Of a stretch of 64,000 nucleotides of DNA, positions 1 through 64,000 are shown piece by piece (position 1 is the stretch's first letter; every line of letters begins with the position of its first letter). The DNA lies in contig OX597831.1 in NCBI GenBank assembly GCA_951406725.2, positions 5,456,001 to 5,520,000 on the forward strand. The letters run 5' to 3'. Source of the stretch: Octopus vulgaris (taxonomy: Eukaryota). The position numbers and the translations under genes are program-made. Under the pieces are notes generated by a model that was not told the DNA's origin, made no database searches, and was given only the letters and a program-made list of their open reading frames with translations.

Positions 1-9
1 GCGGTAACG

Positions 10-455
10 ATTCTTTCTACTAAAAGAACAAGGCCTGACATTTTGAGGGAGGTGATCAGTCGATTACGTCGACCCACAGTACTAAACTGGTCCCTATTTC
101 ATCGGGCCCGAAAGGATGAAAGGCAAAGTCGATCCCGGTGACATTTGAACTCAGAACGTGATAACTGACGAAATACCTATTTCTTTATTACCCACAAGGG
201 GCTAAACAAAGACAGACATAGGTATTAAGTCGATTACATCGACCCCAGTGCGTAACTGGTACTTAATTTATTGACCCGAAAGGATGAAAGGCAAAATCGA
301 CCTCGGCGGAATTTGAACTCACAACGTAACGCAGACGAAATACCGCTCAGCATTTCGCCCGGCGTGCAAAAGATTCTGCCAGCTCGCCGCCTTAACTGAC
401 GAAATACCGCCAAGCACTTTGCCTGGCGCGGCAACGATTCTGCCAACTCGCTGCC
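10..455 (-). mobile_element. tRNA-derived SINE family A, multimeric cluster
   Basis: Repeated blocks gaaaggatgaaaggcaaagtcgacctcggcggaatttgaactcagaacgt, the reverse complement of the B box GAGTTCAAATTC plus conserved body. Confidence 0.85.
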
Positions 456-667
456 TTTCAAGACTCCAATAATAACAGATTGCATCTTTGATAATTGCAT
501 TCTTCAAGTACTCTACTATATCCCTTTCCCTTTTTTTAAAAACCCTGGTATCGAATAGGGTTATCATATCGATTATAACTCATAGATTCTTCTTCTTGTG
601 GACGACTACTACGTCCAGTCTGTTGTGTTCTCTTCCTCTTACCACGTCCACCACTATATTTTTTTGT

Positions 668-1065
668 CTTTTACTTGTTTCATTCATTAGACTGCAGCCA
701 TACTGGAGCAATGCCTTGATGGGTTTTAGTCGAACTAATCGACTCCAAGACTTTTTTCTATAAAGCATGATACTTATTTTATCGGTCTCTTTTTTTACCG
801 GACCGATAGATTACAGGGACGTAAACACACCAACACCGTTTGTCAAGCGGTGGAGGGGGACAAAGACGGACATAAACACACACACATATATATATATATA
901 AATATATACGACGGGCTTCTTTCAGTTTCCGTCTACCAAATCCACTCACAAGGCTTTGGTCGGCCCGAAGTTATAGTAAAAGACGTTTGCCCAAGGTGCC
1001 ACGCAGTGGGACTGAACCCGGAACCATGTGGTTGGGAAGCAAACTTCTTACCACACAACCACATA
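668..1065 (-). mobile_element. tRNA-derived SINE family B (CORE-like), near full length
   Basis: Reverse complement of the element at 13563-14006, with internal (TA/CA)n. Confidence 0.85.
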
Positions 1066-1733
1066 GTTTCTCGTTGAACTGGACGGATTTTAAGCGTGTC
1101 AAAAGAAATGACTTGCGGTATTTGTTCCGACTCTTTACGGTCTGAGTTCAAATCCGCCGAAGTCAGCTTTGTCTTTCATTCCTCCAGGGTCGATAAAATA
1201 AAGTACCAGTCAAATACTGGGGCCGATGGTATCGATTTGTCTCCTCCCTTCAAAACTGGTGACCTTGAGCCTAAATTAAAGTTCTCATTTCAGGCTTGGT
1301 AAAGGCAGCGAGTTAGCTGAATAATTAGCGCTTCGGACAAAATACTTAGCGGCATTCTTCTGGGCTTTACGTTCGGAGTTCAAATTCCACCGAGATTAAC
1401 TTTGCTTGTCATCTTTTCGGGATCGTTAAAATACGAACCAGTTGAATACTAGGATCGATATAATCGACTAATCCCTCCTAACAAACTATCCGGCTTTGTG
1501 CCGACAGTTTAAAGGATTATTACTGGACTGGCAGAATCGTTATGCGGCCTACAAAATGCTGTTTTGTATTTGTTCTGGGACTTTGCTCTGCTTTCTGAAA
1601 TCCAAATCCCGCTAGTGACAGTTTTTATTTTATCATTCCTTCGGGGTCGATAAAATAAAGAAGTAGTCAAGTACTGGAGCCAGTTCGCTCGACTAGATCC
1701 CGCCCACAAACGATATTGTGACCATCATCACAG

Positions 1734-1965
1734 GGACGGCCAGCTGGCAGAACTGTTAGCACGCCGGGCGAAATGCGTAGCCGTATTTTGTCTGCCGTTA
1801 CGTTCTGAGTTCAAATTCCGCCGAGGTCGACTTTGCCTTTCATCCTTTCGGGGTCGATAAATTAAGTACCAGTTACGCACTGGGGTCGATGTAATCGACT
1901 TAATCCGTTTGTTTGTCCTTGTTTGTCCTCTCTATGTTTAGCCCCTTGTGGGTAATAAAGAAATA
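1734..1965 (+). mobile_element. SINE family A, full-length monomer
   Basis: Head ctggcagaactgttagcacgccggg, B box gagttcaaattc, body gactttgcctttcatcctttcggggtcg, tail gtgggtaataaagaaata. Confidence 0.9.
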
Positions 1966-1967
1966 TA

Positions 1968-2196
1968 TTATGATGATAATGATGATGAGGTGGAGGAGGA
2001 GAAGGAGAAGGATGACCGTGATGGTGAGGATGAACGTCGTGATGATGGTGGTAATGATGATGATGATGATGAGGGGGAGGGGGATGGTGATGGTGACGAT
2101 GATGATGATGGGAACGAGTGAAACGATAATAATGCTGATGTTAACAATATTGATTGGAAGTAGTAGTAGTAGTAGTAGTGGTGGTGGTGGTGTGGT

Positions 2197-2227
<31 letters not shown>

Positions 2228-2295
2228 GCGGTGGTGGCGATGGTGGTGGTGGTGGTGGTGGTGGTGGTGGTAGGGGCAGTGGTGGTGGTGCCGAT
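1968..2295. repeat. Compound trinucleotide low-complexity tract (GAT/GGT/AGT/GGC)n
   Basis: Direct reading. Explains ORF 1913..2302. Confidence 0.9.
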
Positions 2296-2626
2296 TCCGT
2301 GATTAATTAACAGTAATTACGATATATAATTATAGCAACGTGTCACATTGATTGCACAGACAGTAGTTGTTGTTGTTGTGGTGCTGGTTGATTTTGTTGC
2401 CTAAATTAATTACCAATATAAATCTCATTTGATGAGTTTCTAATTGGGAAAGATGGCTACATCAGCAGTAACAACAACGACAACATCAACAACAACTGTC
2501 TCACCTAAACAACAACCATACAGCCACCAACACCATCACATTTACTATTCGTTTTTACTTTAAAACTTTCACTCACACATATACAAACACACACACACAC
2601 TCATATATATATATGTATGTATATAC

Positions 2627-2691
<65 letters not shown>

Positions 2692-2862
2692 CATATGTAT
2701 ATATGTATATTTAGTGTACATATATATATATATATATATACAATTTATAAGTAAGGCCAAACGAAAAAATTTCTAATGCCAAAATATGCCCAAAATAGAC
2801 TCTTTTGCCGTTACTTATAAATTGTTTATAAATTTAACCTTTAAAGGTATTTTTTTAATATG

Positions 2863-2905
2863 CTGATCATTGATAAAGGGCAACAACCCTGAAACATGTC
2901 TGCAG
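2863..2905 (+). ncRNA. Degenerate minimal hammerhead-ribozyme motif (Penelope-like remnant)
   Basis: ttgataa AGGG caacaa CCCT GAAA CATGTC tgcag: stem II, GAAA, palindromic ACATGT and a GUC triplet are present, but the CUGANGA core is mutated. Confidence 0.4.
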
Positions 2906-3071
2906 ATGTCTGACTAGCAAGGTGAAGCGGCTGACCTCCCCTGTTCGAAGGTTGTAATGGACGCAGGTTCGTGTGTCATATAGCTAGCTAGAGGCGATGG
3001 CCTCTTGGAGCTAATCAGCGACAGCTTTAGTCTCATTTATAGACTGCCATATTAGTATGGCGATAACTATT

Positions 3072-3099
<28 letters not shown>

Positions 3100-3102
<3 letters not shown>

Positions 3103-3270
3103 GAAGGGGTGCTGAAAAGTTCCTGGTTTTAAAGGTATAACGAAAAGCCTGGTTGAAGACCCATCATCCCAAGTTCTTTTATAGGGCTTAGAAAAACTGA
3201 AGGACCACTGCAATAAGTGTATGAATCTGAGAGGAGAATATTTTGGATAAAATCCTAATAACTTCACCCG
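3100..3270 (+). mobile_element. Mariner deletion derivative
   Basis: TIR-like cacgaaggggtgctgaaaagttcctgg followed by a transposase C-terminal remnant LEKLKDHCNKCMNLRGEYFG*. Confidence 0.6.
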
Positions 3271-3644
3271 CGCCGCTGTTGAAGCTTTCCATTTGTCACT
3301 GATATTTCTGTGCCTTTAGTACTATACGTCTATAAGAGATACTTTCTCAAGTATTGTGACTTTCTTACTATATATCCACGTTAAATAAAGAATACAGATT
3401 ACTATATATATATATATATGTATGGTTGTACTTATCTATACTTTGTATATACTGTGTGAAACTGAGTGAAATGGCGAGTGAATATCACAATCATCAGAGG
3501 AGGTGCATTGTACACCTTGGATGTAAAATAATGATGGCACAACGTCTTACCTGTGTACAACAGGTGTAAGAGTGCGTCGAAACGACTGTAGTAGTTCTAA
3601 GTAAAGAATGTCGTTAATTCCATTTTCTTTCATTTGTTTATGAA

Positions 3645-3677
<33 letters not shown>

Positions 3678-3769
3678 CTATGTAGACAGATGGATAGACA
3701 GACACATAGGTAGACAGGCAGACAGATAGATAGATATACAGATAGACAGACAGATAGATAGATAGATAA

Positions 3770-3812
<43 letters not shown>

Positions 3813-4112
3813 TACAGACAGACAGACAGACAGATAGATAGATAGATAGATATGTTTCTTTATTAGCCACACAGGGCTGCACACAGATAGAACAAATTAC
3901 AAGGTAGAGCTTTTCTTTTGAAGGTTTAAAAAATAAAAAATAAAAAAAATAAAATAAAAATAAAATAAAAAAGGGGGGGTCGATCAAAGGGGATCGTAAA
4001 AGGAGAGAAAGAGGACAAAAAAAAAGGGGGGTTACAAAAAAGGGGGAGAGGAAAAAAATTGATCAATAGGGATCGTTATCACAGAAATGTCAATATGAAG
4101 TGTAAAGGGGAG

Positions 4113-4176
<64 letters not shown>

Positions 4177-4286
4177 TACAGTCAGACAAATAGATAGATA
4201 GATAGATATACAGTCAGACAAATAGACAGATAGATCGATAAATAGACAGACAGACAGACAGATAGATAGACAGTCAGTCAGTCAGT

Positions 4287-4372
<86 letters not shown>

Positions 4373-4420
4373 TACAGTCAGACAGACACACAGACAGACA
4401 GATAGATAGATATACACACT
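3645..4420. repeat. (CA)n, (GATA)n and (GACA)n microsatellite complex with an inserted LINE-tail fragment near 3855-4110
   Basis: Direct reading. Confidence 0.9.
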
Positions 4421-4920
4421 CACAAATTCGTATTTCTACAAATGTGTATGCATGCATGCGTGTGTGTGTGTATGTTTGAGTGTGTGCATGTGTGTCTGAG
4501 AGCGCATGCGTGCGTGTTTATTCACAAGTTTTACAGTCTACTACGAGTTTCACCTTTGGCTCGGTTGTTTGCAATTATCTATTAACAGGTCAGCCCGTGG
4601 CGAAACTCAAAGCCTGACAACTATTGATACAATAGACATATCTATTCACTCTAACCTTCCTGTTGATATTCCTATGAGATAAAACGCTTGTTATTATGTA
4701 AAATATATGTACTTCACAGTTTTTGCATTATGTTATCTGTGTGCGTGTTTCTCCCAAAACAATTAGTTCAACAAAAAACAGATTATGTTTTGCAAGCGAG
4801 CATGCCCTCTATGTACTGTAATAGAAAAAGCTCTTTTCAATTAGTTATGGAGTATATAACTTTCAGTAAAATAAATCAATCATTAAAGTTTACTCTTTCT
4901 AGAAAATTTTATAAATTCCA

Positions 4921-4965
<45 letters not shown>

Positions 4966-4985
4966 CATACATACACACACACACA

Positions 4986-5038
<53 letters not shown>

Positions 5039-5124
5039 AGATATGCATATGTATAGATATGTGACCACATGTGTATCGTTGGCGATTTTCTTTCTCCGTT
5101 TTCCCTTCTTTGGACTTTTTCTAT

Positions 5125-5159
5125 ATTTCTGATGAAGAGCTCCGCTCGAAACGTAAAAT
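5125..5159 (+). ncRNA. Minimal type I hammerhead-ribozyme motif in a Penelope-like terminal-repeat fragment (~5060-5260)
   Basis: ATTT CTGATGA A GAGC tcc GCTC GAAA CGTA AAAT: intact core with one extra A, 4-bp stems I and II, palindromic ACGT in place of stem III. Confidence 0.6.
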
Positions 5160-5261
5160 CCGCTTTCTTTTCTTTCCTTTCATGAGCGTCCAATAACACA
5201 GTATTTGTTCCACGTTCTCGCGTTGTTGTTTTTTCTTGCTTGCTCCTGTTTGGGCTGACTA

Positions 5262-5300
<39 letters not shown>

Positions 5301-5308
<8 letters not shown>

Positions 5309-5433
5309 TTATAGAAGGAGCTTCTACAGGACTAGAACTGTTTCATTCAAAAGAAATCATCAGGAAGCTTCCTGATGATTTCTTTGAATGAAACAGTTCT
5401 AGTCCTGTAGAAGCTCCTTCTATAAAATAAATT
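5301..5433. repeat. Near-perfect spacerless palindrome (~66-bp arms) centred on aagctt
   Basis: The arms are reverse complements except for a 1-nt indel. Each arm carries CTGATGA...GAAAC. Confidence 0.9.
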
Positions 5434-5497
5434 AATTTACTCTGCTATGTATTGAGTACCTTATTTACTGTGGTTAACCCCGACTCAACCCGGGACC

Positions 5498-5539
<42 letters not shown>

Positions 5540-5589
5540 TGTATGTATGTATTAAAATATGTTTTTTGAATTTTTAATTATTGAAGATG

Positions 5590-5920
5590 TCAGGCCGGTG
5601 GTTCTGAGCTCGTCCAAAATGCTCCGTTTCCATGTCTGCTTCGGACGTCTTTGCTTCCTTTTCCCCTGCGGGTTCCAGTCAAGTACTTGTCGTGTCACAT
5701 TTGAGGGTTCTTCCCGCAGTGTGTGTCTAATCCATCTCCATTTCCTTCGTCTAATCTGAACATGTATGGGCTCCTGGTTGGCCCTTTCCCACAGGTCGGT
5801 GTTTGGCACTCTGTCGAACCACTTCAGATGGAGGATCTGCCGGAGACATTTGTTGATAAAGGTCTGGATCTTCTTGTAGTTGCTGCAGGTGGCTCTCCAT
5901 GTTTCAGAGCCATACAAAAG
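5590..5920 (-). mobile_element. RTE-type LINE fragment (C-terminal part of the RT ORF)
   Basis: LLYGSETW...FINKCLRQIL...RRRKWRWIRHTLR...LDWNPQGKRKQRRPKQTWKR is typical of RTE-clade C-termini. Confidence 0.85.
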
Positions 5921-6255
5921 CACAGATTAATTGATCAACAATACTCCAACCTCGTGTTCCAATCTCGTGTTTCATTTCATTTCATGCTACACGTTTCTTC
6001 ATTATTGATTACACGTGAAATTACCTGTTATTACGTGTGTTATGTATGTTATAAATATGCACCACATCATCAGGATACCCGCACTCCACAGGCAACAAAA
6101 TATCATATAATGTAAAAAAAAAAAAACAGGTAATAGTAGGTAATATATACTTTTCGTTTATGTACCCAGGGATATATTTCCTATGAGCACTTTGTTAAAG
6201 TTCCCGCACAGAGATTATATTTTTGTTGCATCTGCGAAATATCATCATCATCATC

Positions 6256-6286
<31 letters not shown>

Positions 6287-6299
6287 ATGTAATAATTGT

Positions 6300-6424
6300 A
6301 AATTAATTAGATACATAGATATTTGTTTGTATGTGTCTATGCGTGTGCATAAGTGTCTCTATGTGCGCATGAATATATAATTGTTTGCGTATATACATGT
6401 ACATATATATATAAGTATATATAA

Positions 6425-6455
<31 letters not shown>

Positions 6456-6805
6456 CAAACACACCCACACACACATATACTCATCGATACTTAAATGCAT
6501 GGCTGCGTGAATATGCAAATATATAATTGTATATATAATATGGATATGTAATGTATATATGTATAGGTATGTAAATATGTGTGTATGTATATATATGTGC
6601 GTGTGTGTATGTATGTATGTATGTCTGTATATACGTATATATATATATATATATATATACATGCATATATAAAGTTATATATATAACTAATATATATATA
6701 TATTATTTATATGTATATACATACATACATATATTTATATTTATATATATACATATATATATAGTTATATATATATATATTTATATGTATGTATTTATAT
6801 TTGTT

Positions 6806-6851
<46 letters not shown>

Positions 6852-6860
6852 TGTATGCTT
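6300..6860. repeat. TA/TG-rich low-complexity tract
   Basis: Direct reading. Confidence 0.85.
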
Positions 6861-7209
6861 TCGACTATGTATTTGTGAGATTATATAAACATTAAGAAGT
6901 TCTATACATATAAATAGCCAAATAGCCAGTCAGCAAAAACTGTGAAATCTCTTTACAACTCCACTGGCAGCAGATAATCGCCATTTTAACAACGTTCGTT
7001 CATTTCAGTAGAAATTTCCAGAAAATGATAAAGTACTTAAGGTTACCGGCAGCGTCTGTAAATGTTGTTAGGGAATGGAATTAAAATATAAAAATAACGA
7101 TCTCAGCGGGAAAGAGAAGTAATCGACACAGAGTAAGAGTAGAGGAATCACTATTTCCGTAGACTTTCGGATAAAGTAGAAAACCACAGTTTGACACAAG
7201 GTAAAGAAT

Positions 7210-7244
7210 ACTAATGCTAATAATAATAATAATAATAATAATGC

Positions 7245-7306
<62 letters not shown>

Positions 7307-7307
7307 C

Positions 7308-7367
<60 letters not shown>

Positions 7368-7372
7368 TGATA
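7210..7372. repeat. (AAT)n microsatellite
   Basis: Direct reading. Gives the poly-Ile ORF. Confidence 0.95.
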
Positions 7373-8395
7373 ATCGTTTCTACTATAGTCGCAAGGTCTA
7401 AAATTTAGCGGAGGGGGATAGTTGACTACATCGACTCCAGTACTAGTACTTAATTTATCGACCCCGAAAGAGTAAAAGGCAAAGTCGACCTCGACGTAAT
7501 TTGAACTCAGAACGTAGCGGTAGACGAAATACCTAATTCTTTACTACCCACAAGGGGCTAAACACAGAGAGGACAAACAAGGACAGACAAACGGATTAAG
7601 TTGATTATATCGACCCCAGTGTGTAACTGGTACTTATTTAATCGACCCCGAAAGGATGAAAGGCAAAGTCGAACTCAGAACGTAACGGCAGACGAAATAC
7701 CGCTAAGCATTTCGCCCGGCAATGCAAACGATCCTGCCAGCTCGCCGCCCTATCATCATAATAATAATAAGAAGAAGAAGAAGAAGAATCGTTTCTTTAT
7801 TGGCCTCAAGGGCCGAATATAATAATAGAAGTAATAATGATAATAGTAATAATAATAATGATGATAATAATTTCGAATTCTGGTACAAGGCTAACAATTT
7901 CGGGGAAGGGTGTGTCGATTATATTTCTTTATTGCCCACAAGGGGCTAAACATAGAGGGGACAAACAAGGACAGACAAAGGGATTAAGTCGATTATATCG
8001 ACCCCAGTGCGTAACTGGTACTTAATTTATCGAACCCCGAAAGGATGAAAGACAAAGTCTCCTTCGGCGGAATTTGAACTCAGAATGTAGCGACGGGCGA
8101 AATACCGCTAAGCATTTCGTCCGGCGTGCTAACGATTCTGCCAGCTCGCCGCCTTAATTAAAATAATAATAATAATAATGATTTCAATTTTTGGCATAAG
8201 GCCAGCAAATTCGGGGGAATGGTAAGTCGAGTATATCAACCCCAGAGTTTAACTGGTACTTATTTTATCGATCCCGAAAGAGTGAAAGGCAATGTCGACC
8301 TCGGCGGAATCTGAACTCAGAACCTGAAGACGAACAAAATGCCGATAAACATTTCGTCCGGCATGCTAACGATTCTGCCAGCTCGCCGCCTTAAC
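7373..8395 (-). mobile_element. Cluster of SINE family A copies separated by (AAT)n
   Basis: At least five copies of the conserved body. Confidence 0.85.
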
Positions 8396-8944
8396 GATGA
8401 CGACGATGATGATATATTTTTAACTAAGATGACCTCCTATACACCGGGGAAGGATGCAGTCAATTTAATCGAGCTTAAGATCTGATTCGTAATTATTTAC
8501 CTTATCGAACTCCAGTGGGGGATTAAATACAGTTTTCCCCGTGTTGGGGGATATGAAATAAAACCGTAATGGAAAATGAGTTTAATGAATTACCAGAAGG
8601 CATTTTGACCAGCGCTTGACTGAGTCTGCTGTTCTACCGCTTCAATAATTGAAGCAACGGCTTGCAGATTCATTAACCTTTGATATAAGCATTCCTAGCT
8701 GTTTTAGAAATAATAGCCACTGACCTCATTAAGCTATGCAGGCCTGTCTCGAAATCTCAACACGAATTCACACCACGCCACAACACTCAACCGACACTAT
8801 ACTCAAACACCACGAGAATCAATCACCACTCCACTCAGTCACCATTATACTCATCAGCCACTCCACTCAACCAGCCACAGCTACTCTCAGCCACTTTACA
8901 CTCAACCACAACTACTCTCGGTCATCACCACACTGAGTTGAGTC

Positions 8945-9505
8945 TGGTACTCCGTCGGTTACGACGACGAGGGTTCCAGTTGATCCGATCAACGGAACAG
9001 CCTGCTCGTGGAATTAACGTGCAAAGTGGCTGAGCACTCCACAGACACGCATACCTATTTCTTCACTGCCCACAAGGTGCTACACACAGAGGGGACAAAC
9101 AAGAACAGACAAACGGATTAAGTCGATTATATCGACCCCAGTGCGTAACTGGTACTTATTTAATCGACCCCGAAAGGATGAAAGGCAAAGTCGACCTCGG
9201 CGGAATTTGAACTCAGAACGTAGCGGCAGACGAAATACCGCTAAGCATTTCGCCCGGCGTGCTAACGTTTCTGCCAGCTCACCGCATAGCCTTAATGTAG
9301 TTCTCAGGGAGATTTAGCGTGACCTACAGAATGCAACAAGGCTGCCCCTTCAAATTACTGGTATTACTCATTTTTGCCAGCTGAGTGAACTGAAGCAACG
9401 TGAAATAAAGCGTCTCAAGAACACCACGTTCTGCCAGGAATCGAACTCAGGACTTTACGATCGTGAGCCAAATATATTAACCAGTACATTACGCACCTTC
9501 ACGAC
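8945..9505 (-). mobile_element. SINE family C with a SINE A copy nested at ~9056-9286
   Basis: The family C sequence is collinear with 61650-61960 and 40160-40400 except for the insert. Confidence 0.75.
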
Positions 9506-9876
9506 ACTCATTCTGCCTCTAGGTTCAACCCCACGCCACTCATAAATCTAACGCAGGAACAATATGTAATGGCTTCAACAACAGAACAACCACCAACACA
9601 TACCATTCTAACAAACATCGGCCCAAACGTCGTTCATACGAAAAATATGCTCAATGCCATCTTTTAGAAACCAGGAGCCTGTACATGACCACACTACCTC
9701 CCAGAAAAAATAAAACGACCGAGTCTCCCTCACATCACACTCTCTCCTCTTGAATAATGGAAGGACATATTCATAGATAGCCTTAAGATTTCTAGATAAT
9801 GGTAGGACTGCTCATTCACGAGTGACCGGGGGTTTCAGCAGCAATAATCAGTAGCACAGAATACAGGCGGAGTTGA

Positions 9877-10491
9877 AGGCGGCGAACTGGCAGAAACGTT
9901 GACACACCGGGCGAAATGCTTAGCGGTATTTCGTCTGCCGTTACGATCTGAGTTCAAATTTCGCCGAGGTCGACTTTGCCTTTCATCCTTTCGGGGTCGG
10001 TAAATTAAGTACCAGTTACGCACTGGGGACGATATAATTGACTTAATTGGTTTATCTGTCCTTGTTTGTCCTCTCTGTGTTTAGCCCCTTGTGGGTAGTA
10101 AAGAAATAGGTATTTCGTCTGTCTTTGTGTTCTGAGTTCAAATTCCGCCGAGGTCAACTTTGCCTTTCATCCTTTCAGGGTCGATTAAATAAGTACCAGT
10201 TACGCACTGGGGTCGATATAATCGATTTAATCCGTTTGTCTGTTCTTGTTTGTCCCCTCTATGCTTAGCCCTTTGTGGGCAATAGAGAAATAAGAAACGT
10301 TAGCACGTCGGGAGAAATGTTTAGTGGTATTTTGTTTGTCTTAACGTTCCGAGTTCAAATTCCACCGAGGTAGACTTTGCTTTTTATCGTTTCAGGACCG
10401 ATAAATTAAGTACCAGTTGCGTACAGGGGTGGATCTAATCGACTGGTTCCCTACCCCAAAATTTCGGGCCTTGTGCCTAGAGTAGAAAAGA
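9877..10491 (+). mobile_element. SINE family A trimer
   Basis: Three head-to-tail bodies. The last has a different tail (ccccaaaatttcgggccttgtgcctagagtagaaaaga). Confidence 0.85.
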
Positions 10492-11917
10492 ACACAGGCG
10501 AGTTCGCCGAGTCTTGTGTAATATCAGCTCTTGCATTTTTGCGTTTGGTTTGCAAAATTTTTATGTGAACGCTTATGTTTCAACACAAGAGTTCACATAT
10601 TTTGTTGTCTCCCGGGAGGGTCATTATACCCATGATAAACACACGCACTGGTTCAGTTTCACTTCTTTATTATTTCTCAACTGAGGAGAGCAATGATCTG
10701 AATGAATCGTTAGCACGCCGGACAAACTGCTGTTTGACAATATTTCGGGGCGATTAAATAAGTACCAGTTATGCACTGGGGTCGATGTAATCGACTTAAT
10801 CTCTTTGTTTGTCCCCTCTATGTTTAGCCCCTTGTGGGCAATAAAGAAAAGAAGATATATATGTGTGCGTGCATATACATCCATGAATATGTGTGAGTAT
10901 ATATATATATATATATATATAGGCATGCATGTCTCTGTACACGTGTGTATGTATAAGCACGTACACAGGCATACACAGGCATATGTACACACACATAATC
11001 ACTCATACACACACATAATCACTCACACACACACACAATGACTCACACACACACTCATGAATGTATTCGTTTGAAGTCGTGGTTTGGGAAGCATAAAGTT
11101 GCCATTTCACCCTCAAGCTGCAACAATCCATGCAGTCTACAAAACACCACTCCTGCAGTTGCAGTTATGTGCCACCGCTGTTAAATAGACTGCTGAGTGG
11201 AAGTACGGACTGAAACCGAGTCACACTGCTGACTGAGATATTTCATGTTCTGCCGTGTTGAATTTCTCACTGGTCTCTCTCCACTGAGCACGCGCAGATC
11301 CCTGCGTCTTTGAGGGAAAGTGATACTGCGATGTCATTGCTTCTCCGACTTCTCATTCTCGTTCATGCTAAGTAAGGAACTTAACTGCCATAGACCAAAA
11401 TCGGAGCTAAAGCGTAGATTCGTTTTCCTGTAGGTTCACATACTGTAAAGGAAGAGAAGTCGTTAGTAGTAGTGGTGATAAACTATAAAACTGATTGACG
11501 TCATAGGAATTTGGAAACTTCGAGAATTTGAGATAATTCTTTTTTTGGAACAGTGAAACTCGAAGTAGGAAAAGCTATAAATAATAGTGTGTAAATATTG
11601 GGTTTAAAAGTCGCAGGACAGAATTCAAAGGCTGTCCAATGGTACAACATCAGTCCTATTTACAGACGTGGGTTCGTGTCCCACGGGTAGCCGTCGACTT
11701 TTTCTATCCAAAGGGACTGTTTAACTCACTGGGTACAAACTATTATTTATAGCTTTATCTACTTCGAGATTCATCATTCCGAAATACAATTATAATCTTG
11801 TTTGTTTGTTTGGGAGAACATGACCCAGACATTTTGGGCTGAGCCATTTGTCAGATGCAGAGAAAAGACAAAAATATTGTATTCTTTGTTTGTGAAAGTA
11901 CTTTTTGTTCCTTCTCG

Positions 11918-12198
11918 AGCCATCCCTGGCTCATATGGTCCGGTCTCCTTGGCGTATAGGTTCCCTACCTGGACGGGACGCCGGTCTGTCGCAGGTGAGC
12001 TGCTAGATGCAGGAGGAAAGAGTGAGAGAAAGTTGTGGCGAAAGAGTCAGCAGAAGTCTCGCCATTACCTTCTGCTCGAGCCGCGTGGAGATTAAGTGTT
12101 TCGCTCATAAACACACACATCGCCCGGTCTGAGATTCGAACCCGTGATCTCTCGACCACGAGTCTGCTCCTCTAACCACTAGGTCATGTGCCTCCACT
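11918..12198 (-). mobile_element. tRNA-derived SINE (family C-like head)
   Basis: The minus strand begins ggaggcacatgacctagtggttagagg...gggttcgaatctc, containing A and B boxes. Confidence 0.65.
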
Positions 12199-12439
12199 TG
12201 TGAAAGTATACTAATTGAATATCTGACGGTGTGAAATTTAAAAAAATAAGTTAAGAGAAATTAAAAGGGAATTATGCTAGAGGTGTCAAGAGAATAAGAG
12301 ACGGAGTAGATTTTTATGCCCCGATTAGAGTATGAAACTCCCCCAACACCAATAAACTTATAGAAGTGGGGGGATAAGAGACGAGATATTGGGTAGCTTA
12401 TATGGAGAATGAGTCACATTTTCACACACACTGACTGTG

Positions 12440-13330
12440 CAAGACGGCGCGTAGTCAGAAGAGATAGAGATGACACTTTGACAAGGTCCTCAGAGCACTG
12501 GCTAACATCCTGGAGGAGGAGAGAAAGAAAAAGTTGCCTGATCCATATAAGATCAATCCCAGCTTTTCGGTTCATCAGAGAGTGACAGAAGCCGATTTTC
12601 AAAAGTATTCAGAACTTCCTGCTTGCAGGACAATCATCGAAGAGGAGAGTGGACCAAGGTAGGAAACCTCACTATCCCCAGGTTGTCCAAGCATCTTATT
12701 GGCCTGACATTGTCATGTGGTCTGAGGTGAAGAAGATAATTCTGATTAAACCGACAATTCCGTTGGCAGTCTGGATGGGAGGAGGATTCGGAGAGGATAG
12801 ACAATAAGTACCAAGATTTGGTTCAACATTGTAGGGGAAATATATGTTTGGCAGATCTGGCAGAATCTTTTGCACGTCGGGCGAAATGCTTAGCGGTATT
12901 TCGTCTGTCTTTACGTTCTGAGTTCAAATTCCGCCGAGGTCGACTTTGCCTTTCACCCTTTCAGAGTCGATAAATTAAGTACCAGTTACGCACTGGGGTC
13001 GATGTAATCGACTTAATACCTACGTCTGTCCTTGTTTGTACCCTTGTGGGTAATAAAGAAATAGGTATTTCGTCTGCCGTTACGTTCTGAGTTCAAATTC
13101 CGCCGAGGTCGACTTTGCCTTTCATCCTTTCGGGATCGATAAATTAAGTACCAGTTACGCACTGGGGTCGATGTAATCAACTTAATCCGTTTGTCTGTCC
13201 TTGTTTGTCCCTTCTGTGTTTAGCCCCTTGTGGGTAGTAAAGAAATAGGTCTGGCTATTTCTAGTTGAGGTTGGTGGTAGAGGGGGGGTGTCCTGCACAT
13301 AACCTCAAGTGTTATTTGGAATTATTGATC
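12440..13330 (+). mobile_element. Decayed non-LTR retrotransposon with restriction-like endonuclease remnant (HERO/NeSL/R4-like), interrupted by a SINE A multimer at ~12858-13247
   Basis: Peptide remnants WPDIVMWSEVKKIILIKPTIP, KYQDLVQHC and, after the SINE, VWLFLVEVGGRG resemble the PD..E/K..KY..EVG.RG endonuclease signature. Confidence 0.6.
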
Positions 13331-13562
13331 GTGTAACGATGAAGTAAAGATATCGACACGATTTAATTAAAGATGATATCAACACGACTTTAAAAATAAT
13401 TTCCACGCGATTAAAACTCAGAACCAAGGCCGAATTCACAAATTAACTGCAAAATAATTTATTATGTTTAAACAGTTGTATCAGTCGTCGTCCGACTGAT
13501 AATAATTAGAATGACAAATATTGGTTTCGAATTTCGACACAAGTCCGGCAATTTTAAGGATA

Positions 13563-14006
13563 GGCGTAGGAGTGGCTGCGTGGTGAGTAGCTTGCTTAGC
13601 AACCACGTGGTTACGGGTTCAGTCCCACTGCGTGGCACCTTGGGCAAGTGTCTTCTGCTATAGTCTCGAGCCGACCAAAGCCTTGTGAGTGGATTTCGTA
13701 GACGGAAACGGAAAGAAGCCCGTCGTATATATGTATATATATATGTGTGTGTGTGTGTGTATATGTTTGTCCCCCCACCATCGGTTGGCAAACGATGGTG
13801 GGGGGGACAAACATAAACACACACACATATATATATACATATATACGACGGGCTGTGTTTACGTCCCCGTAACTTAGCGGTTCGGCAAAAAAGACCGATA
13901 GAATAAGTACTAGGCTTACAAAGAATAAGTCCTGGGGTCGATTTGCTCGACTAAAGGCGGTGCTCCAGTATGGCCACAGTCAAATTACTGAAACAAATAA
14001 AAGAGT
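13563..14006 (+). mobile_element. SINE family B (CORE-like), full length
   Basis: Head ggcgtaggagtggctgcgtggt, B box gggttcagtccc, CORE-like accttgggcaagtgtctt, tail actgaaacaaataaaaga. Confidence 0.9.
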
Positions 14007-14381
14007 ATAGGATTAAGTCGATTACTTTGACTCCAGTGTTCAATTACAGTAATCCGTCGCCATATCGAGGTTTATCATTTAAGCTTACGTCGATTCCTCT
14101 ATGTTGTTGTTTTGCATTTATAATAAAATAAATATATGCAAATAATAAATAAATATATATACAGGGCAGTACTGTTTCTCATTTTACAGTATTGGTTCTT
14201 ATTTTATCGTCTCCGAAAAGATAAAAAAAAACAAAGCCAGCCTCATCGGAATTTGAACCTGGAACGTAAAGAGCCGGAAAAGAATGACAAATACTTTATT
14301 TTATATCATTTGCCATAAAGGCAGTACACAGATATGTAGCTTTGTGGGCTGGGCAAGACATTAATGAGGCGAATGATAATA

Positions 14382-14522
14382 TTAGGTTGTCCCAAAAGTT
14401 CGTAAACACTTGCGAAAATTGAATTTTTACTCGCCAAGTTCTAACAAAAACAACAAAAATTATTCCTCAAAATAAAGACCATTATTTTCCAAGATTTTCT
14501 ACGAACTTTTGGGACAACCTTA
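14382..14522. mobile_element. Tc1/mariner MITE
   Basis: TIRs aggttgtcccaaaagttcgta / tacgaacttttgggacaacct in TA context. Confidence 0.8.
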
Positions 14523-15092
14523 TAATACAAGACAAAGAATGACAAATAATTATGAAATAAGAAATCCAGTTTGATTAATTAATAGAAGTTTGATTAATTA
14601 ATCGAAAAAGTACAGAATCCCTATTGACAAAACGAGGTCCGGGCTGAATAACAAGAACGAGATGGAAATATGTGTTTCTGCGAAACAAACTCTGGTAAAT
14701 CCCATGACGTTTAATCTAAGATGGAAAATTACGAAACAAGAAGACAGTGATACGATAGAAACGTCCCGTAAGTAGAAATGATATTTACTTTGCGTTTTCT
14801 CCGCCTTTTTTATTACATTTAAAATATATTAAGAACAAGGAACGACACAAACTACAAAATGAACCAACACGGTGGGGCGAGACGTCTAAAAAATACTTTC
14901 ACTTGTGAATATTTTTGGTCTGTAATACTAAAGAAAACTTATAAAGAATATGGTACAGAAACGTTTGGAAGCTATGCAGTTTCGGCATAACTATAAATTA
15001 GTGCCCCTTCCACCAAATTTTTTGGGAACCCCGGAAACAAGCTTTTTTAATTATATTTGAGCTGAAATTTTGGTCAGTTTATATTTCATTAT

Positions 15093-15180
15093 GGCGGAGG
15101 TAAAGAGTACGTACGCCACCCGTTTTCGGCGTAACAAAATCCCTAACCTTAACCACCTTGTGTACGTATTTACTTTCGCC
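15093..15180. mobile_element. 88-bp MITE with 8-bp TSD (Merlin- or hAT-like)
   Basis: TIRs ggcggaggtaaa / tttactttcgcc. TSD ttcattat at 15085-15092 and 15181-15188. Confidence 0.8.
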
Positions 15181-15194
15181 TTCATTATTAGGCC

Positions 15195-15700
15195 AGTGGC
15201 AAGCTGGCATAAACGTTAGCACGCCAGGCGAAATGCGTAGCCGTATTTCGTCTGCCGCTACGTTCTGAGTTCAAATTCTGCTGAGGTCGACTTTGCCTTT
15301 CATCCTTTCGGGGTCGATTAAATAAGTACCAGTTACGCACTGGGGTCGATATAATCGACTTAACCCGTTTGTCTGTCCTTGTTTGGCCTCTCTGTGTTTT
15401 AGCCCCTTGTGGGTAGTAAAGAGATAGAAATAGGTATTTCGTCTGTCTTTACCTTCTGAGTTCAAATTCCGCCGAAGTCGACTTTGCCTTTCATCCTTTC
15501 GGGGTCGATTAAATAAGTACCAGTTACGCACTGGAGTCGATATAGTCGACTTAATCCGTTTGTCTGTCCTTGTTTGGCCTCTCTGTGTTTAGCCCCTTGT
15601 GGGTAGTAAAGAAATAGGTATTTCGTTTGTCTTTACGTTCTGAGTTCAAATTCCACCGAAGTCGACTTTGCCTTTATTCTTTTCGGGGTCGATAAATTAA
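15195..15700 (+). mobile_element. SINE family A trimer
   Basis: Three bodies joined by aaataggtatttcgt junctions. Confidence 0.85.
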
Positions 15701-16009
15701 GCACTCCACAGACACGTGTACCCTCAACGTAGTTCTCGGGGAGATTCAGCGTGACACAGGGTGTGACAAGGCTGACCCTTTGAAATACAGGTACAGCAGA
15801 AACAGGGAGAAAGAGTGAGAGAAAGTTGTGGTGAAAGAGTGCAACAGGGTTCGCCTCGCCCCACCCCTGCCAGAGCCTAATAAAATAATAAAATATCTTA
15901 CAATCGAATCGCGCTCTTCGTCTTCGACTTGACTGTTTACCTTTGTGAAGAATTACGTCAATCCTTTGTAAAATATAATAATAATAATAATGTTTTTTCT
16001 TGGTATAAA

Positions 16010-16470
16010 AGATAGGCTACAGCAAATATTCTGCTCGATACCACAGATTTGCTTGTCAGTTGTTTGACCTTAACCAGTTGAGCATGTCCCTTAATGGCTG
16101 ACGATATGTGCATCTCTGATCACGAGCAGAAGTAGTGGGGGAGCATCATAGCCTTGTGCTGAGGAATTCTTAGCGGTCTGGATAGTTCACCTTTGGAAAC
16201 ATGGGTGTTTCGTTCAATATCCTTAAACAATCCTTATTCGGGGACCTTTTGAGCGGGATGGGCTCAGAAGAAAATCCTAACTTGGCCCCACCTGCAAGGT
16301 CATGTGCTGTTTATCTTGATATGAGATCACCATGTCACGCATATATGGTTGTGATGCATGTGCCTGGTATACCCCTATCAGACGGGTAGTCATGATGGGT
16401 ATACTGGGTTTCGTATATGTCACTTTGATAGCATGCACTGCTCTCTCACTCAATAATAATAATAATAATT
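16010..16470 (+). mobile_element. Unclassified retroposon ending in (AAT)n
   Basis: Related segment in reverse orientation at ~56495-56610. Simple-repeat tail. Confidence 0.5.
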
Positions 16471-16499
16471 GCTGTGACAAAGTTGTACCTCTAAATCCT

Positions 16500-16868
16500 T
16501 CCTGATTTTCTGCAGTACGATCACGAAACGAAGCGGCCGAAATGGGGTTCCTCTGAAGGAATGGTTAACTAGATCAGGGAGTCTTTGCTAGTTGAGCTGT
16601 TACTCCTCCGTATTGAGGGGTCACAGCTCTGTTACTACGAACATATGATTAGAATGTCGCAGGAAAGAATCGTAAAACGGATTCTTCAAGCGGAGCCAAC
16701 CGGCAAGAGACATGGGGGCAGGCCAAGAATGAGATGGTAACATAATATCCATAGTCTCAGATGGTCACGCTTGGGCGTCCAACCGGAAGGTGTAATAACG
16801 ACGGTTGCTTCTGACAAGAGCCTATGGAGGAAGTGTCTGAAGACTCTATCCCACCAGCATTCCAAGAA
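16500..16868 (+). mobile_element. RTE-type LINE 3' fragment
   Basis: VELLLLRIEGSQLCYYEHMIRMSQERIVKRILQAEPTGKRHGGRPRMRW. Homologous to 22720-23500 and 59100-59420. Confidence 0.75.
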
Positions 16869-16869
16869 T

Positions 16870-17235
16870 ATATTTCTTTATTCACCTTTAAAAAGGTTTA
16901 CATAGAGGGGACGTTACAAGGACAGACAAGGGACATGAAGGGTACAGACACGCTTCTTATATACCAGATGAAAAGACAGATGGATTTACATATGTTATAC
17001 GGATGGGAGTTAAAAATATGTGATGATTGGATGGACATTGGGTCCCGGGTTAGTGAATTAACCCGCCGGTTGATTATCCCTTTCGGTAATCTTTTTCCTT
17101 TCTTTTATGTCCCGACTGACCGTGCAAGCACAGCGTCGTGCATTATCATCTTTCTTACCGCCGTCATCCATCTTTTTCCAAACGCTCTTTGCGGCAGTCT
17201 CCTCCTCTCCAGACGGATCTCCAGCATTCCAAGAA
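16870..17235 (-). mobile_element. L1/Tx1-like LINE 3' end
   Basis: EIRLERRRLPQRAFGKRW-type ORF2 terminus followed by a pyrimidine-rich 3' UTR ending aataaagaaata. Confidence 0.5.
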
Positions 17236-17679
17236 TAACAGGCGAAGAAAATAGAAGGATGTGTATTAATACATGTTTTGATAAAAATTGAGTCAAACAT
17301 CGATAATTAGAATTCAGACAAAAACCGCCCCAAGAAAACATTAATAAATGATTGATATGTGTATTATTTGTTTCGTTGACGTAAATTATCGATTTTAAAA
17401 CGTGATTCGTTTTCTTGACATAAATGAAATGTCATTAATATATAGCATGTCACTAAGTAAAAGCCATGTATTGCTAAAAAAGTGACTTAAGATATTAATT
17501 ACATCATTATTTACAGTGTTTAAATTAATATTATTTATGGCGTGGAGGCGCAATGACCCAGTGGTTAGGACAGAGGACTCGCGGCCGTAGGATTGCGGTT
17601 TCGATAGCACACTGGTATCGACATAATCGACTATTCCCCTCCCTTAAAATTTCAGGCCTTGTGCCTAAAGTAGAAAGGA

Positions 17680-18262
17680 AGGCGGCGAGTTGGCAGAAAC
17701 GTTAGCACGCCGGGCGAAATGCTTAGCCGTATTTCGTGTGCTGTGATGTTCTGAGTTCAAATCCGCCGAGGTCGACTTTGCCTTTCATCCTTTCGGGGTC
17801 GATTAAATAAGTGCCAGTTACGCACAGGGGTCGATGTAATCGACTTAATCCCGTGTGTCTGTCCTTGTTTGTTCCCTCTGTGTTTACCCTCTTGTGGGTA
17901 GTAAAGAAATAGGTATTTCGTCTCTCTTTACGTTCTGAGTTCAAATTCCGCCGAGGTCGACTTTGCCTTTCATCCTTTCGGGGTCGATTAAATAAGTACC
18001 AATTACGCACTGGGGTCTATGTAATCGACTTAATCCGTTTGTCTGTCCTTGTTCGTCCCCTCTGTGTTTAGCCCCTTGTGAGTAGTAAAGAAATAGATAT
18101 TTCATCTGTCTTTACGTTCAGAGTTCAAATTCTGCCGAGGTCGACTTTGTCTTTCATGCTTTCGGAGTCGATAAATTAAGCACCAGTTGCATACTGGGGT
18201 CGATCAAATCGACTAGACCCTTCCCCCAAAACATTTTGAGCCTTGTGCCTGAGTAGAAAAGA
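17680..18262 (+). mobile_element. SINE family A trimer
   Basis: Same organisation as 9877-10491. Confidence 0.85.
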
Positions 18263-19774
18263 ATCGTTAACGCGTCAGGAAAATTATTTCACAGCAATTC
18301 TTCCGACTTTACATTCTGAATTCAAATTCCATTGAGGTTGACTTTGCCTTTCATCCTTCCGGGATCGATAAATGCCAATCAAGTATTGGGGTCGAGGCAA
18401 TCTTTTTACCCCTACCCTCAAAAACTGCTGACTCTATCTGTGCCAAAATTTGACATAATTATTTATGGCAGGGGGTCAAGGCGGCGATCTGGCAAAATCG
18501 TTAAGGCGTCGGGAAATATGCTTAGCGGCATTTTGTCAGTCTTTATGTTCTGGGCGATAAAATAAGTACCAGTTGAATACTAGGGATCAATGAAATTGAC
18601 AAGCACCCCCACCCCCAAAATTTTCGGTATTTGCGCCTATAGTCAAAAGGATTATTTAAGGCAAGGAACAAGCTGGCAAAATTACCCCCGCGCCGGCCAA
18701 AATGCTTGGCAATGTTTCTTCTGTTTTTTTTTATTTTCTGAGTTCAAATTACACCGAGGTCGACTTTGCCTTTCGATGAGTTAACTCCCAGTCAAGTTGT
18801 AAGGGTTCAATCTAATCGATTTCTTCACTTTTCTCAGAATTGTTGGTTTTTCTACGAAAGTGAAAGTACTTTCATTGATGGTATTTAAATGAAATCTAAA
18901 ATAGTTTCCTGTGATTTATTTTCTTTTTAACCAAAACTGTAACATCCATCCCCCACTCTGCTGCCAAAAGTTAAAACTTCATATCAGTGGTTTTCAACCG
19001 AGGTTCACATGACCCTTGGTGGGGTCCGTAAAAGATTTTGTTGTTAAATTTATGAGCAATAAAATCGGTCATACTTCCACAGTGGCTCTGTGGTAAGAAG
19101 CTTGCTTCCCAACTACATAATTCTGGGTTCAGTTCCACTGCGTGGTACCTTCGGCAAGTGTCTTCTACTATAGAATTGGGCCGACCAAAGCCTTGTGAGT
19201 GGATTTGGTGGACGGAAACTGATGGTCGCCCAACCATCGCCTGACAACAGATGTTGATGCGTTTACGCCTCCGTAACTTAGCGGTTCGGCAAAAGAGACC
19301 GATAGAATAAGTGCTAGGCTTACAAAGAGTAAGTCCTGGAGTCAATTTCTTCGACTAAAACCTTTTAAGGTGGTGCTCCAGCATGACCGCAATCAAATGA
19401 CTGCAACAAGTAAAAGTATAAAAGAATTGATTGATTGATTGATTGATTCTAGTTTCAGCTCACGAGTTATGGCCATGCTGGGGCACCGCCTTCCTAATTT
19501 TTGATGTTAAAAAAAATGCAAGATTTTTTTGATACTCATAGAGAATGACTAAGAACCAGAAGAGTCAAAACTGGAATCAAAGAGGTTCCAGAGACAAATA
19601 ATGGATGATAAACAATGCCTTAGATGTTGTTACTTGTGAGACATCTTTTCTGAAATACCATTCTCCATCGATTTGTGTGAAATTACCGATTAATCAATAA
19701 CAAAACAAAACCAACAAGCTTCTATAAAATCTCCAACTAAATAATGTAGGAATAGCAAAAGAAATACAGATGTA

Positions 19775-20408
19775 AGAAGCTTGTTTTGCAAGCACGAGGT
19801 TTCGGGTTCAGTTCCACTGCGCGGCACCACGGACAAGTGTCTTCTACAATAACCCCGGAGAGATCAATGCATTGTGAGTGAATCTGGAAGACGGAATCCC
19901 GTTGTATATATATATATATATGTACGTATAAGGCGGCGAGCTGGCAGAAACGTTAACGCGCCGGGCGAAATGCTTAGCCGTTACGTTCTGAGTCCAAATT
20001 CCGCCGAGGTCGACTTTGCCTTTCATCCTTTCGGAGTCGATAAATAAAGTACCAGTTACGCACTGGGGTCGATGTAATCAACTTAATCCCTTTGTCTGTC
20101 TTTGTTTGTCCCCTCTATGTTTAGCCCCTTGTGGGCAATAAAGAAATAGGTATGTGCACATATGTGTGTGTAGTATGTGTATATATATATATATATATAC
20201 GTGTGTGTACTCCCCGCCACTGCTTGGCATTATTTGTTGGTTTATTTACGTCCCCGTAACTTAGCGATTTTAGCAAAGAGGACCGACAGATTAAGCGCCA
20301 GACACTAAAAAACGAAGTATTGTAGTTAATTTGCTCAATAAAAACCTTTCGAGGTTGTGCCCCAGCATGGCCGCAGTCCAATGCCTGAAACAAGTAAAAG
20401 ATAAAAGA
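19775..20408 (+). mobile_element. SINE B with SINE A nested at ~19931-20148
   Basis: The two halves of SINE B flank a full SINE A within the TA tract. Confidence 0.75.
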
Positions 20409-20923
20409 TATATTTATTTGTCTCTTAATTGTTAAATCTGTTTAATCATTGATCTCAGACAATGCGATGAAAAATAGAATTAATATTGTTATCTGAATGG
20501 CAACATCAAAGACTTTCTCTTTTGTTATGGAATAAGAATTAATGATGTCCACAAACGATAATATCCTGAATAAATATTCTTCATAATCAACATGAAATGG
20601 GAAGGTTTAGTTATCAAAGACGATCAGAGCAATTGTGCATTATAGCAGTCAGATATTTTACAGAAATATTATAGTGGTCCCATATTTCGCACAGTATTGA
20701 AGAACGGTTTCGAGTTTTGGCACAGGGCCAGCGAATTTTAAAGGGAAGCAGAAGTTGATTACATCGACCCTACTGTACTTGATCAGTATGTATTTTATCG
20801 ACCCCGAAAGGATGAAAATCAATATCGACCTCAGTGGAATTTGAACTCAGAACGCAAAGAGGGACGAAATACTGCAAAGCCTTTTTGTCCAACGTGCTAA
20901 CGATTCCACCAACTCACTCCCTT

Positions 20924-20961
<38 letters not shown>

Positions 20962-21442
20962 CCTGAAATTTCGTATGGAGTGGACAAGTCGATTATATTG
21001 TACCCAGTCTCTGATTAGTACTTATTTTATCGACCCCCGAAAGGATGAAAGGCAAAGTGACCTCGGCGGAATTTGAGCCCAGAGCGTAAGGACGGATGAA
21101 ATACTGCTAAGCATTTTGCCCGGTATGCTAATGATTCCGCCAGATCACGGTCTAAATAATAATAATAATGGTTTCAAATTTTGTCACAAGGGAATCAATT
21201 TGTAGGGAGATAAGTCGATTTCATTGACCCCAGTGTTTTACTGGTACTGAAACTCCTTATCTTCTATCTGTTTCAGTTACTGGTCTGCAGCCATGCTGTG
21301 GCATTCCCTTGAAGTGTTTTGTCTAACAAATCAACACCAATGTGTATTTTTAAAATTGGTTCTTCTTATTCCATCAGTTACTTTTGCCAAACTGCTAAGT
21401 TAAGGGGGATGTAAACAAACCAGCATCAGTTGTCAGGACGTG

Positions 21443-21572
21443 GGTACTACTTAAACACAGATGCCCCTATGCATCTACGTAACGATATATTTTTACAGTG
21501 CACACTCGTTAGGGATAGTTCTAGGGTGAGGGTTACGTAGATGCGTTGGGATCTCTGTATTTAAGTAGTACC
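21443..21572. mobile_element. 130-bp MITE with ~40-bp TIRs and 8-bp TSD, inserted in a SINE B
   Basis: ggtactacttaaacacag...ctgtatttaagtagtacc. Flanks aggacgtg / aggccgtg. Confidence 0.8.
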
Positions 21573-21694
21573 AGGCCGTGTGGATTGGACACACGGACAC
21601 ACACATTTGTTAAACTTGGAGATGGTTATTTCTTACAAATTAAACACACACTCTATATATATTTGGTGTTCTTTTCAGTTATATTATTGTTATT

Positions 21695-21928
21695 AAAGGC
21701 GGCGAGCTGGCAGAATCGTTAGCACGCCGGGCGAAATGCGTAGCCGTATTTCGTCTGTCGTTACGTTCTGAGTTCAAATTCCGCCGAGGTCGGCTTTGCC
21801 TTTCATCCTTTCGAGGTCGATAAATTAAGTACCAGTTACGCACTGGGGTCGATGTAATCGACTTAATCCCTTTGTCTGTCCTTGTTTGTCTCCTCTATGT
21901 TTAGCCCCTTGTGGGCAATAAAGAAATA
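21695..21928 (+). mobile_element. SINE family A monomer with 15-bp TSD
   Basis: tatattattgttatt at 21680-21694 and 21929-21943. Confidence 0.9.
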
Positions 21929-22719
21929 TATATTATTGTTATTTAGTTTCTTCGTCAACGCGGTTTAGTCACACACCCTGGGACCTTTTCGATGACTCTC
22001 TACCCTGCGTGTCTCCTCTTGTTCTGCTTATTTCTTTTGAAAAAAATACGACCATCCCCCAAGTATAACAACATCTCTTTCAACACACGATTTCACATCA
22101 AGAATCTTGCAAAACAAATACATAAACGTGCACATGTGTGTGAGTGCGCGTGTATACACACGTATGCACACACACCTACAGACACATTCGATGGGTTTCC
22201 ACGCAGTTTGTTTATAAAATCCATTCATAAGACGTCGGTCGACCGAGGGCTATAGCCAAGACACTTTCCCAAGGTGCTGCACAGTGAGATTGAACCGAAA
22301 ACCGTGTGGTTGCAAGGCATGGTTTTTTAACTACCTTTTCATGTATTTCTTACTGCGTGTGCCAAAGATGGAGTATCTACGTAGCCGCTCAACTTCCTGG
22401 AAATAATAGTCAAGTCTCCATTAAATCATACACTACCATTCATTCCCTGTACACAGGAAAAAATGGATGGCCACGTTTGGAATATCTTTGGCCTTTGGGT
22501 TTACTGTATCAGGGCTGACCAGAACTTACTAGACATCTCTGCTCAATCCACAAAATTTTGGGAATGGTAAATAAATGTATGACAAATATCCATTGATGCA
22601 TTCTGAGACGAAGTAACATGAATTATTGGACTAATGTTTATTGATTTATAGCAGAGTCACTTAAATGGAACCATGTGTTTTAGAACTGTGTAAAGCATAT
22701 CGGAACTCGTGTCTTCCAT

Positions 22720-23500
22720 CTATCTTCTTTTCCCACTATTCCTGGGAGGGTTTTGGAGTAGTGTCCTCGGGAATCTCCTTTATAGAACCTCAACAGAAAT
22801 GGCCATCATAACACTTTCTGAAGGGATTCCCAACAGAAATTATGGATATTTTCCGACCAACTCGTCTTTGGCCTTTCCCAAGGTCTCATGGTGCTTGGTT
22901 CGGCTTGAAGAATCCGTCTTGCGACTCTTTCCAGTGACAGGACATTCTAATCACACGTCCGTAGTACCGGAGCTCGGACCGCTCAATGCGGAGAAGCAGC
23001 AGCTCGAACTGGAGAGACTCCCTGATCTCAGAGCTACGCACCCTACCGTGTAACGCAACCAACTCTGTTGGTTGGCTCAGCTTGAGGAATCCTTTATGCA
23101 AGTCTTTTCTACAACATTCTAACCACATGTCCATAGTATGAGAACCATGACTTCTCAGCTTGATCTGGACAGACTCCCTGACCTCCGAGCTACACGCATT
23201 GTCGAGTAATGTTACTCCAGAGATCCTTCGAAGAAACCCATTTCGACCGGTTCTATACGCTGCCGTATTCTTTCAGTGATTATTCAATCTTGATGAACAT
23301 AGGGGAGAACAGACGCAAAAACTGAACTGAAGGTAGCAAGTTTAGCTTTTTGACCAACCTCTCCTCTTCTGAGAATCAAATTCTGGGGCTGGCGCATTAT
23401 GGTACCAACACCTGGAATTCTAGCATCTAATTCAGCCTCTTGCTTCCTGTCATTTGTGAATATGGCCCTATGATAGTTTTCTTTCTAGAAACTTCATTCC
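22720..23500 (-). mobile_element. RTE-type LINE fragment, decayed
   Basis: VRSSEIRESLQFELLLLRIERSELRYYGRVIRMS, plus an upstream RT-downstream remnant. Confidence 0.75.
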
Positions 23501-23972
23501 CTATAAAAAGATATACCCCTCTTTCTGACTTTTACTAAAATATAATTACAACGGAATTGATAGAATCGAAGGGCACTGTTTTGAAAATTACGTGGGCTTC
23601 TGTCTGGTTGCCAATTGAACCCACAGATAACTGACTTCGTTCTTCATTATATCCCTGACTCTACAATCAACCGATTGGTGGTGGTTTGTAAATATATTTG
23701 GTGTGAAGGGAAAGATGCAGTTCTGTAGACCTCTTTTCCCCGCTTTGCTTGAAGCTGTTGAATGTGTTTCTCTTCCATCTTAACAATCTTGTTCCACCAG
23801 TGAGAGTAGATAGTGAGGTCTTCCATCTTTGAAGAGCTTGTGTTCTGGCATTTCGATAAGTATCATAAAAGAGAACGTAGAGCAACAATAGATATCTGTT
23901 GATGCGTTAACATGTTTCAGTCGGTCTCAAACTGTTCTGCAGAGCAACTTGTGTGAATGTGTATAGAATAAT

Positions 23973-24328
23973 ATATCAGCTTAGTAAAGTTAAAACATGG
24001 TCTGGTTTTCACGGTTTTTATTACGGTATTTTAACATTAAAACAAAATATATTTCGTAATGCTCATAAAATTAAATTAGCGCTTTCATACATAGAGTAAT
24101 CATCAGATTACGCTATGTATGAAATGCGTTTGACTGACAGTTGAGTTCTTGACAACTTTTGTCAAGAACTCAACTGTCAATTAAGCACATTTGAAATCTG
24201 ATGATTACTTTACGTATGAAAGTACTAATTTAACTTTATGAGCATTACAAAACATTTTTTTTAAATGTTAAAATACCATAATAGAAAACGTTAAAACCAG
24301 ACCCGTTTTAACTTTATTCAACTGGTAT
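23973..24328. repeat. Imperfect ~355-bp inverted repeat, each arm carrying a hammerhead motif (24073-24109 minus, 24194-24231 plus)
   Basis: Centre gacagttgagttcttgacaa-ctt-ttgtcaagaactcaactgtc. The right arm reads AAAT CTGATGA TTAC tttac GTAT GAAA GTACTA ATTT. Confidence 0.8.
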
Positions 24329-24359
24329 GTATGTGTGTGTATATAGTGTTCAAATTTTC

Positions 24360-24493
24360 AGAAACATAAAAGACGAAGACAGGTGTATTAGTTTATCATG
24401 CAGGAAGGTGAGAAAATCGTTTGCGTTTTGAGCCTACGCTCTTCAACAGAAAAGGACACGAGGAAATAAACAGAAAGAATTAAAAAATCTTTT

Positions 24494-24540
<47 letters not shown>

Positions 24541-24720
24541 TCGCCATGATAGATCGCTAGCCACTACACATTTCTTTATTTTCTCTCCTTGTTTCTTTCT
24601 GTGGAAGAGCATAGGCTCAAAACGTTAATGACTTTCTCACTTCCCGAGTGTTATACTAATACATTTGTTCGTTGTCTACACCACTTGTCTTCGTCTTTTT
24701 TTTGTGTGTGTGAATTCTCC
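24360..24720. mobile_element. Two Penelope-like terminal-repeat fragments in opposite orientation around (TA)n
   Basis: Both contain gaagagc(g/a)taggctcaaaacg, a decayed form of the motif at 5125. A further copy lies at ~61300-61480. Confidence 0.55.
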
Positions 24721-24735
24721 ATATATGTATATATA

Positions 24736-24978
24736 TTGGGTTGGTGCAGAATTATTGCGGCTTTTTTTCAACAAATTCTAGTCAACAACAATAACAATAT
24801 TTAACAAAAACATGTTTAAATGATGGTCTAAGCGTCTGCCAAGCAAATGGGAAGCAGTAATTGAAGTAGATGGTGAATATACTCCGGAATAATCATATAA
24901 AGATGTTTTTGTTACAGGTTATTGCTTTTGTTGAATAAAATTGTTGAAAAAAGCCACAATAATTATGCACCAACCCAA
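24736..24978 (+). mobile_element. Mariner deletion derivative with both TIRs
   Basis: TIRs ttgggttggtgcagaattattgcggc / gccacaataattatgcaccaacccaa, TA flanks, remnant KRLPSKWEAVIEVDGEYTPE*. Confidence 0.85.
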
Positions 24979-25528
24979 TATATATATATAATCATCATCA
25001 TCGCTTAAAGTCCGTTTTCCATGCTAGCATGGGTTGGACGGTTCGACGGTTTGATCTGGCAGTGTTTCTACGGCTGGATGCCCTTCCTAACGCCAACCAC
25101 TCCTTGAGTGCAATGGGTGCTTTTTACGTGCCACGGGTATCACAACTACAATTCCATTTCATTTTTATTTTGATGTTGATGTACTGGACTCAGTAGGTGT
25201 CCTCAAGCACAGCAGGTCGCCCCACGATCCAAGGTAAGCAGCGTAGGCCGTCCTTCGAGCCAAGGTGCTTTGAATGGTCTGGGGCTGGTTGTGTGAAGCT
25301 GGTGTAGGATACAGCGATGAACTCACTTTATTTGTCGGGTTTTCGTAGTCACAGCATATCTCCAGAGGTCTCGGTCTTTCGTCATTGCCTCTGTGAGGCC
25401 CAACGTTCGAATGTCATGCTTGACAATTTATATATAAAGTTAATCCAAACAAGAAAGCACAAAAAAACACAACAACGCGAGGACGTGAAACAAATATAGT
25501 ATTATTGGACGCTCAGGAAAGAAGGAGG

Positions 25529-25563
25529 GTTTAACGTTTCGAGTGGAGCTCTTCGTCGGAAAC
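25529..25563 (-). ncRNA. Variant hammerhead motif in a Penelope-like fragment (~25435-25620)
   Basis: GTTT CCGACGA A GAGC tcc ACTC GAAA CGTT AAAC. Same family as 5125-5159. Confidence 0.45.
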
Positions 25564-25889
25564 ATAAGAGAAGGAAAGATCCAGAGAAAGGAAGACAGAG
25601 GAAAATAAAATCGCCAACGGAAACCTTGGGATACAATCTTCCAATAAGCCAAAAGCATCAATCCTTTTGTTACTATATTTGTTGGAACGCGCTGCTTTTC
25701 CTTCGGTTAATTTTTAAATTATAAAGAATTTAGCAAAAATAACTTTGCCATTATTTAGTGTTTGAAACAAATTGAGATGGAATTTTACTGGAAAATTCTT
25801 TGTTCATTTTAAACAGAAAGTTTGTATCATAAAACCAGGTGGTTGTGTGCTCAGGTGGATTGGCATCGAAAGGGCTTACACCCATCTCA

Positions 25890-27770
25890 CACATGGCGGT
25901 GTGGTAAGAAGCTCTTTCCCAACTATATGGTTCCAGATTCAGTCCTATAGCATGGCACCTTCGGCTAGTGACTTCTGCTGTGGTATCAGATTGACCAGAG
26001 CCTTGTAAATGGATTTGGTTGATGGAAACTGAAAGAAGCCCATGATGTACATATATATATGTACATATGATGTACATATATAGGCGTAGGAGTGGCTGTG
26101 TGGTAAGTAGCTTGCTTACCAACCACATGGTTCCGGGTTCAGTCCCACTGCAAGGCACCTTGGGCAAGTGTCTTCTACTATAGCCTTGGAGCCAACCAAA
26201 GCCTTGTGAGTGGATTTGGTAGACGGAAACTGAAAGAAGCCCATCGTGTGTATATATATGTATGTGTATGTGCGTGTGTTTGTGTGTCTCTGTTTGTCCC
26301 CCGGAACATCGCTTGACAACCAATGCTGGTATGTTTACGTCCCTGTAACTTAGCAATTCGGCAAAAGAGACCGATAGAATAAATACTAGGCTTTAAAAGA
26401 ATAAGTCCTGGGGTCGATTTTCTCGACTAATGGCGGTGCTCCAGCATGGCCACATTCAAATGACTGAAACAAGTAAAACAGTAAAAAAAAAAAGTATATG
26501 TATACATCTACGTGCATATATCATTGTATCTGTCCTCTACCACTGCTTGGCCACCAATGTTGGTGTGTTTACATCCCCATCACTTAGCAAGAGACTGGTA
26601 GAATGAGTACCAAGATTTAAAGACAAAATGAAATTCCTGAGGTCAATTTGTTCAATTAAAACCGTTCAAGGTGGTGCCCCCCCAGCATGGCCTCGGTGAA
26701 ATGACTGAAACAAATGGAAAAGAGTTCTTATTCTAATTGTAAGACATGTACTTACAGACCCTGGGGTGAGTATTTTTGGTAGCTTAGCCTCATGGCCACT
26801 GCACCACTTGTAAAATAAACGAAAAAAATTTATAGTGTAGGCATATGGTAAGAAGCTTGCTTCCCTATCACATGGTTCGGAGTTCAGTCTCACTGTAAGG
26901 CACCTTGGGCTAGTGTCTTCTACTATAGCCTCAGGTCAGCCAAAGTCTTGTGAGTGGATTTGGTGGACAGAAGCTGAAAGAGCCCTTCAAGTATAGATAA
27001 AAAGGTACAGGCGTGGCTATGTGGTAAGAAGCTTGCTTCCCAAGCACAAGGTTCTGGGTTCAGTCCCACTGTGAGGCACCTTAGGCAAGTGTCTTCTATT
27101 ATAGCCTCAGGTTGGCCAAAGTCTTGTGAGTAGATTTCAGAGACAGAAACTGAAAGAAGCCTTCCATATATGTTCATATATATAAGCACTAAGTGCACTC
27201 TGCTGAGTGGCTGGTTGTTAGGAAGGGCATCTAGCTGTAAAAATCGTGCAAAGACAGTCACAGAAGACTGGTGCAGGATTCGGCCTGGCTGGCTATTGTG
27301 GCACCGTCCCACCTATGTGAGCATGGAATAGGGACACTAAATGATGATGTGTGGTAAGAAATCTGCTCCCCAACCACACGGCTCCGGGTTCAGTCCCACT
27401 GCATGGCACTTTGGGCTAGTGTCCTCTATAGCCTTGAGTCAACCAAATCCTTGTGAGTGGAAACTGAAAGAAGCCCTTTGTGTGTGTTTGCATGTGCATG
27501 CATATGTATGTGTTTATATAATGTGTGTGTGTGTCTTTGTTTCTATGTTTTTTTCCCCCTAATCACTACTTGACAACCGGTGTTGGTGTGTTTACGTCCC
27601 CATAACTTAGTGGCTTGGCAAAAGAAACTGACAGAATAAGTACCAGATTCTTAAAACAAAAAAAAAAAAAAAATTAAAAAATAGTACTAAGGTCGCTACA
27701 TTTGACTAAAAATTTCTTCGAAACGGTGCCCCAGCATGGCCACAGTCTAATGACTGAAACAAGTAAAATA
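25890..27770 (+). mobile_element. Cluster of SINE B copies (full length at ~26082-26480) and related tails
   Basis: At least five heads of type gtggtaagaagcttgct. Confidence 0.8.
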
Positions 27771-28139
27771 CAAAACAAGGAAACAATATTTAAACACAAG
27801 TTTATTATCTTTTTTCAATACCATTTCTGGTTCTTTTCTTCTGTCAATTAAATCTGATAATTTTATAACATTTCAGTTGTTTGTAGAGGGTGGGTGAGGG
27901 GGGGAGATGCTCTTGCCTCGCCCCCTACCCCACCCCCGACCAACATGTAATTTATAAGAATACCACATGGTTTTACAGGATAACATGTATGTATAATCAT
28001 AACATAAAGAGAATAACGTTTGTATAGTCTGATAGAGGAGGGAGTGCGAGAGAGGAAGAGAGAGAGAGAGAGAGGAAGAGAGAGAGAATTGGGGGGGATC
28101 AATAAAGGGAATAAGGGGTTATGAGATTAAAACAGTGAG

Positions 28140-28850
28140 TAGTGTGTGTGTTTGTGTATGCGTGTGTGTTTGTGTGTAACATCAATGCATATACATACAT
28201 TCATATATATCCATACCTGTGCATGCATACATACACATGCATGCATATACATAAATGCATGTATATATATGTATACATATATATGCATGTATATATATAT
28301 GTATACATATATATATATACACACATATGCATGCATATATATATATACATATATATATATATACACACACACATATGCATGCATATATATATATGCATGT
28401 ATATGTGTCTATATATGTATGTATACATATATATGCATGTATATATATGTATACATATCTATATAGACACATACATGCACATATATATGCATGAATGTGT
28501 ATATATATATATATAATTATATATATGTATGTATATATATGCATGTATATATATGTATACATACATATATATGTATGTATACATATATATTACACATATA
28601 AATGTACATACATCCATATATATATATGTATACATGCACATATATATACACATCCATATATATATATGTATACATGCAACATATATATATATACACACAC
28701 ATAAATACACACACACAGAGGGTGGTTAAAAGATAATACAGGGAGCTAACCATCATATAGAAATATATGAAGACATTTCTATTATACATATGTATGCGTA
28801 AATATGTATGTATGAATATATGTAGATATATATTCCAACATTCATATTAG

Positions 28851-28896
<46 letters not shown>
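28140..28896. repeat. Long TA/CA/TG low-complexity tract
   Basis: Direct reading. Confidence 0.9.
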
Positions 28897-28897
<1 letters not shown>

Positions 28898-29400
28898 TTT
28901 ATCAGGTGAGTGCTGAAGTAGAGGTAACCTTGTCTTATAAATAAACTACTTCACCGGAACTAATATATTTAATAACAACTCTGCTAATTGCTCTCAGTAT
29001 GGGGCATGACGCCACGCAGCATCTTTCTGGAAGGTTGTGTAATTGATGAAAACAACCGCAATATGTAATTAGTACTTAAGCCCTTGAATGATAAAAAGCA
29101 AAATTGACTTTGGCAGGATTTGAAATCAGAAGAAATTAGTCTATTCTGCATGGATTTTGGTCTGTACATTAGTAATAATAATAATTATACTTTCAAATTA
29201 TGGTACATGGCCAGCACTTTCATGGGAGGGGTAAGTTGGTTACATTGACCGCCAGTGCTCAAAAGGTATTTATGTCATTGACCCTGAGAGGATGAAAGGC
29301 AAAGTCGACCTCAGTAGGATTTGAACTCAGAACATAAAGATGGGTGAAATACTGCTAAGCATTTTGCCCAGTGTGCTAACAATTCTGCCAGATCTCCACC

Positions 29401-29433
<33 letters not shown>

Positions 29434-30289
29434 GTAATTCTTTCTGCTATAGCCACAAGACCTGAATTTTGTGGGGAAGTGGTAAGTCAATTACATTGAC
29501 CCCAGTACTCAACTGGTACTTAATTTATCGACCCCAAAAAAGGATGACAGGTAAAGTCAACCTCGGTGGAATTTGAACTCAGAACGTAGTGACAGGCGAA
29601 ATACCGCTAAGCATTTCATCCAGTGTGCTAACAATTCTGCCAGCTCATTGCCTTTCTAATAATAATAATAATAATGATAATAATAATAATGATAATACTT
29701 CAATTGCAAAAACTTTAGTGAGAATGCAATTGAGATTGTGTAATATTCATGCCTCTCTAGAAAACAACCTAATATTAGGGGTCTAATGTGTGTGTACATG
29801 TATAAATGCAAGTATAAACAAAAAGGCAACTAAAGTGCTTAATAACAAAGGTAGAGTGTAGTATTTATGGAAGACAGTGGGATGTAATATCGTATAATTA
29901 TTCCACCAGTTTGCATTTTGTGTTCAAATCCTGGTGAGGTCAACTTTGCTTTTTGTTTTTGGTGGTGGTTGTTCAGATAATCATTGACCACAGTTATTAG
30001 TGAGATTTTGAACTAAGATCATAAAAGTAACAATTAAATGATATAAACCAATATGGCCAGCTACTCTTTCAATTCTGCCATAACAATAACACTAATACTT
30101 CTGGCACTGATTAAAGGTTGTGAAGTCATTTATGCAGAAACCCCAGAATATATTGTCAGTTATGTACTTGGGTCAATTGTACCTTCTCTTAAAATGGTGA
30201 CCTTATGCTTAATCCATAGAACCATTGGAGCAGCAGATTAAATAAATACTGTATTTGCCAGCACATGATGCACTCTCGTAAGAACCACT

Positions 30290-31150
30290 CTTGCATGAGG
30301 TGCAGCTTGCCCGAGGCGCAGCTTGCACAAGGCACAACACAGCTTGCACGAGTCACAGCTTGCACGAGTCGCAGCTTGCACGAGTCGCAGCTTGCACGAG
30401 TCGCAGCTTGCACGAGTCGCAGCTTGCACGAGTCGCAGCTTGCACGAGTCGCAGCTTGCACGAGTCACAGCTTGCACGAGTCACAGCTTGCACGAGGCTC
30501 AACTTGCACAAGGTGCAGTTTGCACGAGATACAGCTTGCACGAGGCGCAGCTTGCACGAGGCGCAGCTTGCACGAGTCGCAGCTTGCACGAGTCACAGCT
30601 TGCACGAGTCGCAGCTTGCACAAGTCGCAGCTTGCACGAGTCGCAGCTTGCACGAGGTGCAGCTTGCACGAGTCACAGCTTGCACGAGGTGCAGCTTGCA
30701 CGAGATACAGCTTGCACGAGGCGCAGCTTGCACGAGTCGCAGCTTGCACGAGTCGCAGCTTGCACGAGTCGCAGCTTGCACGAGTCGCAGCTTGCACGAG
30801 TCGCAGCTTGCACGAGTCGCAGCTTGCACGAGTCGCAGCTTGCACGAGGTGCAGCTTGCACGAGTCGCAGCTTGCACGAGTCGCAGCTTGCACGAGTCGC
30901 AGCTTGCACGAGTCGCAGCTTGCACGAGTCGCAGCTTGCACGAGGTGCAGCTTGCACGAGTCGCAGCTTGCACGAGATGCAGCTTTCACGAGATGCAGCT
31001 TGCACGAGTTGCAGCTTGCACGAGGCGCAGCTTGCACGAGTCGCAGCTTGCACGAGGCGCAGCTTGCACGAGTCACAGCTTGCACGAGTCGCAACTTCCA
31101 CGAGGCACAGCTTCCACGAGATGCAGCTTGTGTAAGGTGCACTCTTGCAT
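30290..31150. repeat. Minisatellite, 16-bp unit CAGCTTGCACGAGTCG, about 53 copies
   Basis: Direct reading. The 16-aa periodicity of the ORFs equals three units. Homogeneous centre, degenerate ends. Confidence 0.95.
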
Positions 31151-34100
31151 ATATGATACATCCTTATTTTAGAAATATATTTTGGAGAAAAAAATAAGTT
31201 CAGTATGTTGCATTACACACTTATTGAAAGATTTTTATGTGGTTTGGTCAGGAATAATGTCTGAGACTGTGCATATAAATGCAATTCTGCGACACTAAAC
31301 TGGAATAAAGTAGAAAGCATAAATTTTTCATAAATAAACTGTTATAGGAGTGCAGTATTTCAACTTTATTTTCTTTCAGATCAGTTATCAACTTGTTTAT
31401 ATCATGGTCAAGGGAATTATCATACAGGATATAAAACTTTAAAATTTTTGGTTATGATGTTTTGTGTTACCTTGATCAGCCACCAGGGTGGTGCGCCAAC
31501 ATTATGGCTTTGTTGTCATCCACTCATTGCACAAAGCTGATGGGTGAATGAAAGTTTAGAATTACATATTTCTAAGAGAATTTTTATTTAGAAAATTAAT
31601 GTTTCCTAAAGGTAACAGTCATTAAATAATGTAAGCCACTTGTCAGGTATGGGTTATGTATGCTGGGTAAGGAGGTATAATAAGATGATGTGATCTCTTC
31701 ACATAAGTGCTGAGATACCATCAGCAATTCTCCATAAGTTTGTGCTAATAGACTGCCGTATTTTGGCCCATTTTCAATATTTTATTGTTAGTGACAATTA
31801 CCGTGCTTAGAGGATTTGTGCATATCCAGCTATCCAGCCTACAAAGAACAATCTCCCATTCATAATATGACTACATTAGGTGCAGGCTAATTTAAAAATA
31901 CAAAATCAAAGCATGTCTTATACACCAGCAAATATGGTACCTTGTTTTAGCTCTTTATGTTCTGAGTTCAAATCCCACCAAAGTGAACTTTACCCTTTTC
32001 CCCTTCCAGGTTCAATAGAAATATAAGTCAAGGACTGAAGGGAATAGATTTGAGTTTTCAATTCCCTCTAAATTTCTTTGTGTCTGGAGTATTTCTATTA
32101 TCATAAATTCTCCCAAGATCACAGAGCAGGTAGAGCAGGTAGCTTCCTATATAATATTATAACAAATACACACATTCTATCAACTCCCACAACCACTCAC
32201 AGGAGGAGAATGAAAGACTTGAATCTGGTGGGAGAGGGCTTTGAACTGAGAACTCGAAGGGGTATAACTAAATACCACAAGGTATTACGTTCTGGCGTTC
32301 AGACAGAATGGTCAACTTAAGTGACCCCAGTAGATAAATATTTTACAATCAAAGAAAGATAAAAATCAGTTTTGGCAGCAAATAACAGTGGACAGGGAAA
32401 AAATGGTTGAGAGATGCTAATCGGATATTTGTATTGAGAGTAATAACAACCAGTAGGAGGAGATACTGTAAGACCTTATTTTGGACAGTGGACATTGTGA
32501 AGCTTGAAGCTGACCTGGCGAGATCACTACTTGTAATTTGTAGACAAGAATGGGTGTTAAAATATTCACTGCAAACAGGTGTGTGCGAGAGTGTAAATGG
32601 AGAAGTAGGGTATAATGGGATTTGAACCTTGCAATTTCTACTGAGTGTCAGTGTTAAGGAAGGTGTATGTTTGTAATGGAGTTTGTTCCAGTATGGCCTG
32701 TGCTGTGATTACTAAAATAAAGCATAAATTAATAAGTAGGAAAAAAACAGGTGAAATAAGTATGAGAAGTAGTTATTAGGTGTGAGATGAGAAATAAGAG
32801 ACAAGAGAGAGAAATGAGGAACAAAAGTATAAGTTGTGAATGTTTAAGGGAAATACTTAAGATTTAGTGAAGGGAAAAAAAGGGAGTTGCTTCTCTTCTC
32901 TTGGAAGAGTCCCTAATTATTCATGTGAAGCTCAAGGGAGAGGACTTTGAACTGAGGACTTGAAAGGAATATAACTAAATACTGTAAGGTATTTAGTTCC
33001 AGTGTTCAGACAAAGAAGGCTGAAGGGTAAATATCTTGTCTGAATATTTGCAACAGGGTGGACTCGCAATAAGTAGCCAGGGGCCAAGAAGTGGGGTATT
33101 AAACCTGGAGACATATATATGGAGAGAGATGAACAGAGAGAACAATATATATATAACATGAGAGGGAGAGAGAGGAAGATGATTAATATAGATATATGTA
33201 TGTAAAGAAATAGGGTAGCCATCGTCTTTAAAGTATAAAATGTGATTAAACTGGACAAATAATGGATTTAGTAGAGAAATAGTAAATAATATAATTCTGA
33301 AAAAACATTTAAAATTGTCATGGTGAAAACTACTTCAATGTATAATAACAATAATAACCCTTTCTACTGTAGGAACATCAACCCCAGTGTGTCACTGGTA
33401 CTTGATTTATTGACCCCAAAAGGATGAAAGGTAAAGTCCACCCTGGCAGCATTTGAACTCGGAACATGATGACAGATGAAATACTGTGAAGCATTTTGCC
33501 TGACATGCTAAAGGTTCTGACTGTTTGCCGTCTTAATAATAATTTCTCATATAGGCATGGCCAGCAATTTTAGTGGGGAGGGGGGCGAGACAATTACATT
33601 GACCCCAGTGCTTGACTGGTACTTAATTTATCGACCCCAAAAGGATGACAGGCAAAGTTGACCTTAGTGGAATTTCAAGTCAGAACACAGAGCCAGAAGG
33701 AATGTTGCTGAGCATTTTGTCCGGCAAGATAATGATTCTATCCTGATTCTACCAGCTCACCGACTTATTAATACTAATAATAACAACAACAACAACACTA
33801 ATAATAATGTCTTCCCTGCTCAGTTAACACCAAGAGACCCTGTGACACCCCTGACAACAGGTTGCTGTCTGCTCTCACAGAGTCAACCAGGGCAAATAAG
33901 ACTGAAAGCTCTGAGGAGTAAAATAATAATAATTTCTAAAACAAGTGCAAGAGCGTACATTGTAGGAAGTGAGTCTATTATTGATTGTATTTCTTTAGCA
34001 TCAGAAGAATGAAAGACAAAGTTGCCAACATAGTGGACAGGAATTGAAATCAGAGACGAAAGATATACAACAACAGCAGCAAGCTGTTTTGTCTGTTACC

Positions 34101-34536
34101 AATTCTACAAATCCATAGCTCATTAATAAAGTGCAGGACTATGGCATTTAAAATTTACTTAGTTTAGTTTAATTTAAAATAGTTAATGCAATTTAGGTAG
34201 AATTAATAGATATACAACAGCTGCTTTTTGTCTGTTACCAATTCTACAAATCCATAGCTCATTGGTAGGACCATTCACAACCTGTGGAGTAGGATGGATA
34301 CCTGGTATATCTTGTTGGAAAACCAATGATTTATAAATGGTATTTTGTTTTCCATTTACTTCCATAAAGATATTGGTTTCATGTAGATTAAATACAAAGG
34401 TATAAATAATTTAGTTTAAGGGGAATTTGTAGCATTTACACCTTTCTCAATGGTGTAGACATAAATGAAAGAAGAGTTACCTGAATTGAAGGACTTCTCA
34501 CTGATTAGAGCAATAAATAGTTCATTGCATTAACAA

Positions 34537-34569
<33 letters not shown>

Positions 34570-34926
34570 TATATTATATTTTGTGAAATTTGATTTAGTA
34601 TTTCTAAATTGAATTTTTCCCTGTAAGTTTGGAATAATATTCCCTCTTATTATTATATATATATATATATACATACTTTTATAAAAGCTGCAAATCTTCA
34701 CAAAAACTGTTTTCAATTTCACATTTCTGTTCATCAAACAGTTGTATTTATCATCACTGACCGACAAACAGGAACATGGAACTAACAGTTTTGTGATGAT
34801 GTTTGCAGCTTTAATAAAAGCATATTGCTCTACCTTAGGTATTTGAGTACTATTTTTTATCCCCTTATTTAGCATTTATGTGCTTACTTGTGTATGTGTG
34901 TGCATGTATATATACATAAATATATA

Positions 34927-35177
34927 TATTATTCTTAAACAAGTATATTATTGACAGTGGTTTTGACATTTTAGCCAGTTAAGCCCTAATTATAAATTGG
35001 GTTATTCTATACAAAAGTATAGAGTAACTCATCAGTTTAATGTGTAATAAAAACAATTTTACATTAAACTGATGGGTTATTCTATACTTTTGTATAGAAT
35101 AACCCAATTTATAATTAGGGCTTAACTGGCTAAAATGTCAAAACCACTGTCAATAATATACTTGTTTAAGAATAATA
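34927..35177. repeat. Near-perfect inverted repeat, 117-bp arms, 17-nt spacer
   Basis: Arms 34927-35043 and 35061-35177 differ at about two positions. Each contains an internal hairpin. Confidence 0.92.
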
Positions 35178-37731
35178 ATATATTTAATTATGATTAAAAT
35201 TAGTGCTAGGGTTGTAAACATGATCGACTGCACATCCATCACTCCTGAATAGGACACTGGAAGCAAGTTGTTTCACCTCTCTGTGTCTTTCAGGTGTTTT
35301 AACACCCAGTGCTATGAGGGAGTCACCCCCTAAGTGCTAAACCACAGCAAACAAGCAAAACACATACAGTGAGTATGTGCAGTTGCTAATACACACACAC
35401 ACACACACACACATATATAATGTTAAATAAGAGGAAAATAATTAAGGCAGGACTATGGCATTTAAAATTTACTTAGTTTAGTTTATTTAAGATAGTTAAT
35501 GCAATTTAGGTAGAATTAATAGATATAGTCTCTTAGAGCTGCTTCTGGGATATCCCAGCCACAGAATCATTGTATTGATCCAAGGTTCCATGTATTGGGT
35601 ATTCCATCATTAGAGAAATATAAGCAGGAAGTTATAGACAGGAACATTTGTTGTATAAAAATGTGTAGCACAGGAGAAAGTTCATGGCTTATTATAGTTA
35701 TATATATATAAATGTCAGGATTATCATCGTAGCTACACAATAAGGTATTGGACATTTTAGCTCCCCTGATTAAAAGAAAAAAAATCTAACTTATCTGAGC
35801 GAAACTGATTGGGGGATTAATTACAACCAGTCTGTACATACTCCGGGCCCTTCGCCTCAACATACGGAAACTAATAATCTATTATGATCTGTACGGAGAG
35901 TTAACTAGTCTTCTATTTTCTTGATAAAAGCATTTTAAATTTGATATTTTGGAATATAAAGATTAAAGAATACAAAATGGTGTTAAGACGGGCTGCCCAT
36001 CGTTGTTGCGATTATCAAAATCATTTTGTAGTGTTACTTTACATAATTATGATTCAGTTACCCTTATCCTGTCCCCGCCCCTGAACCCTGGGATTGGTGT
36101 AATTGACTAGCCCCTCCCCAAAAACTTTCAGGTATTGCACCTAGAGTAGAAAGTGTATTATTATTACTATTCTTCTTCTTCTTCTTCTTCTTATTATTAT
36201 TATTAAAGGTGGTGAGCTGGCAGAATCGTTAGCATTCTGAACAAAATGCTTGGCAGTATTTTGCCTTTCATCCTTTCAGGGTCAATAAAATGAGTACCAG
36301 TTAAACACTGGGGTCAATGTAATCGACTCATCCCCCCCACCCCCACAAGCTGCCCTTCTGACAAAAATTTGGAATTATTATTATTATTATTATTCTTTGC
36401 TGTAGCTCATTTTTTGCCAGGCGGTGGGGATCAATGAAGAAGCTCCCACCCCTTTTACCAAGCGTATTACTGGTATCTTCCTCAATAGCTAACAGAGTAA
36501 ACATGTCATGGACAATATTCATCCCATCTCAATTTTTTGATGGATGATAAGTAAAGTAAAAACAAAAAAAATATAATAAAAATGATTTTAATGTAAATAA
36601 GAGACAATGTGAGAATTCATATCAAAACTAATTTCTCTCTCACACACAAACACACTGCATATATGTATGTGTGTGTATATATATATATATATATATAATG
36701 TAAAAATCAAAGTATGCAATGTTATAAATTTATTTCAGCTCCCCTTACCAACTGGTTTCTTACAGGGTATTAGGTAACTGGATATTAGATAACAGTGCAG
36801 TTAAGTAACACCACGTACTCTTCAGAGATGGCAGGTATGGAAGAAATACAGCATTGTCATAGATGACCATATATATATATATATAAAGTGTATATATATA
36901 AAGTGCATATATATATATGTACACATACACACAAACATTAAAATTCATTCACACATAAATATATACACATCCAAACATGGCAAGGTATTGAATCAAGTGC
37001 TCTATTATGGCTGTAAATGGATAACCAAATGAATAACAAGAGATAAAAGAAAACATGTATGCTTAGATATGCATATGTACACACTTGTGTGTCTAAGTAT
37101 ATATATGTGTGTGTGTATCTATATATATATATATACACACACAGACACACACACACACTCATCTACATACACACACACATACTTAAAAACATGCATTTAC
37201 TTGCATATTATACATGTGTATATGCTGATATATATGCTTTCTCTACAAACCGCAACGGTGATGTTAGTGGATGGTGGTGCAATAGTTAATGTAGTGGTAC
37301 ATATGAAAATAGAGAGGAGGAGGAGGAGGAGGAGGGAAAGTGATAAATATAGGGAGCATCAGAGAGGGAGGTAGCAATGTGATATAGGTGGGGTGGTGGG
37401 TAGCAATATTAGTATATGGTGGTGGTGGTGGTGTGAGGATGAAGAACTGCAAAAAAAAAAAAGGTTCCTTATCTGAAAATGGTGGTGGTGGTGGTCGTGG
37501 TAATGGGGGAAGGTCGTAGGGTAGAGAAGGAAAGAGAAAGAGCAGGTGGACAGATTGATTGGTTGGTTAATTGATTGACAGACAGGTAAATAGCTAGTTA
37601 TATAGAGAGGTAGGTAGACTGACAGATTGACAGATAAATAGGACATACAGGTAGATAGGTAGATAGATATAGATGAATAGATATATGAATGGACAGAGAA
37701 AAATAGAAAAGAAGAAAAATTATACAGGACC

Positions 37732-37782
<51 letters not shown>

Positions 37783-38123
37783 CACACACAGACATACATG
37801 CAGGTGGAAAAGTTGTGAGAATTAGAACTGAGGGGGGGTAAAAACAGGATAGGTTAAAGAGCAGTAAAAAGAGAAAAATAGTGGAGAGTGAAAGATGTAA
37901 TAAGGAAAGAAAAGGTGATTAAGATTAATTAAACCTCCACCACACATATAATAGTAATTAACAAATTGTGTGTGTGTGTGTGTGTGTAAATAACAAGTGC
38001 TAGTCTGAGAAGTAAGTGCCGGAGTTGCCGTGATTGTCTAAAAACTTTTCAAGGCAATGCTCCAACAACTGAGACGAAAGTATAAAAGAATATCTATTTA
38101 CCTGCCTGTTTAGAAATTAGCTA

Positions 38124-38178
<55 letters not shown>

Positions 38179-38394
38179 ATATATACACATGCATGTGTGT
38201 TTGTTCTTTGATAAATCTATCTCTGCCCATCGGTTAATGATTCTAAACATATATATATACATATATATTTGTGTGTGTATATAAGTGTATATATTTATTA
38301 ACGTTGTCTTATTTTGTCACTTGGATGCCTAATAATCTGTCTATACACACATACAGACACACATGCATATATATCCATATATATATTTGTATAT

Positions 38395-38450
<56 letters not shown>

Positions 38451-38976
38451 ACTTTTCCGTAAGTCCTAACAACAACAACATAAATAAAATGCTATAAAAA
38501 TTTTAGAATTTTAAAAAATAACAGTTGTTGCTGACGGTGGTGGAGGTGGGGGGAAAGTTGGGGGGTGGAGTAGAAAAATCAACAATAACAACAAAAAAGG
38601 TCATAATAACCCCTAATCCACCCTAATACTTAATAATTTCCCACCCACCCCAAAATTAACAGTTAAACCCCACCCTCCCAATTTAAATTGTTAATCAAGG
38701 TGGGTTAGAACAATTTGTGAAATAATTATCAATTTTTCTTTTTTTTTTTTCTTTTTTTTCTTTCTGTTTTTTGTTTTAAAGTACAAATAAAAAAAAATTT
38801 AAATAAATAAAAAAAGGATAAAAGTTAATACCATTATCATTAGTATAATTACAATTATTGTCAATATTATTATTATTATTATTATTATTATTATCAAATG
38901 TCCATATGGCAATAGAAAGAAATTAACATTGTATAATCACTGTTGATGCAATTGTTGTTGCTGTCAATATTATAAT

Positions 38977-39008
<32 letters not shown>

Positions 39009-39027
39009 TTATAACCGTCAGTAGTTT

Positions 39028-39203
39028 TCATACTGATGTCTCTCGGAAAACTCGGACAGAGGTGCCGTTGTGTTGTACATGGATGTATTTCGTGGTGTCC
39101 ACTTGAGAGATCTTTACTTGAGTGCTAGGGACGATAATGTCAGTTGTAAGGAGACACTGCGCAAGGGCAGAGTCCAGCTTGTCACTCTCTGCTGGGGTTT
39201 TAC
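39028..39203 (-). CDS. INPP5A: Distal alternative terminal exon of INPP5A ending in PDZ-binding motif ETSV*
   Basis: Acceptor tgttttattttctacag|GTAAAA. In phase 1, matching the 58817 donor, it reads (G)KTPAESDKLDSALAQCLLTTDIIVPSTQVKISQVDTTKYIHVQHNGTSVRVFRETSV-TGA. It is a unique-looking island among simple repeats. The link to INPP5A is inferred from strand and phase. Confidence 0.68.
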
Positions 39204-39469
39204 CTGTAGAAAATAAAACAGAACAGGTAGAAGAAATTTAAAAACACACACAAACACACACATATATATATACATACACATTATGGTCATTCCATGCTTG
39301 CAATGGGTTGGACAGATTTTCTATGGCTGGATGCTCTTCCGTTCGGTGAGTCTTAACCGTTTCCACCTACCACAATATATTTCCCCCATGGCTGGATACG
39401 TTTGTGCAGGATATTAGAAATTAATGACATCCATTTAGAACAATTGTGTGATGTCAAAGTAAAGATACT

Positions 39470-39930
39470 TACTCACTCTCTCACTCACTCACTCACTCAC
39501 TCACTCACTCACTCACTCACTCACTCTCACTCACTCATTCACTATCACTCTCACACTCACTCATTCACTCTCACACTCACTCATTCACTCTCACACTCAC
39601 TCATTCACTCTCTCACTCACTCACTCACTCACTCTCACACTCACTCATTCACTCTCACTCACTCACTTTCACACACACACACTCTCACGCGCTTGCCCTC
39701 TCTCTCTCATGCCCTCTGTCTTACATGCACACTCACTCTCACGCACTCATCCTTAGCGCTTGCCCTCTCTCTCGTGCCCTCTGTCTCACATGCACACTTG
39801 CCCTTAGCGCTTACCCTCTTCCTCTCAAGCCCCCTTGCACCCTCTCTCTCTCGCCCTCTCACGCGCTCATCCTTAGCGCTTGCCCCCTCTCTCACTCACA
39901 CGCACACTCACTCACTCACTCTCACACATA
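39470..39930. repeat. (TCAC)n / CT-rich low-complexity repeat
   Basis: Direct reading. Explains ORF 39402..40049. Confidence 0.9.
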
Positions 39931-40545
39931 CATATACACATGAAGGTTTTCTTCCAGCTTCCCTCTGCGAAATCCACTCAGAAACCTCTGGTCTCAGCCT
40001 GGGTATAGAGCAGAAGAAACTTGCCCAAGGTGCCTCGCATTGGAACTGAACCTAAAATCACATAGCTGGGAACTAAACTTCCAAACCACACAGCCATGCC
40101 TTCACCTACACACACACACACACACACACACATGTATACATGTTTGCATATATATAAACTAGCACCCTGTTGACTATACCAATAAGTGTTCCAGTTGATC
40201 CGATTGATGGAACAGCCTGGTCATGAAATTAACATACAGGTGGCTGAGTACTCCACAGACCCACATACCCTTAGAGTAGTTCTCAAGGAGATTCGGCATG
40301 ACACAGAATGTCAAAAAGCTGGCCCTGTGAATTACAGGTATGATTCAATTTTGCCAGCTGAGTCAACTGGAATCACATAAATCAAGCGACTTGCTCAAGG
40401 CCACATGCATATGTGTGTATGCATGTATGTATGTACAGAGATTAATGGAGACTGCATGGGTATGGTCATGTGATGGAGAATAAGACAAAGAATTATTTAC
40501 ATTATTTACATTTGATGGATATTTGTCCTCATCTTGTTTGTTGTT

Positions 40546-40591
40546 AACACAACATTTTGACTGATATACCCTCCAGCCTTCTTCAGGTGTC
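40546..40591 (-). ncRNA. Decayed hammerhead motif in a Penelope-like fragment (~40495-40725)
   Basis: GACAC CTGAAGA A GGCTGG agggtata TCAGTC AAAA TGTT GTGTT: core and stems I and II recognisable, GAAAC mutated. Confidence 0.45.
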
Positions 40592-41158
40592 TTGGGGGAA
40601 ATTTCGAACCTGGGTTCTCATTCCTATGGTATTTTTCGATATTATTATTATTGTTATAGCTCAGGTCACTGCTTGCAATTGAACTCGGGATCTTGGGGTT
40701 AGTAGCCCACGCTCTTAACCATATGGGACTGAACCTAGAACCTAGAACCATGTGGAAGACAAAGAATTGTCAGTATACCCAAATAGAAAACCTTGGAAAA
40801 GCTGGACCTAAGCAGAAATGGTAAAAAACGATGCCAATCTGCTGAAACTAGCAAAAAAACAGATGACTAAAGAACTCAGTGAATAGCAGGCTGTTATGTT
40901 GGAAAGGACTCTCCCAACCCATGCAAGCATGAGAATGTAGATGTAAAATTGTCAATACATTGTTTAACATTCAATGGAAGGTATATGAAAATGTTTTCAG
41001 AGATAAACAAACGACTGTAACTTTAGATTTCAATTGTCAATGAAATAACGGACATTTATATACAACAGCTTTATAAATATATATTTTTAGATAATATATG
41101 CATATACAAATATACATAAACAAATATACATGTATACATACAGATATACAGACATTTA

Positions 41159-41214
<56 letters not shown>

Positions 41215-43984
41215 TATAAGTATACATGTGTATATATATATATATATACACACACATAGATATATACATACACACATATGTATACATACTCACACACATA
41301 TATACACATACAAACACATATACATACACATGCACACACACACACAAACGCATATACATACATACACATGTATACATATAGAAATGTTTACATATATATA
41401 TATGAAATGTTTACATATATATATATATATATATGTATGTACACACATGCACACAAATATATATATTTATATATATATATACTTACACACATACACAGCG
41501 GTATACATACATGTATGGTCATATACAAGAAGGTCAGAATTTACCTGATTTTCAACAAAATTGATTTCCAATTTACATGTTTTACAAGATTTTACTTTAA
41601 AAATTCCTGTCAATTCTAAACATTATTTTATTTATTTCTTTTTACCAAAACCTGACGAAATTTTCTGGATGTGTATCGGCATGCATTACGTGTATGGTTG
41701 TGTGTATGTATGCAAACACGCCTGCACACACATTAATACTTATATGTTCTTAGTATCAACAAGCAAGAAACATTAAAAAAAATGGACTCAATACATGGTG
41801 TAGTCAAATATTGCTATACTTTTAGAATGAGGGTCAATGACTGTGACTTCGAAGTCTTGTTAAAGCAGTTTATCAAATAGCGTTTCTAATACACGGAGGG
41901 ACTGGATGTATGGGTAAGAATGGGTCAGAAGTCAGTGAAAGAAGGTAAAAAAAAGGTGTGGGGCATTGTATTAAGATACAATGTCAGGGATTAATAAGAT
42001 GTTTCTAGTCGGACCACTGTTCTTTTCTACTCTAAGGCACAAGGCCCGAAATTTTGGGGGAGCGGGATCAGTCGATTAGATCGACCCCAGTATGCAACTG
42101 GTACTTAATTTATCAACCCTGAAAGGATGAAAGGCAAAGTCGACCTGGGCAGAATTTGAACTCAGAACGTAAAGACAGACGAACTACCTTTAAGCATTTT
42201 GCCCGGCATGCTAACGTAATGTTCATAATGGAAGAAGGCCTGAAGGGGAAAAAGTTTTTGTTCCTTTATTTGAAGTAGGGGGCTGCCTTAGAATATATAT
42301 TCTATTTATATGTAGAAGTGGCTGTATGGTAAGTAGCTTGCTTACTAACCACATGGTTCTAGGTTCAGTCTCACTGCATGGCACCTTAGGCAAGTGTCTT
42401 CTACTATAGCCTCAGGCCAACCAAAGCCTTGTGAGTGGATTTGGTAGACGGAAACTGAAAGAAGCCCATCGTACATAGGTAGATATTAAACGGCGGTGTA
42501 TCTGCATGGCCGCAGCTCTGAGCTGAAACTACAATATATATATATATATATATATTTTCTATTGCTCCGTTGATAGAATTATATAGTTAAAGAGCAACCC
42601 AAAACATGGTAGCACTGTTTTATGTTGAAATTGCCGTCTTTTTCAAGCTTACCAGAAACACAGCCATGCATATAGCCTTTCTGTGGTGTGCAGAATGGTT
42701 TTCTTCCAGGAATTTTTCTGAGATATGTATGTGTGTATATATGTGTGTATACGTGTGTGTGTGTATATGTTCATACATCTGTCTGTATGCATGTCTGCAT
42801 GTAAATATGCATATATATATGTATGTATTTTTGTATGTGTGTGTATAATCATATATAAGTGTATGTGTGTATATCTATACATCTGTATGCATGCATGTAA
42901 ATATGTGTATGCATGCATGCACAGATATATATATATACACACACACACATTCACATAGACAGACATATCGTTTCAGTCATTGGACTGTGGCCATGCTAGA
43001 GCACAACTTTCAAGGGTTCAGTTCAAACAAATCAAAACTGATACTTATTTTCTAAAGCCTGAATATATTCCATTAGTCTCTTCTGCCAAGTCACTAAGTT
43101 ACAGGGCTGTAAACAAACAAACAAACACTGGTTTTCAAGTTTTGATGGGGACAAACTCAACACACACACACACACACCATTGGACTTCTTTCAATTCCCA
43201 TCTACCAAATCCATCCACAAGGCATCAGTCAGACTGGAGCTATAGTAGAAGATCCTTGCCCAAGGTGCAACACTGTGAGACTGGTTTCCCAACCACATCG
43301 CCACGTCTGCACCTATAAGGACCACATGCCCCCTAAATATAAAGATCATATGCAGTTACTCTCCTTTTTGCACTGTTACAATCTACCTGTGGACCTAACT
43401 TTTGAAACCTTTACATATTTGACATTTTATTTGAAGTGGGGTTTTTTTATATGCATTTCCAGTACTTGAGAGAAAGAGAGAGAGAGAGAGAGAGAAAACA
43501 TGGGGTCCCAGATGGCAGAGAGAGGTATGGCCTTTTGTACATATGAGCTACCAGTGACTGTCAGAATAAATGGACCAAATGCTCATCCCTTCAGCAATGT
43601 GTAGTACCAAACAGCCACCTGGCCTAAAGTTACAGTTGAAATTATGGGAAGCAGTGTGATTGATGAGCAGAATTGATGAAAGACATCCACTGATCAGTTG
43701 TAATGCACTTATGATGCTGGACAGAGGAACCCCAGTGTGATCAATGACTAGGACCAGCAAGTACGTTACTGCTAGTGTCTACAAATCTAAGGACCAATGG
43801 ATGCTATTAGCCAACAGAAAATTTGAATGATTTTTATTAAAACCAGATCATCCTGTATCTGGTTATCCATGGACATTTCGTTATCCATGGACAACCAAAT
43901 CTGGTTATCCATGGACAATCAGATTTGAATGATTCCTATTAAAACCAGATCATCCTATAATATCTGCCCATGGACAACCAGGTG

Positions 43985-44540
43985 ACACAAAAAAGGTGCT
44001 GTTACCCCATTTTTGGGGGGTGGGGGGACTCAAAAGGGCCTATACTGGAAGACTACCTGCAAAAGGGGTTTATGATCAACAGTGCAAGATATAGTGCTTT
44101 GCTTGGCAACAAACTGAAGCCAGAAATTCGCACCAAACACCAAAGCCTATTGTCAAAGAAACTTTTGTTGTTGCATGATAATGCATGCCCACACATAGCT
44201 GCCCAGACCACTGAAACCATTAACCAAATGGGTTTTGAGGTGCTGGAACACCCTTCCTACAGCCCAGATCTCGCCCCTTCTGACTATCATATCTTTGGAC
44301 TGCTCAAAGACGGTTTATGAGGTCATCGATTTCCTACTGATGAAGATGTGAAGGAAATGGTGCATAAATGGTTGCATGACCAATGGCAAACCTTCTTCTT
44401 GGAGGGAATACACCAACCTGTGGACCACTGGACCAAATGATTCAAAAAGGAAGGAGACTATACAGAAAAATGATATACTTGTTTATCCAATGCTTTTGTG
44501 GAAATACATTGAAAAAAAACAAAAACAAGAGTGCATATAA
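43985..44540 (+). pseudogene. Mariner transposase remnant (catalytic region)
   Basis: LLLHDNACPH...LEHPSYSPDLAPSDYHIFGLLK motifs, in-frame stops, N-terminus missing. Confidence 0.9.
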
Positions 44541-44653
44541 TTTCTAACTCTCTCTAGTATATATATACATGAAAAACGAGAGAATATAACACCTTTCTTC
44601 TGTCCCTTTAATTTTCTTTGTTGTTTCTACTCAATCTAAGTTGGATTTATTAA

Positions 44654-45114
44654 CCTTTTTGTTACTGAGATGCTCTGTGTTTCTTTCAATTAATTTTAAA
44701 TATAACAAAGAATTTAGTAAAATAACTTAGTTACCATTCAGCTAGTTTTGGGAACATAAATGGATGACTAAGGTTTGGTGGAAGATTTTAATTCAAAACT
44801 TATGAAAACAAGAAATTTGTACTCAGAGCCTGAGGCGGTTTCAGCTGGGTTGTTATCTAAAGGGTTAAGAATTGTCTCTTTGTTATATATTTTAACCCTT
44901 TTACCATATTTCTGTTGAGATGTTCTGTGTTTCTTTCAATTAATTTTAAATATAACAAAGAATTTAGTAAAATAACTTAGTTATCATTCAGCTAGTGTTA
45001 GGAACATAAAATGTGACTAAGGCTTGGTGGAAGATTTTAATTGAAAACTTATGAAAACAAGACATTTGTAACACAGAGCCAGAGCTGGTTTCAGCCGGGT
45101 TGGTAATGAAAGGG
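44654..45114. mobile_element. Two adjacent piggyBac-like MITEs (44654-44864, 44896-45114)
   Basis: TTAA-CC(C)TTT ... AAAGGG-TTAA ends with near-identical interiors. Confidence 0.75.
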
Positions 45115-45416
45115 TTAATATAAATATCTCTATAGTTATACTTAAAAATTCATCATCTGAAAGGCCTCCACTTTTCGCTTTCTCTCGTTTTGCATATATA
45201 CATATTTTGTATTTCATACCCAAACTTATTTTGAATACAGTTAATTTGTTTATCTGCATAATTGCTTCTATATCTGCTCAGCTTCATCCCTCTTATAGCT
45301 ATTCTTTATCCTGTGGAATTAATCTCCTGTAACGACATTGGTGTTTAAGCCTAAACCATTTGAGTACTACTGTCTTCTATATAGAGAATCTCCGGATCTC
45401 GTCTGTTACTGTATAC

Positions 45417-45616
45417 TCTTTTACATGTTTCAGTCATTTGACTGTGGCCATGCTGGAGCACCGCCTTTAGTCGAGCAAATCGACCCCCAGGACTTATTCT
45501 TTGTAAGCCTAGTACTTATTCTATCGGTCACTTTTGCCAAACTGCTAAGTTACAGGGAAGGAAACACACCAGCATTGGTTGTCAAGCATTGTTGGAGGCA
45601 CAAACGCACACACACG

Positions 45617-45663
<47 letters not shown>

Positions 45664-45850
45664 AAGCCCATCATATATATATATGCGACGGGCTTCTTTC
45701 AGTTTCCATCTACCAAATCCATTCACAAGGCTTTGGTCGGCCCGAGGCTATAGTAGAAGACACTTGCCCAAGGTGCCATGTAGTGGAATTGAACCCAGAA
45801 CCATGTGGTTCATAAGCAAACTACTTACCACACAGCCACTCCTACACCTA
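45417..45850 (-). mobile_element. SINE family B, full length
   Basis: Reverse complement of the family B consensus. Confidence 0.85.
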
Positions 45851-47039
45851 TATATATATATATAGGTTTGACTATAAATACACATACACATATATGATGG
45901 ACTTCTTTCAGTTTCTGTCCACCAAATCCATTCACAACATTTTGGTTGGATGCAGATTACAGTAAAAGACATTTGCCCAACGTGCCACACAATGGAACTG
46001 AACCTCAAATTCCACCTCCTGTCCTACAATTAATGGTTTACACTTATTAATGAAATAATTTGCCAAAAATACATCAGATTGGTGAAACTAGGATTTAAGA
46101 TATTGCAGCTAGAATTTGAAACCCAAACTCTCAAACACACGCAACAAATTTGTCTGCTCTCATCAATAAGCTGCAGGAAGACTACATCTCAGTCAGGACT
46201 AATATCGAATGCCAAGTCCCGTGGGACTCTAGGACTAATTACTGAAGAGTGTAATTAACTGAAGAGTGCCGCTTATTTCAAGTTAACCAAACATTCCAGG
46301 ACAAACTATTCACCAAGATATTTCTTCAACTTATAAAACTGAACAAAGAAGGCAAAATGGATTTGATGATGTGTGCAGCTAATTATTTTCATTTTAGCTT
46401 CCAAATTGAGTGATTTCTTCAATTCCTTGATTGAGTCATTGATAATATTTTCTCTGGTATGACATCTTTGGAAGAGAGTAGACCAGGAGATATGAAGAGG
46501 TATATTTGGGAGATGAGATTGGAAGCATAACTGAGAAGGCCCAATACTGCCATTGCTGGGACCTACAAACCTCTCGTGTGTATGTCTGTGCATATGTTTG
46601 TATTTAGTTCACAGATGAGATCTGAATGTTCTCAGTATAGAATACAGTTAGAAGTGCTCATTGTTTGTGTATGTGTGAGTATGTGTGTAAATTTTACAGA
46701 CACATGAAATTACATATGTTCTGTGAATGGGTTTAAATAAATGGAATAGAAGCATTATAAGACATTTTAATGTTACCTTGGATTAGATTATTGTTATTAT
46801 CGGCTTCCATACTTACAAGAACCTTTAATTTCACTGCCATCTCCACCACTAACACCACCACCACCACCACTTCGAATAACCCCAAACCTTAATTCGGAAA
46901 CTGAAGTGCCATCTGTATCTCAAGCAGTCATTGAAATCAAATTGATCATAATCTAATAAGATTACCTAGCCCTGTCACAACAACAACAACAACAATAGTG
47001 GTGGTGGTGGCGGTAGTAGTAGTAGTAGTGGTGGTGGCG

Positions 47040-47075
<36 letters not shown>

Positions 47076-48156
47076 ATGGTGGTGGTGGTGGTGGTATAGT
47101 TGTGGCAGTAGCAACTTTATGAAGTCTACAGAGACTTCATGCAAGACCAATTGTCTGCTACAAGACAGAGATTATAAATGGCATAATAACACAAGTGTGT
47201 GATGCTATTCCACTCACACAGCCTCTCCTAATGTCTGTGTCCACCACCACCATGACCGAAATTATCACTGCACTTTCTGACCAAAAGCGCACACCACCAG
47301 ACTGCCAACAATGGTCATTAGGAAAAAGAAAAACAAAAATTCTTTAACCTTTAAGCATTCAAATTATTCCATCAAATGCAGAACTTATTTATTCACATCG
47401 TTTTGAATTTATTCTGCATTATCTTGTGGCCGTGAGATTTTAATTAAGTGACTGTATATTTTTTTTTTTTAGACTAACATTGTAAGGTAGGTGTGAGAGG
47501 CTGGATCTGGCCATTTTGAACACAAAACAGGTAGAATATTTTGGTCAGATATGGGGATGGGAGGGGGGGGGGTTAAATTTTAAAGGGCCAAAAGTAATTT
47601 TAATCTTGCTGACAATATGTCACTTCAAAGAAGGGAACTGGTGCTTGGGCCATAAAGGCCATAAAGCCTAGGGCTTGTTTGTTAACAATAAAATTGTAAA
47701 TAAACGCACCTGTGTGGTGAAGAAGTTTGCCTCCCAACCATAGGATTTCAGTTTCAGTCCCACTACATGGCACACTAGGTGTCTTCTATAACCCAGGGTT
47801 GACCAAAGCCTTATAAGGGGATTTTGTAGATGAAGCTGAAACAAAAAGCCTGCCTGCCTGCCTGCTTCACCCACCTACCTGTGTGTCTTTGTGTTTGTCA
47901 CCCCCACCACTGCAGGATAATCAGAATTGATTTATGTCCACATAACCTAGCAGTCCAATAAGAAGAGACCAATAAAATAATTACCAGGCTTTAAAAAGAC
48001 AAAGAAATACCGGAGTTAATTAGTTTGATTAAATCCTTTGAGAGTGTTGCTCCAGCATGGCTGCAGTCCAACAAGTGAAACAAGTAAAAGCTAAAAATAT
48101 GCAAACAAACAGAGCCTGAAAAATTACTTTAAGATACAGGGTATATTTTATAAATA

Positions 48157-48570
48157 GGCGCAGGAGTGGCTGTGTGGTAAGTAGCTTGCTAACCAACCAC
48201 ATGGTTCCGGGTTCAGTCCCACTGCATGGCACCTTGGGCAAGTGTCTTCTGCTATAGCCTCGGGCCGACCAAAGCCTTGTGAGTGGATTTGGTAGACGGA
48301 AACTGAAAGAAGCCCGTCGTATATATGTATATATATGTATATATGTGTGTGTGCGTGTATGTTTGTGTTTGTCCCCCTAGCATTGCTTGACAACCGATGC
48401 TGGTGTGTTTATGTCCCCGTCCCCCGTCACTTAGCGGTTCGGCAAAAGAGACCGATAGAATAAGTACTGGGCTTACAAAGAATAAGTCCCGGGGTCGAAT
48501 TGCTCGATTAAAGGCGGTGCTCCAGCATGGCCGCAGTCAAATGACTGAAACAAGTAAAAGTGTAAAGAGT
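48157..48570 (+). mobile_element. SINE family B, full length, little diverged
   Basis: Matches 13563-14006. Confidence 0.9.
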
Positions 48571-49129
48571 ATGCCTGCTTAAGTATCATACAAGCATGAA
48601 ACTATTAGTAGATCTTTCAGTTGTGTATTTAATTCATTATAATGAAAAGCTTACTTTCAAAACCAGATCTATGCATCAGAATGACTTGAGTAATTGTTTA
48701 AAACAACTTGAATACATCTGATTTTGATTGGAAGACTAAGATTTGCCAACTGTCTTACGTGGCATCTGTCCCAGTTTGACTGGGAAAAATATTTCATGTG
48801 CGTGAAGCCAGCAGCTTGCAGCAGATTGTGTTTTAATGGTTATCATGAAACTGACCAAATATGCACTTACACCAATTTTGAAAGTAAGCTCCTCGTGTGT
48901 GTGTGTACATAGAGACATAACAGGTGGGCTAGAAGCTTACTTTCCAACCATGTGGTCTCATTTCAGCCCCACTACATCTTGAGCACCTTGAGCAAGTGTC
49001 TTCTATAGCTCCCGGCCAATAAAGCCTTGTAAGCAGATTTGGTAGGAAAGAAGCATGTTATATACACTGTACATATATGTATGTACATGTATGTATATGT
49101 TAGTCTTATACATGTGTGTGTGTATACAT

Positions 49130-49536
49130 GTGGCCAATGCCAGTGCCTGCTGACTGGCTCCCATGCTGGTGACACATAAAAAGCGCTATTCGAACATGAT
49201 CGATGCCAGGGCTGCCTGACTGGCTCCTCATGCTGGTGGCACATAAACAGCTCCATCTGAACGTGTCCAGTACCAATGCCCCCTGACTGGCTTCTGTGCC
49301 GGTGGCACATAAAAAACACTATCCAAATGTGATTGATGTCAGGCTCGTCTAACTGGCTCCTGAGCCTTTGGCACATAAAAAGCACCCACTACACTCCCAA
49401 AGTGGTTGGTGTTAGGAATGGTATCCAGCTGTAGAAACCTTGCCAGATCAGATTGGAGCCTGGTGCAGCCGTTGGCTCTCCGGACCTCAGTCAAGCTGTC
49501 CAACTCATGCCAGCATAGAAAACAGACATTAAACAA

Positions 49537-49540
<4 letters not shown>
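49130..49540 (+). mobile_element. Retroposon tail with about four internal ~70-bp tandem units
   Basis: Repeated actggctcc...ggtggcacataaaaagca units. Tail shared with 24995-25135 (minus) and 27190-27345. Confidence 0.6.
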
Positions 49541-49584
<44 letters not shown>

Positions 49585-49952
49585 TGTTTCAGTCATTATA
49601 CTGCGCCCATGCTGGGGCACTGCCCTGAAGAACTTTGAGTCAAATGAATTGACTTGTGTGTGTTTGTGCTTAGAAGCGGACACCTACCTTTAGACATGAG
49701 ATGATTAATTAAAGTTCAGCAAACAGAAAGGCAACAAAACACACATCTTTTACACACTGCTCCTCTTGCTTCATACAGGAATTATATTTTCATCTTGTTG
49801 ATGCTACCTAGTTACAGCTGGGAAAGGAATGGGTGAAGCAGGATTAAGGTGTCATTAGCAGAGACACAAAGCTGTGCTTGTACTGACATACAAAAAGTCC
49901 AGTCCAGACCAGCCTTTATTTCTTTAGGGTCAGCCAGCTCTCACTCTGGAGT

Positions 49953-49983
<31 letters not shown>

Positions 49984-51337
49984 TACATTAAAATGCTATT
50001 CAACAATGGTTTAAAAGATGCAGAGAAAAGATGGGAGTTTGAGGGAAGGTTATAAACAAAATAGATTCAACTCAGCAGAAAGGATGGGTAAGATGGGACA
50101 AAAGGTGAATCGCTTATTTTCTTCTAATTAAAGAGAAATACAATTAGCTCTAACACCATGATGGAGAGTTAGGAATTTGTCTTTTTTTTTCACAAGGTCA
50201 ATACCTAGGGGGTCTACTCTTTCTGTCGTTGGGTGCACATCTTACCTCTAATTGCTTACAACGACAGGCTCGTCTTTTAGAGCTACATAAAACAAAACAA
50301 TACTCTTTTAAGTATTACAAAATGACAGGGTGGGGACAACAAATATAACAGCAACAATTTCCCTAACATCCATCACACCTTTTCAATATCACACACACAC
50401 ACACACACACACACATGCACACACATGACAGCTTTCATATTAACTCTTATTTTCATTTCGTTTTTGGATTTGGTTTGCAAGATTCTTTATATGAGTTTGT
50501 GTGTTGGCGCGAAAAGAAAATGACTCTCCCCAGACACAACAGAATCTTATATTTTCATATTAACCTTATATTATCAATACCTATGGACAAATCATTTGTT
50601 GTTCCTTTTAAGTTAATTGGAGGGTAACAAGTGTATTTCATATAGAAAATAAAATTCTGTGTGTGTGTGTGTGATTCAAATATCAATAATTCTGCAACAG
50701 CCTCCAAGAATTGACCTTTTTGATACCAACCTACCTGGAACTGTCCCTGGTTCTAGGACATATAGGCTTCCTGTTTTAAATTGTCTAAATTCAAACCAGC
50801 TATTCTAAACGTAAGTTATGTTACTAAATTCTTTATTATTTTCAAAATGTATGGAAACAAAGACAGTGCATTTGAACAGAAATTAGGTAACGAAAAAGGG
50901 TAAAGTTGCTAGCAGTAAAGTTGAGACAGTGTCATGTGACAATTTGCTGGGGCTGCCTGCTGGAGCCTAGAGGCAGGTATTTACAGGGAAAAACTTTGAC
51001 AAGACAGTCAGTCGCCCGCTGACACTCGTTGACACTACATCGAAGAGGCCAGGGAACAGAAGAAAGAAGAAGGAGACATGCACCCAACACCAGAGCTGAA
51101 GACACCCCCGAAAGGGGGGGGGCACCACGTCAAAACAGTAGAGGAGTAGAGGCTGAAACCGGAAGACGTGGTTCCTCCTGATGATGTCTTGAGCTAACTG
51201 GATCCTATAAAGGAGCTGTTGTGGTAGCAGACCATAAACACAATTGAAATTCCTTCCTTGTTGTTCAAAGACAAAGAATCTTTAGATCTTGTCCAAGACT
51301 TCAACTTCTCATAGGAACACACTATTTGAAGTATTAA

Positions 51338-51538
51338 CCCTTTCATTTCAATGTTTCTGTTGAAGTGCAGTCTTTGTTTCAATAAATTTCGAAAATGGTC
51401 AATTTAGTAAAATAACTCAATCGTTATTAAGATGGTGCTTGGGAACACAAATTAAGGGGAAACTTTGATGGACGGGTCAATTCACATTATGTAGGAGCAA
51501 GAAGTTTTTAACTATCAGGCAGATAGGCATCAAAAGGG
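51338..51538. mobile_element. piggyBac-like MITE (same family as 44896-45114)
   Basis: ttaa-ccctttc ... aaaaggg-ttaa. Confidence 0.7.
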
Positions 51539-51865
51539 TTAAGAATGCTTAACAATCTGTATGTAATAGTGAAAGGACCAGGGTGTAAATGGAATAAGGT
51601 CCAAACACTACAAAAAAAAAACAATTTTGGAAGATGGAGGTAAGCTATAAAGATGTAACACAATGTATTGCCAGACAATGTGACTATTCCGAAGGATGTT
51701 AAATCTTTGGTAAATGTTATTTATTATTCAGCATAACTAGTCTGGTGAACTTTTTGATACAGCCTGTATAGACCCAACTCTGCATGTAGACCCCAGGGTG
51801 GTTGCTTTTTGAAACATTTGTTTGGAAAAACAAAACCCACATCTTATATACCATCAAATACAGAA

Positions 51866-51904
<39 letters not shown>

Positions 51905-52010
51905 AATTTAAAAATAGGATAAAATCTTTTTATGAATTTATCAAGTAGCTAGCATGAAAAACCTCATAAGAGAAAAATCCACCAATTTTTTTCTCTTAAA
52001 TATATTTATT

Positions 52011-52480
52011 TATATTATATAGAGGATATTACTATACATAAATGCCACACACTAGGAGGGACTCTTAAAGTCAAAACTACCAAACTATATATTTTGGTAT
52101 TTTTGACTTTAAGAGTCCCTCTTAGCGTGTGGCATTTATGTATAGTAATGCCCTCTATATAATATATATATATATGGGGAAAGTAAGAAGGAAAAATGCA
52201 CATTGAATATCAAAAAAAGAAAGGCTTTTTTATGAAAAGTAGCGATAAATACAATTAGATGAACTGAGGTAGAATTAAGAGGAATAAAAGTCATTATTTT
52301 GAATTGTTAAAGAGATTCAAAGTCAAACTGGTATCATCAAAATAATGAATTTAATTCCTCTTAATTCTACCTCAGTTCATCTAATTGTATTTATTTATCA
52401 CTACTTTTCGTAAAAAAGCCATTATTTTTTTTTATTTCCAATGTGCATTTTCGCTTTTTTTCTTCTTACTTTCCCCATAT
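52011..52480. repeat. Two adjacent long inverted repeats (52011-52166 and 52173-52480)
   Basis: agggactcttaaagtcaaaa / ttttgactttaagagtccct and atacaattagatgaactgaggtagaattaagaggaat / attcctcttaattctacctcagttcatctaattgtat. Confidence 0.88.
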
Positions 52481-52527
52481 CTTTTCCACGTGTAGTTTCT
52501 ATTTTTTTTTTTTAAACATATTTCTAT

Positions 52528-52583
<56 letters not shown>

Positions 52584-53968
52584 CAGGAGTGGCTGTGTGG
52601 TAAATCTTTCGCCTTTTACTAAAGTAGCTTGCTTATCAACCACATGGTTCCAGGTTCAGTCCTACTGCATGGCACTTTGGGCAAGTGTCTCCTACTATAG
52701 CCTCAGGTCAACCAAAGCCTTGTGGGAGAATTTAGTAGATGGAAACTAAAAGAAGCCTGTCGTGTGTGTGTATATATATATATATATATAATGGGTGTAT
52801 GTGTTTGTCCGTCATCATCGCTTGACAACCAATGTTGGTGTGTTTACGTCCCCGTATTCTCCTTTTTGGATAATTTGAGATGTAGGGTATACCTTTATAA
52901 TAAATATAAAATTGAGCCTGGCAAGAAATGAAGTGGTTAAACTGTAGATTTGACCATCTCTGGGGTCAGGGCCATTTTAGCAGCATTATAGGCTTTTCAG
53001 CAAACCAATGCACTGGGACCCAAGTAAGTCACAGTATACATAGATCAGAGTTGGGTCCCTAAACCAGTGAGACTCTCAAGGTAGCTGTGCTCATACTTAA
53101 GACAGCACTGCTTGGGAAAAAAAATGGAAACAAATGGACAAGTTTCTAATCTTGTTAGAACTTTGCCTGGAAAAGAATATCTTGTATCCAGAGAGACCGT
53201 TTTGGGCTTCTAGTGATATTTATAGCATATATAAACTTGTACAGAATGAAACTGGTTTGTCTGATTTGCATAACATAATGCATTCAGCATTACAGGGACA
53301 CTGGAGATGAAGACAACTGGTAATATCTATGAACACTAAGACCTAGATACCATATAAAACTGGGTAAATGACAGTACCAAAATATGCTACAATGTCCCAA
53401 AGTCCGACTCGTACTTGACTTACATTTGGCACATCTGGGGATAGCTGTGTCAGGTTTATGTGTCTCTAAACATATTCATGTTGTGTCATGTTTTTCAGGA
53501 TCAATAAAATATAGTACCAGTAAAATACTGGGATCAATGCAATAATGGCCTCCACCCACCCCCTCAGAATTTCTGGCTTTGTCTTTAAATCAGAAATAAT
53601 TAATAGTTCAAATGATGAATAGGTCAACTCAAGACTTAACTATAAATGTGTGTGTGTGTGTGTATAATCATTTAATATACACAGGATTTAAATGAAAGCT
53701 ACCATAAGTTTCATGCTTTTGATAATAGGATATTCAGTGGAGCTTGTATGGCATTGCATGTATTATCAGGGAATCGTTCAGTCTGGTTCTATTTTGAGTC
53801 TGAATGATTGCTCAATAATACACATCATGCTATACAAGATTGTCCAGCTATTGTATTATCAGAGGCATGAAACTTATTGTAGCTCACATTTAAGATCTGT
53901 GCATATTAAATGATATTAATTTTTCACTAGATGGAGTACTTGTTTATATATATATGTATACATATATA

Positions 53969-54002
<34 letters not shown>

Positions 54003-54004
<2 letters not shown>

Positions 54005-54337
54005 GGCACATGACTCAGTGGTTAGAGTGTCGAGCTTATGATCGTGAGGTTGTGAGTTCGGATCCCGGACCAGGCTGCGTGTTGTGTTCTTGAGCAAGAC
54101 TCTTTATTTCACGTTGCCCCAGTTCACTCAGCTGTAGAAATGAGTTGCGACGTCACTGGTGCCAAGCTGTATCGGCCCCTTTGCCTTTCTCTTGGATAAC
54201 ACTGGTGGCATGGAGAGGGGAGACCAGAATGCATGGGCGACTTCTGGTCTTCCATAAACTATCTTGACCGGACTTGTGCCTGGGAGGGTAACTTTCTAAG
54301 TGCAATCCCATGGTCATTCATGACCGAAGGGGTCTCA
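54003..54337 (+). mobile_element. SINE family C, full length
   Basis: tRNA-like head ggcacatgactcagtggttagagt...gagttcggatccc, then ttgagcaagac...ttcactcagctg. Confidence 0.8.
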
Positions 54338-54924
54338 GCATGTATATATATATATATATAAGAGACAATTATGCAGTTAAACAAATTAGATACACTAAAT
54401 ATGCATGTTTGGGTATGAAATACAAAATATGCATGTATGTATTCATGCAAAATGAGAGAAAGCAAAGGGTGGAGACATTCCTACAATATCTAATATTTTT
54501 AATTTATCTGTATAATTGCCCCTATACCCACTCAACTTGATGTTTCCTACAGCCCTTCTTTACCTTGTGGAGTCAATCCCCTGTACAGACATCAGAATCT
54601 AAGTCTGAATCTTGTGAGCTCTACTATGTGTCTTCTGCACTGAAAATCTCTGAATCTCATCTGTGGACTAATAAACATACATATAAAAAATTATAAATTT
54701 TCTAGCTTATATGCTGAGAAATAGATGCAAAATCATCTCGCCACACAATTTAGCATCTATTTCTCAGCATATAGGCTAGAAAATTTTTCTAAGCCCTTAT
54801 TATAAATAAAAATATAATTTTCACTTTAATTGGTTTCATTTTATATGCTGGCCGCTGATAAATTTTTTTTAAAAACAAGTTTTATCCTCTCTCATCATAT
54901 ATATATATATATATATATATAAGT

Positions 54925-55292
54925 AGGCATAGGAGTGGCTGTGTGGTAAGTAGCTTGCTTACCAACCACATGGTTCCAGGTTCAGTTCCAGTGCATGGCA
55001 CCTTGGGCAAGTGTCTTCTACTATAGCCTCGGGCCAAGGCATTGTGAGTGGATTTGGTAGACGGAAACTGAAAGAAGCCCGTTGTATATATGTGTGTGTG
55101 TGTGTGTGTGTCCAACATCACTTGACAACTGATGCTGGTATGTTTGCGTCCCCGTAACTTAGCAGTTCGGCAAAAGAGACCAATAGAATGAGTACTAGGC
55201 TTACAAAGAATAAGTTCTGGGGTTGATTTGCTCGACTAAAGCTGGTGCTCTAGCATGGCCACAGTCAAATGACTGAAGCAAGTAAAAGAGAG
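54925..55292 (+). mobile_element. SINE family B, full length
   Basis: Consensus match. Confidence 0.85.
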
Positions 55293-56018
55293 AGTAAAGA
55301 GTTCTGGTGTGTTTTTAAAATTCTTGAAATGACTTTTCCACGAAGGGAGTTGTGAGAAGATTTTGCTTAACTCTAAGTTTGGAATTTAAGCAAAATGGTT
55401 GACTCCTAGAAATATATCTGCTAGTGACCCCCCACCTGCCCCTTTAAGAAAGACGCATTGATTTTATTTATTTATTTATTTTTTTTTTTGATATAAGCAC
55501 TTTGTGACACAAACGATATCTTGAAAATCCTGCAAGAAATGGGTAAATTGTGAAGCAAACCTCAAATTTTGTTATCAAGTCAAACACGATTGTCTTTTTC
55601 CTTTTCACTTAAACACACAACATCATCATCATAATTATTCGGTGTGCATGTTCCATGTTGGCATGGGTCAGATGGTGTGACAGGATCCGATGAGCTCTGA
55701 TGTCAGCTTTTGCACACCTTCTACAGCTTGATATCCTTCCTAACATCAAACACTTTACAGCATGGACTCAGTGCTTTTTTTTGTTTTTTGTTTTGTGCCA
55801 CCAACATTATTGAGGTGGCACAAAAAACGAAATCACCCAATACACGCTGTAATGTGGTTGACATTAGGAAGGGCTCACACACTCACAAACACACACATAT
55901 ATATATACACACGATACACAAGAACAAGAGAGAAAGAGAGTGCAGCTAAGAAACCCTGAGTCTTTGATAAAAGTGTTGAAGCTCTCAGAATGGCTGGCAT
56001 TCTGAGAACTTCAAGAAA

Positions 56019-56191
56019 TTACAAGTGTGCATGGGTGGTGGTGACATTGATGGAAAAACACAAACGAAACAATGGTTGGCACTGAAGTTCTTGACATAAG
56101 TGTGTAAGGAATGTACTAGTGCATTTGTTTACTTTGGGTGTGAGAGAGGTGAAGGGTCTATATGATGATAGTGAAGGGTTGGGCTTAGATG
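56019..56191 (-). CDS. Possible third terminal exon (phase 1) ending THAHL*
   Basis: Strong pyrimidine tract cttcctccttccttgcag|CATCT. The phase-1 frame, which fits the 58817 donor, stays open longest (57 codons). No homology recognised. Confidence 0.25.
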
Positions 56192-56367
56192 CTGCAAGGA
56201 AGGAGGAAGATGATGATGATGTGAAAACAACATAAAGGCAGCAAATTATAAAACTAAACAATAAGCAACATTATCATCTCTTTTTAAACTTAAAACCATT
56301 AAAACAGGTGTCATATTCTGTGAGGGCAATAAGTGAGGGTCGAAAATAACACTGTGCAACATAATTT

Positions 56368-56797
56368 TTGTCCTTGGGTAGCATCTGTCATTTCCTATTT
56401 GTTTACCCCTAGAAAATATGGAAAATGGTTAATATTTCCTTCAAAGTTTGCTTTTGGTAAATATATTCAAACCCCAAAGAAAATCTTTCGAAACCTGGCT
56501 ATGATGCTTCCCCACATTTGCTCATGATCAGAGGTGCACATATTGTCAGCCACCAAGGGACATGCTCAGCTAGTTATGCTCAAGCAAATCTGTGGTACTG
56601 AATAGAATATTTAATATAATGATATTTCTGCTTCAGCAACTCTGTGCTGTATCTGTCCGTAATGTAATGGAAAATAGGTCAGTTTCAAAACATTGATGTC
56701 CAGGTCACAAAAGCGAAGTTTGAAGGGAATAGTAAACATTCTCTATGATTTCTAGATAGAAGCAAATAGGACATAACACTTTCTGACCAAAGACAAA
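56368..56797. mobile_element. Old MITE-like element with ~90-bp degenerate inverted ends
   Basis: ttccttcaaagtttgctttt is inverted to aaaagcgaagtttgaagggaa, and tttgtccttgg to ccaaagacaaa. Confidence 0.5.
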
Positions 56798-57252
56798 TAT
56801 ATATATATATATAAATTTATAAATAAAGATAATATCAATCTTATCAAGTGGCCAGCATGGGAATAAATACCATACAAAGGTAATAATTATTTAAAACTAT
56901 AAATTACACCTCACAATAATCCTTCCACCTCACAACTCCCACTGACTATATTTTTTCCCCTTATATACCTCGTACCATCATTTATTGTATTAAGAAGGTG
57001 AAGAAAGATAATATAGTTCTGAAGGGTCCTCTCTAACTTGGTCCCTATAACATGGACTAAAATCCTTTTTTTTTTTGCTTCCATTTTCTCTTTCTGCCTT
57101 GTCTGTCTTAGAAACTACATAGAGATCCTTTGCATCTGCTTGAATCCGCATAAAATGGATGATAAACTTTTGTAGAAGAAATAAATACCAAAACTTTGTT
57201 CTCTTTTATAATTCATACCTGGAATTTATCTTCTGTAACAGCTAAATTCAAC

Positions 57253-57640
57253 AGTGGCTGCGTGGTAAGTAGCTTCCTTACGAACCACATGGTTCCGGAT
57301 TCAGTCCCACTGCGTGGCACCTTGGGCAAGTGTCTTCTACTATAGCCTCGGGCCAACCAAAGCCTTGTGAGTGGATTTGGTAGACGGAAACTAAAAGAAG
57401 CCCATTGTATATATGGATGTGTGTGTATATGTTTATGTGTCTGTGTTTGTCCCCCCTCAACATCGCTCAACAACCGATGCTGGTGTGTTTACATCCCCGT
57501 AACTCAGCAGTTCGGCAAAAGAGACCGATAGAATAAGTACTAGGCTTACAAAGAATAAGTCCTGGGGTCGATTTGCTCGATTAAAGGTGGTGCTCCAGAA
57601 TGGCCACAGTCAAATGACTGAAACAAGTAAGAGTAAAAGA
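57253..57640 (+). mobile_element. SINE family B, antisense within the putative 3' UTR of the CaaX isoform
   Basis: Consensus match about 420 nt downstream of the stop at 58056. Confidence 0.85.
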
Positions 57641-58055
57641 GGGAGGCTGGTTTTCTCAGGTGACAAAATTTTAGGTTGATAAAGATTAAATTCTGATTGG
57701 ACATAACTAAATATACAGGAACTACCCCTGTTTTGGCACAGAGCTTTGGAAGAACTTTGTGAAAGGAATGCATTTCACCAATTCACACACACACACACAG
57801 GTGTCTAGGTTTGACAATGGTACCAGACTAAGGTAGGACAATAAAGATGACATTCACAAAACTTAAATACATGAACAAAAAACAAAATAATAATAATAAT
57901 AATAATAATAATAAACGGTAGAAAAAATATTTGAAGCAAATAAAAAATAAATAAGGTGAAAATATAAGAAATAAACAAAAAGAGGCAAATGAAACTCACG
58001 TTACAATTGTCTGAAGGGGGGAGGTGCATTGGAGAAGGTGGGAGACGAGAGGATG

Positions 58056-58853
58056 TCATACAACTGTGCAAGATGGACATAGCCAGGACGTGCGTTTCGC
58101 TAATGATGAAGATCTGGATACACCTATGGATCTCGGAGACTGTGCTAATGTCCCTTTTCCGCTAACACTGTCAGGACATGGCTGGACAACATTACATGCA
58201 CATTGGACATCTGTGGTGTGAGGTGTGGAATGTGCTTCATGCATCGTCATACTACTGAGGCTACCATCTCTGCCACTGCCACCAGAATCTGCAGGAGTAC
58301 CTAGGCTGGGAGCATGAACGGTCGGATGCTGTGACAGAATTAGAGAATTGCTATCGAGGTTTGATGTGTTGATACTTGGATTGTAATACTCCGACGACAA
58401 CAAGGTCAGTGTCGAAGCTTGATCGAGGTTGTCGAGGTTACTCTTTCCAAGGTGCTCAGGAAGGTCATCGAGGCTGGTGTCAATGAAGTCTTCTGATGAA
58501 GAGCTATGGTGTTTCATGTGACGCTGCCAGTTCATCAGAACACTCTCAGCCATTAACACCTGTCTAGCCGTGTCATGGAAGGAGATACGAGACTCTTCAG
58601 CACCGTTCAGAGAAGATTTTGATAGATGGTTCTCGGCATAATTCCTAGACCGAACGCTATTCCGAAAGTTAGAGAGCAGCCTCTGCTCATATTCAAACAC
58701 AGCATAATCGTGAATATTCAACTTTGCAATTTCTACGTCGCTCATGTCCTCGCCATTTACAGACAAGGTGTTCCTTCGCAAATGTCTGGTGGAAGTGGGA
58801 ATTTGAGGTGAGTTACCTGGGCCGTTCTTCACATGAAATAGAAGGTAGACTGG
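58056..58853 (-). CDS. INPP5A: Long read-through terminal exon of INPP5A, 265 codons, ending in CaaX motif CTVV*
   Basis: About 800 nt of stop-free, non-repetitive sequence that is more GC-rich than its flanks and continues the catalytic-domain frame. It ends ...KRTSWLCPSCTVV-TGA. Type I 5-phosphatases are known to end in a farnesylation CaaX box. Confidence 0.78.
   Translation of the reverse strand, partial: PVYLLFHVKNGPGNSPQIPTSTRHLRRNTLSVNGEDMSDVEIAKLNIHDYAVFEYEQRLLSNFRNSVRSRNYAENHLSKSSLNGAEESRISFHDTARQVLMAESVLMNWQRHMKHHSSSSEDFIDTSLDDLPEHLGKSNLDNLDQASTLTLLSSEYYNPSINTSNLDSNSLILSQHPTVHAPSLGTPADSGGSGRDGSLSSMTMHEAHSTPHTTDVQCACNVVQPCPDSVSGKGTLAQSPRSIGVSRSSSLAKRTSWLCPSCTVV
58817..58853 (-). CDS. 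INPP5A: Short form of the next INPP5A exon (37 nt, PVYLLFHVKNGP + G, phase 0/1)
   Basis: Acceptor ctttttgtttttttttttccaatgcag|CCAGTC and donor CCAG|GTAACT. In frame with the upstream DHK exon. Confidence 0.8.
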
Positions 58854-59099
58854 CTGCATTGGAAAAAAAAAAACAAAAAGAAAACAGTCATGAATATAAT
58901 TACAAGATTAAAAAAAGAACAATGTCAGATTAATGTCAAATATGCATAGCAATTAATACAATATGCAAATATTACACATTAACATATTTTAATCAACACT
59001 TAATATACAAGCATCATATTTCAATCAACATATCAAAGAATATATTAAAATAAAGGAATAATATTCACAGATCCAACATGAATGTGACTTTATCCATCC

Positions 59100-59420
59100 A
59101 TCTTCAATTCCTAAGATGGTCATGGAAGTAGAGTCCTCAGGTGCCTCCTTCACAGGATCCTAGCTGATGCTATCTGATTTTTGGCTGGATTCCCAAGTTG
59201 TGACCAGCTTAGACGATTGACATCATCCAAACATCTCATTCATGTTCTAACCTTTGGTCTCCTGCCAGTTGGCTTGGCTTGAAGAATCCGTCTTGTGATT
59301 CTTCCCTGCGACATTCTAATCATGTCTACAGTACAGGAGCAGTGGTCTTTCAATGCGGAGAAGCAGCAGCTTGTCTTGAACAGACTCCTTAACCTCTGAG
59401 CCGTACAAGTAATGTTGTGA
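59100..59420 (-). mobile_element. RTE-type LINE fragment
   Basis: Nucleotide similarity to 22880-23040 (gcttgaagaatccgtcttg, caatgcggagaagcagcagct). Confidence 0.7.
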
Positions 59421-60818
59421 CTTTATACAATGAATAATCCCATGGGAGCTAAAGAGAGAGCCTCAGTCTGGTCCTTTGACCTGCTAGAAATAACATCTAA
59501 CTATCCCTTAAATGACATTCTTCTGCCTTAAACAGGAAAGGACACTTTGCATTGGATGATGTGGCCCTATGTATAATATATCTGAGTAAAAGATGGACTG
59601 GTCATGGGAGGGCTTCATTTGATCATCCCTCTGGATCAGAGCTGACCTGGGCTTAACTGTTTCAGAGGGGATCCACAGACATCTGTAAATATTTGCATCA
59701 GGTTAACTATCAGCTCAAAATATCAAACACTGGGCATAGCTTAATCTGTGCACAATTGTATGTGTACATATAGGACATATAGGTATAATATATGTATATA
59801 TAAATCATTTTCAGTGGCTGAACTCAAAGTAAATAAAACTATAAATATCATGTAAATATTGGGTTAAATATTGGATTGGAAAAGTCAAAGGCAGCATATA
59901 TGATGGTTCTTATAATGAGCATACATACATACATATATATGTGTGTATGTGTGTATATATATATATAATGAGATGGATTTTATATTCAATGATGTCATTA
60001 TTTACCCTAAGTGCAGATTATCTTGGACTAATGCTAGTTGCATCTGATCACATTTTGCAATCCAACAGCAAAAGACAACAATAAAATTCCTGATGAACAA
60101 GAGACCATGACCATGTCTAAAATGCCGCCAACATTTCCAATTATGTTACACATGTCTGCAGAAAATATTACAGGTGTGATCAGCTGTTTCTCTTAGACAT
60201 GGTGCTATTTTTCCCCATGGTACTGCCACTTGGTACCACTTCCCTCTGCTACCACTTCCTTTGTGGTACCACTTTCCTAAGCAGTATGACTTGTTGGTAC
60301 TAACACAATATGCAATACCTGTGATAAGAGAAATATTAACTATTTCTGATGTTAATAATTTCCATCTACATGCCGCAACTTACACTGTTTCATATTGTCT
60401 TTCTCAACTTTCATCTTTTCAGAAATTAACAGATAAAAAAATAAACCTCAACATCAGTTGGTTTATCTGACATTATGCAAGTCTCAGCAAACATATTTAA
60501 AAGCATAAAAATTTTAAAAAAAACATCTAAATACCAATACTGAAGTGGAAAATCAAATGAAATTCATGTAAAATTATGTACAAATCATTAATTAAAATGG
60601 GTATGAGCTAATGAAAATGGTTTGTTAGGAATTGAGAACAAAAATGTCTTGTTGTGGAGGTTGACTGCACAGAAGTCAACATGTTGCTGAATTCTGATGA
60701 AAAACAGAACATTTTTGGTCAAATACTTCAAGACCTACGACTTCTGGAGCCACCAGAAAATAGTAATGTGTACTTTACTTAAGTACCGTGAATATATGAT
60801 TACAAAAATAATTAACTA

Positions 60819-61166
60819 CAGGGTGATTCAAAAGTCGCCATACATAGGAACAATTCATTTTTTTATAAGAAGCAGTTTATAAGAACAGTTTTTTTTTTAG
60901 TTTATCTAACAGGCTCTATATGGTTACCATTGTTTTGAATACACATTGCACTACGTTTACACCACTCATCGTGAACTCGTAATAAGCAAATGAGTTGGTG
61001 ATGCGTTCCTTCAAATGATTTATGTCTTTTATCTTTCTGCGATACACCATGCCTGTCAAATGCCCCCAAAGATAGAAATCAAGAGGGGTCAGATTAGGGG
61101 ATCTAGGAACTGCTTCTTATAAAAAAATAAATTTTTCTTATGTATGTAGACTTTTGAATCATCCTG
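60819..61166 (-). mobile_element. Tc1/mariner-superfamily deletion derivative
   Basis: TIRs cagggtgattcaaaagtc / gacttttgaatcatcctg with TA flanks. Remnant PRSPNLTPLDFYLWGHLTGMVYRRK. Confidence 0.85.
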
Positions 61167-62679
61167 TATTATTAATTAAGTCATATTTAAATCAAATAAA
61201 AATAAATTACTTAGTGAAACAAATATTTGGTTTAAGGCATTGTAAAAATACTTACATATGTGTGTATGTAATGTTGTATATGTTTATGAATGTCGATCAT
61301 GGCAGCCACCATGATCGACCGCTAGACACTAAAGCTTTTTCTATTCTCTCTTTGTTTTTCTCGTGTTCCTTTCTGTTGAAGAGCGTAGGCTTGAAATGTA
61401 AAAGACTTTCTCACCTTCCCAAGTGTTAAACTAATACACCTGTTGTTTATACACCTGTATTTTTTGTAAATTCCAACTATATATATATATGAAGTTATGT
61501 ATGTAAAGTTAAGATGAAATGTTTTGCTCCAGGACACACTGCACTACTGACTGCGTCCAGGGATCAAAACCGTGCTCTTGTAATCATGACTGCAACACTT
61601 TAGCTACTAGACCATGTACCTTCATGGCTAAATAAATAACTGACACTCTATCAATTACAAAACGAGGGTTCCAATTGAGTCGATCAATGGAACAGCCAGC
61701 TCATGAAATTAATGTGCAAGTGGCTGAGCATTCCACAGACATATGTACCCTTAAAGTAGTTCTCTGGAAGATTCAGATGACATAAATTGTGACAGGGCTG
61801 GACCTTTGAAATGCAGGTACTACTCATTTTTGCCAGCTGAGTGGATTGGAGCAACATGAAATGAAGTGTCTTGCTCAAGGACACAACGCGTCACCAGGAA
61901 TCGAAATCATGACCTTACAATCATGAGCCAAATACCGTAACTACTAAGCTATGTGCCTTCACCTTTACAGCTAAGAGTTAAAAAATAAGGTGAGAGTATA
62001 ATGATAGTCATTATATCACACAAAAAAAAAGACAACGTTGAATGTAAGTTAATGAATAGAACAATGGAAAAATGAGAGAGATGAATTGAAGATTATCTGA
62101 ACATGTTAAAAGAAACAAGAATTCTGGTAAGATTAAGAATACATTGGTTAGTAGAACTTAACAACACCGTTACATACCTGCTCTTGAATAGCTTGACAAA
62201 AGAAATTCATTTGCATAGAATTGTTTCAATGTTATCATTATTATTATCATTACAATTATTATGAAAAAAAAATATCATCAGAGAGGTGATGCATACCCTG
62301 TGTGCACACAAGGATAAAATGAAATTCAATTCAATAAACATATTCTCAGACGAATTCATATTTCAACAAAATTACCCTAAGAGTTATTTCCCCTGCTTAT
62401 CGTTTATGCACATGTAACAAAGAAAATAGACATTTTGATTCACCCGTCCCCCAGATTTGAAGATAATCAAACCAAAATTTAATGAGTTTGAGCCACTCAT
62501 CCAATGAGTATCTCTACCAAATTTGGTAAAAATCCATTCAGCCATTTTCCAGTAATTTTGCAAACACACAGACAAAAAGACTAAGATGAGTGACTACAAT
62601 ACCCTGCTTTTGCTTATGTGCGCAGGGTAATTATTATTATTATTATTAATAGTAATTATAATTGTAATGACAATAATAA

Positions 62680-63570
62680 TGGTGCATCGGCAAAATTGTT
62701 AGCACATAAGACAAAATGTTTATCGGAATTTCTTGTAGCACTTAATGTTCTGAGTTCAAATTCTGCTGAGGATTAATTTGCTTTTCATTCTTTCAGGGTC
62801 TACATAAAATAAAGTACCAGTTGAGCACTGGGGTCAATGTAATCAACTAATCTTCTCCCCAAAAATGTTAGGCCTTGTGTCTATAGTGGAAAGGGGTTAT
62901 TCAAAAAGGTCATGAGACACAAGCATTAACATGCCAAATAAAATGCCAAGTTGCATCTCTTCTAGCTTTACATTCTGAGTTCAAATTCCATCAAGGCTAA
63001 CTTTGCCTTTCAGCATGTTGGGATTGATAAAATAAGTACCAGTTGAGCACTGGGATTGATATAATTGACTTACCCCCACTCCCAAATTCCAGGCCTTACA
63101 CTTGTAGTAGAAACGATTATTATTATTATTATTATTATGAAGGCAGTGAGCTGGCAGGATCAGTAGCATGCCAGGCAAAATACTCAGTGGCATTTCATTC
63201 GTCTTCACATTCTGAGTTCAAATACAGCCAAGGTTGATTTTGTTTTTTACCTTCCAGGGTCAATAAAATAAGTACCAGTTGAATCCTGGGGTCAATCTGA
63301 TTGAATTAACCTCTCCCCCAAAATTGCTGGACTTGTGCCAAAATTTGAAATCATTATTTTTATTATTATTATTATTATTAATATCATTTAGGGCATTGGA
63401 TTTGCAGAATCACCTGTGTATCAGATAAAATGCTTTACAGTATTTGCACTTTACCTTGTTTCATCCTTTCGAGGCTGATTAAGTACCAGTTACGTACTGG
63501 GGTTGGCAGTACTGACTAATCTCATCTCCCTTAAAAATCTCATACCTTGTGTCTATGCTAGAAATGATTT
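62680..63570 (+). mobile_element. Cluster of old SINE A-related copies
   Basis: Four diverged bodies (ttctgagttcaaat...aagtaccagttga) separated by (TAT)n. Confidence 0.7.
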
Positions 63571-63763
63571 TGATGGCAGGGAACTGACAGACGGGATCAT
63601 TTGAGCATCGGAATAAGAGCTTTGCAGTACTTCTTGAGTTCAGGTCTTGCCAAGGTCCCATTCTGGGGATGGCCTGCAAAGGCCATGAATTCTACTCCTC
63701 CACCCATTTCTTCTATCATATGAAAAGATAAAAAAAGCTTAAATGTGAAGATGTGACACCTAC

Positions 63764-63826
63764 CTTGTGGTCACCCATGCAGGTATTATGGCCTATGACA
63801 TCATATTCAAGTCGATGTTCGTCATT
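63764..63826 (-). CDS. INPP5A: Internal coding exon of a type I inositol-1,4,5-trisphosphate 5-phosphatase (63 nt, phase 0/0)
   Basis: The minus strand reads ctttctttatctctgctag|AATGAC...CACAAG|gtaggt and translates NDEHRLEYDVIGHNTCMGDHK. Joined to the next exon it gives CMGDHKPVYLLF, matching the 5-phosphatase DHKPV motif in its type I form (human INPP5A YDHIGPNVCMGDHKPVFLAF, from memory). Confidence 0.92.
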
Positions 63827-64000
63827 CTAGCAGAGATAAAGAAAGACCTTAAATGAAGTTGGGGACACAAGAGGGACTTTTGCTTTATTTATGTATTTAT
63901 TTGTAATGGAAGGAAGGGGCAGGAATGATGACCATTGCAGGCCCAACAAGACTGGTGCTCAGGTGAAGAGTTTGATGTGGTTCATGTTTATCCTGAAATT

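Follow-up and report, generated by a model that had tools for sequence, protein, structure and literature searches.

Alternative 5′ splice sites may give octopus INPP5A either a lipid-anchor or a PDZ-ligand C-terminus

The window, a 64,000-nucleotide stretch of the Octopus vulgaris genome (assembly GCA_951406725.2, contig OX597831.1, positions 5,456,001 to 5,520,000), carries on its minus strand octopus INPP5A, the type I IP3 5-phosphatase, and its exons are 100% identical to O. sinensis INPP5A-like records. The encoded protein has a 5-phosphatase domain (Pfam PF22669), as does the human protein (P0250); it keeps the GDFNFR and P-x-WCDR motifs in alignment with its relatives, and it is 51% identical to the shark and 48% identical to the frog enzyme. 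From orthology, the octopus enzyme would be expected to hydrolyze Ins(1,4,5)P3. An intron interrupts the DHKPV motif: the exon at 63826-63764 ends in DHK, and the next one, starting at 58853, opens with PVYL. The features that follow are collected in the table; a tRNA and Rfam search gave no match.

Table. Features at the 3′ end of octopus INPP5A (window positions; a slash marks the splice junction; L001 and L002 are genomic contigs from other animals)
Feature	Position	Strand	Evidence
Catalytic-domain exon ending DHK, donor AAG/GTAGGT	63764..63826	-	100% to O. sinensis records
37-nt segment common to all three annotated tail forms	58817..58853	-	also 37 nt in L001, L002
Proximal phase-1 5′ splice site; use would give the RETSV or the third form	58811..58816	-	G/GT signature in 80/82 Cxxx tails
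Read-through coding tail, 253 aa + stop	58056..58816	-	100% to XP_029646005.1; one contig piece over 57998-58853 in 4/4 runs
CPSCTVV and stop, CaaX-type end with upstream Cys (predicted prenylation, palmitoylation)	58056..58079	-	upstream Cys in 53/53 long Cxxx tails
56 nt of 3′ UTR, then distal 5′ splice site AAC/GTGAGT (58000/57999)	57994..58055	-	contig ends; similar donors in L001, L002
Third 37-nt exon, early stop, neither motif, then GAG/GTAAGA donor	50246..50282	-	O. sinensis X4, O. bimaculoides X3
Last exon: translated after proximal donor (58-aa tail ending RETSV), likely 3′ UTR after distal donor	39028..39203	-	
Candidate 3′ UTR	38294..39027	-	AATAAA at 39004 (inside AAT repeat) and 38299

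What C-termini does this arrangement encode? Read-through of the proximal donor opens a 265-residue frame, 253 residues of it beyond the junction, which ends in CPSCTVV before a stop codon at 58058-58056; a sequence-only reading of this DNA had described this tail, correctly, as about 250 residues ending in CTVV. A CaaX box has Cys fourth from the C-terminus, an aliphatic residue at a2 and a permissive X, and CTVV conforms to this rule. The long tail contains no Pfam domain, and a short CaaX last exon was found behind none of 33 downstream acceptors. Transcripts of the CaaX form are present as contigs in four of four runs, each contig spanning 57998-58853 and continuing with other letters at both ends. 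None of the runs listed is on record as RNA; we read the contigs as spliced RNA since they break off precisely at the acceptor 58853 and carry on from there with other letters. All four cross 58817 unbroken, in a comparison whose octopus stretch excluded the last exon, and all four depart from the genomic sequence at a donor of consensus type, 58000/57999, 56 nt past the stop. The contig end at 57998 is the one expected if the 58000 donor joins an exon starting with GT, which the exon at 39203 fits and that at 50282 does not; 5 of 62 candidate acceptors, including 39203, are compatible with it. The exon at 39203 is thus a probable partner of the distal donor. Neither this donor nor the small exon at 50282-50246 had figured in the sequence-only reading.

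The second C-terminus depends on the donor CAG/GTAACT at 58817/58816, which is in phase 1 and follows the first 37 nt of the exon starting at 58853. As had been suggested, joining it to the acceptor at 39203 keeps the reading frame and yields a 58-residue tail ending in RVFRETSV, with a stop codon at 39030-39028. Class I PDZ ligands carry [ST]-x-[VIL] at a free C-terminus, and RETSV followed by the stop has this pattern. As a control for chance, we examined the 33 strict phase-1 acceptors below 58000, among which 39203 is the only one whose frame ends in a class I motif. Under looser acceptor rules, such ends appear at 4 of 129 acceptors on the minus strand and 3 of 96 on the plus strand, and an E-[ST]-x-V/L end at 39203 alone. 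At 5.14 on a generic matrix, the proximal donor outscores every other GT in the exon, and the RETSV exon, which is intact, shares 87% identity with a spliced form from a different cephalopod-like animal. The 58817 to 39203 join, not seen in any read or contig of this species, is present in models from three Octopus species in RefSeq or GenBank. Predicted models make up most of the supporting records, and both the CaaX and the RETSV forms are Octopus RefSeq models. In the AlphaFold model the RETSV tail is not packed on the domain and has pLDDT values below 50, a low confidence that is weak evidence of disorder; in Pfam, the short tail has a sub-threshold match only. Hybrids joining part of the long tail to ETSV through donors at 58301 and 58124 had also been suggested. 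Although in phase, these donors reach only −0.79 and 0.37 on the matrix that gives the proximal donor 5.14; none of the ten members of the Octopus cluster is such a hybrid, and the contigs cross both sites unbroken. Such hybrids are thus unsupported in octopus; hybrid tails do occur in models from some other species.

The two C-termini and the junction from which they branch are conserved well beyond Octopus. Both tails depart from the same junction in twenty hand-picked species of five phyla, and database gene models with both tails come from molluscs, arthropods, amphioxus, sharks, and a frog. The sequence-only reading had pictured a possible role in cephalopod neurons or photoreceptors; the pair of tails is bilaterian-wide and not specific to cephalopods. 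The RET-tail join was sought and found in other molluscs, in oyster and mussel clusters (P0044, P0048, P0055), as well as in Logan-derived multi-exon proteins of a cephalopod-like animal (P0003, P0318, P0319) and in the spliced contig L003. Moreover, the genomic contigs L001 and L002 repeat the octopus layout: a donor at nucleotide 37, a Cxxx stop, a GTRAGT hexamer 45 and 37 nt past the stop, respectively (chance would give about 0.03-0.05 of them per 60 nt), and then a RETSV exon. In a list not chosen by motif, all 33 tails of 56-100 residues end in [RK]ET-x-V, and 33 of the 40 tails longer than 150 residues end in Cxxx. Long Cxxx tails have the Cys and a second, upstream Cys in every case (53/53), and 35 of the 53 end in Leu. 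Among 64 distinct RET tails, which were classed by that motif, position −3 is Glu, −2 is Thr, the end is Val or Leu, and only −1 varies. Searches of the ESM Atlas and the PDB gave no usable match and other 5-phosphatases only, respectively. The matches P0058 and L007-L009 were set aside as likely due to chance.

We propose, with a probability of about 0.7, that two 5′ splice sites feed one last exon and thereby swap a lipid anchor for a PDZ docking motif. When the distal donor is used, the whole 854-nt exon would be kept, the last exon would serve as 3′ UTR, and the protein would end in CPSCTVV, predicted to be prenylated and palmitoylated like Cys409 and Cys408 of the human enzyme. When the proximal donor is used, the last exon would be translated, and the resulting E-T-x-V end, free of a lipid anchor, would recruit the enzyme to PDZ scaffolds near PLC/IP3 signaling sites. 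The third small exon would yield a protein lacking both addresses. What is observed directly is the sequence, its phase, the CaaX-form transcripts, and the conservation of the two ends and their junction; the exon joined by the 58000 donor, proximal-donor use in this species, lipidation, PDZ binding, and an effect on Ca2+ are the steps that we infer.

Could the CaaX form arise instead from intronic polyadenylation after its stop codon? The sequence-only reading had left splicing and polyadenylation side by side. In Drosophila, last-exon use in the orthologous gene 5PtaseI is regulated by ELAV via poly(A)-site bypass, according to table rows in PMC8055025 and PMC11551757, and T makes up 62% of the 150 nt that follow 57999. 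However, none of the four contigs continues into the intron as such an isoform would; the first AATAAA lies some 1,070 nt further on, at 56986; and L001 and L002 have a donor in the corresponding position. Because the contigs leave the genome at 58000/57999, the choice is likely one between two 5′ splice sites, and we regard polyadenylation as very improbable. Least probable of all is that the octopus RETSV form is an annotation artifact or negligible splicing noise. It does not appear as a branch in any of the four runs, among the 15 of 398 joints and 24 of 2,603 loose ends listed, which are dominated by repeats and uninformative on the joins 63764 to 58853 and 58817 to 39203 and on the third exon; but contigs drop rare variants, and an intact exon so similar to a spliced form elsewhere, reached from the best-scoring GT, argues against noise.

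The two remaining alternatives accept two tails but question their addresses. Because CTVV is itself a match to the class I PDZ pattern, the two tails may contrast less cleanly in cephalopods. If CTVV, which like CTLV has Thr at −2 and Val at the end, were poorly prenylated and itself a PDZ ligand, the switch would change tail length and not anchor type. A Leu at the end of a CaaX box is a prenylation-type end, and its frequency among the relatives, together with the invariant pair of Cys residues, makes this reading highly unlikely. A somewhat stronger competitor, still unlikely, is that the splice switch is real and the RET-x-V tail is kept for a role outside PDZ binding, either as a YIH...FRET hairpin that contacts a partner or simply to make the enzyme soluble. 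In protostome RET tails, which share a YIH...FRET block, conservation does extend back to about 20 residues before the end, and AlphaFold predicts two strands, with low confidence, at 445-458. On the other hand, vertebrates and amphioxus lack the YIH block and keep just the final RET-x-V/L; the 64 tails, classed by that motif, vary only at −1; and the tail is predicted to be unpacked, with pLDDT below 50 over 408-451 and 459-463. Apart from this question, the block extends conservation beyond the last four residues and could serve another partner.

How does this arrangement compare with known systems? PMCA a/b and the PDZ-binding variant of synaptojanin-2 are examples of splice-switched C-terminal addresses, and Cdc42 and KRAS tail variants likewise use alternative last coding segments that change targeting. 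INPP5A would differ from these in that one enzyme trades a prenyl anchor for a PDZ ligand, with a single last exon serving as coding sequence or UTR across five phyla. In human INPP5A, farnesylation of Cys409 and palmitoylation of Cys408 target the enzyme, and the C409S mutant moves to the nucleoplasm (PMC12450637). The vertebrate enzyme has the same catalytic domain and, from the same junction residue onward, a Cys-Cys/CaaX-type end, but the tail of the studied form has 14 residues, compared to 253 in octopus. The vertebrate RET-x-V/L form occurs only in database models, and our literature search, in keeping with the sequence-only reading, found no printed description of it or of any PDZ-ligand INPP5A isoform.

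A close parallel is Drosophila 5PtaseI, which shares a regulated choice of 3′ end and differs in its mechanism, poly(A) bypass. With Elav, Fne, or Rbp9 expressed, its log ALE ratio stands at +4.3 to +4.6, compared with −5.4 in the elav/fne CNS, and Fne expression is accompanied by exclusion of a 37-nt exon (PMC8055025). In the passages seen of PMC8055025 and PMC11551757, the gene appears in table rows only, and its tail or protein address is not discussed. Insects also have a last exon without either motif, for which the window, L001, and L002 contain no convincing match. Since the neural shift driven by the ELAV family accompanies exclusion of the 37-nt exon in these tabulated data, the neural form in insects may lack both tails.

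Finally, the localization of IP3 signals is a long-standing question, and INPP5A has been described as placed by its lipid tail alone. A conserved second form of PDZ type, if true, would put the IP3 off-switch on signaling scaffolds, a prediction that could be tested directly in Xenopus, Drosophila, Aplysia, or cephalopods. More tentatively, and with somewhat less than even odds, we suggest that one donor choice between lipid anchor and PDZ ligand is an ancestral bilaterian switch that sets, by cell type, where IP3 signals end, and that sharks, frogs, and some mammals retain the PDZ form, which others lost repeatedly. On this reading, repeated loss explains why mammalian work describes INPP5A only as farnesylated. 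Sharks, a frog, and two of 19 mammal records (mouse lemur and ground squirrel) have an intact RET-x-L tail, and the motif is broken in the other 17 mammal records and in four salmonid records. These comparisons suggest that the last exon of vertebrate INPP5A may hide a partly decayed coding tail.

How does one octopus INPP5A gene come to encode enzymes with different C-terminal ends? Read-through of the proximal donor (58817) yields a 253-aa tail that ends CPSCTVV and is identical to Octopus sinensis XP_029646005.1, whereas joining 58817 to the last exon at 39203 yields a 58-aa tail that ends RETSV and matches XP_029646006.1, O. bimaculoides XP_014782470.1 (1 residue differs) and O. vulgaris CAI9735736.1. 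The sequence-only reading had named this donor, this exon and the CTVV and RETSV ends correctly; the open reading frames and database models agree with it. In a third form, a cassette exon introduces an early stop 2 nt before its own donor, giving an INPP5A with neither tail motif. As a chance control, a class I ending came from a single acceptor among 33 strict phase-1 candidates, and under looser rules on both strands a single one among 225 produced E-[ST]-x-V/L. The labels lipid anchor and PDZ ligand are predictions from motif conservation.

Features of the INPP5A 3' region and its surroundings (window positions)
Feature	Position	Strand	Remarks
INPP5A exon ending DHK	63826-63764	minus	63 nt
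Next INPP5A exon	start 58853	minus	phase-1 donor 37 nt inside, at 58817|58816
Conserved blocks, first half of long tail	58460-58760	minus	shared with molluscs, a nemertean and metagenome locus L002 (INGE, IHD[YF]AxFE, RHHSSSSED-like); no Pfam match
Distal donor	58000|57999	minus	AAC|GTGAGT, 56 nt past long-tail stop; second-best donor of region
Third-form cassette exon	50282-50246	minus	37 nt; annotated in two Octopus species' models
Tandem duplication, last intron	44666-45118		250 bp
Mariner-like transposase fragment, last intron	43961-44320	plus	weak DDE matches
Short-unit tandem repeat	30189-31212		~1 kb; both strands carry long open frames; Pfam gives no credible match

The long tail was found in 20 of 24 listed runs (8 studies), presumed to be RNA. 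Contigs of four runs from four studies were compared with the stretch 50150-64000, which ends short of the last exon. In every run a single contig piece spans exactly 57998-58853, flanked on both sides by non-matching letters (68, 1504, 1709 and 1083 upstream; 148, 28, 218 and 15 downstream). An alignment end at 57998 is expected if the exon after 58000 begins with GT; the exon at 39203 does and that at 50282 does not, and 5 of 62 candidate acceptors do overall. The 218-letter contig end, if joined to 39203, lands at 38984 in an AAT repeat, where an assembly is expected to break. We infer that the distal donor is spliced to 39203, and the tails likely arise from alternative use of two 5' splice sites. 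The splicing part of the proposed splicing-or-polyadenylation choice is supported by the four contigs, whose match to the genome stops at donor 58000. Against this reading, the contigs of all four runs cross 58817 unbroken, reading through 58816-58056; the RETSV join, 58817>39203, was not seen in these runs within 50150-64000, a result to be read with the loss of rare variants from assembled contigs.

Both tails are widespread. Among the best 120 of 402 relatives, chosen regardless of tail, all 33 tails of 56-100 aa end in [RK]ET-x-V, and the 40 tails longer than 150 aa comprise 33 Cxxx ends, 4 RET hybrids and 3 others. The 184 distinct tails collected comprise 82 Cxxx, 64 RET-x-V/L and 38 others. 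Of the Cxxx tails, 80/82 have Gly at the junction and 80/82 follow it with a residue whose codon could start with A, the footprint of a G|GTA donor when read through; the junction residue has a G-starting codon in 55/56 short RET tails, the corresponding footprint of the phase-1 join. Twenty named species of Mollusca, Nemertea, Priapulida, Arthropoda and Chordata have both forms, which split 12-14 residues past DHK in 20/20, a hand-selected set that is not a rate and in which predicted models are the majority of entries. Both forms also occur among Logan-derived multi-exon proteins, in a cephalopod-like non-octopus cluster (P0316 and P0321 versus P0318 and P0319) and in oyster clusters. The two-tail feature is older and wider than a cephalopod trait. 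Hybrids of long tail and RET end, suggested earlier for octopus, are found in 0/10 members of the Octopus cluster; they do occur in some GenBank genome annotations and, for Mercenaria, Lineus and Bombus, in RefSeq models.

A metagenome scan yielded 9 loci from 157 pattern matches. Two of them, L001 (bivalve-like) and L002 (another invertebrate), are genomic and repeat the layout: a phase-1 donor lies at nt 37, the long tail ends CPYCVVL or CCSCVVL, and 45 or 37 nt past its stop comes a GTRAGT donor (chance expectation for such hexamers, 0.03-0.05 per 60 nt), followed by a RETSV exon. L003 is a spliced RETSV transcript. L004 starts with Val-Leu-stop and reaches a KETSV exon ~35 nt on with no acceptor between; from its 9 coding bases it looks, weakly, like a CaaX mRNA with the KETSV exon as UTR. 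L005 and L006 contain part of the last exon only. The mammalian nonsense-mediated decay rule is 50-55 nt; speculatively, so short a distance from stop to donor would be in keeping with escape from decay, the octopus 56 nt being borderline. The long exon of L001 has a further in-phase donor, a strong one, at its nt 112 (L001:1671), which matches in position the intermediate isoform X2 of Mercenaria; the corresponding octopus site reads GC.

We propose that use of the distal donor would keep the long exon and give the enzyme a Cys-x-x-Cys-T-V-V end, while the proximal donor would remove the lipid site and expose E-T-x-V. E-T-x-V is the class I PDZ pattern; by sequence, CTVV matches that pattern too. 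All 53 long Cxxx tails have an additional upstream Cys. An AlphaFold model (44 sequences) predicts a well-folded domain (mean pLDDT 80) and an unpacked tail (pLDDT <50). The RET form might dock on PDZ scaffolds near PLC/IP3 sites, and the YIH block kept upstream of the RET end in protostomes may bind some other partner. Human INPP5A is described as farnesylated at C409 and palmitoylated at C408, with C409S losing membranes and entering the nucleoplasm (PMC12450637).

A PDZ-ligand INPP5A isoform is not described among the literature matches listed, which cover older INPP5A biochemistry poorly, so that a prior mention is possible; the available portions of PMC4133831, PMC10834251, PMC7555182, PMC3057978, PMC10177021, PMC4924639 and PMC7612895 contain no INPP5A-PDZ link. 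The isoforms themselves are already present in public annotation, and splice-switched targeting is known as a general type. Of note are the conservation depth, the easy testability and the partial mammalian decay. Sharks, rays and Pelobates keep an unbroken RET tail, whereas 4 salmonid records have it truncated; of 19 mammalian records of this form (human not among them), those of Microcebus and Ictidomys keep it whole and the other 17 show it altered or run-on.

In Drosophila, expression of Elav, Fne or Rbp9 strongly shifts the orthologue 5PtaseI to a distal last exon, reversed in elav/fne CNS, and Fne expression excludes a 37-nt exon (PMC8055025, PMC11551757). Judged by length, this exon could be the homologue of the octopus 37-nt segment; if so, both tails are skipped in the neural fly form. 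A motif-less ending is present in bees, an ant, a wasp and a beetle. In insect proteins P0180, P0197, P0203-P0205, P0211, P0213 and P0214 a short ending without CaaX or PDZ motif takes the place of the 37-nt segment, and it may be the ELAV-dependent neural form. The INPP5A 3' end is thus neuron-regulated in a fly, but that the PDZ form equals the neural form is not supported.

Outside the window, the O. sinensis isoform models X1, X3 and X4 exceed X2 by 12 aa at the N-terminus (P0034/P0035). In X3 (P0034) these residues form an insert after GSIFED that none of the other 12 full-length sequences in the INPP5A protein alignment has, likely from an extra micro-exon or an alternative splice site.
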